In this document: positions 1-64,000 of the stretch, piece after piece
Position numbering within the stretch: position 1 is the stretch's first letter
How the letters are laid out: the number at the start of each line of letters is the position of its first letter
Assembly (NCBI GenBank): GCA_973895155.1
Contig: OZ316895.1
Span: 20,226,803 to 20,290,802, forward strand
Reading direction: 5' to 3'
Source: Marsupella aquatica
Taxonomy: Eukaryota; Plantae; Marchantiophyta
DNA length: 64,000 bases
The notes under the pieces: model-generated
Databases searched by the model: none
The model's input: only the letters and a program-made list of their open reading frames with translations
Told to the model about the DNA's origin: nothing
Translations under genes and position numbers: made by a program

Positions 1-439
1 CCAACAAGTCAAAGAAGTTCGACCCAAATCCGAGCAAATTCAGGAGCCCTCGGGCAGAGCGCTGGAGCAGTCGCAAGTTTCAGAATGGAACAAGGAAAGT
101 CCACAGCAAGGGACTGAAGCAGCTCTAGTCGTTGGAAATACTTCGCGCCAGTGATTGAATCTACTCAAAAATCAGTCACATTTGAAGCAGAGAAAAACAA
201 TACTAAAGTTTAGGAAGAACCTGAGAAACAGAAGTTGAGCAAGGACCATTTGCCAAAGTATGGTGACCAAGAACTGGAACTAGCAGTGGACATCCAGAAG
301 AGCATTGATCCTGAGTGGCATGGAGGGTTGAGACTCGCTCAGCTGGAAGAGAGTCTGCATCCGACCTTGAGAAACCTAATGGATGTGGTCAAGAAGGAGC
401 ATTTCAAGAAAGTTCAGTTGAGTAATTCCAAGGAGTTCT

Positions 440-2830
440 ATATATTGGGAATGCTTTTGAACTAGACCAAGAGCAAGTAATCCAAGAGCTCTTGGGTGAG
501 TATAAGGATATTTTTGCTTGGAACCATATGGATATCACCGGTATAGATAAGGAGCTGGGAGAGTTACGGATTGATCATTACGGAGTGGGGAGTCTTTGCA
601 TTTTTGCAAATGCCGTTCGGACTATGCAATGCACCAGGGACATTTCAGAGAATTATCATGACCATCTTTCATGATTTTCTTTGGAAGTTCTTAGAGGTAT
701 TCATTGACGATTTTGCAGTCTATGGTAGGAAGGATAACCATTTGGAACATTTGTGGCTCACTTTTCAGAGATGCAGGGAGGTCGGTCTCAAGCTACACCC
801 TGGCAAGTGCATCTTTGGAGTACACGAGGGTACCCTGCTTGGCCACAGAGTTTCAAAAGGAGGAATTGAGGTAGACCCTGAGAAAGTCAGTGTTTGGCAG
901 GCAGTGAAGTTTCCAACTAATACCACTGAAGTGAAGGGTTTTCTTGGATGTCTTAACTACTACCGCAGATTCATAAAGGACTTTGCACAGATTGCACTAT
1001 CGATCACTTCAATGTTGAGGGCAGGAGCTGATTTTGAGCCAACAGTGGAGAGGCTTGAAAGTTTCAATCTATCAAAGAAGAAGCTTTTGGAGACCCCAGT
1101 GCTGAAGGCACCTGATTGGAGCAAGGAGTTTCATGTATTTGTCGATATATCAGGATTCTGTATTGGAGTAGTATTGAGTCAACTAGATGAACAAACAAGA
1201 GATCATCCAATATATTTTGCTAGTAGACTACTCATGGCCGCAGAGGAGAATTACTCGGCTACTGATAGAGAAGCTCTAGGAATCATTTACGCATGTAAGA
1301 AATTCACACACTATCTACTAGGCTACAAGGTAATCTTCCACACAGACCACAATGCATTGAAGTACATGGTAAACAAGCCTAATTTGACCGGCAGGATAGC
1401 AAGATGGGTCTTGTTGTTGCAAGAATTTAACTATGAAGTCCGAGTCAGAGCAGGGAAGAAGCATTAAAATGCTGATTTCTTTTCCTGCATTGATGGACAG
1501 CCCATAGAAGAGTTACTGATAACAGATCAGTTTCCTGATGAAGCTTTACTGTACCACATTTCAGTTTCGGAGAGAACCTGGTATCCTGATATGTTTAGTT
1601 ACCTGACAACCGGTACGGTGTCTAAGAGTTTGAATGTAGAAGAAGCTGCTGTATTTTTGCGGAAAGCAGCACCATACATGCTGCTCAATAATGTTCTTCA
1701 CAAGCAAGGAGTTGACAGCACCATTTGTCAATGCTTGGAGGAGAACCAGATCCATGTGGTGATGAGAGCACTTCATGAGGAGGAAGCAGGCGGGCACTAT
1801 GCTACCGTCGTGACGTCAAGGAAGATCTTGGATGCAGGGTACTGGTGGCTGACACTGCACCGTGATGTGGCCACGTTCATTCAAGGCTATGATGCGTGCC
1901 AGCGAGTGGGCAAACCCAAGATGTCTCAACATCACCCATTGAATCCAATTTTGCCACTAGACCATTTGAAAAGTGGGGAATTGATTTCATGGGACCCATC
2001 ACACCTGTGACTCAAAGGAGAAGGTGCAGGTACATCATTTTGGCCACGAACTATGCTACCAGGTGGGTCGAGGCTCTACCGACTATGAAGAATGATGCCG
2101 CAACTACAGCAAAATTTCTGTATGAACAGATCTTTACTCGATTTGGACCACCGCTGGAACTGGTCAGTTACCGAGGAACCCATTTTTTGAATGAGGTAAT
2201 TGAGGAGATGACTGCCAATTATTTAGTGAAGCACCGGAAGACTACACCGTATCATCCGAAGGCCAACGGTCTGACTGAGCGAGCGAATGGTATCATTGGA
2301 AGGATCCTTAACACCACTGTAGCCAATCACAAGAGTGATTGGGACTACAAGCTATATTCTGCAGTGTATTCGTACAACCTTGCCTTCAAGACTACAACAA
2401 GCAAGACCCCGTATTATCTTGTTTTTGGCCAGAATGCAGTTGTACCAGTGGAGTTTGCAATACCAACACGGAGAACTCTGTCTGGGGAAAAAATGCCAGA
2501 AGGGAGCAGCCAACACGAGCGAGCCTATTAGTTGGAGCTACTGGAAGAGACTTGAGAAGAAGCAGCAGAGACACTGGCGAAGCAGTAGGACTGCAACAAG
2601 AAGTACCATGATAAGAAGGTGAGGCCTATGAACATTATCAACGGTGACCTGGTGCTACTGTATGACAGCAGAGTAAAGCATTTTCCAGGGAAACTCCATA
2701 CTCGTTGGTTGGGACCTTATATGGTCAAGCAGATTTTTGACAACGGATTAGTAGAAGTGGCCACAATTACAGGGGACGTGTACCTGGTCCGAGTACACTA
2801 TGATTGACTAAAAAAGTATTTCATGCAAGC
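440..2830 (+). pseudogene. Degenerate Ty3/gypsy pol (RT-RNaseH-integrase) with stops, frameshifts and an internal RT deletion near 570
   Basis: ORF 571-1467 has MPFGLCNAP, FIDD and RNaseH (VDISG, DHNAL). ORF 1591-2010 has an H2C2 zinc finger (HEEEAGGH...CQR). ORF 1896-2531 has an rve core (WGIDFMGP, YHPKANGLTER). ORF 2619-2807 has the GPY/F motif (WLGPY). RT-RH-INT order indicates gypsy. Confidence 0.95.
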
Positions 2831-2929
2831 AGGTAGACTGATTGTTTGCACGGATGGGACTCTATGTCAAACACTTGTCAAGGAGCTTAAGGGACTTTTC
2901 TCCTAAAAAACTATCTACTACCTGCTCCA

Positions 2930-4793
2930 TGTCATACCAGGGTCACAAAAGATTGACAAAACTTCTGAAATGTGCTTACAATGTCTAATCACTTCATACA
3001 TAAGTAGTTTCAACTCTCCACTTCTAGAGAAGTAGTCCCCTTGACTACTTTTCCCCTTGACTACTTGCACTCACACCCTTCCCCTCTCCTCTACTCCAAG
3101 AATCAGCAAGGGGGATCTCCACTCCAAGCTGTCACCTTAGAGTAGATTCTCACACAAACACCCAAGAACCCAAAGTACTTTCCTCTTCAAGCTTAAGTCT
3201 CCTCAAGACCCTCGAAGTAGTGTTACTCCTCAACCTTGCCCCCCTAGCTGGTTTGGGTACACACATCCCCTTTGAGCTCTAGATAAGGCTCCTCTATCTA
3301 AGGACTCTTCCTCTTGTTCTTACTTCTTGTTAGCACCACACACCAAGCAAAGTACTTTCCACCCTCAAGCTATAATCTTTTCTAAGTCTCAAAGTAGTGC
3401 TCTACCTTAACCTTGCCTCCTTGGCCTTGGTTTTGAACTAGCACATCCCCTTTGAGCTTAGACCAAGATTACACCATAACATGGACTCACCATAGCATGG
3501 ACTCTTCTCTTGCTCTCATACACTTCAAATGCACTCACACTTAATGGTCACAATGAAGATTGACAAGTCTCCTTTTATTGTATCACCTTTACAAAAAATG
3601 TTCACTACAAATTCTCCACACTAAGCATGGACCACCTCTCCCTTGTCAAGCTTAGCCCTACCTTGGCAAGGTAGAGATTCCACTTAAGAGATGAGACTCC
3701 CGGCCCTAACAAATGAAAACTTTTTCCTTATATACTATTCTCCTTCCATACCACACCAAGCTTGACCTGGGGTCCAACTACTCCTTCCCCAAGTTCTCCT
3801 AACACACAAAGTCCAACTGTCTAGTTCGTAGCCCACCCTACAACCTATTATTTGGACTCCTTCCAAGCCCTGGAATATGCCACAAATGAGTTGCATGATT
3901 TGATCTCCAAACCTGCTTCCACTTATGGTCCTCCTCACCAGCTTCCCAACCCACTTGAAATCTCGCAAAAAGAGTGAGTGAGTCTCAAGTTATGCTTAGT
4001 CAAAGTTGGCCTTATTTTACTTGTAACCCCTTTACTACCCTAAGTAAACTACCCCCTATATTTACTTTTCTTAACTTGATGGTCTTACACCTTTTACCAA
4101 AGGTAAGTACCCTTCCCTAGAGCCTAACTAAAGTGGTATGGATGCAATAAAGGTCAGCCCCTAAATTTGGTATTCATTCTCCTATGCCAACTTTGGTTTG
4201 CAAGCTATCGGGACCCCCTCATGGCCTCAGCTAAAAATATATTTGAGTGATTCTTTTTTTGGGTTTTCATCTTCACCAAGGGGTGCCTTACCTTCCCCTT
4301 ACTCAACACAAAAAAATTGGGCCCCAACGGATACCCCTACATTTCCCCATTAGCTATTTTTCCTGGGACCCATTATTTTGTTAATTTAAGTCCCACAAAA
4401 ACACAAGGAAACCCTAGGTTGAGACCCCCACTTGACATCTAACTTTTTAGGGGTTCTCTAGGGACCTCCTAGCATCTATGGGAAAAATCTGAACCAAAAC
4501 TAAGACTTCAAGTGTCGGGTTGTTTCTCCGGCTCGGAATAGTCGCCTATTTTAAATAAGGACACAACATTGTATGCCCCATCATAAAGACCTTTCTTATC
4601 CCTTGTCACTTGCTTAAAACTCAGTAACCTTCCATTCCACTATCTTTCCTATTCTACTTACTTAAGTTCCTAAAACCTAGTTACTCCAATAGCACTTAAA
4701 ACGTCTTTCTTACTGTTCCTTGTTCAAAAAGCAAAAAAATGACAAGTTTCTTACATAAACCTATATTGAGCCATTCCACACAGCCATTCCACA
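2930..4793. mobile_element. LTR-like sequence, family A (TGTCATACC...CCATTCCACA), with a diverged ~175-bp internal tandem duplication
   Basis: TG...CA termini and no coding potential. Inverted homology to 7250-8597 ends exactly at CCATTCCACA/TGTGGAATGG. The terminal 13 bp are duplicated (4781-4793). No TSD found. Confidence 0.6.
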
Positions 4794-4819
4794 TAGCTGC
4801 ACACTTGAGAGGAGATCTA

Positions 4820-6375
4820 TGTCGGATGCCGAATTAGGTAGTAGTGTTTAACTAGAGTTAAAATTAGAGTAACTACAGTTAGAAATAACCATAGTTAGAG
4901 GTAGAGTAAGGTTAAGCGGAGGAAGCGGATGCATAGTAAATGGTAGAAGGTCGAGACAACTTAGCATGGAGTGTCAAGCTGACTTAGGTGCGATTAAGTT
5001 AGGTTAACATTTATTAGGTTAGCATTAGTAGTTGTAGTACTTTGCATCTACCTCAATTCCTGGAATCTACCTCAATTCCTTATCTCCTCATGAAAAAATG
5101 GAGGAACACAGGATTGCCTAAAGGTAAGGCATGAGGAGATAAGGAATTGAATCTCGTTGGCAAGGGAAAACTCTGTGGTGCTGGAAGGAGCTCTTGAGAT
5201 AAGGAAATCTCATTACTCGACAATCTTGTTGTGGCAATAGAGATTAGCCGGCATTTCAATTTTGTGTTGTTGAGTTGAACCGCTGCTGCTATTGAGTTTG
5301 ATGCTGGTTGAGAACAATTGCTGCTGCTTCAAGCTTGTTGCTGAGAGCTTGCAGTTGCCGGGAGTAGTGCTATTGCATAAGGAGAGCTGTTATTCAATTA
5401 GAGCTCCATTGCAGGGAGAGCTTCGTGCTATGGAAGATGGAGCAATGCTGATGGGAGGAGTATTGCCACACAGTTGGCTTCTATTCAATTAGAGCTTGCT
5501 ACTTAGAGCTTGCTATTGGTAGGCTATGGAGAAAGCTCACTACATTAGTTGCTGATCGATCCTTGAGATTGATGCTGCTACCCTAAAACTCGTGGCTGCC
5601 TGAAGTAGCTACAGCAAAATCAAAAGCTTGAAAGTGTGGAGCTGGCTGGTGACTGGGTAGAGCAGCTTTGTGCTACTGAGCTATGAAGATTGAAGGTAGC
5701 TCACGAGACTGGGAAGCTATGGTGAGAGCTGCATGCTGCTAAAAGACTGAGCTATGGAGGAAGGCTGCTGTTGAAGAAGAAAAAAAAGGAGAGCAAAGAA
5801 GAAAATGGAGAAGCAGCATTGCGAGGCTTTGCGCTGTGGCAAGTTGCTTTGTGCTGCCTCGCGCAGCATAGTGTAGCATAGCGCAGTAGCTTGGTGCTAC
5901 AAAATGTTGATGGCGAGGGAGGAGTCGGGGATCGGTCTTGAACTTGCAACCTGTGTCTTGCTAAGGAATTTGAATGGGCTACCAAGGGAGTTGTCCAAGC
6001 TCTTTGTTTAAAGAGTCCACACCAACTCTAATTGAACTTGGTACAGCATCCGTTTCTAGGCTTTGGGAGGACTTTGAGGCCAGTTCAAAGTCGGGTGAGG
6101 GACCAACGAGGCTAGGGGAGAACCCCACAAGGTAGACCCAACTCCCGGGATTGAATTGGTTTTGAATTCAAATAGAATATGAGAAGTTTTTTTATATGCC
6201 CTTAAAGTGGCCGCTGTGTTAAGTAGTGGGGCTATTATGAAACCCAACACTTAGGGGATACAAATAAAATAACTAGCCAGGATTTTAGTGTTGCTGGTTA
6301 GATAGTTAGGCGTTAGTATTGCGGTATACCAGCAACTTGAGATACTTATGTTTTACTGGTTATCACCCATTCACG
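4820..6375. mobile_element. Truncated, internally deleted copy of LTR family B (same family as 29084-32206)
   Basis: Starts TGTCGGATGCCGAATTAGG and is near-identical to 29084-31004. It lacks ~29310-29733 and is cut off at 6375. Confidence 0.9.
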
Positions 6376-6908
6376 CTAGCAGCATCTAAAAAAACAGCAG
6401 GTCCTAACCAGGACCGAACTTGGTGCATACTAGCCACCATCTATGATCTAGTATCACCCAACAAGGGAACATTCTCCAGAATATAGGCGGGAGAGACATG
6501 CTGTTGCTCCTGTAAAAACCTCATCACACGCAGCATCTCCCAAAACATGTGAGAACGATGGTCTTTGAGACAAGATCCTATCCTAGCAGAGGAATGGCCC
6601 TGGCATGGCCAATCAGCAATCACGAGGTGAATCTCACTGACGAGTACTAAATCCGGCGCCCCCAAAAGTGAGATGTTTGTTGGCAAAGTGTGCTGATAAC
6701 CTCTGATAGCTGACAGGGGTAACAAATCAGGGAACTGCTGATGCAACTGAGCAACATGATGCAGTGAGACACGTCGGGCTGTGTCATCATGCTCCACATA
6801 GAGATATTGTTGCACTCTAATGCCAGCATGTAAGATAGCAGCTAGACTAGTGCTCATGCCACCAAATAGTTCCAACGAGCGAATATCCTCGATCCACAAA
6901 ATGGGAGT
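6373..6908 (-). pseudogene. Fragment of a C5 cytosine DNA methyltransferase (motifs I-VI), second copy of the retroelement-borne DNMT
   Basis: ORF 6441-6899 contains LELFGGM (motif I), YVE (II), WPCQG (IV) and LENV (VI). Colinear with and highly similar to 32561-33105. Confidence 0.9.
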
Positions 6909-7249
6909 TCCTTAGCCACTCCGTTTGATTGACCACCCGCTGCTGCAAGTTCTCCACCTTCCACACGGTGTCCTCTAACTCCTCCCGAGTCTCATCCAAC
7001 TCCCCTTGGGCAGCCTCCAATTCCTTTTCCAAAGCCGTCTTCTCCTCTTGGGCTTCCTTCAGCTCCTTGTTGAGCTTGATGACGACATCATACTCCATCT
7101 TATACATCTTTTTGTATTGTTTATCGAGCATGTTGTCCTTTCAATGCAAGTCGGCTTGAAAATTGGCTGACAGGGTTGCAAGCTCCTCCTTCAGCAGAGC
7201 AATGGCCTTGTGGGTTTTGTCATAGTCGGCACACTTCTGTTGATAGTCC
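6909..7249 (-). pseudogene. Coiled-coil ORF fragment, probably a retroelement accessory ORF, truncated on both sides
   Basis: ORF 6847-7131 is heptad-rich (LKEAQEEKTALEKELEAAQGELDETREEL). It abuts the DNMT fragment and the LTR terminus at 7250. Confidence 0.4.
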
Positions 7250-8597
7250 TGTGGAATGGTTCAATAGTGCCTTAAGTGAAAGTATAACTCATTTTTTTGT
7301 TCTAGACAAGGAAGAGTAAGAAATACATTTTAGTGATAGCAAAGTATTTAGGGTTTTCAACTCTAAGTAACTAAGGAAGGCTAGTAGGAAATAATGTAAG
7401 GGAGAAGATATATTGTTCTAAGAAAGTGTCAAGGGATTAGTAAGGTCTTTATGGTAGGGCAGCAAATGTTCCGTCCTTAGTTACAATAGGTGACTAAGTT
7501 GGGTTGGAAAATGACCCGCCACTTGAAGTCTTAGTTTTGGTTAAAGATTTTTCCCATAGGTGCTAGGAGGTACTTAGAGCACTCTTGTGAAGTATGACGT
7601 CAAGTGAGGTCTCAACCTATGATTCCTTGTGTTTTGGTGAGACTTAAATTAACAAAATAGCGGGTCTCGGGAAAAATAGCTAATGGGTAAAATTTTTGGT
7701 CTAGGTCAAAATATAAGTTGACTAGTGTCCCCTCTATTCCTGGAAATTTGTGAAGGAATTTGGTTACTTTTTAGGAAGCGTGCAAAGTTAAGGAGAATTT
7801 TGCAAAACATAATAATTAACCCTTTTCACCTAATTTTAGAAAAGTGGTTATAAGTGTGTTTTTGTAGATATTAGTAAACCAGGATACACTCCTATGTCCA
7901 AGGATTCTAGGGATATACTCAGATGTCCTTTTGGCCTTATAGGTGAATTTTGGCAAGGGGTACAATATGGGTCGGTGAATTATATTCTTTTCAAAATAAA
8001 AAAATTCGACTAAGTGTAAAATGTGTCGACAAGGCTACCACGAGGCAAGAATGAGTCAAGCACAAGGGCGGTTGCAAGATGATTGAATAGACCAGGAAAT
8101 CACAAGGTGAAGGAGCTTGAGTGGGAGGAGGTTTGGAGGTCAAAGCATGCAACTCATGTGTGACATATTCCAGGGCTTGGAAGGAGTCAAAACAACAAGT
8201 TGTAGAGTGGGGTATGAACTATAGATTTGGACTATGTGTGTTAGGAGAACTTTGGTGATTGGACTTTGTGAGTTAGGAGGACTTGGGGGAGGTTTTGTTG
8301 ACCCCAGATTGAGCTTGGTAGGAGTTTAGTATAAGAAGTAAAGATTTCCCTTTGTGAATAAGAGGAGTCTTCCAATCTTCATTGTGACCATTAAGTGAGT
8401 GAATTTGAAGTGTAGGAGAGCAAAAGAAGAATCCATGATAGGGTGCAATCTTGGTCTAATCTTGAAGGGGATGTGCTAGTTCACAACCAAGGCCATGAAG
8501 ACAAACTACTTTGGACTTAGAGATGGTTGTAGCTTGAGGGTGGAAAGTACCTTCCCTGGTGTGTGGCGTTGAGAAGAAGTAAGAACAAGAGGAAGAA
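7250..8597. mobile_element. Diverged partial LTR family A copy, inverted relative to 2930-4793
   Basis: Begins TGTGGAATGG. 7520-7660 is the reverse complement of ~4380-4520, and 8370-8595 of ~3310-3570. Confidence 0.7.
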
Positions 8598-8808
8598 TAT
8601 GATCTGCGGGTTTCAACTTGGCCTAGATTTTTTGGCCATTGGTCTTATAAAAATCCCCCAAACTTAAAAAAAATAATCATTTTCCAACCCCATTTCCAAC
8701 AGAGATTTTAAGTAAGGAATACACAAACTTTTGTATAAAACTGGCTATTTGGTGAAAGATATATGAGACCAACATGAGAGTGACTCTAACTTGTGAGAGG
8801 ACGAGTAT

Positions 8809-9866
8809 TGAAGCATCCTGGCACACAAAGAGTTAATGGTTCTGCTGTGGGAGTACACTCTGGGGCTTGATGTAATGAATAGACATGGCAAATTTTATTT
8901 CGATGACAGCAACAATTTTTTTGTAATATGTCATCGACAATCGAATTCAATATGTAGAGCCCAGGACTTTGACATAGTATTCTATGTGGGATATTGTGTG
9001 GTCATTGTAACACTCTCGATCTGGGTCAGAGGAGTTACACTAGATGAGTTTTCTTTGAGTAGTTACGAGCCTGAATGCCTATTCTTTGAATATTAATAGA
9101 GATAGGACAAAAAAAGCCTTGCAAAAGAATCTATGTCGTTCCCCTTCATCTTTGCCCCATTTGTGTTTTTGATATGCATTTCACTTTCAGTTTTGTCATT
9201 ATTAGTTTTGTCCGATCCCTCTTTTTGGTATGCACTTCACTTTCAATTTTGTCATCATTAGTTTTGTCTTGTAGAGTTATAGCCTATAGGCTTCACTCTA
9301 GAAGTCTAGACGTCAACTCTAGTTTCTGTTCACGCTCTATAAATTAGATGTGGAGTAGCCAGGGCATAGCATAGCTGACCTTAATGAAACTAATATTTTT
9401 GCACACTTTTGAAGGGTTTGCAATTTTTGAGAGTAAAGTAAACTCTTGAACACAAAAGAAACACATGTGGAACTAGTACACGAGTTTACACATAAATTTG
9501 CAGTGACTCTGAAATCTGTATACCTGGTTAATACTGTGGTCCGGTACACCAGGAAATCTCCTAGCCTGGCAGGCTGCCCCCGCTGTGCCCAGGGATCCCC
9601 CAGCACTGACTTCTAGCAATATCTCAGGGTAGTCTTCAAATTCAGTGGGTGCTCCGACAGGGAATGCTCAGTTACCTTGCCTAAAAGGGGCATTTTTAAT
9701 CCTTGCTGGAAAGCATTTTGTAGATATTTTATAGGGGTAGTGAAGCATCCTGGCACACAAAGAGTTCATGGTTCTGCTGTGGGAGTACACTCTGGGGCTT
9801 GATCTAATGAATACACATGGCAAATTCTATTTTGATGACAGCAACAACTTTTTTGTAATATGCCAT
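8809..9866 (+). repeat. ~125-bp direct repeat pair (8809-8934 and 9741-9866)
   Basis: TGAAGCATCCTGGCACACAAAGAGTT...TTTTGTAATATG occurs twice with few mismatches. Confidence 0.9.
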
Positions 9867-10350
9867 AGACCTTGGCTAAATGCAGCATTAAATTATTAGT
9901 TTCAGGAAATTTAAATAGCTTTTTAACTCTAAAGTTGGTTTACCATGTAGGACCCTTACAACACTATGACCCAGCTGACCTCCATGATAAAAAAGTCTAT
10001 GGTTGGTTCTCACATTGTAGCTGATGGGGATTTTGTCCATTTAGGCTAGCCTTGTTTTGACCCAAATTTCTTCAATGGTACCTGCAGGAAATTTAGTCAA
10101 TACCCGTGGCTTGGAGCTTTAGTTTCCTTAATATAAGATGAGGAACTTCTACAGTAACACAAACCATGCAGGACAGTATAATGTTTTTGGTCAGTCATAT
10201 CCTTGAGCTTTGGAAGCCAACCAGCCTCTGCATGCTTCCACTTTAGGTTGTGCACACAAGTTTTTCCTGCCAAGTAACCAGCTCATTAGCCCGGGTGGCT
10301 ACTCGAAGGGGATCAACAAGTTGGTCACAAGTTATTTGCTAGACAGGTGA

Positions 10351-10790
10351 GGGTACCACCTCACATATGCTTCTGGAGAGCTACTGCCCCCAAGGGTACC
10401 TCCTCACATATGATTCTGGAGATCTAGTGCCCCCCCAACTTTGGTGTGGTTATCTTACCCCAACAAGGTCTCTTTGCGCTGTCCTCTATCATGCTCATAG
10501 GCATCGGGGCACTGACCCTAATAAAATCTCATCATCCTCAAACAGAGTTTAGGGCCGCCCCCTGCGACCAAATCTCAGGCACTGTTGCAGCAAGAGTCCC
10601 TGCGTGGCAGTTTTCAGGCCCAGCCATGGCTTACGCTACCCACTACTACCTCAGCCACGAGGATGAGTCCAGCCACTGTGGCTAAGTCTTTCCCAACTTC
10701 ACTTGCCCATAACCTGAAATCCTAACATCCATTGGAGATGTATCTTAGGGGGTTCCGATTGGAGATGTATCTTAGGGGGTTCAGATTGGG
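10351..10790. repeat. Two short tandem duplications (~43 bp x2 at 10351-10438; 28 bp x2 at ~10731-10789)
   Basis: GGGTACCACCTCACATATGCTTCTGGAGA.. and ATTGGAGATGTATCTTAGGGGGTTC.. are each repeated directly. Confidence 0.8.
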
Positions 10791-11847
10791 CTCATCTTTA
10801 AGTTATGGGGTCTGACTCCTTATCAACTTCCCAAGATGGTGCTTCCATGCCTTGGATTTCCTTGGCTAGAGAGTAATCACGAGAAGGTCCTTTGCACCTT
10901 ATAAGTAAGATTTCACTATGATTGTTGTTTGGGTGAACCTATTGAATTGGAGGTATATGCTTGATGGGACCCTAGCCTTCCAGTCATGATTCTAATTTTG
11001 CAAACCTCCAAGAACTAAAGTAAAATGCTACACAAACCCACTATCATGTAGACATAGATTCTCTAAGACTTTATAATCATCTGAAAACACAATACATTTA
11101 TGTCTTCAAACACATGTTCAAACACACATGTACATGCCTTGGACTATAACTGGCCACCAACAAAGTGCAATGGGAGCATACAATTAGGCACCATACAAGA
11201 ATATGTGCATTACCTACACAGAGAGCTTGGTTTGTATCAAATTTCTGTGGGGGCATCGTTTGTAACAAAGTTTGTAGGGACTCATCACATATATTTGTTT
11301 AGGGTCCCATCAAGCATATACCTCATTGAATTGTGGCCCACCAGCTCCATTTCCTTGTGATTATAATTCAAGTGATCCTCCAGAATCTCCTGAATCTCAA
11401 CACCCCACCATGGTCAAAATGCTTCCCAACAAAAAAGTATGTTCATCCAAGGCAAAATTAGTCTCTGACCTTAGTTCCCACCCTCTGTACATATTGTGAT
11501 TCGACTGGGCACCCATGCATACCAGAAAGGAAACTGGTGCATGAAACCATGGAAGCTTCCACTTCTTAATTTTCACGTGTACATGTCTCACTTTCCATGT
11601 GCACGCGTATAGAGAACCTACGTAATAATGTATACGAAAAACACTCTAGGAATCCCAAATCGGGAGCAAAATACAGACGAAAATGTTATCGTTGGAAGCT
11701 CTCGAGGCAAGAACGCCGCTTCCTACATCCTGTTCAACCTCACCTAAGCCAATAGGAGGGAACCTTGACAACTTCTCAGCTTATAACAATTGAACAGCCT
11801 CCATCAAAGCAATGGCTCCTTCCCGGTTGGCTCCAGCGGTTGACTTT

Positions 11848-14800
11848 CTAAGGTCTCAGGGCGGGCATTTGTTGTTTCTTCACATGCCGAGTTCCCCTCA
11901 CCATACTGCAAAACAAAACAGATCCATAACTAATCAGAATTCCACATTGCGCCTTCAAAATGTGAGACACTTCGCCTAAGTAAACCTAGTGGGCCAGGAA
12001 ACTGAGCAGACGGGTGGATAGACATTAACGCTCTTCATTACAGCACCTAATACATTAAATCGCAGAAAATTGACGCACCTTATATCATGTGGAGTAATAA
12101 ATATCGATTGGGATCCCTCTTGAAGGGCAAATTCCACAACGGTATCGAGGCTGATTTTCCTGCTGACAGCATCCTGCGAATAATAATAACGGTTTGCTTG
12201 AGAACGCTTTACGTGAATCTTCCAGAAAATTCTGCAAACGAGACCTTGCTAGAATTTAAGAGGAACAAGAGACTCACGCAATCGTCATCTGGTGCACTGC
12301 TGTTTACGAGAATGACCATTCCCGACAATCATTAAGGTCAAATTGATTGCCCGGTAAAAATCTCTAACTTGACGTTAAAGAAGATCAGTCCATCGGTTTT
12401 GCTACTAAAGACTTGTAATCTGACTTACCATGAAGACGTCAAACTCATCCATTGCTCGAAAGGGCGCCTCGGTCATGTTATGAAGTGCGAGAGCAAATGC
12501 CAAAGTGGTGAAAGACCTTTCACTCCCTGAGAGTGCTCGTGCGTCTCTCACTGATGTATTGGAAGCATCGTGCGGCATTTGAACCTGCACGTGCAAGACA
12601 AGTTAGCCAGATCTGCTAACCATCAGAAAACTGACCAAGTCATGAAGCTCCGTGGTTGTTTTTGGCACCATGACCAGTTCCCTTAATTGCAATAGAAGGG
12701 AAAGAATATGGCCTGGCCTGAAAAACAGGACGATTTCGAAAGTAAGATCTTACACTCAAATTTAGTGTCGTCTTTTCGTAGTCAACTTTGACATGGCCAC
12801 CATACCCTTCCGTCCTAGATGCTCATTGAATCTGAAAGCGGAAAACCCACACCAGTTATAGAAGTAAGAGAGCTAGAATCTGAAAGACGTGAAAGAAGCC
12901 AAAACCTTTCAGTCGATCAACCAGAAAAACAACCACATATCTAATTTCTGAGTTGGATGCGTACCCCCATAAGAGCTCACGTCGCAAGTGCGTACAGTTC
13001 TCACCATACTTTTTCTTTCGTTCTTGCAAAGCTCCATTGAGCATCTGCATGCAACACACGATCCGAGACAGGCTAGCCGATGTGAAAAAGTGCCTTTGGG
13101 TACACTTGGACTAAATTTTCGTGTAGTGCAAGAACTCTGCTGTAATAGGTACTTTTAGGCTAATTTTCGTGTAGTGCAAGAGATCTGCTGTGATGGGTAC
13201 TTTTGGACTCATTTTCGTGTAGTGCAAGAGATCTGCTGTGATAGGACTCCAAACAAACAAAAAAGCGCCTGTTCACATGGGTGATGTTAAGGCGGTGAGC
13301 ACATCTTATGCGTAAATTGACATGCGTCTAACTATAGCACTATGCTGATCTGGAGACACTTTCATAACAAAAAGAGTGGCAGTCAGTGCAGGATTCAGGA
13401 GTACTTACATCCAGTTTCTCTTTTAAGCTCGTAAACCATCTTTCTCTGGAAGCGATTTTCCTCTTGATTTTAGTTTGTTTTTTGATCAACTTCTCGATTG
13501 GTTCACTTTCACTGGAAAATGAAGAACATGGAAATGTCTTCTGACCCAAGGGATGGCCACCTTGTTTCCAAGTACCCAACAGAAAAATCTAGGCAGATAT
13601 TGCACCACAATGTCATCTGAATGCCCTTTTACTGAGAATGATGATGGATACTGTCAGTAAATGTGCTCAAAACTTGCATCCTCGTCAATAGCGGATGAAC
13701 ATACTTTTGCTGCCTTTCCACCTTCGCAGCTAGTCTCCTCATCTGATTGCTGAGCTGGTCTCTTGTCCTCGTATCCTCACCAAGTCGTTCCCTGTCCTCT
13801 TCTGGACATATTTTGATGGCAGTCTCACGGTGTTCCTATCAAGATCAGACACACAAAAACACACAAGAAGCGATTGGCATAAGTTTTCGCTTCCTTGAAC
13901 CTGAACGTAGTTCAGAATTGTCGCCAAATCGATGAACGAAAGTGAAATTTAGACAATCACACTGTCCCAGGACCTGCATTTCTGGAGAGGGCTGTAGATC
14001 ACAAAGTCTCCAATAACCAGGTTGAATTATTCTATTCGAAAACGAACTCCACTACAATTTTATGGAAACTGAAACAGTTAAACGTGTCTCCAGGAAGGTA
14101 GCGTGCCCAGTCGATTCCTCATTAAATTGTTTAGAATGTTCATAACGAACAAATCAGCATCTCGCGATGATTAACATTCAGAAAACTTCTACATTGCATA
14201 ATCATAACAATTCACAGGAGTCTAAGCGTTCGCATCACACCTCCAGCGCCTTCTTACATCTTCAGTTAACTTCTTTTGCCTTTGAATTGTCAAGACAACC
14301 ACAAGCACAATAACTATCAATTAGCCTTTCAAAGACCGTTAATCAATGCAATGAGAGCTTGAAACGATCCTCCTGAATTCTTGAAATGCGCCAATGATTT
14401 TAGAGACAAGAAGAATCTATATGCATGAACGCTACGAGAGAAAACAATGCTTTCAGGGAAATAAGAAGTAAAAGACAAACTGCTGAATATGAGATTAAAA
14501 ACACCAACTCCTACGGTACCGAAAGAAACTTACTTGGTCAGCCTCCAAAATCTCTTGATTAAGCGTTACCAGTTCCTGCTTTGCAACTCGTATAGACTCA
14601 ACATCTCCTCTAATAGATTCTGCAAGTTACGGAGTTCAAAAGATCTTTATACAGTTAAAGGATATTTAAAAATAAAGCCAGTTATATATCCAGAAATAAT
14701 AGTAATTCAAAAATCAGTCTGTTGTTAAATAACTTCTAACGCAATGAAAGAAAACTGGTCCGAAACGTAACTTATGAAAAGTGCATTTTACCAATCCATT

Positions 14801-17062
14801 GATCATTCTCAAGTTTAGCAGCATCCCATTTCAACTTAGCTAAGTCCAGCTTCACTTGGGACTTCTGCAACGCCTCTTGCTTGGATTGTATCTCTTCACG
14901 GGCTCTCTAAATCCAAAACACAAAGATCACCATGGTTATGTTCTGAAACTATTATTTTGCTGTCATTTGAAGTATAGAAGAAAGTGCACTTTTAGTATAA
15001 ATCAACTAGAATTACAATAATTTGCGTGCATTGATTTTGTAAAGCTTTGCAATGACTAAAACCTACCAATTCCACCAAAGTCTACCATACCTAGTGACCA
15101 AGTACCCTGACTATAAATTGCCTGCCGCTTGCGTTAACGAAAACTAAGACAAACTTTAACGTTTTAGAATTCAAATTGAGACTCTAATGCAGACTAATGG
15201 ATGAATATAATCGTTTAGGTCTACTGCTGCAAAAGCAGAGCATTCCGTAGCATGCCTGCAATCGTACTAACCACAGTCTCCTGTTCGAGCTCGAGCATAT
15301 TTGATTCTTTATTCAAGTCAGGCTCAATGGATACAGCCTTTCTCAAATCCCGGAGTGCAACCTCCCGACTTTGCAAAGCCCGTTCTTCGTTTCTTTTCCT
15401 ACGCTGCAAAATAATTCAAGAAGCAAATCAGTCATCCCTTCACGCAACACATCAACAACAAAACATATACAGCCATCACGAGAAGTAAAAGTGAGGCCAA
15501 ATGCGTGATGTCTACCTACTTCTATTTTATGTCATTGAGAGACTATCAGATCCACACAGAAAGCTATTGTTTACTTTGAATTAGACGTAGAACAGTTAAC
15601 GTTCTATTTGGAGGAGTTACAGAAAAGCATGCATGAAATAGATACCTTGACTGTCCTTCAGGAAGAAAGAGCTACCACTCTCAACGATCCGCCTCTCGAC
15701 AAGAATAGTGTGTCCAAATACTTCAGGCTTGAAGGCATCTTCTCCCACATTATTTAACTCCACCACCACCAGCCCAGATCTGCACCGTGCGAGCATTTTG
15801 TAAAATCTATCCATGTATTCCCGGAATCGAAGAAGTGCACCCTACAAGTATCGGAACAGGACTACAAAAAGAAGCAAAGAGCTTCAGTCACTGTGGACTA
15901 AAAGGCTCATGCCTTTCGTCTGTGGATTAAATATTGAAGTATCAACCAAATCCTCACAATCTATACAGAAAACTCATTTACCAAAAGACGGGGGCTTCGT
16001 TCGTCTCGCACGGAAATGTCCACGAAAGCAGTAGAGAACAATTAATTAATCTGGGGTGGAATCAGAATCGCCCTATATTTGAGTGACCAGTAAACGTTCA
16101 CTCTTATTGCTTAGTCCCATACAAATTTCTACTGCACCATCCATGTCTGCTATCAACACCATCGAGTAGAATAAAAGCAAAAGCAAAATAAGAGGGAATT
16201 GCCACAATGAAGAACCTGCAGCCATTTTTTATGAAGTCTTGCACGGAATTGGCACGCTGGGTCCCTTTCGCTTTGATACCGAACGCGACACAAAGGGCAG
16301 TGAGAATAGCACTCTTACCACCTGACAGACATCCAATGCATCCATCAAAGTCCAATCACAAAATGCACCAATTTACTATGAACTCAGCCAGTGACGAAAC
16401 AATGGATAATGATCTTATGAAACTCCCGCTACTGTGGTTGTACACAGTACATGAGAATTATAAGCTCCCATCCTGGTACCACTGCAACTAGTACGTATTG
16501 CATAAATCAACGTAGTGAGCCACATTATCCTTCACCTCTGTGGATATAGAGACGACTATGGCAATAGTTCCGCTGCATCGACAAACTTTGCGATTCCGCG
16601 GTGTGTAGACTGCATGAACGGTAATCCTCCGTAAAACCCTAAGCTGACATTGGACTTCAGAATCACTAAAGGTTCAACAATGTTCAAACGATGTGACCTC
16701 GACGACAGTCCTTGAGGGCACACAGGGCATGAAATAGCCGAAAAATGTCACGAACATCCACTCTGATCACACAGGAAGAGCGGTCTGGCAAATTCTGCTA
16801 GCTCACAAAACTATTTCGTCTTTCAAAATGCAGATTAAGTAAATGCCGAAGGGATCCTTGAATGCTCGAATTGTCACAAAATTATTACAAGAAACCAGCG
16901 GGCCGGAAACGCACTGCCATTTTGTCCGGTGATGAAGTTCACGCAATCGCCGAGCTCAATCGTCAAACTACTGTGACACATGAAATTCTCGACGGAAATT
17001 CTCCTGATGCTTCCCGCCTTTTTCGGCTTCCCAACATAATCAAATTCGTCCATGTTTTCCAT
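11848..17062 (-). pseudogene. SMC6: SMC6 homolog, multi-exon, lacking the first coiled coil and hinge; probable pseudogene
   Basis: GT-AG exons encode AGSIRRISVENFMCH...ITGQNGS/GKSAILTALCVAFG (Walker A), NVGEDAFKPEVFG, coiled-coil exons, FNEHLGRKG, LSGSERSFTTLAFALALH..PFRAMDEFDVFM/DAVSRKISL (Walker B/D-loop), FITPHDI and KKQQMPALRP*. Only ~240 bp separate the N-terminal head exon (ends ~15645) from a second-arm exon (starts ~15403). Confidence 0.9.
13113..13248. repeat. Intronic minisatellite, ~48 bp x3
   Basis: ATTTTCGTGTAGTGCAAGAGATCTGCTGTGATGGGTACTTTTGGACT-like unit repeated three times inside an SMC6 intron. Confidence 0.9.
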
Positions 17063-17317
17063 TATACCAACGCTTTCAGGACACGCCAACGCCAAGCGAT
17101 TGCTCAATCAACACAAAAACTCAGCGCAAGGCGAGTTCAGACATCCTGCTCATAAAGTCTCCGAGACCAGCCACTGTTCCATGTACCGCAATGCCTTAAT
17201 TAAGAGCACATTGAGCAACGTTTCGGCCAGGGGGGACGTAAACCCCTACAAGAAGGCCCCTGAACCCCACGAACCTGAGACGTTTCGTGCGAATGACGAG
17301 TGTGAAGGAATAACGAG

Positions 17318-18641
17318 AGGTCTCATCGCAAAATAGTCCTAGAGAATACTAGCTATTTGCATGATCCTGCTGTAAGAAGACCTCCGCCATGGCTGCAGCA
17401 CCAGCCACTAGCAGGTTGGTATGTACTGACAACCATTATCCTCACCTGCCTAAGCCAACATTCCTGTCGAACAAATTCATCGAACAAGCGTCTTCATCGC
17501 AACAGCATAATTCGAAAACCATCATCGAATTCGCATGTAAATTATTGTCCATTAGATCATAAGAAACGAAGAGGCACCCTGGAATGACGATGAAGGGGTG
17601 TAACTGCCATTAGACAAATGATGGTAGAACAATTAGGGTTGGCGATAATAGCTCCCTTCTTGTTGCTCAACTTGATGTGTGCTATTGCCTCAGCATTGAC
17701 TTGAGCTGTCATCTACTACAATTGTACCTGCAGAAGCTGCCACGGGGCCATATTGTTTGCTGCAAGACCAGGGAGACATTGTTGACACGGCCTTCTTGTT
17801 AACATTGAAAATCTAGTACCTGTGATTTTGATTGAAGGGAGCAAAGATGCATCGGATCCTGTGCCGAAGAGTACACGCCATAGATTACGAGCTGTGACAT
17901 TGTCGTAGGATCCTGTGACGAAATGGCGAGCTTCACCTCGGGCATCAAGGAGAGGTCTAGAATTCCCTTCTAAATAGTGTCGCATTTGAAATCAGTAAAT
18001 ACTCTTTCTTGCATTTTTGTTGCAGAGATGGGTATTTTTGGAACAAATACTCACACAATTTAAGTTTTTCTTCGATCTCAGTCCAATTTTGACAATGAGC
18101 TTCACCATTTCTCTCATTAACTAATTGTTGGAATACCCACGAAATATGAGTAGCAGGTAACCTAAGCTGCTGCGCAATCCTGGCAAGCGTGGATCTGGTT
18201 CTGTCACTCAAGTGAAATTGGCGCACCTGCCGGGGCTGCAATTGCATCAGAAACAAAGCAAATTCACCTCCGGTAATCGTAATATACGGTGTTGCCCAAA
18301 TCTGGGCTTCCTTCTCTCGCTCTTCAGCTACCTCAGCTTCTTTTTTGTCTCGCGCTTCAGCTGCCTCAGTTTCCTTTTTGTCTCGCGCTTCGGCTGCCTC
18401 AGTTTCTTTTTTGTCTCGCGCTTCGGCTGCCTCAGTTTCTTTTTTGTCTCGCGCTTCGGCTGCCTCAGTTTCTTTTTTCTCTCGCGCTTCGGCTGATTCT
18501 TCAAGATTTGAAACCTGTTTCATCAACAAGCTGACTTTCCGAGACAGTTCGGAAGAATCCATAACCAACTATCGAAGTTGTCAGGAATGAGAAAAGGTCT
18601 CATCGGAGAATAGTCCTCGAGAATACTAGCCAGTTGCATGA
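17318..18641 (+). repeat. 47-bp direct repeats (17318-17364 and 18595-18641) bracketing the orphan ORF
   Basis: AGGTCTCATCGCAAAATAGTCCTAGAGAATACTAGCTATTTGCATGA versus AGGTCTCATCGGAGAATAGTCCTCGAGAATACTAGCCAGTTGCATGA, 5 mismatches. Confidence 0.85.
17957..18562 (-). CDS. Intronless orphan protein (~200 aa): N-terminal coiled coil with 11-aa repeats and a C-terminal helical domain with an RNxxAH (HEPN-like) motif
   Basis: Uninterrupted ORF with the EARDKKETEAA repeat (33-bp unit, ~5 copies, ~18330-18495) and LVNERNGEAHC. HEPN assignment rests on the motif only. Confidence 0.6.
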   Translation of the reverse strand: MDSSELSRKVSLLMKQVSNLEESAEAREKKETEAAEARDKKETEAAEARDKKETEAAEARDKKETEAAEARDKKEAEVAEEREKEAQIWATPYITITGGEFALFLMQLQPRQVRQFHLSDRTRSTLARIAQQLRLPATHISWVFQQLVNERNGEAHCQNWTEIEEKLKLCEYLFQKYPSLQQKCKKEYLLISNATLFRREF

Positions 18642-19199
18642 AGGAAGCGTAGTCATCACGGTGATGATTGACTCGGGCCACCCCAAGCTTCCCCGCCAAA
18701 ATGCAACCACGCCCTAAGAGATGCTGCGGTTACTGTCTTGCCCAAAGCTACAGCTCGAGAATCTGAATTTACAACGAGTGGCATCGAAACTTCCAGAAAC
18801 GTGCGACTCGGACCACAACTGGTTTCCCTAAGGTTCCTCGGAGCCTTCAAATAAATCTCGCCAACTTGTAACGCGCAACAAGCCCTGCTGATTGATAGTC
18901 TCCCAAAGCCTACCTTGAAGGCGACTTAATACGAAGACTTTCGGAACCTGGACTGCAAATTTGACGTCAGCAAATGGAAGGACAGAAGGCTCCAAATAAA
19001 AGAAAGGAACCGAACCAATTCGTCCGCCAAACTTCCACGACTTTGATCCAGATTCGCCGCAACCCCTCAGTCATAACTATATATGGCCCCCGTTCCACAT
19101 AAAACTTAAAATCTGCTATAAAATAACTATCTTCACTTTTTGGACAACTCTTTTTGCCAATCCATCTCTCTTTGGATGATCCCTAGACGTCATAGTGAT

Positions 19200-19901
19200 C
19201 AATTAATGTTTATCACACAAGACCTAAAATTCTCCACGAAACTCAGTCCCCTAGTCAGTTAAAATCTCAACAAGAGCACCAAAATGGCTCAACACACGGT
19301 CCAAAATGGCATAGGCAACTCCTTCACTACTTTTATCTGGCAATGCATCCAACTCAATCCATTTAGAAAAGTGGTCCACCATCACTAAGGCATAACGGTT
19401 GTGACGTCTAGTCAGTGGTAAGGGTCCAGCAAAATCTAAACTCCAACGATATCCCAAGCCCATGATCGGCAAGGGATACAGCTGCTGGGTAGGAGCATTA
19501 AATGATGCTCTCACTCTGTCACACACAGTACACAGCACCACAAACTACTGCACCTCAACATGCATTTCACGCCACCAATATTGGGTCTGGAATAAGTTGT
19601 ATGTCCATTTCACTCCAAAATGTCCAAGCTCTTCATGAGCATGTCGCACCAATCGTGCACACTGGGATAAAGGAGGTACCAACCGCACTATGTCATCATC
19701 CCAAACTCTCAACAAGTGAGATCCTTCCCATCTGAACCTCTTAGCTCGTTGTAGGATCCGATCTCTCTCCTTGGTGGTTATCATGCTTGGCATGCTACCC
19801 GTGCACAGATACATCACAACATTTGCATCATCATGAATATCATGTCCAGCAGACTCCTCACTAGAAATCTTTGGATCCACAAAGTCTGCATGGGGCCTCT
19901 C
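19200..19901 (-). pseudogene. Gypsy integrase (H2C2 + N-terminal rve), 3' truncated
   Basis: HAHEELGHFG...CTVC, WSLDFAGPLP, VDHFSKW, ILTD.GTEF. Confidence 0.92.
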
Positions 19902-22900
19902 TGTAGGAAAACCGTCAGCTCCAAACTAGACAACAATGCGGAACATGAGAGCACTCAATCTCACACTACACCAACAAGACACCACGATCATGGAGAAACT
20001 CCTGAAGGATCCATAGCTCATGAGATTGAACATGTGAAGAATGAGGGAGAGAATGCTCTCCCTCCAACCTATACCCCCCGAGGGGGACTAAGATGTGTGG
20101 GCCTAAATAAATGGATCTTATCCTAAACTAACCAAGGGTCAATTAACCCTAGCAAGGCCAAACTAACTATAGTCGGGAACTCGAGTCAATTCCTAACAAT
20201 CTCCACCTTGACTCCAGTTCACACAATGAGTCAAGTGATATACAATATGTAACTAGGTAACATATCTACATAGTCTTCGGTTTGGCCCTAACATTAATTA
20301 TATCCACACAATGACTAAAGTTATTGGTAGGTAAAACTTTGGTAAGCATGTCTGCTGCATTCTCCTCTGAAGCCACCTTCTCCAGAAACATCTGCTTCGT
20401 CTCAATCACCTCACGGATGAAATGATAACAAATACCAATGTGCTTAGCGTGGAACACAGGGTTCTTAGCCAGATGCAAAGCACTTTGACTATCACACAAC
20501 AGCACCGGTCTTTCAGGTGAAAGACCCAAATCATTCACCAATCTCCGTAGCCAGATCAGTTCCTTGGTTGCCTCGCAAGCAGCCATGTACTCAGCCTCAG
20601 TAGTAGACAACGCAACACACAATTGAGTTGCTTACTTCCAGCTAATACAACCTCCACCCAGCATAAACACATAGCCTGTAGTAGACTTCCTGTTATCCAA
20701 GTTACCAGCATAATCTGAATTGACAAAACCTCCCAACTCTAATGTAGACTCTGCTTTATCGTCAAATAGAATCCCACAATCTAAGGTACCTTTTAGATAT
20801 CGCAAAACCCACTTCACTGCTTCCCAATGAAGTTTACCAGGGTTTGCCATAAATCTACTCAAAATGCTAACGGCGTGGGCAATGTCAGGTCTATTGCATG
20901 TCATTGCATACATCAAACTACCCACAACGCTATCATAGGAAACCTGTTTCATCGCCAGTCTATCACTCTCACTAGAAGGGCAATCATTCTTTGAGAGTTT
21001 AAAGTGTGAAGCCAATGGAGTACCAACTGGTTTTGCATTCTCCATCCCATACTTGGCAAGTACTTTCTCAGCCAACCATAATTGCCTCTGCTCCCTATCA
21101 CGATGAATGTCCATCCCTAGAATCTTCTTGGCCTGACCCAAGTCCTTCATTGAAAACTCCTTACTTAGCATTGCTTTCAGATGGGCAACATCAGACTTAT
21201 TCTCAGCCAGGATCAACATGTCATCCACGTACAGTGCCAGTACAATGTAACCAAAGCGTGAGTAACTCTCCACCTCCTTCATGTAAATACAACAATCATG
21301 TTCACTCCGTGTGAACCCTTGAGACAACATGAAGGAATCAAAACGCTTATTCCATTGTCTGGGATTCTGCTTCAAACCATATAACGAGCGCAAGAGCTGA
21401 CACACCAAGTGTCTGGTCTTCTCATCACTAAAACCTAGAGGCTGAGTCATAAAAATCTCCACATCAAGCAATCAATGCAGGAAAACAATAATTACATCCA
21501 TTTGATCTAACTCAAGATCATAGAATGTCACAATTGCAAGTAAAACACGGATAGTAGCGAGTTTGACAACTGGTGAGAAAATCTCAGTGTAGTCCAAGCC
21601 CTCCTTCTGGGTGTACCCTTTGGCCACAAGGCGTGCCTTGTAAGTGCCATCTTGCTTCTTCTTGTACAACCATCTACACGGAACCAGTGTCTTCCCGCGA
21701 GGCATGTCCACTAAGCGCCAAGTTGAATTCTTCTTCAAAGAATTCATCTCCTTCAACATCACCTCCATCCACTTATCCTTCTCTGGAGAGGCCATAGCTT
21801 CTTCATAGCTAGAGGGGTCTCCATCTTCAGTGAGAAATATAACACCAGGATCATTGTCGTGCTCAACAACATGAACACGAGGATTTGCAAAACCAAATCT
21901 ATCAGGGGGTTGGCCAAGATTGGCCCTTGTGGATCGCCTCAATTGAGGAACTGCACCTCTACTAGAGGGACCAGCAGCTTCCTCGACACCATCAAGCTCC
22001 ATCGTAGTGGGTTCCTCCACTTGCTCCTCCTGATTATCCCGGGTTCTTGACAACCATTCTTTGTCAAAGACAACATTTCTGCTCACAACTACCTTGCAAT
22101 CGACAGGATCCCACAATTTGTAGCCCTTCTGCCCCGGACTAAAGCCTAGAAAAATATATTTCTTAGACTTGGGATCCAACTTAGACCCGTGTGTCTGCTC
22201 AATGTGAACATAGGCAGCACACCCAAAAACTCAGAGTCTAGAGTAATCAGCAGGTCTCTTATACCACAACTCAAATGGAGTCTGCATCAACTTACTACTA
22301 TGCAGTGACAAGTTGTAAACGTATGCAGCTTGGTTGACAGCTTCAGCCCAAAAATTATTGGGCAACTTGGACCTACATAGCATGTTGCGTGCTTTCTACA
22401 GTAATGTCCGATTCAACCGTTCTGCCACTCCATTTTGCTGCGGGGTCTCCGGTACAGTGTAATGACGCTTGAGGCCAAGGTCCCAACCAAGTTGGTCAAA
22501 CTCGTTGGACTTATACTCGCCACCGTTATCTGACCAAACACACTTCAACTCCTTCTAGTTTGTAGCTCCACCATGGCTTTCCACTCTTGAAGATCTCAAA
22601 TACTTGAGACTTCTTCTTCATGTAGTACAACCAACACATTCGAGAGTAATCATCTACAAACGTCACAAAATATCTGGCTCCACCCAACGATGGCTCCGGC
22701 GCTGGACCCCAAACATCCAAATGTACATACTCAAGAATCTCATGAGAATGGTAGGAACTAGAACTAAAACTCACTCTCCTCTGCTTGCCATAGATGCAAT
22801 CTTCACAAAAAGAAAGTTTTCCAGATTGTGCGCCTTGCAGCAAATCTCTATTTGCCAAGGCTGCCAATCCATTACCACTCAAGTGCCCCAAACGTGCATG

Positions 22901-25228
22901 CCATAAATCTATGGCTTGTGTGCGACCAGATGTTGATGGTGCTTCAATTGAAGCAACCGACGATGCCACTGCATCCAAACATTCCACCACAGAATCCACA
23001 TGCTCCACTCTAGGAGCAATGACATCTCCTTGTAAGATGTATAAATTAATTTGTCGGAGTGCCTTAATCAAAGATACTTCACCTTTGACAACAAAGAGTG
23101 CACCATCACGTGCAGTGAAATGATATCCACCAGCTTCCAAAGCACCAAGAGAAATCAAGTTCTTAGAGATGTCTGGTATGTGCCTGACTTCCGTCCATGC
23201 TCGCACAACACCATCAAACATCTGGAATTTGATAGTCCCCATGCCAACAATCTCACATCGGACCCCGTTGCCGATTTCCACGCTACCAGTACACGGTTGG
23301 TAAGTAGAGAAGTAAGATCATGTCGGACACACGTGATAAGAGGAACCCGAATCCAACATCCATTTATTGTCATACACAGAATTAACCGCACCAATACATA
23401 GCACTTCAGCAACATCCTCATGATCAGTAATCATAATGCCAGCTGAAGATGAAGATGCACCATCAGAAGTAGGACGCTTCTGCCTGGTCAAAGAAGGGCA
23501 AGACCACTTGGTGTGGCCCTTCTCATGGCAATGCCAACACTGAACCTTCTTACTACGGGACTTAGATTTAGATCTGTTATGAGATCTAGATCTAGATCGA
23601 TCCATAGTACGCTCAGTTGATCTACCTCTAACCATTAAGGCAGCAGACTCATCATCACGGGAAGATAGATGTCGCTTGCTCCATTCTGCAAGAACAGTAG
23701 CCTTCACCGCATCCAGCTTCAACGTAGTCTTGTCATGTGTGATGACCGTTACCAACATCAAAAAGCTCTTCGGAAGCGACATCAACAAATGCATTGCAAG
23801 GTACTCATCGGTCAACTTATTTCCCGCCGTGGTTACCTCGTGCACAATCTCATCAAAGAGACTAAGATGATCATGCATGTTTCCACCATCCTGCAACTTC
23901 AACCTGAATAGCCGCTCCAACTGGTAAATGCGAGTAGTCAATGAAGTACTTTGGTATAGCTGAGTAAGCATATCCCAAATCTTCTTGGCGTTACGATCCA
24001 TCTCCAACACATTCTTGAGAATGTTGTTTGCCAAGAACAACTCAATTGTACTACATGCCTGCACCGACATGTCTTCCCACTCCTCATTTGTAAGAGTCGA
24101 GGGCTTCACTCGAGTGATGGTCTTCTCAAGACCCTGTTGGATCAACACGTTGGTCACCTTTTAAGTCTAGAGGCTAAAGCTGACCTTCCCATCAAACTTT
24201 TCCACCTCAAACTTTGGTGCTGCAAGCTTTCGTGAAGTGATTGATGCTGACACAAACACACAGGAAACATAAGTACCAAAATACCTCTACACACAATCAC
24301 CAAAAAATGAAAGTTGGAAAAAGTGGAACTGTAATGCACCACCGCGTAGCCTGCAAGGTACACTACCAATATCTGAAAACGATTTTGCAAAAAATTGCTT
24401 CTGAAAAAAGTTATCCAGAAAAAAGTTTTTTTTCCTCCTCCTCAAAGCACCCGCGGAACGGTGTTCCGTGGGTCCCTATTTTTCCCCACCGCAAAGCTAT
24501 CGCGGAACGGTGTTCCGTGGGTCACAATTTTTTCCCCCATAAGAGATCAAGCCAAGCACAAAGACTCCATAGCCAAAGAGATTAGGCTACAAACAGCAAA
24601 ACATAAATTGATATTGCTCCACACTCGCTAGATGAAACGCTATGAAAATGTCACCGAGACAAAGTGCTCGCCGATGTGCACAATGAAACGTGAGACTGTC
24701 CGCCTGACAATACATTCAAAAAACCAAAGACACATCCGACACTTCTGATGTGAAGTTTAAATCGGGAAATTGTCACTCCTTCTGAACGCGAAACCTCCAG
24801 CGCACAACGACCAGTGACACGATCACACAAATTATTGAAAAACAATCTGGTCTGTCACCACGATTCAACACAATGAATACTCTCACCACTGTCCAGGCAA
24901 CCAACGTCAAACACGAAGCTCTGATACCACTTGTAGGAAAACCGTCAGCTCCAGACTAGACAGCAATGCGGAACATGAGAGCACTCAATCTCACACTACA
25001 CCAACAAGACACCACGATCATGGAGAAACTCCTGAAGGATCCATAGCTCATGAGATTGAACATGTGAAGAATGAAGGAGAGAATGCTCTCCCTCCAACCT
25101 ATACCCCCCAAGGGGGACTAAGATGTGTGGGCCTAAATAAGTGGATCTTATCCTAAACTAACCAAGGGCCAATTAACCCTAGTAAGGCCAAACTAACTAT
25201 AGTCAGGAACTCGAGTCAATTCCTAACA
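19902..25228 (-). mobile_element. Full-length Ty1/copia LTR retrotransposon
   Basis: 297-bp LTRs (19902-20198 and 24932-25228, TG...CA, 8 transitions counted). TSD CTCTC on both sides. PBS TGGTATCAGAGC (24918-24929, tRNA-iMet) and PPT AGGTGGAGAT next to 20198. Confidence 0.98.
20266..24240 (-). pseudogene. Copia gag-pol (gag, CCHC knuckle, protease, integrase, RT, RNaseH) with several stops and frameshifts
   Basis: CWHCHEKGHTKWSC; WMLDSGSSYH; LWHARLGH...CEDC; FVDDYSR; YKARLVAKGY; LYVDDML; STTEAEY; ADMLTK. Confidence 0.96.
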
Positions 25229-26961
25229 CTCTCCAATGATGCCACTGCACCAAGACCATCCACACTCTGCAACAAACACAAATAAGCATATTAAGCATGC
25301 CAACCTGGCACCATCTCCTCGTCTGCCTCATCATGCCAACGTGCTCCTGTCAAATCCCTTTGGCTCAGACAGGGATTGCGACTCAATCCATCAGCATCAG
25401 ACTGATGTAAGTGACCAGGTCTATGCAAGACCTCAAAATCATACTCCTGAAGTATGAGTGCCCAACGAGCAAGCTTACCAGTAAGCTTGTCTAACTCCAT
25501 CAACCATTTGAGTGGTTGGTGATCCGTAACAAGAGTGAAGGGATTACCAAACAAGTAACATCAAAAATGAGCCACTGCCCACACTGCAGCCAAGCATTCT
25601 CCCTCATAGGAGCCATACTTTGATTCTGCAATGTTGTTCAAATCGACTGGCATATGCTACCACAAACTCCCTTCCCTCATCATCACGCTGAGTGAGCACT
25701 GCCCAAGTCCCAACACGCTCCAATCAGTATGTAACCTAAATGGACGCCCCCTGATAGGTCTCCTCAAGATGGGCGCTGATGTGAGCTTCTCCTTCAACTG
25801 ATGGAAAGCTCTATCTTGATTAGCACCACTGCCACTCATGGTCCAGTCTCGTAAGTAACGTCAAAGGTTTTGCAATTGCACTGAATCCTTTCACATAGCT
25901 TTGGTAGAAGTTTGCAAGCCCCAAAAATGCTCGGACTCTACTCACATCTGTAGGCTGAGGGATCCCAGCAATTGCCTCCACCTTTGTTTGTTGCACACCC
26001 AATCCACCTGGATAAATGGTGTGCCCTAAATATGCAATCTGGTCATGGAAGAACTTGCATTTGTCAGGATGTAGTTCCAGATGCAGCTTCAATCCATGTT
26101 ATCTCAGCCGCTCAAACACCTACTGCAAATGTACATCATGCTCCTCCATAGTGTCACTATAGACAATAATGTCATCGATATAACATTTGGCAAAATCCAG
26201 GTTTGCCAAAATCCGATCCATGACCCTCTGAAACTCAGCTGGTGCATTCTTCAATCCAAACGGTAAGAATAGCTAGTGATACAACACATCCTTCTCATGA
26301 GCATCAATCCCCTAGAATGTTGTCTTCTGCCTGTCACCAATCCTGATAGGCAGTTGGTGATATCTAGCCCTGAGATTCAATGCGCTAAACACTCTCGCAT
26401 GCCCAATGACATCAAATATTTCCTCCGGTGTGGGCATGGCATACCTGTCAGACTTAGTCTGCCGATTAATTGGAAGATAGTCTCCACACATCCTCTTGTC
26501 AGTCCAATTGCCATGCATATCCTTCTTTGCTGGCATCACAGTGGTAGAAGCATACTCACCAAATGACTTCTCTACAAGTCCTGCTGCCAACAAATCCTGG
26601 CATCTTGCCTGAATCAATGCCCTCTCCATATCTGAACCGATATGGTCTCCGAAAGATGGGCGCATCAACTGCCAAATCTATCCGGATGCCTGGTCCCTTT
26701 AACATGCCCAAATCCTGCATGTTGAAAGCAAAACAACTTCCATAACTCCGTAGAAACTGTTGTACACGTCGTCTCTCACCTCCAGTGATCTTGGGGCCAA
26801 TAGTTGGCTCCCAACTGTCAATGGTAACCTCGGCAGAAGGTGTAGAGAACGCCAATTGTGGTTGCTATGCTGCAACCTTAGGAGCAGTAATACCATGCTG
26901 CTGCAAAAAAAGAAAGCCCACTGGCCTCTCCACTGACTCCCCATGAAGTCCAGAAATGACA
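25229..26961 (-). pseudogene. Gypsy RT and RNaseH of the DNMT-carrying element
   Basis: [32 protein letters not shown] (~26180), FLGLANFY, LHTDWS, LVTDHQPL, ADGLSR. Confidence 0.95.
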
Positions 26962-27011
26962 ATCTGTGGCACTGTCGCCCCCTGCTCTGATCTCTAAGGA
27001 CCCAATAGAGG

Positions 27012-28888
27012 GGGCCCGACCTCCGTGACAGGAAACAGGAAATAGTGATGATCATAACAGGAAAAATAGTGGAACAAAACAGGAGACTTGGTACTATCAT
27101 TCACAAAAAATGGCTTAATTTTGGACCAAACCAAAGAGGTCAAATTCAACATAAACTCAAAAAGATGGGGAAAACAACAATTATCGGAAGACGCCTTTAC
27201 TAGCGCTTAGTCCTAACCAAGCATTTGATACCGTTACAAATATCATTAACAAAATACCCGCTCACCATCTACCAAAATGATCAAAGAGAATGGTTTATAA
27301 GGCAAGAAAAGGTCATCCTCGAGAATGCATGCGAAAGAAATCCTCACGTTGTCGCGTGGACTGAATGCAAGGGTCACCTCGGGAAAATGGACTGTTTCTG
27401 GCTGCAATCCAGATGAGTGACAAACACAATTCGGGGCCCAAACTCAAACACTTTACTTTCTGGAAATCTCGTTATCAATACAATGGGTGCCCTTGGACGG
27501 GTCACTTGTGGAAGTCTGATCTCTAACCCTTCGACGGGCTACTATCTATCTTCCATCGGCTCTCGTCCACTCAAAGGCTATCAAGTCAAAAAATTCACGA
27601 AATCCAATTACTCAAGTGCTCAAGCTCACAACTCAGAATCTCTAGCTCGCATAGCCAACGATCCAACACTCAGGTTCCTGGTCCACACTCGGCAGCACCT
27701 CAAACCTCAATCCAAAATCTCCACGAATGATCAACTCCTCTGGACTGAGCTGAAGCCCAGCCCTCAAAAACGCCTCAAAAGTAGCATCCCCGCCCGATGA
27801 GTCATCGCCAAACGGGTTCAGAACTCAACAGCCAGACTCTTGGTCGCGAGAAGACGAACCAACGGCCCTTCACATCTCAATTGCAACCAACTCCTTAACA
27901 TCCGCATGCCCAAAACTCATTAGAAATGAAACACCAATTGTCGCTCAGAGTCGAGCTTGAAGTCGAAACAATTTGACTCCAAACCATTCGCAGCTCACAG
28001 AAAACGGAACGCCAATCGACTTCCTCAATCCTGGTCGCGGCATGGAAACGATTTGTCATGACATTCTCCCCCAATAAACCTGAGCAGCCTCCAGTCTGCT
28101 CCACTTTAATCAACATCGTCTAAGTCTGAACCAAAATCGGAACTCAAACTTATCCCATGCGCCTGGACCACTTCTCCTTCAAGAAATCCAAAATCCAAGT
28201 CAGAATCTGCTTCAGCTTCCCTCTTTCTTCCTTTAGAACTTAAACCTTTCGAACCTGTCTGAACTCCCTTCTCTTTGCCCAAATCCGAGTCTAAGTCCTT
28301 TGAATGCGCCTGGACCAGCGCCTCATCTTCATTTTCACTCAAGTCGGAACTTGAGTCCATTCCTTTATCAGTTCTCCTCTTAAAGACTTTCATTTTTTTC
28401 CCTGCATAAGGTACTTGGTGAATAGTCCCATCCAACTCTTGAATTGTATAGGTAGCATTCGGGTGAACAGTCACCACCACATATGGACCTTGCCACCTTC
28501 GAGCAAACTTGTTTCGGCTCAAGTGTTGCTCGTCCAACTTGCTTTCGTAAATCAAAACCCAATCTCCTTCCTTAACCATAACCGGCCTCAAACGATGAGT
28601 CCGATCGAACCTTGCCTTGTTCCTTAGCCACGCCATTTTCAATTGTTTCCGAGCCACTTCAATCTTTGCAAGTAACAGCCCAAAATGTTTGATCCTTCGA
28701 GCCAACAACTCTTCTCTCGAAACTTTGTCTTTCCAACCAATCAATCTCCAACTACAAATATCCTCCTCAAGAGGCATCATCGGCAAATGTCCAGTAAGCA
28801 ACTCAGCGGGAACATATCCGGTAACAGAACTGCAAGTCATCCGATCAGCAAGCAAGGCAAGTGGAAGAAGACTCGACCACCTGCCAAG
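27012..28888 (-). mobile_element. Inserted fragment of a different gypsy element (integrase C-terminus with GPY motif plus 3' non-coding region), flanked by a 50-bp duplication
   Basis: ORF 28106-29032 switches after ..ATD to WSSLLPLALLADR..TGYVPAELL..KFARRWQGPY. 26962-27011 equals 28889-28938 with 1 mismatch. Confidence 0.85.
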
Positions 28889-31800
28889 ATCTGTGGCACT
28901 GTTGCCCCCTGCTCTGATCTCTAAGGACCCAATAGAGGAAGAGCATCCATATTGAGGTGTTACTAAAGATTGTAACCGGCGTTGCTCTGCCAAGGCTAAG
29001 CTCACAATCCAAGTCAAAAAATTAAGATCCATAGCCTAACCCAGAATATGACGGCGGGCTGCTTCAATCACTAAGGGTACTGCTATCGGATGTCGAATTA
29101 GGTAGTAGTGTTTAACTAGAGTTAAAACTAGAGTAACTATAGTTAGAAGTAACTGTAGTTAGAGGTAGAGTAAGGTTAAGGGAAGGAAGCGGATGCATAG
29201 TAAATGGTAGAAGGTCAAGACAACTTAGCATGGAGTGTCAAGCTGACTTAGGTGCGATTAAGTTAGGTTAACATTTATTAGGTTAGCATTAGTAGTTGTA
29301 GTGCTTTGCATACAATTGAAGGGACGGCCTACTTAGCGGAATTTTAGAAAAGTCTTAGGATAGAATTAGATCTGGAAATTCAGCAAGTATGTAGTCTTAG
29401 GTTCAAGGAACACACCGGAAAGTTTTCAAGTAAAACGGAGGTCGGGGCACGATACTGGAGAATTATGAAATAGGGGTTTCATTATAAGTGCACTCAAACG
29501 GGATGCCGTCTAAAGTAAATTATGGGTTCTTAGTACAAGGTAAGCAGTCTTATAGGAGTTTGCTAAGAAGGCCAGGTGTCATCATGGGTCCTTCTCATAG
29601 GGAGACAAAGTCCAGGAACAATTTACGTTACGGCCAAGAGAGGTGCAGCAGAATTTCAGCAGCAATTCAGCAATGGCAGCTCGATGCATTGAAGAGAATT
29701 TGAATCCTTCCATAAGGATAACCGGGTTGACTCTGAAAAAATGGAGGAACACAGGATTGCCTGAAGGTAAGGCATGAGGAGATAAGGAATTGAATCTCGC
29801 TGGCAAGGGAAAACTCAGTGGTGCTGGAAGGAGCTCTTGAGATAAGGAAATCTCATTACTCGGACAATCTTGTTGTGGCAATAGAGATTAGCCGGCATTT
29901 TAATTTTGTGCTACTGAGTTGAACCGCTGCTGCTATTGAGTTTGATGTTGGTTGAGAACAATTGTTGCTGCTTCAAGCTTGTTGCTGAGAGCTTGCAGTT
30001 GCCGGGAGTAGTGCTGTTGCATAAGAAGAGCTGTTATTCAATTAGAGCTCCATTGCAGGGAGAGCTTCGTGCTATGGAAGATGGAGCAATGCTGATGGGA
30101 GGTGTATTGCCGCACAACTGGCTTCTATTCAATTAGAGCTTGATGCTTAGAGCTTGCTATTGGTAGGCTATGGAGAAAGTTCACTACATTAGTTGTTGAT
30201 CGATCCTTGAGATTGATGCTGCTACCCTGAAACTCGTGGCTGCCTGAAGTAGCTGCAGCAAAATTGAAAGCTTGAAAGTGGGGAGTTGGCTGGTGACTGG
30301 GTAGAGCAGCTTTGTGCTACTGAGCTATGGAGATTGAAGGTAGCTCACGAGGCTGGGAAGCTATGGTGAGAGCTGCATGTTACTGAAAGACTGAGCTATG
30401 GAGGGAGGCCGCTGTTGAAGAAGAAGAAAAAAAGAGCAAAGAAGAAAATGGGGAAGTAGCATCGCGAGGCTTCGAGCTGCTTGCGCAACATAGTGTAGCA
30501 TAGCGCAGCAGCTTGGTGCTACAAAATGTTGATGGCGAGGGAGGAGTCGGCGACCGGTTTTGAACTCGCGGCCTGTATCTTGCTAAGGAATTCGAATGGG
30601 CTACCAAGGGAGTTGTCCAAGCTCTTCGTTTAAAGAGTCCACACCAACTCTAATTGAACTTGGTACAACATCCGTTTCTAGGCCTTTGGGAGGACTTTGA
30701 GGCCAGTTCAAAGTCGGGTGAGGGACCAGGGAGGCTAGGGGAAAACCCCACGAGGTAGACCCGACTCCCAGGATGACTCGATAGTGGTTTTGAATTTGAA
30801 TAGACTATGAGAAGTTTTTTTTATGTGCCCTTAAAGTGGCCGTTGTGTTAAGTAGTGGGGCTATTATGAAGCCCAACACTTAGGGGATACAAATAAAATA
30901 ACTAGCCAGGATTTTAGTGCTGCTGGTTAGATAGTTAGGTGTTAGTATTGCGGTATACCAGCAGCTTGAGATACTTATGTTTTGCTGGTTATCACCCATT
31001 CACGCGGAAGTACTCTCTGGGTAAGGTCTCCAAATTGAACAAGGGCCGATCTGTATTCCTGTGGTAGCCGAGACTCAGTGGCATAACCCGAGACTCAGTG
31101 GTAACCCAGAACTCAGGGGCGTTCCAACATTCAGTTGTGGGCCGAGCTAGAGCTTTCTTTCGTGAGTATGTTGTTTTAAATATAGTGTGTAAATTCTGGT
31201 GATTGTAAGAGTTACCAAGGGGTACCCTCGCTACTCATGTCACAAGGAGGTTCTACTGCTGCCATTTCCTGTGTGACAACCAGAGTCGGAGTTATGGTAG
31301 TTGAGTGACCTGTGGTTAAAGTAGAAACTTAACCCGAGTTAAGTAGCAATCATCTAGTTACACTTAGGTTAACTTTTTCCAGTGACTACTAACCGGAGTT
31401 AGCACCCTGGGCCTGGTTTGGTTTGGGTTGGCTTTGGCTTGGAGCCCTGGGGTGCTGTGTGAGAGAATAAGAGGAGAAGCAGGGGGCTGCCTCCTCACTT
31501 GTTCATTCCTACCCTCTCTTGTAAGGCTGAAAGCTTGGAGGCTAAGGTTTTCATTTCCAGAGGGCAGCAGCATTGGTTTAAGGTACTTGGGAGGGTGGAT
31601 AGTGAGCTAGTCCACTAGGTAGGCGGCAAGGAGAGAGTGAAGGAAAGTGTTGGGATCTGAACTTGTACTATGCCTTGTAGTAAAGACTCGTGTTGAAGCC
31701 TCAGTCTTAAAGCATTGTCTAGTGAGTATGTGAATCCAGTGAGTGTGTATGTCGACGTTGTTATGATGTGACACCAGAGGGGTGAAGCTTGAAGCCTGGG

Positions 31801-33150
31801 AGTGAGCTCAGACTCGATCACTTGCCTTGTTGGGATAGGAGGTGACAAACCTGAAGCTCTTGGTGAAGGAAGCGGAGGGAACTCTGGGTATATTGACCAT
31901 AGCAAGAGTTTGTGGGGACAGCTTGTGGGGTTGCTTGCCGTGTTGAGATCGGGAGCGAGGTTGTGTGAGTGCTTCCTAGTGGGGAAGCAAGGGAGTGATA
32001 ACCACCCTTCAAGGTTATCTTTCCAACGGTGGAAATAAAACTGCCTAGTTGGGTGTGTGAGTGGAGAAGAAGGGAGTCAGTCTAAGAGAAATAGACTTGT
32101 TGTCCTACTATTTGCCCGTCCTAGGAACCCGGACAACGATAAGAAGGGGCATAAGTGGTGAATTTAACTCTAAGGGAGAGTTAAGCCCCATTGCAAGGTG
32201 TTGACAACTGTTGTGGGGCAAGTCTAAAATCCCATAGCACGCTCACACTCATCAGCAGTAGGTTCCGTCAGCTTGCTGTGTTGAGAATCCCAAATTAACC
32301 CCGGTCCACCATTACGGTAGGCATACGATGAGGGAAAACTCACCAAAGTGGGGAGTGCTGCACGTGGCTGACCAATCCGGTTCACCACTGTCAATGGGGA
32401 GCGATCATCATATTGCACCAACTGTGCATGACGGCCAATATCCAAAATGTGGTCCACGGTGAGCCCAACAGGCCGCACAATGTGCTGATATGCCCTCCGC
32501 AAAACCTCAGGTGACATCAACTTGGTCCACCATAATCGTGGACGATGTGCCATTGATCCGACGCTAACAGCATCTAAAAAAATAGCAGGTCCTAACCAGG
32601 ACCGCACTTTGTGCATACTAGCGACCATCTGTGATCTAGTATCACCCAACAAGGGAACATTCTCTAGAATGTAGGCGGGAGAGATATGTTGCTGCTCCTA
32701 CAAAAACCTCATCACACGCAGCATCTCCCAAAACATGTGAGAACGATGGTCTTTGAGACCAGATCCTGTCCAAGCAAAGGAATGGCCCTGGCATGGCCAA
32801 CCAGCAATCACGAGGTGAATCTCACTGACGCGTACTAAATCTGGCACCCCCAAAAGTGAGATGTCTGTTGGCAAAGTGTGCTGATAACCTCTGATAGCTG
32901 ACAGGGGTAACAAATCAGGGAACTGCTGATGCAACTAAGCAACATGATGTAGTGAGACACGTCAAGCTGTGTCATTGCGCTCCACATAGAGATACTGTTG
33001 CACTCTAATGCCAGCATGTAAGACAGTAGCTAGACCAGTGCTCATGCCACCAAACAGTTCCAACAAGCGAATACCCTCGACGGGGTATGTCCACAAAATG
33101 GGAGTGGTGTCCAATGGGGACAGAGTGATCAAACTAGGAATGCCATCCAT
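28889..33150 (-). pseudogene. DNMT3-like C5 cytosine methyltransferase domain, split by a solo LTR (33150-32207 and 29083-28889)
   Basis: Motifs in canonical order: LLELFGGMSTG (I), YVE (II), GWPCQG (IV), LENV (VI), AHRPRLWW (VIII), ECERAMGF (IX). Beyond the LTR, ARRHILG*AMDL (X). Confidence 0.92.
29084..32206. mobile_element. ~3.1-kb solo LTR (family B)
   Basis: Termini TATCGG (TGTCGG in the 4820 copy)...TTGACA. TSD ACTGC/ACTGT. It interrupts the DNMT frame. Further copies at 4820 and 63887. Confidence 0.9.
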
Positions 33151-33154
33151 CAGG

Positions 33155-33855
33155 ATGGAAGTCTTTCAACTTAGGCCATGCTCTGAAGGGAGATGCGGAA
33201 AAATCCATTCAAGCACTGCTCAAGGAGTATGAAGATGTGTTTGCATGGAGCCATCACGATTTGACTGGAGTCTCCCCTGAGTTGGGAGAACACACGATCA
33301 ATTTAAACTTGGGGGCTTACGCCGTACGGCAGCGGCAACGTTGCATGAACCCAAGGTACTCCATCTTGGTGAAGGAGGAGATTGATCGTCTTAGCTTCTA
33401 GCCACAGATATCATCTACCCGGTAATGGCCAGTGACTAGGTGTCTCCCATCGTCATCGTGCCGAAGAAGGGAGGTACAGACGGGAAGCCCAAAATTTGCA
33501 TCTGCCAGGACTATCATAAACTAAATAACGCCACTCGGAAGGATCACTACCCGATACCATTCATAGGTATGGTTCTAGATATGGTAGCCTGTAATGAAAT
33601 CTATACGTTCCTTGACAGTATTTGGGCTACAATCAAATTTGGATCCGACTCTCAGATCAGCTTATAACAACGTTCACCACGAAGTGGGGGACGTTTGCAT
33701 TTTGCAGAATGCCGTTTGGATTGTGTAACGCCCCGACCATGTTCCAGAGACTCATGATGAATATCTTCCATGACTTCCTACGGGAATTCCTGGAAATATT
33801 TATTGATGGCTTTGCCATCTTTGGAACCATCGCCATGCACCTCAAACATTTATGC
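33155..33855 (+). pseudogene. Gypsy RT fragment related to the 440-2830 element
   Basis: EYEDVFAW, SPIVIVPKK, CQDYHKLN, GYNQI, MPFGLCNAP, FIDG. Confidence 0.93.
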
Positions 33856-35490
33856 TGTAGTATCACACTAGGGACATAAATTAACATTTAAGATCCAAAA
33901 CTCGGTATTCGTTCCCATAGAAGAACATGTAAGGAATAATTTTCTATAATTTAGCACTTATGAATGACTTAAGTAACAAAAACACAAAGGGTGAGCCTTT
34001 TACTATGATTGCTCATCAAGGCATAGTTTTGAATATTTGCTTAACATTGTAAATAAAATTAACAAATGGAAACAATTAACAAAACACAATGAAAATCTTG
34101 AGGTATGGTGAGAGAGTTAGGAAACAACCAAGGTGACACCTCAACATAACTTCATTTGATATGATTTAGGTGGTATATCCGCAAGAATATTTATGGAAAG
34201 GATTACGGTACTAGGATGATTACTAAAATACCGTCAACATGTCTCAACTTTTCCTTTTAAGGTACTGAGTGGAGACTAGTAATCAATCACTTTTGTATCC
34301 AATCGGTACTTTGTGTCACGATTAAGAGACACCATCATGATCAAATTTGAAGCCATAAATAATTGGTAAGTAACAATCTTTGCATCCCGTGCACAAGCAA
34401 TGTCACGTCAAAAACTATGAATCAAGAACTAAGGAATATGTGAAACATCACCAACAAGGAATCTATTTCCACATACTCAAAAGATTTAACAATCACAATG
34501 ATTTTACTTCAAGGGTCCAAACTTCTCATTCATTTAGACTTGAAGGGGGAAGAATTCCTTTGTACTAAGTACTCATATGCAATGGAGTGCTTGTTACAAA
34601 TGGAGGTAACAAAGTTGCAATCTTGCAACTGAGCGCTCATAAAATTTCTTCACACAAGAAATGACATGAGAACTACTATCTATAGGCTAGCAGGAATCAA
34701 CGGGAAAAGAGATAATGAAAGGACATGCCCTTTCTTATCTCAAGGGTCATGGGTAAAAGTAAAGTAATAAAATTGTACTACAGAAGTACCTAAGTTTCAG
34801 TGGAATGTTCCTGGAATGAAAAGCTAACTAAAAGATATTTCAGGTGTTAACTATTGTAAAAGTGGAATTAGTGGTAAAACTAATGAATAGGGGTTTTATC
34901 AAAATTTTAATTTCTAAACTAAAAGTCATAAAAATGTGAGACTTTGTTGAAGTGGTCTTTGATGTATATTCTTTATGCTGACAAAATATGAGACTTTTCT
35001 GAGGTTCCTAAGTGCCTCAATAAAATAGGTAAAAGTGTTAAAAAAATTACAGAAAACAAAAAAAACGGAAAATGTTCTAAGTGTTGGGCGCATGCGTGTA
35101 TAGGCTCATAGGCGCATAAGCTCATTAGCGTTTTCGCGTCTAAGCAGAAAACAACAAAACTAAAATATTTTTAACTTTCAAACCACAAGTTGGTTTGAGT
35201 TGAGATTTTCAGGGTACGTTCTACTACGTAAGGGCTATCTCCTGGAAAAGTATGGGACTTTTCTGACTACTTTAAGTATTTAACTAAAATTGTGTAGATC
35301 TATATAACTTAACTATGGTCGCAGTAGAGCTAATTTTGTTGGAGTAGTGTCGTCGGATCTGGTTGCTGAGCTCCGGTGTAGGTGTTGGTCTGCGTAGCTT
35401 CTCGAATACCATCCATGTCTTGAGTGTGATGCCGATAAAAAGGTAAAGACTTCCGCTATCGTTCAAGATCCAGAACAAGAAGTAGTCTCC
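33856..35490. mobile_element. AT-rich LTR-like insertion, truncated, with deletion of the host RT-C/RNaseH
   Basis: Starts TGTAGTATCA exactly where the RT frame breaks. Non-coding. The host resumes in integrase at ~35490. Confidence 0.55.
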
Positions 35491-36707
35491 GGTGCGGGTA
35501 CATCCTACTAGCCATAGACTATTCCACCAAGTGGGTGGAAGCTCGGGCTACGGTAAAGGATGATGTCGCTACCAGCGCCAGGTTCTTGTATGAACAAATC
35601 TTCACTTGCTTTGGGCCACCCTTGGAATTAGTCAGCGATTGGGGAACGCATTTCATCAATAAAACCGTAGAGCGCCTTACGGAACGGTACCTGGTCAAGC
35701 ACCGCAAGACCACCTCATACCATCCAAAAGCCAACGGATTGACGTAGACGGCGACCGGGATCATTGGGAAAATCCTCAACAAAACAATAGTCGCGCACAA
35801 AATAGATTGGGATGACAAGTTATACGCTGTTGTGTACTCGTACAACTTGGCTTACAAGACTACTACCAATCACAGTCCGTACTTTCTCATGTTTGGACAA
35901 CACTCGTTGGTTTTGGTTGAGTTTGAAATTCACACACCGTGGGTGAGTATTTGGGATCGCTTATCCAAGGCCGATAGTTGTTCGGACAGAGCTTACCGGA
36001 TTAAAGCATTCTAGATGAAGCTTGGGTACTAGCTGCCCAACACGTAGCAAAGCAACAGGCACACTAGTAGAAACCGGGGTGTTTTATGACTAAGTTTTAT
36101 GACTGCCCATGACTCCTTGTGACTAAAGTTTGGGGGGTATCAAGCCAGTCGTAATTTTGACATAGCGTCTTATTTAAAGTGACTGAAATCGAGTGGTCAG
36201 CTATGTGACTAGGGTTTAAGACACATTTTGTGACTAAATAATGACCAAATCCGTACTTGGGCATTTTGGGATTTGGAGAAGGTGTAGTCTTACAAATGAC
36301 TGCAAAGTAGTCATTTGTATGACTCAAAATGAGATATGAATTAGTCACAAACAGTCAGTGAGGAAGAGTAGCCTTTTGCATATATGACTGGTGCTATGGT
36401 TCAATATCGGAACACAGGCGACTGATTATGACTAGTTGGTCTTAAAAGTTTAGAATATATGGGCACATTAGTGACCGATGATGACTACAAATGACTAATC
36501 ATTCTTAAAAATCTTAAGATTGGGCTAGACTGGTTGGTCTTATTGGGGACCATGATGTAATATATCACGGTCATATCTTAATGACCCAAAATGACTCATT
36601 AGTCTAGTTCACGACTGCATTCTTTGACCCTTTTGGTCAAAGATTTTGACTCGACCTGAGGCAATTGCACCCTGCACATAGCACTAGAACCATGACTAAT
36701 AGTCAAC

Positions 36708-37127
36708 TCAAGCATACAAGCATACATTCAAGCACTCAAGCATACAAGTGACATTGCCAGGCACACTGCAGGATGGAGAGTGGTTCCAGATGATACATTG
36801 TGCTCTATGCAAAAATTGACATCCAAGAGAACGGTCATCCAACTCTGGGCAAGAAGCCCGACAGGCAGGACAGTCATATTGGCAAATGTGTACACACCCT
36901 TGGGCCCTAATTTGTGGCGGGTCATGTACGAGAGACAAAAATACCAAGGATGTTGGGAAGGGTGGAGAAGCAGGTATAGGCCGACTGTAGTTATTCCTGG
37001 CAACAACAGGGTACTCAAAGTACCATGCAGACTGGGCAGGAAGGATCCCAAGTCTGACATACTCAAGGCGCAACCTCTCTGCCTTGCGTGCAAGCCGCAC
37101 ATGTTCAGCATTGCGAGTGCTCACCAT
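36708..37127 (-). CDS. Cys/His-rich orphan ORF of the CACTA family (homolog of 59030-59479)
   Basis: 139 aa. ~36745-37395 is highly similar to ~59095-59748 and the frame is open in both copies. Confidence 0.45.
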   Translation of the reverse strand: MVSTRNAEHVRLARKAERLRLEYVRLGILPAQSAWYFEYPVVARNNYSRPIPASPPFPTSLVFLSLVHDPPQIRAQGCVHICQYDCPACRASCPELDDRSLGCQFLHRAQCIIWNHSPSCSVPGNVTCMLECLNVCLYA

Positions 37128-39939
37128 AACTGTTGCTTTTCTTCAAATGTTTTGTGTTCACGTCCTCCGACATCCTTTGATCAGCAAGGTGAGCAGGAGC
37201 TACACTTGCCTCACCAACAATAACCAACCTTAACTTATCAGTTCCCACTCACTGTATCATTCCCTTGGTTCCAAGTAGAGGTCATAGTATAAACTAGCAT
37301 GAAACACTCCTAATCAACAATGTTGCAAACTACAATATCCAAAAAGACTGAAAGTCTCACCCTGTAGTGAGCAGCAGAGAGGTAGTTCACTGCTTGTAAG
37401 AGTGAACTGAGCAGGAGTGTAGGTAGACTGGCATTCAGTTGGCACAACAATATTGTGCATCAGCACAAAAGCTCTTATAAACATGATATGCATTCATGAA
37501 ACTCGTCGATACAGCACAGGTCGGCATAGGAAGTGGCCCGCAGCACTCAGTCAAACTTCATAACCAAAGTATAGACTGTGTTCACAATAAGGATCTTCCT
37601 TAAAAAAGGGCCCACCAAAAGGGGGTGGCAGAAAGCTCACTTGACAAAAGGAAGATGGGAATGAAAAAAACCCGGAAAAAACTGCCTCCAAGGTCAATTC
37701 ATCCATGGCCCAGTTCAAGACAAAACAAAAAGAGTCAACTCTACACTTGGTTGTCCAAATTAAGCATGCATCACTGAATGAACGAGGGTGAAAGCTTGTG
37801 AACATTTTGGTGAGGGCCCCAATCCGCTCACATTTCACAAACAATGCCAAAAGCCAAGGAGCCCAAGCCAGAGGACGCAGCAAGAGGCCAAACAGCATGT
37901 ATGCATTTTAGTTCAAAGGGGGATTCAGTCTCCTCATTCACTTCACAAGTTGCAGAGAACAAGCACCTCGGTTGACTCCCTGAACCCAAGCTGAAGATAC
38001 CCATATGGAAAATGTTTTTACTTTTAAGCAATTTACTTATAGGGCTTGGCTTGGTTCTACCAGAGGTGTACAGTCATACTCCCCTCAGGTAGAATGTGTA
38101 TGCAGTTATGAGCAGATATGAAGAAGCCAGCAAAACAGAGGAGCCAATCGAAGCCAAATCCTACATTCAAAATATGAGTTAGTTTGTACCTTGCAAAGGT
38201 GGACCCCTACCCTGCCTGAGTGACTGACAAGATCCGCCGGCTTAGGTTGCACGATGCACGCCCTCGCTCCACCTCTCCAAGATGCAGGGTCGATGTAGGT
38301 TGCAAGTAGAAGCTCACAAGCCAAATATTGGGCGAATGTGGGCTCCAACTGTACTGTAGTGTGTCGTGGCTCTGCTCCTGCCTCCTATAGCTTCGAATGT
38401 GCCAGGGGTTACCAAACAACTGTTATTCTATTGAAATTGGCTACAAAGAACTCTTGTCTTTCTACACTCCACCTGCACCAAAATGAAGTCTTAGTACCAG
38501 TGAGACCAAGAACACAAAAGGAAGGGGCACATTCAAAGACAAAGTGATTCATACCACATTCAAAGATAAAGCGGAAAGAATTGGAAAAACCAGAGTGAAA
38601 GAATTGCGAATGAATATCTGTTCACACTGTATGCACGGGATCTTACATTTAGGGTGACTCTATTTGCAAAAGCCATAAAACAGAGAAACAGAGACCAGAA
38701 AACAGAGAAACAAATTAAGCATGCATCGCTGAATGATTAAGCATGCATTGCTGAAACGTAAAAACTTCACAGCGTATCATTTCTCTAAACAAAGGGCCAC
38801 ATACTCTGGTCTCTACAGAGAAAGCAAATCCAACTACGATGAGAAGATTGGTACAGAACAGGAGAGAAAAGGGAGACCAGAACAAATATTTAAAATCAGA
38901 ACAAGAAGACTGGCAATTTAAGGAACCCCAAGGAGCCTATTGCATTTGAATCACATACATGACCCTAGCATACTCATAGTGGGGCACTAGATACTGGGCA
39001 AACTCAAGGTAATGGTCAGAATGAAACCAAAAAGGTCTTGAAGTTGCCAGGTCCCGCCTCGTTCCTCTTGCACTTTGCAGAAAACAAGATGCAGAAAACT
39101 AACCTATAGCTCCAACCGGCTGTAGTTGACTGAGCTGCAGCAAGTTGTGAAGACAGGTCGTCCCCAGCGGCACCTTGTCCCTGCCTTTAGCTCGTCCTTC
39201 ACCGCAAGTCTTTGAGCTGCTCACAACCACAGCTAATAGATGGCTAAATAATGGGATCATGTGCAAAGGGAAATTATGAGCGATGAAGCGAAGGGAAGCA
39301 ATCAGTTCCGGCACCCAACAGCTAAAATGACCTCACTGACAGTTGGCATCTATGCAGATAGATCGAGGTCTTGTCACTAAGTTAGACACAATTTATGGTG
39401 AGAGTGTGAGTGTGAGTGTGAGGTTCCAGAGAAGGCTAAAGGACCTTTGCAATGCAAAATGTGGTGCAAATGGAGCCGCGAGGTGGACAATAAGTTGGTG
39501 ATAAAACCGGGCAGCATACATAACACCAAACCAAAGACACAAATGACCAAACCGAAAGACGCTTTCACCAACAATGCATATTCAGGACATGAGTGAATGG
39601 AAAGAAGCAAAGAGAGATACAGGGATTACAAAAAAAGACTAGGCCCTCGTCTGTCCAGACTTCTGTAGGACTCCACTAACTCCATTGTCCTTCTCAGATC
39701 CCCAAGAAGTCCATGAAGCAACGAAGAACCTGGGCAATGTGACTTAAAGTAGCAACAGTACATACACATATGAATGAAAGGCTGGTTTGGGGCAGCACAA
39801 GCAAGCAATGTGACCCCCTGCGTTCTGCTCAATCAGCCAAGAACACCCTAAAATCTATGAAAACAACGGGCAACAGAGGAGTTTGTAAGTGATTCTCACT
39901 TGAAATTCCGCCAGCTGAATCTTCCTTGTTAGAAGGTCT

Positions 39940-40520
39940 GCTAACTCCGCAGAATGACTCCCGGATGATTAGAGCAACGTAAGTGGCTCACTCCCTCTGA
40001 ATGTAAGTGAGACACTCCCTCTGAATGTCTCTACTCATCAGAGAGTAGAGCTCCTCCCACCTTTGACCTCCCCAACTCCCCAAAGGTCAGTGGCATCTGC
40101 ACAGTCACCTCCTTTGCACACCGCAATCGCTTCAAATCCCTCCTCCTAAAGCGCACAATGTTATGCCCAAGCGCGATCAGGTGGCAGAGTCGACAACAAA
40201 TTGAGAAAGAGTGACTCGGGAGCGAAGTGATTCAGAGCAGGTGGCTCTTGCTAACTCCACAGAATGACTAGTAGATGATTAGGGCAGCGTAAGGGCAGAG
40301 CTCACTCCCTTTGAATATCTCTACTCATCAAAGAGTAGAGCTCATCCCACCTTCGACCTCCCCAACTCCCGAAAGGTCAGTGGCATCTGCACAAATGAAG
40401 CGGGAGCACACCGCAATCGCTTCAATTCCCTCCTCCTAAAGTGCAAAATGTTATGCCCGAGCGCAATCAGGTGGCAGAATCGACAGCAGTGAAGTCTTCG
40501 AGCAGGTGGCTCTTGCTTTT
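39940..40520. repeat. Tandem duplication of ~260-310 bp inside the small CACTA
   Basis: GCTAACTCC.CAGAATGACT...CAGGTGGCAGA.TCGACA at 39940-40197 and 40250-40487. Confidence 0.9.
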
Positions 40521-42162
40521 CCCTCGCAAAAACTAGTAGTCGGCACTAAACTACACACCAGCACAATCACTCCTTGGATCCCTTCCCGTTGATCGGCATT
40601 TTTACCCTAACAAAAGTTCACACATGTTAGATGTCACTTAACACTTAGCACAAAACGGTCAGTAAGACCTAGTAAGTGTGCATGAGATTTTGTTTGTGGC
40701 CCTTTTAGTTTGGTGATTTGGGTATTGGTTATACAAACACCCAATGTCACTGGGAGTAAGACAACACCCACCCTTATACGAGAATGCCTAAATTTGATTA
40801 AACTTTACAATACCCATTTGGTCACAATTAAATAATGAGACCACATATTAGGGAGCAGGCCTAGGTAGCATAGGGTACTTTAGGGCTGGGCCCTCCATTG
40901 TGTGGCTGTTTGGCCTATAGGGTATAGGCCAGGAATACATATCGATAGGTCGGAGTTTAGCTCCCAATTGTTCACTTCAAGGTTTAATTAGTTAATTAGG
41001 TCGGGTTACACCGTACGTCCATACCGTGCACCATAATATGTGTTGGCTATATAGTAATGGACCGAACTCATCCTTATCCTTATTACATAAATGAACATAC
41101 TAATAGGGATAAAAGAAGGTAAGTATGACCCCAAATTATGCCAAATCCAAATGGTAACATGACACATATTAGGTGTGCAATATGTAATGGTCAGTTTAGT
41201 GACTAAAATGGCTTGCCTTCCTTCCCGCCCTTCCTAATTGGTCATAGGAATAAGACAACGACCAAAAAGTGAATAGTTGTATATGTTTTGGTGTCTTATG
41301 TTGACTTAAGAATGACTCAGAAGTCGTATATAGTCACATAAATATGACTAAAGTGTGGGCTGCGCACAATGGCGGTCAAGCCTGTCATAAGTGGTCGGGT
41401 CACAAAACACCCCGGTTTCTACTAGTGGCAGTTTCCAAGAAGCAACACGACAAGGACTATGGAAAATTGACGTTGTAACAGGTGACCTTGTCCTTCTGTA
41501 TGATAGCAAGTACATGCAATTTCCCAGGAAGCTGCATACTCGCTGGTTGGGACCTTTCCTTGTCAATCAGATTTACCCAAATGGATCCATTGAACTCACG
41601 ACGTACGCCGGTGACTTACTTCCCACGTGAGTTAGTTACAATCGTGTTAAGAAGTACCATCATCAAGATGATATCACCAATAGCGATGTTCGTGAGGACG
41701 CTTCACAGTTAAGTAGGGAGCTATGTGACGCCGCCAGCACGGCTGGTAATGAGTAATACGGCTTAACCCGTGTTACGTACGTTGGAAGTAGACTTAGTAG
41801 CCTGTAGTTATTAGTATAAAGACACAAATTAGCTAGTCATGATGTTTAGGACATGATTTAGTAATAATGGGGATTCGTGTTTGGGCTGGCGGCTTGGCAC
41901 CTGACGTACTGCCGGATTAGGGGCGCGTTATGGCTGTCCGCCTTGGATCAGTATAACAGATCCGGAGATGGCCCACTGGCATGCTTTGACCCGGACCTGC
42001 GGAGTGGTTGGTACCCCCCGGGCGTGAGGGGCTCGGCCTATCATAGGCAGGAGGAACCAATCGGTCGACGCACCACAAGAGTATAAAAGGCGAGCTCTTC
42101 CCCGTCTTGGGCCACTAGTTCACTCCATGCGCCAGCTTTGATCCCAGCCTCTCTAGTTTTCC

Positions 42163-44820
42163 TTGGAGCAATCATACACACCATGGCTTATGTCTATCAC
42201 GGGTATGTCCAGTTCCACCATTCGTTTTTGGTTTCAATTTCTACACATTGGGAGCCATCTTGCAAAATTATTCGCCGGACACAATCTGCGCAGATACAAA
42301 GCCGAGAGAGAGTACAAACAACTTATCCGTAGAAACGCGCGCTCATACTACAACAACAACTTCAATCTCTCGTTTGAGAGCAAGTATTTACGAAATGAGG
42401 AGATCACCAAATTCTTCTTCGACGGCCCAAAATACCTCCGCTTTGGAGAAGCGCTCCTCCGACTCCCGGACGAAGTGTTTAGGATCCCGGGCATGGTGGA
42501 TCTCCAATGTCATCACTTTGACACCTGCCCAAGGTTCAATCCTACCTCAACTTTTGGTTTAATAGTAGTCCGAGTCCGGGCGGGCCCTCAATACTAACAT
42601 CTTTCGGCTTCCCTTCCAAATTTCTGAGTCCTATGGCACCCCCTCTAGCTACAATTAACTCGCCAGCACCGGCACAGACTTCGCCTCAGCCTCCATTGAG
42701 CCGTTCCCCACCGCCCGTTGCACCACCTGCCCGAGTGCGGTCCATGGTGAATGCGGTCAACCTCAGCTTGGAGGATGAGGAGGCCCCTCCCCTTAACCAT
42801 AGTCTACCAGGTCCTTATAGGGCCAAGCCGGGTACCGCTCCAACGCATCAACAAACCCAGGGGGTAGCCCCGATGGATGACGCGGTGGCAGTAGCGGCCC
42901 CAGTGCCAGTACTTACGGCAGTAGCACTGCCGCCTCCTGATAGAGAGGACGGGGAGATGTGCCCCTCTATGAGTCACCCCGGGAACTAGTATCGGGGTAG
43001 GAAGAGGAAGGAACCCGCAGCTGTATCCGGGCTGCCCTTGGCCATAGTTGCGGTGGCCAAGCTGACCATGCATCTCATGGGGGAGACTGTCCACAAGAAC
43101 ATTCTTCACCCCAAGCATGCATGCTATATATCTGAAGACCCAAGGGTTTGAGCACCTCGCCGCTCTCCCTTGGAATACTTGCAGGTACTATGGGCAGGAT
43201 ATGAAGGAGTTCATCCAAAAATTTGACGAGGCCTGCCAACAAACCCGTGCGCATGGGAGAGTGACGTCCCTAAGCGAGGCATGGCTCAAGCTGATCTTCG
43301 GCCTACCCAAAGGAGTAAACCGAGTAGAATCACGCGCTCTCGGGGGCAAAGGAGCCAAGTATCAGTCCTCTAGCTTCCCGGCCAAAGGAGCAGTGGACAA
43401 CTGATTCTTGATGAGAACATGCCTCATCCTGGAGATAGCGGAGCAGCTGGAGTTCCAGAGGTACGCCCTCCACATGATGGAGCCAAGGGGCGAGATATCC
43501 GCTGCCCATGTAATCCAGGTCAAGAACTACTGGCCTAGGAAATGGGCTTCTTTCTTTGTCAAGAAGTTCCACAAGGAGATTGAACGACGAAGAAAGACCT
43601 TGTACCTCGATGGGAAGGCGTACCTCGCAAGCCACATCAAAATAATCATCGAGTGGTACGCCCGTTTTGACCGCCAAACCCTCCCGCGGCTCAACAAGCC
43701 TGAGCTAACCCCATCACGATGGGTATTCCCGGCCCAGGAAAGGCGACCCTAACCCAAGGCTAGAAGTCCGGTGGCCGTGGGGCCCACAACTACCCCGACT
43801 TTGCAACCAGACGCTACCGCCCCTCCTTCTGTATCAAATAATGCAGTTATTGCGACCCTGGATTTGATCAACTAGGCCAGCGCGACCATTGAAGCTGGGC
43901 TGGAGGAAGCCGGCCCCGGGCCCGAGATTGTGATTATGGAGGTCACCCCGGTACCCTCCACGGCTGTCCAAGAGAATTCCCCATCCCTTGCGGAGAACCC
44001 AACCCCCTCCATCTTCATAGTTCAGGGACTGAACGTCACCACTCCGACCCCCGAGCGAGCTGAGGTCTGTCCTTGCCCGAACTCGAGTGGGCATAGCCTA
44101 GAGTGCTTGGAACTTTTTGCATCGAGCACGTTTTTGAATGGGTTGTTGAGTGACTTCTCCCAAAACATCACGCGGGATACAGGGGAGTTCATGGCATGGA
44201 AGGTGGCCTACTTCTTCAACCAGGAATTGGTTGCGGCAGTACGAGCGGGGCATACGCAGGCTGAGACCGCGTGGAAGATAGAGCGGTATCAGGTTGAGGC
44301 TACCCACCTGATAAACAAAGCCTCAGCCCAAGAAACCAAACTTTAATTGCTGCAACCTCAGTTAGCGGCCGCATTGGAGCAGGCGGCCAGAGCTGGGGCC
44401 CGGGAAGCCTTGGCAGAACAGCCCAGAGCCGGGAAGGATGTTGAGATCGCAAGGCTCAGAAACCCAGATTGACGGTTTGAAGGGACAAGCCGTCATCTGG
44501 CAAAAGGATGTGGAAGAGGCCGATGCCCGGGCTCAGCGTGACACAGTCAAGGTGGACGCCCTGAAGGCGGAAGTGGCACCGCTTCAAGAAGAAGCCACGA
44601 AGCAGGCCCAATTGGTGGACAAGCTGACGAGCGACGCCCAGCAATTGGAAGAGGCATGCTAGGAAGCCGTGAAGGAACCGGATGTGGCAAAGCGAGAGAA
44701 TGAATCTGTGTTGGACCAAGTCCGACTACTCAAGCAGGACACTGACCGGCTCAAGAGGCAACGGGATGGCTGCTCCAAATCCAACTTGGGCGGGTCTGGC
44801 AAGCAAACATTAGCGGCGAA
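42163..44820 (+). pseudogene. Retroelement accessory ORF(s): small ORF, Pro-rich segment, helical domain and C-terminal coiled coil, broken by stops
   Basis: Chain of same-strand ORFs 42163-42597, 42633-42989, 43117-43404, 43408-43752, 43930-44346 and 44438-44662 in GC-rich, coding-like sequence. Confidence 0.55.
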
Positions 44821-45670
44821 GTAGGTTTAGGATAGAGTTACAATTAGGGAAGTCAAACGATAAGGGCAAGCCCCAAAACTAGTTGGCAACATTGTCCTAT
44901 CTGACAGACCTTCGTAGTTTAGAATCTTAGAATAAGACATGCCGTTTTATGGCCTGACAGTTAGCAGAGTTTAGAATCTTGGATACCATAGATTTGAGCA
45001 CGTGGCCGCTTTGGGCCCCGGCTCTTAGTATTTAGTGCACCCCCCGGTAGAGGTAGGAGGGATTTTAGTTTTAGAACCGGGTATCCGCAAGATGTGCAGG
45101 GAGTCCAAGCCTTTGTGAGTAAAAGAGCATCAAGGAGGGAGGGTACAACTAAGCTCATTGGGCGAGTGCGGAGCCGGGCTCCGTTGTAGTGTATGTCTCT
45201 TTGCCATTGGGCTTGTTTATTCAAGAGATGTTGAGTCAACTGTGTATATGTGTATGAGGGATTCTGAAGTAAAGTCTTTTCCCACTATTTCCTTCGTGTA
45301 AACCAAGATTGAATGATTGTGAATTCAGTTGCATGTATGAATCTCGTATATGGGTAGAGAATGTTTGGCCAAACGCATTATCCAAGCTGTGCACGGGGTG
45401 TCGGTTGCGGATAGTGGTTGCGAGCCCGGGTTGGACACCCGTATCATCGAATCTGGATTAGAGGCGGACAGCATGAAGGCTTAGAAGTCCTTAAGCCGGG
45501 GTCAATCCAGCTATCAACTTAAGGTACATTCCGGCGGCGGAACACAAACTATACCCATGATATTTATGTAAGTAGGACTAGGCACACTTAGCGCTAGATT
45601 ACGGGAGTAAGGTTCAGTTTGCACATCCCTCCTTGCCCAAACCCTCAAAACTAATGAAAATGGTGCCCGT

Positions 45671-45780
45671 CTAAGCCAAAATTTGTGTAAGGACGAAGCT
45701 TTCGGTGTGACAGCCCGCCTAAGCCAAAATTTGTGTAAGGACGAAGCTTTCGGCGTGACAGCCCGCCTAAGCCAAAATCC
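45671..45780. repeat. 48-bp tandem repeat, ~2.3 copies
   Basis: CTAAGCCAAAATTTGTGTAAGGACGAAGCTTTCGG(T/C)GTGACAGCCCGC repeated without spacers. Confidence 0.9.
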
Positions 45781-46256
45781 ACATAAGGAATGGACCTGTT
45801 GGCGTGACAATCTCCAATGTCATCACGAAATTGCTCATACCCAGACGCCTTCACCCTGTCCTCTAGATCATCCATCACTACATTCTCCTGATCATGAGTA
45901 GAATCCCATCAAGAGAAGCCATCAGTGTTACCTCTTGCAAGACTTAAACCAAACCAACTTTGCCTTGGTTCTAGAGGAAGGATGGAGTCATTACTTCTGT
46001 GTATGTGTCCATGTGCAACCTCAGGAATATTAGAACGTCCCGTAGAACGTGCATCTTGACTAGAGAAAAAGCAATCTTGATTAAGACCTGAATGTTTGAT
46101 GTCTGGGTGTTGCCTAACATGATGAGTGTTAATCCTATTTTGGGAGGATAGTTCAGCCCAATGCCCAACACCTCCTTCATCATGCATCTCATTGTGCTTG
46201 GCCCTTACGTTGTCATGAAGTTTGTGGACGACGTAGGGAAAGCTCGAGCTTATGTC

Positions 46257-47325
46257 TGTTGGAAGAACAATGCGCTACGATGTGCTAATAAAACACTATG
46301 ATCATTACCCAAAAATGCTCAATTGTCATGGGAACAACGAATGGAATCGGGGATGAAAGGATCATGGTATATGCCAACTCCCAAAACTTTTGATGATGAA
46401 GGCTTGAAATTCAGTTTTTTGGCGACATATCACCTGAACATTACAATCTATACTAAAATTAGGCCTATGAACTCTATTAAGGTCCATCTTCTAGTTCAAA
46501 ATCACAGTATTGGATTTTTGATCATAGAAAATTCACCTACAATTGTCAACTTCCTTTGAATCATATAAAGCAAGCCAAATACTTATTAACCTATCATCCT
46601 TCAAAGGTTCGAGTCAAAATTCTATGTCCATCAATAGTTACAAAAAAATGGTGAACCTATCTAGATTGCAGGCTGTGAAGACCCTGTTGTTGTCACCATA
46701 CTATATATCACTTAAAGATAAATATACCCTCAAAATGTTTTAGTAGGCATGACATAGCTTCTTATATATTTCCAAGAAAAATTTCACCTATGCATTTTAT
46801 TCTAGAAAAATATAACAAATAATATTCAAACTCAAAAAAATATGGTTCTATTGGAACATAATCTAAATATTTAAATCATCATAACTTTCTATTGTACCAA
46901 AATCAAGTGATTTCAAAAGCAAACTTTGCGTGCTCATCAAGGTGATCAAAGCTAGACTACTATCTCTCCAAGGAAAATATATTACAATGATTTCCTATAT
47001 AGAAAAACCTTTACTACTTAATAATTTACTAACAATGTCAAATCTCTAACTTCCAAGCACATTCTATGAATTCTCATACTTTCCACATACTCTTGCACAT
47101 AGATTTGGAATAATGAAGAAAACTCTCCATGCCCCCCAAGGGGTAGGCCTCTTATTTATTGTGCTTTGAAGGGAAAATGACTCACCCCATGGGTACACAT
47201 GGTCCAATAATATTTGAACATGTAATCAACAAGGTGTTTGGATGCTATTGGGCATGTTTCCATGTTTATGCTCCTTTCAACACCTAATTGGCCATGTGTT
47301 TGATTCTAAATGGACATGCAACCAT
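46257..47325. mobile_element. AT-rich LTR-like remnant, target of the large CACTA
   Basis: Begins TGTTGGAAG, non-coding, LTR-like composition. No partner copy seen. Confidence 0.35.
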
Positions 47326-48148
47326 CACTAGTAGAAACCGGGGGGTATTTAGACCCCATTAAACGACTATTCAGTACCGTATAGGACTTGGAAACGACTG
47401 GGAAGGACTGCAGTCCTTTATAGGACTGCGAGTCGTATGTTTTGTTACTATAATCAACTGAGTCCTTTATAGAACTGGTTTATAAGTCGTTTAATAGACT
47501 GGATTTTCAGTCTATTTTAGTCTTTGTGTGGGTAGCTTTGGTGAGTCGTTTTCAGTCTTTTATGGGCTGCGATGATGAGTCGTTGGGAATGACTAAAAAG
47601 GTTATGGAGGGTAGTCTTTAAATATACTTTGTGGGGTATGTATAAGTCTTTCATGTCAACTGGATATGAGTGATGAAGACCCCACTATACTACTTGGAAT
47701 GAACCCACTCTTGTGCACAAATAACATATTGCATTCATGTTTTATTGTGTACTTGGAATGAACTCACTCTATAAGTTCACCATTCATCATGTTAACATTA
47801 GAATACATAGTTTCAGAAAGCCATCTTCTATACCATGTACACTAATATGAATTCACAGATTCAAACTTCATAGACTACAAAGAAGGTCACAAAGTATTCC
47901 TCTATACCATACACACTAATACTGAAATGATAAAATAGATTCAAGTATCATAGACAATCACCATAGAGCCATAGTTTGACATCAATCACTTATGAACATA
48001 CAGAATTCAGAAATATCAATGTCACACACAACGTCTCCTTCATCCTCTTTACCAAATGGAAAAATTGGTACAGATATTTCTTGGATCTTTCCAAGGCAAT
48101 GTCAAAATGTGACACAATTCACATGATTCTATCTACACTTGCATTCAG

Positions 48149-51100
48149 TCAATGCAGACTAACACACTCTGATGGCCAGAGCACAAGAGATCCTACTGCA
48201 TCTGCAATTATTTCCTGAGGTGGATCATCGTCTCTATTCGGAAATGGCAAATTACAATCAGATACAATCACTGTAGTCAACAACACTACTACATGGTCAT
48301 CCGGGACCACTTTGCCATGGAATTTTGCATGATCCGGTCGCAAAATGCCTGTACCCACACATACTTGCGAGTCATCCTCCCATGAGAGAAGATTATGGAC
48401 TGGCTCTGCTGTGGCTATCACCTCCACCTTACCCTGGCTGTTTTTCTTGGCTTTCCTGGGTGGCTTATACATGACATTATTCATACCTTGGTTGCGAGTC
48501 ATGACTTTGGCACGAGTGTTTTGTGCTGGTGATCGAGAATTGGCTACACTCTTCTTCAAAGAATCTGCATCCATATTTGACACTTCTGATTGTGTAGCAG
48601 GATTTCCCTGCGACATCATCTTAGTATCTGCCAACATTGTACTTGCTTCAATTGAAGCATCTACAATCTTACTTGCATCCAATGTTGCTCCCAAGTTTCG
48701 ACGTCGCTTCACCCTACTCCCACTTGGTTGAGAGTCTGTCAACTCTGCATCAACTTCAATTCAGTGTCATGTCCAACATAAGTCAATCACTCATCACATG
48801 TGCTAAATGTACATGTCACCAACCACAAAGTTGTCACTATCTCCTTACCATTATGAACAGCCTTCTTCCCCTTCTTTGCCATTGCCATATGCTCCATGTC
48901 TGCTTCTGTTGATCAATAAACACACCACAATATTCAGGTTGAATCTATTAACCACTGAATTGTTGCTCAACATTCATATAGAGGAATTTAAAGCATCAGC
49001 TTACCTGATACCTCCTTGGCTATGGTCACTGAGGCACTGGGCACATCTTCTTCATTATTGCTCTTTGAATCACCTGATACATCAATCATGATGTCACTTC
49101 AGATCCCAGTTCATCCAACCAGTTCTTACAGAAAAGATTACCTCCAACCGGCTTAAGCTTCACAAAACTCCATGCACTTTTCAAATGTAATGTATTGGAT
49201 CATAGCAGGTTACCTGTCTCAGCAACCTTCTTGCCCTTCTGCTTACTGATTACAGGGTCCTTCTCTGCCTCCACTCTTCCTGCATTCAAACCATTCACTC
49301 AATTCATGAAAACTTACTTCTAACATTTGAACATAGGACACAATGAACAATGGGCCGGTGTCATTTCCATACCTGTGTCAGATTTGCCAATTCCCTTTTT
49401 TGTTAACAAGGGCACACTTTGTACAATGTTGCCCTCATTGTTTGGTTGGGAACCACCCAATTTTTCAATCACAAGCTTGAAATTAGATTCCACTGATGCA
49501 AGAAGGTTCGCTACAGATGCCTCCACAATATCCAAACGATCAGCCAATTTACTTTCCACTCGAGGGAGTCCACACTCTAATGACTTCAACCGTTCACACA
49601 TCTCTGTGAGAGTTGTAACAGTTCCCTGTCATAACACAGCTTACATATCTCAGATAACTGTCCCCAAGAACTGGTTGCTTACTTCCTACTACATTTCTTT
49701 CTGATGCTCAAGGCCAAATAGTCACAGAACATACAGAATTACAACATAATCACCTGTTTGGAAGTTACACTTGTCACCTCACTCCTTTGTTTCATGAACT
49801 CCTCTCTCACTTCTTGTGCTGATGGTTCTTCACCTGTCAATTTCTTCTGCAGTCCACATCAACATACATATGAATGAAACCAAGTGTTGATTGTCAATGA
49901 AAATGTAATAATGGTAGCAAGATGATAAGTTTGAGGCTTACTATCAGGCATGTCACTGCCTTACCAATTGTTCTTTCACTGGAGCATAACTTCCTCTCCC
50001 AGCCTGTGAAAGGTGTTTCACTTTGCCTCGAGCATTTGACATCAGTTCACTCTTGCTCTGTCCAGCCTCCGACATGAACCCTTTGATTAACCGTGTCCAT
50101 TGATCCAGTTCCAATGATGGGGGTGGTGACATTCTCCTGTTAGAACCATTGTCTATCCACATCCTTTTCAACCTATGCCTCTCTTGTTTCAAAATCCTCA
50201 TTGCATAATCTGATATGCAATCTTCAACTGGGCCCTTACCATCATTACCAACATACTCCCACCGTTCAAGAATGTCCTTGCAGATAGCAGCCCAATCAGC
50301 TTTGTTCTGACTCCTAAACTCTGTAATGCTCAAATCTAACCAACGCAATACTTCTCCTCTTAGGTCAGAATGCCAACGGTTCTTACCATCACATGTGGGA
50401 GTTATCCAACCTTCGGAATTCACTTCTACTTTACCAAATTTGTTACTGTCTCCTGCCTTGGTACTCCCTGAAGCGCTACTAGGTGTCCCTCCACGGCCTG
50501 GTGTCCCCCCACGGCCTGGGGTCCCTCCACGGCCTGATCTCCCCCCACGGCCTGGATTGCATTGTCCAAACCTCCCTGGAGTCCCTGCACATTTACAGGA
50601 TCCATTTACAGTCACTTACATTAGGTAAATATGAATCATAAATCCCGCTGCCAAATATACAGTGGACTTCAGAGCAATTCTGCAATGACCAAGTTACCTC
50701 TCCCTTGGCGCATAGATGGTTCTGGACCACCTGTCCTATTGCTTTGTCTTGATGAATTAGGGGCGTTTCTCCCGCCTGTGAATGATTGCCTCCTATCTGA
50801 ACGTGGATGGCCTTTGTTGTTTTCGTGATTGTCCCAATCAGAGTCTGCATACCAACAGGTACATGCCACACTCATGGACCTGTAAGATAAACTCTTTGCC
50901 CTAGCTACACATCAGATAAGTGCATATTGAGCTAAATCTCTACTATCATCACAAAATCACTAGCACAAGGCACTTACTTGTCCAATCATCCTCCTCACCT
51001 TTCCATTGCCCTCTGTACCCGTCTCTACCACGCTCTGGGTGTTCATATTCATCCCATCCATCTTCTGCTCCATCATAGTCATCATCATAATTATCAGGCG

Positions 51101-51320
51101 TCCCTTGCCAATAACTCTGGCTCCTTCTAGGGTATGGATTATGTGATTTCTCTCTAGCTGCCCACCTACCTGGGACTTGATGAGGGCCCTGTGCATCTTG
51201 CACAGGTGCATTTTTCTGTGAGCCCCCTGCATCTGGGTCTCCATTCATATCCAATCTTTCCTCTTCACCCCACTCTCCAAGCCCCATGTCTGTCTCCATG
51301 TCATCACCCTCTTCCCCCAT
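48149..51320 (-). CDS. CACTA TnpA-like protein (multi-exon; exon structure approximate)
   Basis: Exon 49965-50595 has W..I...W EY...RILKQERHRLKRMW..PPPSLELDQWTRLI...SELMSNARGKV..AGRGSY (Ptta/En/Spm-type). A coiled-coil exon lies at ~49360-49625. The last exon has FHGKVVPDDHVVV...LPFP...IADAVGSLVLWP. Confidence 0.8.
50482..50555 (-). repeat. 18-bp coding repeat (PGRGGT) in TnpA
   Basis: CCACGGCCTGG repeated four times, giving PGRGGRSGRGGTPGRGGTPGRGGTP. Confidence 0.85.
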
Positions 51321-51497
51321 AGCTTCTGCACAGCACCCACAACCAAACAGGGAGAATCAGCACACTAAATTCAAAGTATCAATCAATTTCATGCATATCC
51401 AACTATCCTAAACATCATTCCAGGCAGCAATTCCCGTTATGTGACTCTGTGCAGGTAGTCATCCTCAACCTCATACTTGCCAATCGCCAGCTGTTGC

Positions 51498-54400
51498 CTA
51501 TTGCAAATCATCAACCTCATCATATTCCATTTGCCCAGGTTCATCATATGTCTCTCTCAATGTTAAGGGGATGTAGTCAGTCCCTGCCCGAGTTGGAAGT
51601 ACAGTCTCATGACTAGGATGCTCGAATGCAGCATGGTCATCCAAACTGAACTCTACTTTACTTCCATCCATCCGCCTGTTCCGTGCTTGGCTATGGCATA
51701 CCACCCTCCAGCCATGTGACTCCTCCACATCTGCAAAGAAAGCCTGTTCAACTTGGCTAGGGAAAACAAAAGGCTCAGACCATTCTGGTACTCTGGACCT
51801 AAAATTGGCCAACAAGAACCCATCATGATCACGCTTCATGGTGGCCCTTGGTCTCTGCCACTCTGATTTCACCCATGATCCCTTCATCAATATCACTGGG
51901 ACACTTGTGTTACCATAATTCAACACCCAAATGTCGGTCAACTCCCCCACGTAACCCATCTTCATCCACCCCCTCTGTTCTTCAGAGGTTCTCTGCTCAA
52001 ACACAGAAATCAAACCACAATCATATGATACACAATGGTCACCCTGCTCATCCCTCACTCGATAATGATTTCCATAAGCTCTCATCCGTTTGTAGGTCAG
52101 AATAGACAATCGTGGTGGCACAGATAGAAGATACAAATCCTTCTCCATATCTGGGTGATGTCTACTATGCTCTCGAATTGTCACCCAAATCCACTGCTCG
52201 AACTGTGGGAAGGGATCCTGCTGCCCAGAGTGTGCAGCTTTTTGCATATCATATTCCCTGCATTATGAGGTACAGGCATAGTTAGGTCTAAACAACACAT
52301 GACAACCTAAGATCACCCTTGGAACAGACAAGAAGCATCACAACAAAGGCAAGTCAATTCAATCACTCACCTCCACCATGGTTGCATAGGCTCTGTGTTT
52401 GCCAGCACATATGAATGAGCCTTGTCTCGAATCGCAACAGGCAGCTGAACAGCACGTCCCACACCTTCAACAACCTCGCCACTCACTCCATCATCTTCAC
52501 CAGATTTCCAAACTCTTGTCATAGCTTCACCAGACCCAGCCATGTACTCTGTTAGGAATCCCAACGTCTCATCCTTAATGTACCCCAATGCCATGGAAGC
52601 CTCTGGCCTGTAGTATGTTCTCACATGACCTTTCAACAACTTCATGTATCGCTCCATAGGGTACATCCATCTGGTACTGACTGGCCCATACTGCCCTAGC
52701 TCTTCTACCACATGGATTAGGAGATGAGTCATAACATCAAAGAAAGCAGGGGGGAAGTATATCTCCAAGTCACAGAGGACATAAGCAGCATCCTGCTTCA
52801 ACTGCTCCAATCCTTGGGGATCCCACACTTTCACACATATACGGCGAAATACATTGCACAGTCGAAGAATGACATTACGGACTGGTTTCTGCATGAGACC
52901 TCTGAGGCATAGGGGCAGAATGTGCTGCATCAACACATGGTAGTCATGTGTTTTCATACTGCCAAGTTTATTCTTTGTAATATGCTTCTTGAAGGCACCA
53001 GCATAGCCAGAGGGCACTTTCAGACAGCTCAATCTATACAAGAATGTCTTCCATTCATCCTGTGTGCACACATAGGGAGCTTGGAACTTGAGAAGTACAT
53101 TGGGATTGCTTGCATGGGGCTTCAACCAAAGGTGAGGGCGAATCCCCTTCTGTTGCATATCAGCTCGAACTGCTCCTGTATCTTTCTCACCCGACAAGAA
53201 CTTCAGCAAGCTCTCACAAATATTTTTCTCAATGTGCATGACGTCCACATTGTGTTTGCTGGGCTCGAATTCCTGCACTCCACAAAGCAAAGAATTCAAC
53301 AACAGAAACACTAATTAACCACATAGGAGGATTGTAACCAACATCAATCCACCATTGCTCCAATCTAAAATTGCAATCATACAGGGGCTGGAGGCTAAGT
53401 ACATTACCCTCCAGTACTCCAACTCCAAGTCCATCAAGGTCTGTCTTTTCACACCGTGTTTCACCACTGGATCCTCAGGTTCTCGATCAGTGGCACTTCT
53501 CTTGTCCCAATCAGCCTTCCTGGCTGCCCACCTCAGGACTTGCTCTCTGGTGACCCTCTGTGGTGGGCCACGAAGCTCTGTTTTGTTGTTGAAGTGTGCA
53601 ATTTGAGACCGTGTGTGCCTGTAAGGATGATCAACAGGCAGATACCTTCTATGCCCCTGAAATTTCATACTGTGCAGGGCATGCGACCACTCACTTGTCA
53701 CATTTTTCCCACATGGTGTGCACCCCACATAGCCCTTTGTCACTCGTCCAGATATGATGCCATGGCCTGGGTAATCTGCTATATCCAGCAAACAAATTGC
53801 ATGCAGTCTAAAGGGGCTGGGTCAAAGAAGCCCCTTCAGAACATCATGGGTTAACACCCCTTCTATCCACAAAGTCTTCCACTCTTCCACTGCTGGAGCC
53901 AACATGATATCTATGAATTGCTCGGTCACAGAAGCTGGTCCAGGGATTAACAGCACCATCATGACAAAAAACCTCTTTGTAGTCATCCATGGGGGAAGGT
54001 TGTAATTTAGCAGCGTAACCGGACAACATGAATAACGGTTGTTTTTGTCTCCAAATGGGTTTACTCCATCCAGTGATAGACCAAATCGAAAGTTCCGCTT
54101 CTCTACAGCAAACTGTGGCCACCTCTCATCAACAAATTTCCAATGGTTGGAATCTCCAATGTGACGCTGCAGGCCATCACTGCTCTTGTTATCAGGAGTC
54201 CATGTCATCAGCTTGGAAATGGCAGGGCATCTAAACAGACGTTGTAGTCTAGGAATGAGAGGAAAATGACGAAGAACCTTGGCAGGGTGTGTACATTTCC
54301 CTACATTCTTGTACCTGTGCTTACCACAATGAGGGCATGTCAATTTATCTGCATGCTCTTTGCGAAAGAGAACACACCCATCAGGGCATGCGTCAATAGA

Positions 54401-55198
54401 CACATAGTTCAGCCCAAGGTTAGACATCAATTTCCTAGCCTCGTACATATTTTTTGGAATTGAATTACCATCTGGTAACACATTTCGGCGCAGGAAGGTC
54501 AACAACTCTGTCACAAATATATTGGGAACATTGTGATTGCCACAGATGTTCAACAACAACACGACAAAACCCAGCTTGGAGCAGTTCGACCCCTCGTAGA
54601 TAGGAATGCAAGCTTCTTTGATGTGTTTTGGGCCCCCAAACACCCACTCCCTCTCTGCTGCACCTTCCCCAATGTCAAAGTCAGGTTGAGCTTGGCCGTC
54701 GCCAATGTGTGGCTGCGGTTCATTGTCCTCTTCTGATTCCACTGTGTCGTAAAAAGCATCAAGGTCTTCAAAAATCTCTTGAACCATTCTTGGGACATCC
54801 ATCCCACCGTCCTCAGTGATTGCCTCTGCATCTCCATCTTGGTCATCCACGTTCTCATGTTGGACCCCAGGACCATCCTCTACACAGTCTATGTCCTGCT
54901 CTACGTAGTCTCTACGCCTAGCTGTATTAGAATCCACAAAGTCAGCTCTCCACTCTTCATCAGAGGAGTCTTCTTCTGCTGGTACATTCCAAACCCTCCA
55001 CCGAGGGTGCCTTTCATGCCGCAGCAGGTGAAGGTGCACAGTGTTCAAACTCAACGACTTGAATCCTTGGCACTGTGTGCATGGGCATCTCATCCTCCTA
55101 CTCCTACCTTGGGCGGCCCGGGCTTGTTCACGCATCCACAATTTAGAATCATGATGCCTAATCCTAAATGGGTTGTGAAGAGGCAACCTTGGAGCCAT
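51498..55198 (-). CDS. CACTA TnpD transposase (two introns, one in-frame TGA at 53822-53824)
   Basis: MRCPCTQC; IDACPDGCVLFR..CPHC; HFPLIPRLQRLF; LSLDGVNPF; YNLPPW; DYPG; DVMHIEKN; KTHDYH; FPPAFFDVMTHL; WMYPMER; EPFVFPSQVEQAFF. Introns at ~53410-53273 and ~52370-52259. Confidence 0.95.
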
Positions 55199-55524
55199 CA
55201 CTATACACACGCACTCAGCACCCTGTCATTTTATTATGCAAGCGAAAAATACACTTCCTGTTAAGGATTTCACCCCCGACTGTACTTGCCAAAATACGTA
55301 ACGTTCCAAAAAAACAAAAAAACAAAAAATATAGGTGCCTGAGTCATGTACCTATTCTCAAGTGAATGAGACAAAATTCCTAAATGTTTGAGGGTGTCAA
55401 CTCCTCCGTTGTCCTCACATGTACTGCCTCTGCACGTACATCCATGACCATATCAGAGTCCAATCATGTATAGTCATAGACACAGGTGCCAGGTGCGAGA
55501 CCGGTGTGAGATGTCCTCATCTTA

Positions 55525-56094
55525 CTACCACATCAAATACGGATACCAATCCTGTTGTCGATGCCACTCAGCCCTGAGGTACTCAGGCATGTACATTAAG
55601 TCATCAAGGTCTAAACCCTGCTCATGCCATGGTGGTCTTCGATCCGTGCCTACAAGCAATGGCAGCAGTGCCCTCCATGGTGCACATGTTGCTACCAAGT
55701 CCCTCCACTGGGTACTAATTAGTCTATATTTGCAGATATCTTGTGCGCCAGACACCACAAGAACCCTCGGCCAGACATGTGTAAGAACTATATCATCTGC
55801 CAAATCAGGCAACAAGGAACCACCTACAGCATCGTGCTTGTCTAACTCATCTGCTGAAAAGTAAATGTCCTCTTCCGACTGTGCATCCTCATTCACCACA
55901 GCATTCACAACACATCCAAGGTCTGCAGGCATTATCTCGGATGGAGCTACACTCTGTCTGGTTACCAATCCACACAAGTAAGCCCAAGCAGTAGCCATGC
56001 ACGATGCAACCCGTAGGAGGACCCTACATAGGGCCTGACGGTCTGGAAGAGGCAACATACCCACCAAAGTCTTCAGCCAAACAGAGCCCAGCAA
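55525..56094 (-). CDS. F-box-like protein (CACTA cargo)
   Basis: SLLPDLADDIVLTHVWPRV...ICKYRLISTQWRDLV fits the plant F-box pattern LLPxLPDD...L..V...WR.L. No recognisable substrate-binding domain. Confidence 0.65.
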   Translation of the reverse strand: MLGSVWLKTLVGMLPLPDRQALCRVLLRVASCMATAWAYLCGLVTRQSVAPSEIMPADLGCVVNAVVNEDAQSEEDIYFSADELDKHDAVGGSLLPDLADDIVLTHVWPRVLVVSGAQDICKYRLISTQWRDLVATCAPWRALLPLLVGTDRRPPWHEQGLDLDDLMYMPEYLRAEWHRQQDWYPYLMW

Positions 56095-56234
56095 GTAGAT
56101 TCACAGTCACACCCCACGCAGCAGGAAACAACAATCACTTCAACTGCGACCAACCATGACAAGATGAGTTAGTTCAAGGATCACATTTATTACAAAATTG
56201 TGTTTTATACAAAAATATGAGGGACTCCTACTCC

Positions 56235-57081
56235 TCACTCTCTCCCACCTTTGCTAAGCATACATCTCCGCTGAATCTTGGAGGGCCAGGCCTCAAAAAT
56301 ATCAAAGTCCCAAGCATTCTGTCGCTTCCCTCTAGCTGCTGATTCCAGAAGCCAATCAGGGGAAAGCACCCAAAGATTGTTGTTCATGACAAAATCACGC
56401 ACTGTTGTCTTAAAGAATTTTCTGCATATTTTCATGTATGACAGACCTACAACATGAGTGGAGGTTTCTGTTAGACTCTCCTCCACTGTCCCACCTAGCT
56501 CAACAACTATAGACTTGTACAGTCTGCACTTAGTCTCCCCAATTCCTTCTTCTGCAAATACCACACTGAACCCCTTCATAATGGTATTTCTCTCCTTGCC
56601 ATGCTCATTCAATATAGCATGCACGCATAGGATGGTGTCCTATGTTGACAACAGGTCCATATTGGACAGAAGCAAAGTTGGGTTTCTCTGCCGCTGCTTC
56701 ATAGGCTTCCTTTTCAGCCAAAGCCTCTGCAGTGGCCTCCTCACTCTCCCACAACTCATATTGCTCAGTACTCTGTACACACCTATGTTTAACAGAATCG
56801 GTCAGCCAAGAGACTTCAACTACTTTTAGACCTTGGTTGGTAATGGCAGAATCAATGAAGGACCATGACCACTTGTTCATCACATCCAGCCATGTCCCCG
56901 CAACAACATGTGTAGTCTGTGGAGTGATGTCCTTGACTTCAGTCCCATGGAACTCTGAGAATCGTTTTTGTACGATTGGCCAACTCACTTGGGTGAACCC
57001 ATAGTGGCCAGGAATCAAAATGGCTTTGATTCCAGCCAATAGAGGCGGGTGGTCAACCTTTGTACGTTTTCTAGAGGCCAT
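56235..57081 (-). CDS. Tandem BRCT-domain protein (two ORFs joined by a frameshift or small intron, or two single-BRCT genes)
   Basis: LAGIKAIL...HGTEVKDITPQTTHVV...VVEVSWLTDSV and MKGFSVVF...LGGTVEESLTETSTHVV...LSPDWLLESA, each with the BRCT G-G/THVV/W..(D/E)S pattern. Confidence 0.85.
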
Positions 57082-57679
57082 GTACACACGGGCCACCTAA
57101 TCATTGCAGACCGGAAGATAATGCGTTCACCTGATAATCGGAGGGCCCTTAAAATGCTGCGTTTATAACTTGGTCCAGTCCAGTCGTCTGGTGAGTCTCT
57201 GCTCCGATTCCAAACGGGAGAAATATTGGGACAAACGTACTAGACACCTGCAAGCATGCACCTCATAGTTTGAATATGTGCCTTCACAATATTGAAGGTG
57301 ACAAGTGCAATTGTTTTGTGATGCCACATACAGATGTTGTAAATGGGCAGACATTCAATGAGAATACAAAATGTTGGTACACTTTAAGGGAATTCTCGCA
57401 AATTAAATAGCCTTGTAACTTATATGCTCATAATGAGAAGTCCTGATTTAATTTAAGCAGTGTCATGTAAGTCGTGATCAAAATGATTGCAGAGTTAAAA
57501 AAGTTCCTAGAAGGCTTAAGGGCAGTTTTTGAAGGCATGTACCCAGGAACAAGTAATGAACTTAGGGTACTTGTTGCCTAAGCATCCTCTCCTACAGAGG
57601 TCCTTCTTCTCAAAATTGGAATGTCTGCAATCTCCAAGGTATCCACATCAGGTGCACTATGCATGTATATTATTCAGGT

Positions 57680-58360
57680 TCAAAGCCAAGAAATGTGATC
57701 TCTCATGGGAGTGTGCAAAGTAGGATCTATGGCATGGCGATGACAATAGAAGATCCATCGATCAACACCATGTGCAGAGTGATCATAGATGTGTCTGTCA
57801 CAAGCATAGCCTTCTGCTTGACGCTCATTCAAACAATGAAAGTGCCACATGGTGGGACACCTAACACAGTGGACTATGTCCACCCAGAAATCTTCATCGT
57901 GCTGACCACATGCCTTGCACTTATGAAGTGGGCAAGCTGTGGCAAGATCGGGCAAACATGAAAAACAAAAGAACCTCACACAATATCTGTCAGGGCATTT
58001 CCTAACAAGTGGTGGAGCATCAACAAAGCCCTCATAAGACCCCAACTTCCCACACTGTGCACACTTAGCCTGCTTCTCCAAACAATCAGTGCACATCCAG
58101 CCTCCCTGGTGTGCTGACGGGAGGCCCACCCCTGGACAGTTGTTTTCTGCAGCAAGGTCAGACTCCGGGTTGAGGTGGAAATGCCTCATGCAAGGGCCCT
58201 CACATATGGCTAAGCCACCACCATCGTCACAAATGGCACAACAATGAGCTGCCTTCTGGAAAATCTGACTTGCGGAGAAGTTACTACCATCTGGCCCAAC
58301 TACACCTGTGTTGCTCACCTCTGTCCCCCGCTTCTTGGCTCGGATTTTAGGGCGTGCCAT
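57680..58360 (-). CDS. EDM2/NSD-type composite (triple) PHD finger protein, intronless (CACTA cargo)
   Basis: CAICDDGGGLAICEGPCMRHFH...WMCTDC..KCAQCGKLGS...CPLHKCKAC...CVRCPTMWHFHCL...IFYCHRHAIDPTLHTPMRDHI matches the recalled plant EDM2 PHD region and its downstream motif. Basic NLS-like N-terminus. Confidence 0.88.
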   Translation of the reverse strand: MARPKIRAKKRGTEVSNTGVVGPDGSNFSASQIFQKAAHCCAICDDGGGLAICEGPCMRHFHLNPESDLAAENNCPGVGLPSAHQGGWMCTDCLEKQAKCAQCGKLGSYEGFVDAPPLVRKCPDRYCVRFFCFSCLPDLATACPLHKCKACGQHDEDFWVDIVHCVRCPTMWHFHCLNERQAEGYACDRHIYDHSAHGVDRWIFYCHRHAIDPTLHTPMRDHISWL

Positions 58361-59029
58361 GCCTACGCATGAGACAGATAGTACAATTTAGCAGAGTGCA
58401 CGGACAATACAATTTAGTGCAGTGTACAAAAAGTACAGTGTAGCATATAGACTAGAGTGGCAATTGCTACTGCAATGAAATGTTCACACACATGTGCAGA
58501 GTAGACATACTTTTTGGTTTGTTGAGCCCACACTAAAAACTGATCCCCTCGTACAATAGCTCCACCTACACCTCAATTTTGTGGCTATGATTCACCAAAG
58601 GAGATCTGCAACAAGATTTAATGCATTTGAATCACATATAACAGTCGTGACATGTAAAACAGACATTTTTTGAACAGGATTGGTATCAAGCACTGTGATC
58701 AGGGTTGTAATTTATACATCCTAAATAGGCTATGATAGTGAATGAGACAAATAAGTTAGGCAGAAATCACTTTTTCCAGGTTATCACATGGCCCATTAAT
58801 TCCAGTCTTTGAAAGGAGACTTTTAAGTGAGCTTGCTAGCCTCTTAAATTAGGATATTGTACTTAGTGCAGCCATAATAGGATAAGTTATGTACTGTTGA
58901 CCCTAAACCCTGGACCCAAAATTGGTCATAATTCAAAATCTTAAGTAAATATCCTCTCTGTTCAAGTCAAAGTGTTAAGTTATAGGTCAATGGTCTCTGG
59001 TTTGTGCATGCGGTGTGACAAGTGGTCCT

Positions 59030-59479
59030 CTAGAGCGTGTGATCCAAACATGTGTAGACACCAAAGTGACCGGTGGTGGGGTCTGGGAGGGCAGGACAAG
59101 TGACATCGCCAGGCACACTGCAGGATGGCGAGTGGTTCCAGATGATACATTGTGCTCTGTGAAAAAACCGACATCCAAGAGAACGGTCATCCAACTCTAG
59201 GCCAGAAGCCCTACAGGCAGGACAGTCATATTGGCAACTGTGCACACACCCTTGGGCCCTAATTTGTGGCGGGTCATGTATGAGAGACAGAAATACCAAG
59301 GATGTTGGGAAGGGTGGAGAAGCAGGTACAGGCCGACTGTAGTTGTTCCTGGCAACAACTGGGTACTCAAAGTACCATGCAGACTGGGCTGGAAGGATCC
59401 CAAGTCTGACATACTCAAGGCGCAACATCTCTGCCTTGCGTGCAAGCCGCACATGTTCAGCGTTGCGGGTCCTCACCAT
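59030..59479 (-). CDS. Cys/His-rich orphan ORF (CACTA cargo)
   Basis: 149 aa with CVHSCQYDCPAC..C..H...C...H...C. Homolog at 36708-37127. Confidence 0.45.
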   Translation of the reverse strand: MVRTRNAEHVRLARKAEMLRLEYVRLGILPAQSAWYFEYPVVARNNYSRPVPASPPFPTSLVFLSLIHDPPQIRAQGCVHSCQYDCPACRASGLELDDRSLGCRFFHRAQCIIWNHSPSCSVPGDVTCPALPDPTTGHFGVYTCLDHTL

Positions 59480-62400
59480 AAGTGTTGCTTTTGTGGAGAT
59501 GTCGTGTGTTCACGTCCTCTGATAAGCACCTTCGATCAGCAAGGTGAGCAGGAGCTGTACTTGCCTCACCAACAGCAACCAACCTTAAATTATCAGTTCC
59601 CACTCACTGTGTCATTCCATTGGTTCCAGCTAGGGGTCACAGTGTAAACATAGCATGAAACACTCCTAATCAACTTGCTTACAAACTACAATATCCAGAA
59701 AGAGTGAAAGTCTCACCCTCCAGTGAGCAGCAGAGAGGTAGTTCACTAGATGTGTTGATGTGCAGTTAAACCTCCACTATTGCTTACTTCTGGTGTATGC
59801 TGCTCAGAAGAAGACATATTAGTAGCAGCAAATTGCAAATAATGGCCATAAGCAAACCGTGAGAGTTTGCAAAATGCTACGACAAATCCATCACAGCAGT
59901 GCTCCACAGGAATGAAACCAAGCAAAATTTGGTGACCTCGGCCAATGACAAGGCCAATGTAGTGAACAATCCTTGACCGATCAGGATATGGATTGGAATT
60001 ACAATTAGTCAGCTCTTCTTCTTTGTTTTCTAACTCTGGGGGAAATGAGCATGACCAGGGAATTCTTTGAGAAATAGAAGTGCACAGGGAAAATGAAATT
60101 GGCTCATTCAGCTACGCAAGACCGGCCATTGCAGCAAACTTGGACAGTTGTTCCGCAATACATAAAATACCCTGACTTACATGCAATCGATACAATCTGC
60201 TTCTGTTGGCTGTCCTACAGCTCACGGTAGTGCCGTTGGGATAGGGTAAGTGAATATTGTCATAGCTGAAGCACATTGAGCTTGCAGCAAGAAGTGAAGG
60301 AGCATGGCCAAAAGCAGAAAAGACAGACAGGTTTTACAAGAAGAAACTAACAACCGCCAATCTGCTCAAATCCGCTGCATAGATCAAACCCTCCAAACTA
60401 CACAGCCCTCCTTTGAAAACAATCCAATGTGCTTTGGCTGGTGGATGACAAGGACTGGGAGAAGAGGAAACGTCTACACAATCAATCCCAATGACGGGAC
60501 ACAGAGACCAGGCACAGAGAGGATTTGTGCTTAGACAAAAACCACAAATTGTAGCATGGGCGCCATAGCATTGGGCGGCAATGGGAAGAATTACATCAAA
60601 TGAGTGGACAGAGAATGAACAGTCCGGTTATAGGCAAACAGCGACTGATGCCCTGATGCAATGAAACACGCATTGACATAGCGGAGGGACATAAAAACTA
60701 CATAAGCCAACTTACTGACCTTTTAAGGCCCACAATTTCAAGGGGAGGGACAAAGACAGCAATAACAGACGCAGAGACAAAGCTGTACTCTGTCAATTGA
60801 GTAGGCAAGTGGGTGGGTGAAGATCAACAACCAATGTAGCAGCGCAACCAGAGTAGCAACAAAGAAGCAGGTTGCCCTCAGTCTCCTATTTTTCAAGCAG
60901 CTCATGCTCGCGGTCAATCTCCTATTCTGCAAGCAGCTCACGCTCGTCCCTCTTGTTCTGCAAGCAGGTCATTCTTGTCGGCGATGGTGCAAGCTGTCCT
61001 CCTAAACTTTGACACTCAAAATGAAAAGACCAAGCACCTCCAATCTGTTTGATCCCTTCCGCAAGCAGTCGAGTGGCAGACGATAATGTAGGGATCAAGA
61101 ACCAAGTGCCAGGCGGACATTGCACAAAATGAGGACCGGGGGCAGAGACAAAATCTACCAAAATCTACCGAAATCTACTTCTTGGGGTCCAGCCCACGGA
61201 TGGACATCATGCAAGGTGGTCAAAAATGGTAAGTGCAATTGTTGGAGAGCTGTACTCGCGATTACTAACGGTGCATCCACAAAACGCGTCATCAAGTTGT
61301 CAGTGCGGCCACAACAATTTTGATAGTCTCAGGATCACAGGTCCACAAACAAGTTGCAAATGAAGACACACAACGTCCAGGAGGGAAAGTCCGCAACACT
61401 AACCCTTTGTAAAGCCCCCGAGCTTACCTTCTAGCTGCCGACGCAAAGAGAAAACCTACTTGGACACTGAAGCAACCCTAAACTCAAAGTCTCACCTTAG
61501 CGCAACAACTCCTGGATTGGATTCAGCTAGCTCAGGCTCAATGAAGCATGTCGCCTCGGGCTCTCCGGATCCTCCCAAGGCAGCAAACAAGTTAGGGTCC
61601 ACGGTCCTTGTACCTTCACCGCACCGTTGTGTCCTTCCCAATGCCTCCTCTGTAGTTGCGTGTTGTCTGCAACTCTACAGCTCCCCGTGTTGCTCTGCCG
61701 CACTTAGTTATATTCCAACGCCCGATCGTGACCAAAAAGAGTTTTCTCCTGCTGGACAGCACTAGGCATTTGTTCAATCTCTTGATCACGCGTAAGCAGC
61801 TACAGGTATGAATCACTCAGTTGGCAGCTCAATACGCTTACAGCAAGAGGGCACAATAGGTAGAAGCTCGCGCTACCTAGACCAGCACAAGGACAAAGCA
61901 TTAACATTGAAACTGTACCATGGAGCTGGAGAAAACCACAGAGTAATTTAAGCCTAACAATACCCTTCTTAGCTCCCGACTCCAAACTCTCGGCTCCCAG
62001 TTTGCAAGAACAAGCACTATGAAAATATGGATTCCCACATTGACTGTGTCCGTAGAACAGATGCAACCCGCATGCAACTTCACCAGCTCAACGGCAGCTT
62101 GACAACTGAAGGACCTCCCAATGAGCCTCACGGCCTCCCGATGCTCGTTATGGGTGCAGCAAAAGGGTCTATACCACAACTGTGACCGAGATTGTCACCC
62201 AAAACCTTGAAGAAACCCCAACCTCCGACTCCTCAAACTCCGACAAGCTCCTCACGAACGTTGCAGCAGCCACAACCTTCTTCACCCTACCAGCCAAAAA
62301 CTAAATGTCCCTAAAGGAGATCGAGCAGGAATGCAGGTCTATGAGTAGACTGCAAGCGCAAGGTTAGATCACTGCAACTGCCTGAACACTGCTCCTCGAG

Positions 62401-63886
62401 AGCATAAACAAGCATATAACGCGCGGGAAGTTCACTCCGCAATGGTCGCAAAAAGTGGGCAACACTGAAAGGAAAACCCTACGTAAAACCCCGAACACTC
62501 CACCCCTCACGTTCTAAGTTCAATGACAATGGCGAAAACTCCAAAGAGACTCCCAAAGTGAAGTTTAGTGCCTGAAACCGAATTAGGGGAAGCCACTCAG
62601 CCTTACCGTTTGAGTGAGCCGTTGAGTGTCACCCAAAGTGGGACAAAGCTACAAAGTGTTACTGCATGGCCAACTTAGGCAATGAATGGTCATATTTGCA
62701 CATACATGGTCGGTAGTGACATTTTATTGCACGCCGTAATCAGGATTAAGGTTGCCCAACATTATATCCGGTCCTAAAATGCAATATTCCCGGTGCAAGA
62801 ATGTGACCTAGCTCTAATGTATGAAAAAGGACCGGTACAAATCTACCTTTGTGCATCTTGACCTTTTATAGATGGATTTAGTAATGGCCAAGAATATCTT
62901 GACCATCCCTCCATGGTCCAACCTCCATGAACCCCACTTCATTAAACCCAAAACCTTTTTGGTCACAAATAAGGACATTTAATGAGTTATGCCCCTTGCT
63001 ATCACCCTCTTTATAGATTTATTTTTTTGTTTGAAATTTTACATTTATTCCGCGTGAACCCCACGGATGGGGGAACCAGTAGGCCAAATGGCATCATAAA
63101 ACCTCAACACCCAAAGGAGGCAATAACAAAGAGTTACTCAACCAGGGTCATCAGATCAGGCAAAGATTGCGAAGCCGTTCTTCTAGTGGTCCATGCAACA
63201 AGTAACAACTAGGGAATAAGCACTAGAAGGCGCAGTAGGTCAGCATAGTGTAAGTGTAAAGTGTCAAAGCATTGTCTAGTACTAAATTAATCCACCTGAT
63301 TAGTAAGAAGGGGGTGTATACTGTAATGGGAAAAAGAAAAAAAACCAAGGCATGAGCAAGGGCCACCAAGAGTGGTGCAGCTATAAGCTATAGGGATTGA
63401 ACACAATGCGGGGGGGCAGTGGCACTATGTATGAGGAAATCACGGGAGTATCGGTGTCAAATGAGTCGACAAAACTCCCAGATAGCCACACAGTATAAAT
63501 CAATCTCACAGAAGGCTGCCATCAATGGAGGAAACAATTTGACACGACCCACATCTGAGAGTGTGAATTCGCTCGATCTCCAGCAGTTCTTTGGCACTCG
63601 ATAGACGTCGGTGCTTTCGGCTCAAAGATGAAGGAGAATTACCCCTCCTCAACATAGAGTGAACATTACCCATGATGTGCTAGACTATTCACCCTTCACA
63701 AAGTAGCAAGGTTACTTCTCATAGTCTTTTAGTGAACCATAAAACTCTCATAGTCTTTTCTAGTCTTCAACAAAACCGGTGCAATGGGTGCGAGTTGTTT
63801 TAAGTATGGAAAAAGGACTTAGTGGGCATAGTCCTATAAGGTATGGTCTAAATTGCCCCGGTTTCTACTAGTGCATGCATGACGAG

Positions 63887-64000
63887 TGTCAACACCTTGC
63901 AATGGGGCTTAACTCTTTTTTAGAGTTAAATCTACCACTACTGCCCCTTCTTATCATTGTCCGAATTCCTAGGACGGGCGAATAGCAGGACAGTAGGTCA
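63887..64000. mobile_element. Start of another family B LTR, inverted relative to 29084-32206, running off the window
   Basis: TGTCAACACCTTGCAATGGGGCTTAACTC...CCTAGGACGGGC is the reverse complement of ~32095-32206. Confidence 0.9.

Follow-up and report, generated by a model that had tools for sequence, protein, structure and literature searches.

The window, a 64,000-nucleotide stretch of contig OZ316895.1 from the liverwort Marsupella aquatica, carries a decayed fragment of a Ty3/gypsy family in which Gag, protease (PR) and a DNMT3-type cytosine methyltransferase (DNMT) precede a stop codon and reverse transcriptase (RT), RNase H (RH), integrase (INT) and a PHD finger follow it. We favour a reading in which this stop is leaky, the DNMT is packaged in the particle and new cDNA is its possible substrate.

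Organization of the element in the window

The window copy is dead: it is an internal piece of an element from a plant Ty3/gypsy family, decayed and with both ends gone. It consists of a single minus-strand DNMT-RT-RNase H-integrase region cut up by three nested insertions:

19122..19901, minus strand: zinc finger and core of the integrase; the C-terminal part and the PHD that relatives carry are cut off
19902..25228, minus strand: nested copia element with 97% identity between its LTRs and a target duplication of CTCTC
25229..25859, minus strand: RNase H and linker, decayed
25860..26858, minus strand: ORF2 start, with linker and reverse transcriptase, decayed (YIDD at 26182-26171)
26859..26867, minus strand: conserved ORF1 stop TAG (26867-26865), then CAA CCA (CAR-YYA readthrough context)
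26868..27011, minus strand: remainder of ORF1 tail; the run 26905-26911 holds a frame break specific to this copy
27012..28888, strand not applicable: 1.9-kb insert containing part of an integrase C-terminus from a different gypsy family (MLVIN_C E 0.017, below the cut-off)
28889..29083, minus strand: DNMT motif X, interrupted by one stop, followed by the first part of the ORF1 tail
29084..32206, strand not applicable: solo LTR belonging to a different family, separating motif IX from motif X, with a 5-bp target duplication (one mismatch)
32207..33141, minus strand: DNMT3-type methyltransferase, motifs I-IX, with four in-frame stops; the element breaks off just upstream
6373..6908, minus strand: another DNMT fragment, sharing 93% identity with 32561-33080 and adjoining a partial copy of the solo LTR (4822-6376)

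An earlier note on this DNA had proposed that three insertions split one coding region, and this was borne out: intact relatives align colinearly with the window copy across all three. The copia insertion is further supported by contigs in runs X1, X2 and X4 that skip it. The 1.9-kb insert is flanked by 50-bp direct repeats (26962-27011 and 28889-28938, 98% identical), and the solo LTR starts with TA and ends with CA between the flanks ACTGC and ACTGT; the partial copy at 4822 starts with TG. Among the contigs listed, none bridged either the 1.9-kb insert or the solo LTR, and nothing corresponding to the gag, the protease, the PHD or a terminal repeat of the DNMT element turned up in a search of the 64-kb window.

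In each of four runs, some 57-66% of the contig depth lacks the 1-nt frame break at 26905-26911, which was therefore attributed to decay. Further frame breaks lie in the RT and RNase H, and the stops of this copy other than the junction TAG fall at Arg and Gln codons, as is typical of C-to-T decay.

The methyltransferase domain

Despite its stops the window copy keeps the DNMT motifs, with LELFGG at 33063, GWPCQ at 32802, ENV at 32664, AHRPR at 32550 and ECERAMGF at 32250 on the minus strand, and RRHILG on the far side of the solo LTR. The order of motifs I-X is unpermuted and colinear with DNMT3A, and the domain is intronless. The profile scan suggested in the earlier note matched PF00145 (E 9.7e-7), RVT_1 (8e-25), RT_RNaseH (2e-22) and rve (2e-9) in translations with stops read as X, stop-free fragments alone giving no DNMT or RT match. 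In a PDB profile search DNMT3A was best at 1.8e-22, DRM2 reaching 2.3e-9 and M.HhaI 6e-9, and a fold search with the model of relative P0053 (pLDDT 92) returned DNMT3A (6f57, E 5e-19) as the top match. Judged by these Pfam, PDB and fold searches, the domain is DNMT3-type, as the earlier note had held. A host methyltransferase of the DRM or CMT type, for which the criteria were permuted motifs (DRM), a chromodomain insert (CMT) and introns, was rejected, the motifs being unpermuted and DRM2 covering the profile only in part.

The catalytic Cys and the ENV and RxR motifs persist when relatives are clustered at 50% identity, and DNMT motifs are present in 132-141 of 150 distant relatives. The dN/dS of the DNMT, a check also proposed earlier, was 0.11 between loci L038 and L039 and 0.19-0.23 between the window and five relatives, consistent with purifying selection; the ratios are rough because dS against the window (1.4-2.4) is near saturation and dead within-family pairs give 0.31-0.91.

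Relatives and phylogeny

Relatives in Marchantia, Calypogeia and Sphagnum have the order Gag-PR-DNMT-RT-RH-INT-PHD without introns. Among 80 loci, protease lay upstream of the DNMT in 61 of the 64 with enough upstream DNA, and RT lay at most 900 bp from the DNMT in 50 of the 61 with enough downstream DNA, a count biased against DNMT-less copies of the RT family since the loci were selected by DNMT. Full DNMT spans were colinear in 68 of 70. Locus L038 is unbroken, with a 1369-codon ORF1, the junction TAG CAG TTA and a 1047-codon ORF2 in the same frame, and five Marchantia proteins (P0002, P0155, P0162, P0163 and P0167) share an end point 97 residues past motif X. The RT-RH-INT order and a DDE integrase, with no tyrosine recombinase, place the family in Ty3/gypsy. 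The DNMT-gypsy is thus a family and not a one-off joining, and neither ground for doubt raised in the earlier note (copies lacking the DNMT, or an intron-containing host gene) applied: RT usually accompanies the DNMT in the DNMT-selected loci, and the domain is intronless across loci and genera.

In the DNMT tree, the window and the Klebsormidium nitens protein KFL_009030040 (P0286) fall in a 33-row clade with SH-aLRT 99. The DNMT and RT trees are quick trees with SH-aLRT support only; the former contains no host DNMT3 and the latter holds 64 of 65 proteins, P0310 being left out. P0286 reads PR-DNMT-RT-RH-INT and appears to be a copy of KnitGypsy-Dnmt3. Because its DNMT groups with this Klebsormidium gypsy DNMT, the window family most likely belongs to the KnitGypsy-Dnmt3 lineage (de Mendoza 2018). 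The earlier suggestion of a land-plant lineage holds in that the nearest named relatives are liverworts and mosses, but most likely there was no separate capture, the lineage having already been described in K. nitens. No description of land-plant copies, stop readthrough or circle integration was found in the literature covered, which lay outside Repbase, most subscription papers, figures and bioRxiv supplements.

A conserved stop codon between DNMT and RT

In the Sphagnum-like subfamily, all 36 aligning loci have a stop at the junction (29 TAG, 7 TAA), as do 30/30 distinct copies once near-duplicates were removed, whereas the stop rate at any other codon, Gln and Arg codons included, is at most 0.17. 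The exact context UAG-CAR-YYA, known from tobamovirus type I readthrough (PMC3542737), is found in the window and two other subfamilies, as TAG CAA CCA in the window and L067 and as TAG CAG TTA in L038 and L039; the Sphagnum-like copies have CAA CCC in 25/30, off consensus at the last base. Given the stop in 30/30 related copies and the readthrough context, the window TAG is not a lesion. Of the single 1-nt shift and TAG which the earlier note saw between the DNMT and RT frames, the shift is decay and the TAG is a conserved stop.

A candidate conserved stem-loop after the stop gave z-scores of only -0.2 to -2.6 in 7 sequences, with L022 taken 3 bases early. Among 29 variable places in the window's organism, none is listed within 26859-26872; variant-free stretches of 10-16 bases are also present elsewhere in the same comparison.

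The stop is not required family-wide, since a distant subfamily (six loci with none) and the annotated proteins P0250, P0266, P0279, P0281 and P0286 have no stop between DNMT and RT. The distant subfamily has no conserved stop between PR and DNMT, and the Coleochaete protein P0242 begins 124 residues before the RT, upstream of the expected stop position. The DNMT therefore shares an ORF with RT in the distant subfamily, whereas in the window's sub-lineage the two are in the same frame with the stop between them. There the DNMT, as read from sequence, ends ORF1 (Gag-PR-DNMT), and the earlier placement of it within a pol polyprotein was not upheld. From this position the DNMT would likely be made at Gag-level abundance and RT by readthrough; the stop is probably leaky in this sense, in preference to splicing or an internal start.

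Proposed role of the methyltransferase and alternatives

In the proposed mechanism, a minority of ribosomes would read through the stop to give an RT-RH-INT fusion, and the methyltransferase would be made together with Gag, packaged in the particle and released by the protease. It may then methylate new cDNA in or on the particle. On balance we expect the domain to be catalytically active on DNA, while cDNA as its substrate is put slightly below an even chance.

Alternatively, RT-RH-INT of the same family could be expressed from an RNA in which the stop is spliced out, in the manner of Ogre elements, or from an internal promoter or a restart; the DNMT would still be made with Gag. Gene models P0009, P0010, P0013 and P0037 do treat the stop as an intron, but their intron boundaries differ, as when predictors dodge a stop. 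Downstream of the stop, the Sphagnum-like subfamily has an AG-terminated pyrimidine run and an in-frame ATG, and a weak junction promoter is reported in Tca2 (PMC2194720); the window, however, has no ATG near the stop, the frame is continuous across the stop in same-frame loci and in L038/L039, and CAR-YY is retained although L038 differs from the window by three bases. We consider this route rather unlikely. Least probable by far is a host DNMT3 gene or pseudogene joined once to a gypsy fragment, with the stop a methylation-driven CAG to TAG lesion. The C-to-T type of the remaining window stops would fit it, but identical order and spacing recur in dozens of intron-free loci from several genera, and such a one-off fusion is refuted by the unbroken L038, which has the stop too, the fixation of the junction stop and the family-wide domain order.

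In a further alternative, the DNMT would be kept for DNA or RNA binding, or would act on host chromatin at the insertion site and not on cDNA. The integrase PHD of the relatives resembles the fingers of CHD4, PHF21A, KDM5 and UHRF1, which read unmodified H3 tails, and this likeness makes chromatin targeting plausible. The K. nitens domain also gave no methylation in yeast, a result which its authors call inconclusive (PMC5890265). Against this, the catalytic motifs are conserved as described above, and CG methylation in yeast is reported for related DNMT3 domains carried by DIRS elements (PMC5890265). We regard this alternative as slightly more doubtful than expression of RT-RH-INT through splicing or an internal start.

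The work of de Mendoza 2018 (PMC5890265) left open what retrotransposons gain from retaining a silencing enzyme. With a leaky stop, the tobacco mosaic virus (TMV) figure of ~10% readthrough in planta (PMC2754532) would give about ten times as much DNMT as RT; such an excess points to a bulk task on the cDNA or the particle and away from a passenger domain. Many Gag-PR-DNMT models are annotated in Marchantia polymorpha and could be mistaken for host methyltransferases; as this species is a genetic model, the question is testable in a land plant.

Element ends and integration

The relatives do not have the two ordinary LTRs presumed in the earlier note. Those of two subfamilies have terminal repeats arranged A...PPT-B-A-B; relatives also show TG..CA ends, 4-bp target duplications, an internal palindrome and a likely self-primer. 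Together these suggest integration of a two-LTR circle. The cDNA would be self-primed and its LTR would be B+A, within which the integrase ends would lie as a GACA-NN-TGTC palindrome; the DDE integrase would open the circle at this palindrome and leave A-internal-B-A-B with a 4-bp duplication. The combined scheme, with the recoding point shifted downstream of a captured DNMT3, a Gag-level DNMT methylating cDNA before integration and two-LTR circle integration, is offered tentatively, as less likely than not. Such ends would provide a mechanism for the unexplained DIRS-like repeats in an element with a DDE integrase and would account for two-LTR finders missing the family.

Comparison with known systems

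Troyka (Kojima 2025, PMC12440569) is likewise an unusual gypsy-like lineage with short LTRs, but was rejected as it is described from animals only, with CG..CG ends, 3-bp target duplications and no methyltransferase in the text available, versus TG..CA and 4 bp in the relatives of the window copy. The PHD-bearing algal gypsy elements REM1 and Gypsy-7a_cRei were also rejected, no DNMT or split repeats being reported in the accounts available.

Neither a methyltransferase nor a PHD nor Marchantia is mentioned in the available text of the survey by Neumann et al. 2019 (PMC6317226), whose two-LTR search would presumably miss A...BAB elements. Its Ogre/Tat elements have a GAG-PROT / RT-RH-INT split with the ORF boundary after the protease, as here, and TatI/II have an extra domain (aRH) between PROT and RT, comparable to the DNMT position; Ogre, however, uses an intron of about 270 bp at the boundary, unlike the proposed readthrough. 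Self-priming of the Tcn1/Tf1 kind is known in some plant lineages (PMC6317226), in line with the likely self-primer of the window's relatives. The stop context of the window, L067, L038 and L039 is identical to the tobamovirus type I consensus (PMC3542737, PMC2754532), but here the stop sits after protease and DNMT and not after Gag, and one subfamily has CAA CCC. RIRE2 has been named as a gypsy readthrough candidate in that literature.

EpiLTRs and the streptophyte 'Gypsy-DNMT3', the latter given as known (bioRxiv 10.64898/2026.05.21.726589), are also LTR elements with methyltransferase and chromatin-reader domains; EpiLTR DNMTs, unlike that of the window family, are sister to DNMT4 and accompanied by DAM and a chromodomain. 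The terms 'land plant' and 'bryophyte' do not appear in the main text of that preprint as available.

KnitGypsy-Dnmt3 of K. nitens (PMC5890265) is the closest system: it, too, is a gypsy element with an unpermuted Dnmt3 that lacks introns. Its DNMT is said to share an ORF with RT, whereas in the window's sub-lineage the stop puts the DNMT in the Gag ORF, and the available text of that account does not include land-plant copies, a readthrough signal, self-priming, the palindrome or target duplications. Its repeats are arranged DIRS-like, A-coding-B-A-B, like the ends of the window's relatives.

Anatomy and decay of the window copy

Comparison of the window with itself and the junction sequences revealed that the element is split by three nested insertions, as the earlier note had proposed for a Gypsy retrotransposon with a DNMT3-like domain in its pol region.

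Element and nested insertions in the window
33141-32207, minus strand: DNMT motifs I-IX
29084-32206: solo LTR, flanks ACTGC/ACTGT
from 29083, minus strand: DNMT motif X, then tail, RT and RNase H
27012-28888: 1.9-kb insert, flanked on both sides by 50-bp repeats
19902-25228: nested copia, LTRs 97% identical, CTCTC duplication (self-comparison, junction sequence)
to about 19122, minus strand: integrase

Colinear alignment of relatives spans all of the insertions. A Pfam run on the window translation, with X substituted at stops, returned PF00145 (9.7e-7), RVT_1, RT_RNaseH, Integrase_H2C2 and rve; Gag, protease, PHD and element ends were not found in the 64 kb. The copy is dead: its DNMT is interrupted by five stops, and the reading frame breaks at several points. 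In contigs of four public runs, the frame break at 26905-26911 was missing from most of the contig depth, and a copia-free form of the locus was present in three runs.

Loose ends at window 32266 (4-11 contigs, three runs) belong to a second, diverged DNMT subfamily of the same organism. A second DNMT fragment (6373-6908), with sense codons at three positions that are stops in the main copy, meets at a 4-base overlap a deleted solo-LTR copy (4822-6376) that begins exactly at the LTR end, and adjoins a coiled-coil-like frame within 78-85% inverted repeats (3306-4742 and 7289-8596). The region 3306-8596 looks like a captured, rearranged duplicate. Elsewhere in the window, plus-strand pol pieces from other gypsy elements and another LTR end of the solo-LTR family were found at 547-2531, 33503-33852, 35439-35912 and 63887-63992. 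Minus-strand ORFs at 48149-58387, which resemble a CACTA transposase cluster, include frames at 56605-57096 (presumably BRCT-like) and 57680-58387 (presumably PHD-like). At 17957-18568, a minus-strand frame of 203 codons containing a 33-bp tandem repeat gave no Pfam family above the cut-off.

Identity and selection of the DNMT domain

The domain is DNMT3-like, as claimed from the sequence: a profile of 20 homologs searched against PDB ranked DNMT3A first (1.8e-22), ahead of DRM2 (2.3e-9, covering part of the profile) and M.HhaI (6e-9), and the structure model of a relative, P0053 (pLDDT 92), best matched DNMT3A/3B (E 5e-19). The window DNMT retains the catalytic PC, ENV and RxR motifs, which also occur in 132, 141 and 139, respectively, of the best 150 cluster representatives. 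The dN/dS of the DNMT was 0.11 between the related metagenome loci L038 and L039 (0.05 for their RT) and 0.19-0.23, with dS near saturation, between the window and five relatives; dead within-family pairs gave 0.31-0.91.

Family membership and domain order

That the DNMT is a recurrent part of a retrotransposon family was confirmed by 51 longer homologs and 80 metagenome loci. Among the former are proteins from Marchantia, Calypogeia and Sphagnum (41-67% identity) that carry gag and protease ahead of the DNMT and, in some cases, RT, RNase H or integrase after it. The loci are the best 80 of 299 recovered from 36 of the collection's 64 parts; they were picked by DNMT and therefore cannot reveal DNMT-less copies. 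Among these 80, protease lay upstream in 61 of the 64 loci having enough upstream DNA; of 61 with enough downstream DNA, 50 had RT within 900 bp and 55 a pol domain within 3 kb; and full DNMT spans were colinear in 68/70. The full family order is Gag-PR-DNMT-RT-RH-INT-PHD. The RT tree grouped the window with Marchantia, Calypogeia and Sphagnum-like elements (support 97), the last so named because the junction peptide of locus L003 matches S. fallax P0037. The host is therefore likely a bryophyte or another seed-free plant.

Many Marchantia gene models (P0002 cluster) are ORF1 (Gag-PR-DNMT) of the element, 4 of the 15 listed being V-chromosome models (Mp_Vg00370, 00480, 00540, 00690). Two close relatives labelled cyanobacterial or Obscuribacterales (P0074, P0531) are probably mis-binned plant or algal elements.

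A conserved stop between DNMT and RT

The window TAG at 26867-26865, followed by CAA CCA, had been read as decay, which the relatives contradict: a stop stands at the Sphagnum-like junction in all 36 loci aligning across it (29 TAG, 7 TAA), and in 30/30 once near-duplicates are removed, with every other codon at 0.17 or below. L038 is unbroken, its 1369-codon Gag-PR-DNMT being followed by TAG CAG TTA and, in frame, 1047 codons of RT-RH-INT-PHD. Five Marchantia proteins terminate 97 residues past motif X, and the closest pol homologs start shortly before RT. In the window's organism, none of the listed variants falls in 26859-26872, and invariant runs of 10-16 bases also occur elsewhere there.

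From its sequence context, the stop is probably read through to make RT. UAG-CAR-YYA is given as the tobamovirus readthrough consensus (PMC3542737), and readthrough of this type as about 10% efficient in planta (PMC2754532); L039 shares the context of L038, and L067 has TAG CAA CCA. Several points count against readthrough: in the Sphagnum-like subfamily CAA CCC follows the stop in 25/30, with ATG next; gene models splice the stop out, at differing places; a distant subfamily lacks the stop, as do several annotated proteins; and no stem-loop 3′ of the stop was consistent across the sequences examined. Splicing or restart is the less likely source of RT. Under either route to RT, the DNMT belongs to the Gag ORF.

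Ends of relatives and a proposed circle model

End structures come from relatives; none was seen in the window. In two subfamilies the 5′ end is terminal block A and the 3′ end is PPT-B-A-B; elements begin TGTC and finish CA. Of the 8 loci retaining both ends, 6 are flanked by an exact 4-bp duplication; because L056 and L073 occupy one site, this corresponds to 5 of 7 insertions. The inner B-A join resembles GACA-NN-TGTC in 14/14 loci, chosen for having it, and is a perfect palindrome in four; the A-B join fuses the exact A end (primer site start) to the B start (PPT end). For the 14 bases that follow A1, the best pairing is with A+162-166 in 14/19 loci, some 27 bases downstream of a TATA-like box, and the sequences differ between the two subfamilies. 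Pairing beats all 200 shuffles in only 3/19 loci, so the evidence for a self-primer is the shared position. The cDNA may be self-primed, with B+A as its LTR, and would close into a two-LTR circle that integrase may open at the inner palindrome. A-internal-B forms (L073 and L046) could reflect recombination, one-LTR circles or collapse during assembly. One insertion site occurs in two forms, A-internal-B-A-B (L056, 5310-14979) and A-internal-B (L073, 536-9666).

Proposed function

Domain order, motifs, stop and selection are the observed part of the mechanism. As the abundant product, ORF1 would carry DNMT and protease into the particle at Gag stoichiometry; the DNMT, cut loose by the protease, would methylate the cDNA ahead of integration or during it, either disguising it as host-like DNA or silencing new copies in advance. 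In relatives, the PHD is similar to the fingers of CHD4, PHF21A, KDM5 and UHRF1, which read unmodified H3. Methylation of cDNA was proposed by de Mendoza 2018 (PMC5890265), who report that in yeast DIRS-borne DNMT3 has CG activity and that the K. nitens domain showed none, a negative they do not regard as decisive.

Comparison with known systems

KnitGypsy-Dnmt3 of Klebsormidium nitens is described as an intronless Dnmt3 within a gypsy Pol ORF with DIRS-like repeats (PMC5890265), a result restated by Sarre et al. 2025; the domain order of K. nitens KFL_009030040 matches that of the window's family. One DNMT clade (99) holds all PR-DNMT-RT elements, including KFL_009030040, Closterium and the window; it is set apart from a large RT-RH-DNMT-INT-PHD group, and the two are separate in the RT tree too (99). 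A transcript from Coleochaete is closely related in pol. The sister group (P0025-P0052, P0358-P0493), in which RNase H precedes and integrase follows the DNMT, shows its full order in 34 of the best 150 representatives, one named relative being from Haematococcus; 566 clusters score at E <= 1e-30. Such an order suggests relocation of the domain inside pol or two captures of it in green algae. The gypsy protein P0335 has PF05869, presumably Dam, and a PHD between RNase H and integrase. It resembles the DAM-LTRs of a 2026 preprint, in which streptophyte Gypsy-DNMT3 is already named (bioRxiv 10.64898/2026.05.21.726589).

A plant LTR survey makes no mention of methyltransferase, PHD or Marchantia (PMC6317226), and literature searches of partial coverage gave no account of land-plant copies, the junction stop or the circle model. 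DNMT capture by a gypsy element is already known; what appears undescribed so far is the placement of the DNMT at Gag level, behind a conserved stop of leaky type, together with the permuted-LTR anatomy, and both are directly testable in Marchantia.

Follow-up and report, generated by a model that had tools for sequence, protein, structure and literature searches.

Accessory genes of DNA transposons

VANDAL elements are Mutator-like. These DNA transposons carry extra co-resident ORFs, VANB and VANC, which are proposed to counter silencing in trans (PMC5735166). CACTA (En/Spm) elements, among them the CACTA-ULP1 families of grapevine and rice, have CACTA termini, a 3-bp target-site duplication (TSD), subterminal repeats and a Tnp2 transposase, and the CACTA-ULP1 families contain host-derived, protein-modifying cargo that recurs across whole families (PMC2528002). 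In fungi, EnSpm, Plavaka and KDZ transposons carry TET/JBP genes, i.e., chromatin-related accessory genes that are thought to aid the escape from silencing (PMC12730594), and an F-box domain inside a DNA transposon has been described for an isoform of Zisupton (as cited in PMC12062965). Few plant DNA transposons are known to counter silencing; besides VANC, a known case is TnpA. In Arabidopsis, this protein strips DNA methylation from the termini and, according to the preprint, leaves H3K9 methylation in place (bioRxiv 2026.08.24.746577). On the host side, EDM2 and ELP1 of the AAE complex and the NSD proteins share a module of 2.5 atypical PHD fingers (PMC7529245, PMC7472560). H3K9me2 is among the marks to which the PHDs of EDM2 bind, and the protein either raises or lowers the transcript levels of transposable elements (PMC7472560, PMC3632883). 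A liverwort CACTA element that shares features with all of these systems is presented below.

A CACTA element with a gene cassette

The window, a stretch of 64,000 nucleotides from Marsupella aquatica (contig OZ316895.1), contains the CACTA (En/Spm) element E1 (47326..63873, minus strand; 16,548 bp), which was delimited by its terminal inverted repeats (TIRs) and TSD and assigned by its transposase domains. The TIR, CACTAGTAGAAACCGGGG, begins with CACTA and is a perfect 18-nt repeat with its outer ends at 47326 and 63873 (5' TIR at 63856..63873, minus strand; 3' TIR at 47326..47343, plus strand). The TSD CAT flanks the element on both sides, so that the intact TIRs and TSD claimed in an earlier note on this DNA are indeed present. 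AGTC/GACT-rich subterminal repeats follow the 3' TIR (17 nt, four copies at 47373-47501), and a 12-nt repeat occurs three times at 63720-63838. A 12-mer of the TIR is matched four times within the window versus 0.29 matches expected by chance; two of these matches are the ends of E1, and the other two are the ends of a second element, E2.

TnpD (51498..55198, minus strand) is a multi-exon gene with approximate boundaries, whose product matches the Pfam families Transposase_21 (E 6e-34 and 2e-19), DUF4218 (2e-27) and DUF4216 (2e-5). It contains a premature in-frame TGA at 53824-53822, and this copy, E1, is therefore not intact. A probable TnpA-like gene (48149..51356, minus strand; multi-exon, approximate) is placed by analogy with En/Spm and shows a Transposase_24 match at 49953-50615, which is below the cut-off (E 0.014). 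The 5' region (59800..63855, about 4 kb) is without recognisable coding sequence; Pfam searches with its ORFs gave nothing better than E 0.02. This region is likely variable among copies because its contig depth is lower than that of the rest of the element. Short ORFs from the 5' region, one spacer and E2, 24 in total, gave only weak Pfam matches that are likely due to chance.

Upstream of TnpD and on the same minus strand lies a cassette in the order orphan, PHD, BRCT and F-box-like gene. The earlier note had described four co-oriented, largely intronless and mostly open reading frames at this place. Layout and strand are as described; however, E1 contains five cassette ORFs, two of which are a single BRCT gene in the family, whose form comprises four genes. 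The frames of the orphan, the PHD gene and the F-box-like gene are open, whereas the BRCT gene has a 2-nt frameshift, and with respect to TnpD and BRCT, E1 is a dead copy. The coding parts are intron-free, as judged by homologue alignment rather than by RNA. Four ATG-to-stop ORFs of at least 149 aa are located on the minus strand and none on the plus strand, and 5000 dinucleotide shuffles never contained more than one such ORF. Splice acceptors found directly 5' of the start codons of PHD, BRCT and TnpD are suggestive only, with a chance rate of 23% in random 34-nt windows; it is possible that each ORF is spliced onto a shared leader. A polyprotein in which PHD, BRCT and F-box are fused was discarded as the default reading, as no in-frame GT-AG join leads from PHD to BRCT and the ends of the homologues coincide with the ORF ends.

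The PHD gene

The PHD gene (57680..58360, minus strand) encodes a compact, stand-alone protein of 226 aa of the EDM2/NSD type. Its Pfam matches are below the cut-off (PHDvar_NSD, E 8e-6; PHD-1st_NSD, 4e-4); however, its designation as EDM2-type was correct: alignment reveals 2.5 atypical PHD fingers and the C-terminal motif of EDM2 (TPxRDHI), and a profile search matches named EDM2 proteins at E 1e-30 to 1e-28. The best PDB matches of the profile are NSD2 and NSD3 (E 1e-10 to 2e-8). The protein lacks the N-terminal RFD-like domain, the acidic regions and the C-terminal ELP domain of EDM2, whereas the host matches P0019, P0024, P0026 and P0042 carry DNMT1-RFD. Identity to annotated EDM2s, a set that leaves out the EDM2 of the window's own host, is 32-34% (7/7).

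Compact PHDs form a clade that is distinct from host EDM2s (11 of 11 sequences, support 99/99, stem 1.75). In the free tree, this clade is placed outside the land-plant EDM2s on its long stem; neither a grouping with paralogues from liverworts (p 0.094) nor one with their long EDM2s (p 0.068) is rejected by AU tests. An H-to-C swap of a zinc ligand together with a 7-residue spacer is present in 12 of 15 compact sequences, the other three being too short to score, in contrast to the long host proteins, in which H is found at this ligand in 106 of 116 cases and the spacer is mostly 27 residues long. The compact proteins have lost the acidic patch in front of PHD1, with 0-2 acidic residues per 10 versus a host mean of 4.2, and the histone specificity of EDM2 can therefore not be assumed for them. 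The basic N-terminus of the window protein (ARPKIRAKK) is in register with histone H3 (A1-R2-x-K4-x-x-A7-K-K9), and an H3-tail-like ARxK start is seen in 8 of 19 compact homologues.

Comparison of the homologues demonstrates purifying selection on the PHD gene at the protein level. The zinc ligands are retained in the compact proteins. In all seven pairs, cysteines are kept at a fraction of 0.90-1.0 versus 0.37-0.79 under neutrality, and at most 2 of 300 neutral simulations reached such a retention.

The F-box-like gene

The gene at 55525..56058 (minus strand) encodes a protein of 177 aa with an N-terminal helix, an acidic patch, an F-box-like motif and a conserved 45-aa tail; a search for known substrate repeat domains gave no match. 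The earlier note called it an F-box protein, and this label is a sub-threshold resemblance: Pfam F-box is matched by the window protein at E 0.08, and PF00646 by three of four family members (best E 0.001), all below the cut-off. FBXW11 and FBXL5 are PDB matches at E 0.6-0.7, and in the Atlas, all ten family-bearing matches belong to the F-box clan (clusters 0.86-0.91), which are weak, with 82-87 shared features. The AlphaFold model (pLDDT 40.6) is too poor for use.

Full-length homologues are 51-55% identical, and mismatches are more conservative than neutral in three of three pairs (0, 6 and 0 of 300 simulations), from which purifying selection at the protein level is established for this gene as well. 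The frames are open where about five stops would be expected, an argument that is inflated because homologue databases hold open frames only. Among recent copies, 4 synonymous and 7 non-synonymous changes are not significant.

The double-BRCT gene

The BRCT gene (56235..57081, minus strand) is represented in E1 by two ORFs (57081-56605 and 56579-56235; Pfam BRCT, E 3e-9 and 1e-3), which are separated by the loss of 2 nt at 56619/56620. In the sequencing runs X1 and X5, the entire depth (1767.5/1767.5 and 49.5/49.5, respectively) shows 2 nt inserted behind 56619; the loss is private to E1, and the ORF pair is thus one gene in the family. With the insertion (read through with X), a single frame of 282 aa is obtained, in which both Pfam repeats lie, in agreement with the tandem BRCT that had been proposed. 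The repeats are 24% identical to each other (E 7e-7). As a side observation, X1 shows a joint at 56546-56636 (side 31), the intervening letters of which are unread.

Tandem BRCT domains of the BRCA1 type read phosphopeptides through a phosphate pocket in the first repeat (S/T-G and T-x-K). At the aligned places, the first repeat carries Y-G and lacks Lys, and the classic pocket looks absent, judged from a weak alignment (E 0.07). The 7 synonymous and 20 non-synonymous changes among recent copies, counted in 27 scored sequences from the best 40 of 108, are as expected under neutrality, so that the evolution of this gene looks neutral over this period.

The orphan gene and element E2

The Cys/His orphan (59030..59479, minus strand; 149 aa) starts with MVRTR. 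It has no match in Pfam or PDB, no usable match in the Atlas and none at E <=0.001 in Foldseek with its AlphaFold model (pLDDT 43.8, too poor for use). The homologues P0006 and P0007 are 56% and 54% identical over 97% coverage. A second copy is located in the non-autonomous element E2 (36062..41427, minus strand), which has the same TIR as E1 and the TSD GCA on both sides and is without a transposase match. This copy (36744..37391, minus strand, including 264 bp upstream; ATG at 37127) is 91% identical to E1 and truncated, its last 21 codons being replaced.

Between the two elements, dN/dS is 0.28 (11 synonymous and 10 non-synonymous changes; p 0.007-0.018 across models), and the ORF differs at 21 of 384 positions versus 32 of 264 in the upstream sequence (p 0.003). 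The orphan is thereby shown to be under purifying selection at the protein level; in deep pairs, significance is not reached (34 and 192 of 300 simulations; for Cys, 36 and 38 of 300). The opposite-strand frame was rejected as the coding frame, since it is interrupted by a stop in E1, its dN/dS is 0.5 (p 0.10) and it is the minus frame to which the homologues align. The dN/dS below 1 that the earlier note had asked for in each ORF was thus found for the orphan, but not for the neutral-like BRCT gene.

Copy number and age of the family

The runs of two organisms, X1 and X5, were examined closely, with contig depth read solely as a ratio within a run. In X1, near-identical contigs of the F-box-like gene (depth 2006, 1919, 1772) and of BRCT (1807, 1768, 1931) match the depth of the transposase-gene contigs (2073, 1766, 1949, 1912, 1817). 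In X5, which is from another organism, cassette contigs have a depth of 20-55 versus 41-75 for TnpD. The four cargo genes are a feature of a multi-copy CACTA family and not private to E1, as the presence of the cassette in X1 and X5 and of the orphan in E2 demonstrates. The PHD and orphan bins of X1 reach a depth of 5654 and 7983, respectively, versus 2086-2609 for the transposase. The family is young: over 5371 bases, six long contigs of X1 show 17 differences from the window. Viral contigs were searched for the TIR, which was absent from them, and a scan of metagenome loci by means of the PHD alignment yielded nine loci, none with the cassette; eight were EDM2-like of the host type and one encoded an unrelated PHD protein.

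Possible roles of the cassette

The cassette is probably a selected, long-resident cargo. The accessory module under selection that the earlier note had envisaged is thus borne out for the PHD, F-box-like and orphan genes and not for BRCT. For the role of the cargo, a trans action on host chromatin that keeps the family transcribable is preferred, with a probability of roughly 0.42. The PHD protein, as the histone-binding module of EDM2 without its other domains, might sit on the H3 tails of silenced copies or compete there with host readers, and its N-terminus, which resembles H3, may provide an additional decoy or a site for self-binding. Through its conserved tail, the F-box-like protein could recruit an SCF ligase to a host protein that acts in silencing or repair. 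The double BRCT would serve as a scaffold instead of reading phospho-sites, and it may be no more than a passenger. The orphan, over-represented in non-autonomous derivatives, is the most promising candidate for a specificity factor that binds DNA or chromatin. Together, the cargo might complement TnpA. In a quite unlikely, far-reaching version, an old non-seed-plant CACTA lineage would have built a multi-gene counter-silencing kit from parts of the host, centred on an H3-mimic, EDM2-derived reader and including an F-box protein that destroys a host silencing factor. The mimic tail would either be a decoy that diverts writers and readers of H3K4/K9, or it would be a self-binding switch.

Alternatively, small host genes or retrocopies might have been captured whole fairly recently and amplified in the manner of Pack-CACTAs, so that their conservation was built up at host loci. 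The distant homologues, known as isolated sequences, may lie outside CACTA elements and in another gene order; moreover, BRCT is neutral-like among recent copies, and the main X5 contig of the F-box-like gene (depth 42.7) has a frameshifting 43-nt deletion at 55850-55892. Coverage of the F-box/BRCT stretch is limited to 20/30 bins in X6 and 15/30 in X9, two more distant runs, and stems mostly from short contigs of low depth; in X6, a contig with a depth of 101 diverges after matching just 111 bases of BRCT1. Short EDM2-like PHD proteins also occur at the loci L001 and L003-L007, and P0034, P0043 and P0057 fall into the host part of the tree. However, none of 22 looked-up compact-PHD, F-box and orphan clusters (7 + 2 + 10, plus P0167 and other rows marked lgn) comes from an annotated genome; all are functionally unnamed records of Logan, JGI or ENA. 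Several compact PHDs (P0014, P0016, P0050, P0121, P0140, P0146, P0149) lose similarity mid-protein, as decaying copies do. The orphan is constrained between two elements of one TIR family, and fragments of shuffled exons do not resemble these four complete coding regions, which share one orientation and are free of introns; near-identity to host exon fragments with introns, which the earlier note named as evidence against its reading, was not found in the comparison of the PHD protein with annotated EDM2s. Recent capture is considered rather unlikely.

Selected cargo could also serve target-site choice and repair, with the PHD protein tethering the transpososome to a histone mark and the BRCT and F-box-like proteins managing repair proteins at the excision break. 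The same selection on PHD, F-box-like gene and orphan would fit this role, as would the NSD2/NSD3 match, a changed acidic patch that could mean a new mark and the best PDB matches of the BRCT repeats, BRCA1, ligase IV and Rtt107, which are weak (E 0.07-0.9). However, the cargo is encoded apart from the transposase, and BRCT shows no constraint among recent copies. The depth of PHD and orphan above that of the transposase and the orphan in the transposase-less E2 fit trans-acting or cis-linked roles outside the transpososome, and a function in targeting and repair is considered unlikely.

F-box proteins degrade their substrates, and the cargo might dampen its own element in a self-repressing or host-friendly way, e.g., by promoting silencing or SCF degradation of the transposase. 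EDM2 represses some transposable elements, and Mu1 is de-repressed in edm2 (PMC3632883), but dampening is very unlikely for a family that amplified recently with the cassette in place.

Comparison with known systems

A literature search, with Repbase and the supplements of genome papers lying outside its scope, found no report of PHD, BRCT or F-box cargo in a CACTA element. In contrast to CACTA-ULP1, E1 has four separate cargo genes upstream of TnpD and no ULP protease (PMC2528002). It also differs from Pack-CACTA captured fragments, since its cargo consists of whole, family-wide ORFs that are constrained, with a PHD gene only distantly related to EDM2s, although BRCT looks neutral. The fungal TET/JBP cargo is an enzyme acting on 5mC, whereas no catalytic domain was found in the cargo of E1 (PMC12730594). 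Zisupton belongs to another superfamily, and its F-box is part of a large transposon protein instead of a small separate gene (PMC12062965). The analogy with VANC drawn by the earlier note is loose: VANC binds specific motifs in tandem-repeat DNA targets (PMC5735166), whereas the cargo of E1 consists of recognisable, host-derived protein-interaction modules known from sequence alone. Unlike host EDM2, the PHD protein of E1 is short and stand-alone, with the ligand swap, a deletion of about 20 residues, the loss of the acidic patch and a basic, H3-like start.

The family thus appears to have kept, over long divergence, a remodelled reader module of the host anti-silencing protein EDM2 together with an F-box-like gene. 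The four small single-exon genes can be expressed directly, which would allow tests of SCF hijacking by transposons and of whether they read histone marks or jam them. If the H3-mimic reading were true, virus-style histone mimicry and ubiquitin-ligase hijacking would be combined in a cut-and-paste transposon. Compared with VANC and TnpA, the cassette extends the accessory repertoire of such elements beyond flowering plants.

Organisation of the CACTA elements E1 and E2

The CACTA transposon E1 (47326-63873) carries its genes on the minus strand and is bounded by a perfect terminal inverted repeat (TIR) of 18 nt and the target site duplication (TSD) CAT; subterminal repeats are also present. 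TnpD, which starts at 55198, has Pfam matches to Transposase_21, DUF4218 and DUF4216 and is interrupted by an in-frame stop at 53824-53822. The probable TnpA gene downstream matches Transposase_24 at an E-value of only 0.014, and one of its exons (50460-50580, minus) encodes Gly/Arg-rich PGRGG repeats that resemble an RGG box. A Pfam search of the ORFs found no recognisable coding in the roughly 4 kb at the 5' end of E1. This region is followed, upstream of TnpD, by a Cys/His orphan gene (59479-59030), a PHD gene of the EDM2/NSD type (58360-57680), a BRCT gene (57081-56235) and an F-box-like gene (56058-55525), all on the minus strand. Four minus-strand ORFs of at least 149 aa lie within 4.6 kb, compared with at most one in any of 5000 shuffles. 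Across E1, including the cassette, CpG is depleted (observed/expected 0.19-0.54) while CHG is not (0.86-1.27), which suggests past CG methylation of the cargo genes.

The non-autonomous element E2 (36062-41427, TSD GCA) has the same TIR and is one example, within the window, of a non-autonomous carrier of the orphan gene. Besides the TIR, both elements share only 652 bp, the orphan with its upstream region, at 91% identity. The remaining interior of E2 comprises about 3.5 kb unrelated to E1. E2 also has subterminal TGACT repeats at high density and a segment duplicated internally (39939-40198 and 40249-40488); its insertion site is a Ty3-type integrase region. The window is repeat-rich, with Ty3- and copia-type ORFs. 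Two repeat copies of about 92% identity (5091-6908 and 29734-33105) contain minus-strand fragments of a C5 cytosine DNA methyltransferase at 6441-6911 (PF00145, E 2.6e-5) and 32224-32697, and might represent a methyltransferase-carrying retroelement.

Occurrence of the cassette in sequencing runs

The E1 family is young, its four-gene cargo is fixed, and three of the four genes are constrained. The stretch or parts of it are present in ten runs from eight studies, none recorded as RNA, and six of the 12 listed runs were compared in detail, with contig depth used solely as a within-run ratio and not as copy number. The ORFs are not confined to this copy: all 30 element bins are covered in each of the runs X1, X2, X3 and X5, and in X1 and X5 the cassette has a depth like that of the transposase genes. 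Six long contigs from X1, possibly the source sample, show 17 differences from the window over 5371 bases, and near-identical X1 contigs have depths of 1766-2073 for the transposase genes and 1768-2006 for F-box and BRCT; the values in X5, from another organism and study, are 41-75 and 20-55. The PHD and orphan bins of X1 reach depths of 5654 and 7983, exceeding the transposase bins (2086-2609), which fits additional non-autonomous carriers. X6 and X9, which are more distant, cover F-box/BRCT only in part (20 and 15 of 30 bins, respectively). As none of the listed contigs spans the whole cassette, the order of the genes in other organisms is deduced from unbroken coverage. Joints at 52822-59041 (X3), 58562-59335 (X2/X3) and 52965-53956 (X1) suggest internal-deletion derivatives; one such joint, unsure with a short side of 22 letters, would remove most of TnpD together with F-box, BRCT and PHD.

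Remodelling of the PHD gene

Five Logan proteins of 217-245 aa align with the whole PHD protein at 81-36% identity. A profile search returned 546 proteins at E <=0.001, in which compact, stand-alone PHD proteins rank first and long EDM2-named proteins next; of the four annotated relatives with the highest scores, three belong to Calypogeia, Marchantia and Riccia, a weak indication that the host is a non-seed plant. A careful tree built from 34 chosen rows places all 11 compact rows in one clade (support 99/99, stem 1.75), and a quick tree (71 of 150 usable rows) agrees, with a compact clade of 17 rows (SH-aLRT 95). In 12 of 15 compact forms, the other three being truncated, a ligand is changed from H to C and the spacer has 7 residues, whereas long proteins have H at this position in 106 of 116 cases and a spacer of mostly 27 residues. 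The acidic patch that precedes the first finger is likewise missing from the compact forms, which have 0-2 acidic residues there versus a host mean of 4.2. Measured against neutral simulations, the cysteines are retained far above expectation in 7/7 pairs; the conservativeness of other mismatches is mixed (0-191 of 300 simulations). Judged from the compact clade, the shared changes, the kept cysteines and an identity of only 32-34% to all seven host EDM2-type proteins tested, the remodelling is old, and a recent exon capture as its origin is rejected.

Two further groups were seen in the trees. Short PHD-only EDM2-like sequences (metagenome loci L001 and L003-L007, proteins P0034, P0043 and P0057), several of which start with MARxK, lie in the host part; here, stand-alone EDM2 readers possibly arose independently. 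A second EDM2-like subfamily (P0015, P0018, P0020, P0029, P0032, P0061; support 99/98), including Calypogeia and Riccia, has its PHD module near the C-terminus and is distinct from long liverwort EDM2s.

After the Met, the PHD protein begins with ARPKIRAKK, which agrees with the histone H3 tail at A1, R2, K4, A7 and K9. An ARxK start occurs in eight of 19 compact proteins having an N-terminus (in P0014 with an internal Met taken as the start), six of them with K9, compared with three of 147 other proteins, which are short EDM2-like sequences in the tree's host part and do not have K9. A plain nuclear-localisation signal would account for the motif equally well, and the resemblance is only a lead. 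Literature titles and abstract openings yielded nothing on point for histone mimicry in plant transposons.

BRCT, F-box-like and orphan genes

The tandem BRCT described in the earlier note holds for the family, because a 2-nt insertion behind 56619, present in all depth of X1 and X5, fuses both ORFs into a single frame of 282 aa; in the window copy this frame is broken. Both repeats are 24% identical to each other (E 7e-7) and, in a PDB comparison, weakly similar to BRCA1. In this weak alignment, no match was found to the phosphate-pocket residues of the first BRCA1 repeat. Among the 40 differences between copies shown (of 108), 38 lie in ORFs and 27 in BRCT, the latter neutral-like (7 synonymous, 20 non-synonymous). 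Ten differences from another comparison, on the transposase side, are 5 and 5; these samples are small and support-filtered and mix live and dead copies.

The F-box-like protein has three homologues at 51-55% identity, two of full length and one without the N-terminal helix; an acidic patch, an F-box-like stretch (L-P-x-D-L) and a tail of 45 residues are conserved among them. Pfam F-box matches three of the four members, all below the cut-off, and PDB and Atlas comparisons also point weakly to F-box. In 3/3 pairs, mismatches are more conservative than expected under neutrality; however, recent differences (4 synonymous, 7 non-synonymous) and the loss of 43 nt from the main F-box contig of X5 count against constraint.

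The orphan has two homologue clusters (54-56% identity over 97% of its length), and all members begin with MVRTR. Pfam, PDB/structure and Atlas comparisons gave no family, structure or cluster match. Between E1 and E2, dN/dS is 0.28 (p 0.007-0.018) and the ORF has diverged less than its upstream region (p 0.003); constraint relative to distant homologues was not significant in neutral simulations.

Proposed role and comparison with known cargo

The four-gene set is probably long-resident, selected cargo (about 0.7), its distant homologues having been compared as protein sequences. That it acts specifically in counter-silencing, one of the roles that the earlier note had proposed, is a tentative reading with somewhat less than even odds. 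The cargo proteins would act in trans on host chromatin: the PHD reader, stripped of its partner domains, might occupy or shield marked histone tails, and the F-box-like protein, which has no known substrate domain, might remove one host factor. PMC7472560 and PMC7529245 describe binding of EDM2 PHD fingers to H3K9me2 and other marks, and an AAE complex that permits transcription through heterochromatin. Loss of EDM2 lowers COPIA4 transcripts and raises Mu1 transcripts (PMC3632883), and Arabidopsis TnpA demethylates terminal DNA and leaves H3K9 methylation in place (bioRxiv 2026.08.24.746577). It is unlikely that the cargo consists of hitch-hiking host genes, and marginally less likely still that it serves targeting or repair; self-repression is improbable.

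Titles and abstract openings revealed no CACTA/EnSpm element with PHD, BRCT or EDM2-like cargo, although supplements, Repbase and subscription journals may hold such families, and a term look-up found neither PHD nor F-box in the main text of two papers on transposable element products (PMC13547354, PMC13317346). Accessory cargo in DNA transposons as such is already known: the respective papers describe TET/JBP in fungal EnSpm elements (PMC12730594), an F-box in Zisupton (PMC12062965), VANC (PMC5735166) and, in CACTA elements, ULP1 (PMC2528002), whereas E1 carries PHD, BRCT, F-box-like and orphan genes.

What the first reader, a model, noticed from the sequence alone, without database searches (positions are those of the whole stretch)
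57680..58360. Stand-alone EDM2-like PHD reader encoded by a transposon
Seen: a complete 226-aa ORF with its own ATG, a basic N-terminus (RPKIRAKKR), three linked PHD-like fingers and the YCxxHxID..L.TPxRDH tail, ending right after the domain without introns. Known: Arabidopsis EDM2 reads H3K9me2-containing chromatin and, with ASI1/AIPP1, promotes full-length transcripts through heterochromatic introns. Inference: a reader-only version could mimic or compete with host EDM2, allowing full-length transposase mRNA from silenced chromatin or steering insertion.
Basis: partly seen in the sequence, partly recalled or inferred. Interest (0 to 1): 0.8.

Follow-up and report, generated by a model that had tools for sequence, protein, structure and literature searches.

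The report
Plant transposon carrying a mini-EDM2 reader
A 16.5-kb plant CACTA transposon carries an intact, long-conserved gene for a cut-down, three-zinc-finger relative of the host chromatin protein EDM2, which likely binds histones and would help the element stay active in silenced chromatin, although neither binding nor expression has been shown.

Summary
A stop-free 226-codon ORF (58360-57680, minus strand) encodes an EDM2/NSD-type triple PHD module with 24 zinc ligands and the EDM2-type tail. It lies inside a complete CACTA element (47326-63873; identical 18-bp terminal repeats, CAT target duplication), in a same-strand row of short ORFs (unknown ORF, PHD, two BRCT, weak F-box) upstream of TnpD and a TnpA-like gene. 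This copy's TnpD has an in-frame stop; the PHD ORF is intact. It belongs to an unannotated family of short stand-alone proteins (tree support 100/100) with ligands 98% conserved against 46% elsewhere, so it is a maintained gene, not a decaying captured fragment. It is EDM2-like but not EDM2: no RFD or methyltransferase-like domain, no acidic tract before PHD1, a His-to-Cys ligand swap and a 20-residue deletion in PHD2. Its donor is unresolved; nearest named relatives are liverwort proteins. Histone binding, expression, and transposon linkage of the distant homologues are untested. Best reading: an accessory chromatin reader serving the element against silencing (0.4); insertion targeting and a non-histone adaptor role are rivals. 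New variant of a known kind; interest 0.6.

The parts
47326..63873 (.). Complete CACTA/EnSpm element, 16,548 bp, identical 18-bp terminal inverted repeats, 3-bp target duplication CAT
57680..58360 (-). Stand-alone EDM2/NSD-type triple PHD ORF, 226 aa, uninterrupted (the finding)
59030..59479 (-). ORF-X, 149 aa, Cys/His-rich second half, no Pfam family; also open in the 91% identical copy inside the small element; pN/pS 0.43 in this frame (weak)
56605..57081 (-). BRCT ORF 1, 158 aa (PF00533 E 9e-4, just under cut-off)
56235..56579 (-). BRCT ORF 2, 114 aa from ATG (PF00533 E 3e-9); different frame from ORF 1, 25 nt apart; one spliced twin-BRCT gene not excluded
55525..55932 (-). F-box-like ORF, 135 aa (PF00646 E 0.06-0.08, under cut-off: a lead only)
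51498..55198 (-). TnpD-type transposase gene (Transpos_assoc, Transposase_21, DUF4218, DUF4216), GT-AG intron about 53407-53273; in-frame TGA at 53822-53824 breaks this copy
48149..51320 (-). Multi-exon TnpA-like gene (Transposase_24 E 0.014, weak); exon model not established
36062..41427 (.). Non-autonomous sister element, 5,366 bp, same 18-bp termini, target duplication GCA; shares the ORF-X region (36744-37391) but has no PHD, BRCT, F-box or transposase match

Best explanation
The ORF is an intact, selectively maintained accessory gene of a plant CACTA transposon that encodes a compact three-finger EDM2-type zinc module, which likely binds histone H3 tails and would act in trans on the element's own silenced copies to keep them transcribed. 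Shown: the ORF, its position inside the element, the ligand set, the stand-alone family and purifying selection. Inferred: origin by capture of an EDM2-like PHD module early in, or before, the host lineage, followed by trimming to the bare module. Inferred and untested: expression, nuclear import through the basic disordered N-terminus, docking on nucleosomes, and a role in letting the long same-strand transcription unit (five short ORFs, then TnpD and the TnpA-like gene) be read through H3K9me-marked chromatin, by recruiting or displacing host chromatin and RNA-processing factors. The mark it reads may differ from EDM2's.
For: Inside a TIR/TSD-bounded element, same strand as and upstream of TnpD. 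17 of 154 homologues carry the family signature; all 17 are 93-245 aa and none of the 123 proteins over 300 aa has it. Ligand positions identical in 255 of 260 cells against 829 of 1818 at other positions in 11 homologues. Against metagenome locus L001, codon positions 1/2/3 are 59/61/30% identical over 193 codons, with the same uninterrupted structure and stop position. Model with a 78-sequence alignment: mean pLDDT 87, pTM 0.81, only residues 1-25 disordered; top structural matches are NSD PHD5-C5HCH tandems (Z 5.7-5.9, rmsd 2.6-3.0, 83-85 aligned). EDM2-type tail in 9 of 10 family members checked, 53 of 64 methyltransferase-bearing EDM2s, 0 of 4 NSD-like proteins. Contigs of four public runs (three coded organisms, three studies) cover all 30 bins of the element in many variants. 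Literature: EDM2's PHDs bind H3K9me2 and other marks and its complex favours distal polyadenylation (PMC7472560, passages); H3K9me persists on Arabidopsis Spm elements activated by TnpA (bioRxiv 10.64898/2026.08.24.746577, passages), so an active CACTA is transcribed across that mark.
Against: The acidic tract before PHD1 is gone (mean net charge of the 12 preceding residues -0.1 in 20 family rows against -5.3 in 63 EDM2s), PHD2 has Cys for His and a 7-residue spacer against mostly 25-28, so binding surfaces have changed. The RFD and methyltransferase-like domains are absent, and I could not read which part of EDM2 binds AIPP1. In NSD2 the homologous fingers are needed for chromatin recruitment but no mark is assigned to them in the passages seen (bioRxiv 10.1101/2021.03.05.433782). 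Transposon linkage is shown only for this window; L001 (1.9 kb) shows no neighbouring element gene, and no listed contig piece joins the PHD ORF to TnpD. 9 of the 17 family records lack the intact C-terminal tail and L001 has an in-frame stop before PHD1, so many copies are broken or cut short. A module without DNA-binding specificity cannot by itself pick out the element's own copies.
Confidence: 0.4

Rival explanations
1. Insertion targeting: the module binds a chromatin mark and also TnpD or the TnpA-like protein, tethering the transposition complex to heterochromatin or other safe sites.
For: Precedent for transposon-borne readers that guide integration: MBD in arthropod Copia, chromodomains, PHD fingers in retrotransposons (PMC6673714, passages). 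Both CACTA insertions in the window sit in a stretch made mostly of retrotransposon remains.
Against: Insertion among repeats is expected in a repeat-rich genome anyway.
Confidence: 0.2
2. Non-histone adaptor: the fingers bind a host protein (a silencing factor, an E2/E3, or a repair factor) as one part of a cassette with the BRCT and F-box-like ORFs that manages double-strand-break repair or removes a host repressor during transposition.
For: The neighbours are protein-interaction modules (BRCT twice, weak F-box) in the same orientation; the family has remodelled the surfaces around PHD1 and PHD2 while keeping the fold.
Against: The F-box match is under cut-off; co-occurrence of the cassette in distant family members is not shown; all close structural matches are chromatin-protein PHD fingers.
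Confidence: 0.2
3. A small host gene family of reader-only EDM2-like proteins exists in this plant lineage, and this CACTA family picked up one member fairly recently and amplified it.
For: Hosts do encode EDM2-like proteins without the methyltransferase-like domain, including short ones (Marchantia 280 aa; Triticeae 252-339 aa). The genomic context of the 38-53% identical homologues is unknown.
Against: No family member among those looked up (P0002-P0008) has a record in an annotated genome: all come from Logan or JGI contigs, while annotated liverwort, moss and lycophyte EDM2-like genes fall outside the clade. The many truncated or frameshifted members are what multicopy transposon cargo gives.
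Confidence: 0.12
4. Neutral Pack-type cargo: a captured gene fragment with no present function.
For: Pack-CACTA capture of host DNA is well known (PMC13317346, passages); this copy's transposase is broken.
Against: Ligands 98% against 46% conserved, saturated third positions, shared start and stop positions across 38-81% identical proteins.
Confidence: 0.08

Closest known systems
Arabidopsis EDM2 (ASI1-AIPP1-EDM2 complex) and plant EDM2-like proteins
   Same: Same PHD module: 61 of 211 identical residues to Arabidopsis EDM2 225-432, E 3e-24; 23 of 24 ligands the same; same C-terminal tail.
   Different: 226 aa against 1297; no RFD, acidic or methyltransferase-like domains; His-to-Cys swap and about 20 residues missing in PHD2; transposon-borne; not nested in the group with Arabidopsis-type EDM2 (p-AU 0.025).
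Liverwort EDM2-like paralogues without the methyltransferase-like domain (Calypogeia CAM6087769, Riccia KAL3685775, Marchantia MARPO_0005s0286)
   Same: Best-scoring named relatives of P0001 (96 bits for the Calypogeia protein; 33% identity); PHD module near the C-terminus; similar helix before PHD1.
   Different: Most are 619-768 aa (one is 280 aa), keep the His ligand and the long PHD2 spacer; sister relationship neither shown nor rejected (p-AU 0.515).
NSD1/2/3 PHD1-3 cassette
   Same: Profile match to human NSD2 647-801, E 1e-10; fold closest to NSD PHD tandems.
   Different: No SET or PWWP domain; NSD-like proteins checked lack the EDM2-type tail and score lower (33-53 bits against 59-96).
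Transposon accessory regulators: Spm TnpA, VANDAL VANC, fungal EnSpm TET/JBP
   Same: Extra gene inside a DNA transposon proposed or shown to counter silencing.
   Different: Those are sequence-specific DNA binders or enzymes; this is a host-derived histone-reader fold with no evident DNA specificity.
Retrotransposon-borne readers (chromodomain, MBD, PHD)
   Same: Chromatin-reader domain captured by a mobile element (PMC6673714).
   Different: Here a DNA transposon, a separate ORF, and a three-finger EDM2-type module.

Membership tests
CACTA/EnSpm transposon | CAC..GTG (CACTA) terminal inverted repeats | tested here: met
   18-bp exact inverted pair at 47326 and 63873
CACTA/EnSpm transposon | 3-bp target site duplication | tested here: met
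   CAT on both flanks
CACTA/EnSpm transposon | TnpD transposase domains | tested here: met
   Transposase_21 E 6e-34 and 2e-19, DUF4218 E 2e-27, DUF4216 E 1.5e-5; 34% over 800 aligned residues to a legume transposase
CACTA/EnSpm transposon | TnpA-like second gene | tested here: inconclusive
   Transposase_24 E 0.014 only; exon model not fixed
Autonomous CACTA copy | Uninterrupted TnpD | tested here: not met
   In-frame TGA at 53822-53824 within the aligned conserved region
EDM2/ELP proteins | Atypical PHD repeat, C4HC3 then C4HC2H units | tested here: met
   23 of 24 ligands as in EDM2, one His-to-Cys exchange; pattern as described in PMC3776765 (passages)
EDM2/ELP proteins | C-terminal YCxxH..TPxRDH tail of the module | tested here: met
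EDM2/ELP proteins | ELP (methyltransferase-like) domain | tested here: not met
   ORF ends 4 residues after the tail; family members likewise
EDM2/ELP proteins | Acidic regions and N-terminal RFD domain | tested here: not met
   40-residue basic N-terminus only; net charge before PHD1 near zero
EDM2/ELP proteins | Nests phylogenetically within plant EDM2/ELP | tested here: inconclusive
   Own clade 100/100; union with liverwort EDM2 33/59, with liverwort ELP p-AU 0.515, with NSD-like p-AU 0.315
EDM2/ELP proteins | Binds H3K9me2-containing tails; associates with AIPP1/ASI1 | not testable with these tools
   Needs peptide arrays and interaction assays
NSD methyltransferases | SET and PWWP domains | tested here: not met
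   No such Pfam match in the ORF or its neighbours
Pack-CACTA neutral gene fragment | Recent, decaying fragment of a host gene | tested here: not met
   Family-wide purifying selection and fixed start/stop

The most novel reading that the evidence does not exclude
A lineage of CACTA elements in non-seed plants long ago stole the reader module of EDM2 and keeps it, with two BRCT genes and an F-box gene, as a virus-like cassette of single-domain host mimics: the mini-EDM2 co-opts the host's heterochromatin read-through pathway so that the transposase is made from silenced chromatin, while the BRCT and F-box proteins steer repair and remove repressors.
Probability: 0.2. Interest if true: 0.85.

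Novelty: new variant of a known kind. Interest (0 to 1): 0.6.

Why it matters
Known plant DNA-transposon counter-silencing proteins (TnpA, VANC) recognise DNA sequence. A maintained, host-derived histone-reader gene would be a different strategy, and it comes from the very pathway plants use to transcribe through transposon heterochromatin. The 200-residue module folds with high confidence and is a natural minimal construct for asking what EDM2-type fingers bind, which no solved structure found here answers. If the BRCT and F-box neighbours prove to be kept with it, the element is a rare multi-gene eukaryotic DNA transposon with its own host-manipulation cassette.

Tried and rejected
No whole genome is held for this window, so copies could not be counted or aligned. 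No RNA holder was listed among 5 runs; this says nothing on expression. Depth figures were not used to rank genes or count copies, as the runs were found with this stretch; of its indel table only the 12 best-supported rows were shown (105 hidden), none inside the ORF, which is weak. No per-site variant table across the ORF was obtained, so dN/dS among young copies is open. No complex prediction was available, so PHD-TnpD contact is open. A word-index search for longer forms found 0 of 356 candidates, yet the profile search found hundreds of long EDM2 proteins, so that blank is uninformative. Viral contigs: 0 of 252 candidate stretches for the protein, 0 matches for the terminus. Metagenome contigs: 1 of 147 stretches, too short for synteny. 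Rfam: 0 matches in the element. The 85-row tree did not finish its careful search and has long unstable rows; the 41-row tree was used instead, leaving out truncated family members and near-duplicates. Solved-structure search could not place BRCT ORF 2 in a subfamily (best E 0.29). Fusion of the PHD to ORF-X was considered: ORF-X has its own stop at 59030, 670 nt upstream, and homologues begin at the same MARP start, so not favoured, but splicing is untested. Duan 2017 and Lei 2014 were not held. Earlier-finding look-ups by sequence, place and words gave nothing on this family.

Full report
Observation. window:57680-58360 read on the minus strand gives 226 residues from ATG to stop with no internal stop. 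A frame this long arose in 1 of 500 resamplings of the surrounding 8.6 kb. Pfam gives two sub-threshold NSD-type PHD matches, and the ESM Atlas's first hit is a streptophyte cluster of NSD-like PHD proteins (score 0.93). BLASTP to Arabidopsis EDM2 covers its residues 225-432 at 29% identity, E 3e-24. A pyrimidine-rich tract and AG lie just before the ATG, so a 5' intron is possible; 'no introns' is shown only for the coding stretch.

Context. An 18-bp CACTA terminus occurs four times in the window, 0.03 expected. One inverted pair bounds 47326-63873 with CAT on both flanks; the other bounds 36062-41427 with GCA on both flanks. In the large element all genes found lie on the minus strand in this order: ORF-X (59479-59030, 149 aa, no family), the PHD ORF, BRCT 1 (57081-56605), BRCT 2 (56579-56235), an F-box-like ORF (55932-55525, under Pfam's cut-off), TnpD (55198 to about 51498) and a multi-exon TnpA-like gene. 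TnpD aligns over 800 residues at 34% with a legume transposase and carries an in-frame TGA at 53822-53824, so this copy is not autonomous while its PHD ORF is intact. The small element shares only the ORF-X region, 91% identical, and has no PHD. Five public runs from three coded organisms and three studies hold 47-79% of the sampled words of 55400-58700; for the four laid, contigs cover all 30 bins, with 728 to 14,430 contigs per run ranging from over 99% to under 90% alike. I read this as a multicopy family present in more than one organism; the best holder may be the window's own source, and no listed piece bridges PHD and TnpD.

The family. The word-index search gave 5 proteins of 103 candidates, 217-245 aa, 38-81% identical, all from Logan contigs, most starting MAR and ending at or just after HISW. 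A profile search of 1.84 billion representatives gave 546 hits; of the 150 listed, the top rows are more short proteins and most of the rest are EDM2-like. By two sequence signatures 17 of 154 records belong to the short family, none of the 123 over 300 aa does, and 8 of the 17 keep the C-terminal tail. One metagenome locus, L001, holds a 41% identical uninterrupted copy with the same stop position but an in-frame stop before PHD1 and no recognisable neighbour in 1.9 kb. Selection is plain: ligand positions match in 255 of 260 cells against 829 of 1818 elsewhere, and against L001 codon positions 1, 2 and 3 are 59, 61 and 30% identical.

How it differs from EDM2. All 13 family rows that could be measured (of 20) have Cys at the PHD2 position where 60 of 63 methyltransferase-bearing EDM2s have His, and a 7-residue spacer where EDM2s mostly have 25-28; the 12 residues before PHD1 average -0.1 net charge against -5.3. 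The RFD and methyltransferase-like domains are absent. In a 41-row maximum-likelihood tree the 9 family rows form a clade (100/100) on a long stem with unresolved attachment. AU tests reject union with the group holding Arabidopsis-type EDM2 (p 0.025; I labelled that group by sequence, only one row's species was looked up) but not with liverwort methyltransferase-less paralogues (0.515) or NSD-like proteins (0.315); the best tree joins it weakly to liverwort EDM2 (33/59). The tail motif and scores favour a plant EDM2-like donor over NSD. The best-scoring named relatives are liverwort proteins and named TnpD relatives, all from flowering plants, are only about 36-46% identical, so the host is probably a non-seed plant, perhaps a liverwort; that is inference.

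Structure. With 78 aligned sequences AlphaFold2 gives mean pLDDT 87 and pTM 0.81, with only residues 1-25 disordered. Foldseek ranks PZP and NSD PHD tandems first; the second-look aligner puts NSD2/3 PHD5-C5HCH at Z 5.7-5.9, a modest score. By sequence the closest solved chains are NSD2 and NSD3 (E 1e-10 to 2e-8). The fold supports a zinc-bound triple PHD; it does not show which mark, if any, is read.

Mechanism. EDM2's fingers bind H3K9me2 and other marks, and its complex with AIPP1 and ASI1 favours distal polyadenylation across heterochromatin (PMC7472560 and PMC7529245, passages). A 2026 preprint reports that H3K9me stays on Spm elements activated by TnpA (10.64898/2026.08.24.746577, passages and one section). 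An element with five short ORFs ahead of its transposase on one strand would gain from read-through help, so I commit to an accessory reader acting against silencing (0.4). Against it: changed binding surfaces, no effector domain, no DNA specificity, and no data on expression or binding. Tethering of the transposase (0.2), a non-histone adaptor role with the BRCT and F-box neighbours (0.2), a host family recently picked up (0.12) and neutral cargo (0.08) are the rivals.

Comparison and novelty. Readers carried by retrotransposons and counter-silencing genes carried by DNA transposons are known (PMC6673714, PMC12730594, PMC10398659, passages). Nine literature searches (listings and abstract starts seen) showed no paper on a CACTA-encoded EDM2-type PHD; the main texts of an Arabidopsis transposon-product atlas, a gene-capture review and the Spm preprint have no occurrence of 'PHD'. 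Repbase was not searched and the preprint's supplements on 962 Spm proteins could not be seen, so prior annotation is possible. Verdict: real feature, new variant of a known kind, interest 0.6.

Noticed in passing
window 36062-41427: Non-autonomous CACTA with the same 18-bp termini and a GCA duplication; keeps most of ORF-X open but no other gene of the large element.
   Followed up: partly
window 59030-59479 (-): ORF-X, 149 aa with a Cys/His-rich half, no Pfam family; pN/pS 0.43 against its second copy, few sites. Possibly another unnamed accessory gene.
   Followed up: partly
window 55525-57081 (-): Two single-BRCT ORFs and an F-box-like ORF between the PHD ORF and TnpD; I found no description of such CACTA cargo.
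   Followed up: partly
window 6441-6911 and 32224-32697 (-): C-5 cytosine methyltransferase-like fragments (PF00145 E 2.6e-5 for the first) inside a repeat present twice at about 92% identity, among retrotransposon remains: a likely methylase-carrying retroelement.
   Followed up: no
window 19902-25235 (-): Copia-type retrotransposon with 304-bp direct repeats 97% identical and several in-frame stops.
   Followed up: no
P0013, P0016, P0018, P0027, P0030, P0059: Liverworts have a separate clade (100/99) of EDM2-like proteins that lack the methyltransferase-like motifs and end soon after the PHD module; Triticeae also have 252-339 aa EDM2-like proteins.
   Followed up: partly
window 55198, 57081, 58360: TnpD and the PHD ORF both have an AG exactly 2 nt before their ATG, BRCT 1 at 15 nt, hinting at alternative splicing from a shared leader.
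   Followed up: no
window 47326-63873: CpG observed/expected is 0.27-0.35 across the element's genes while CHG is near 1, consistent with long CG methylation.
   Followed up: no
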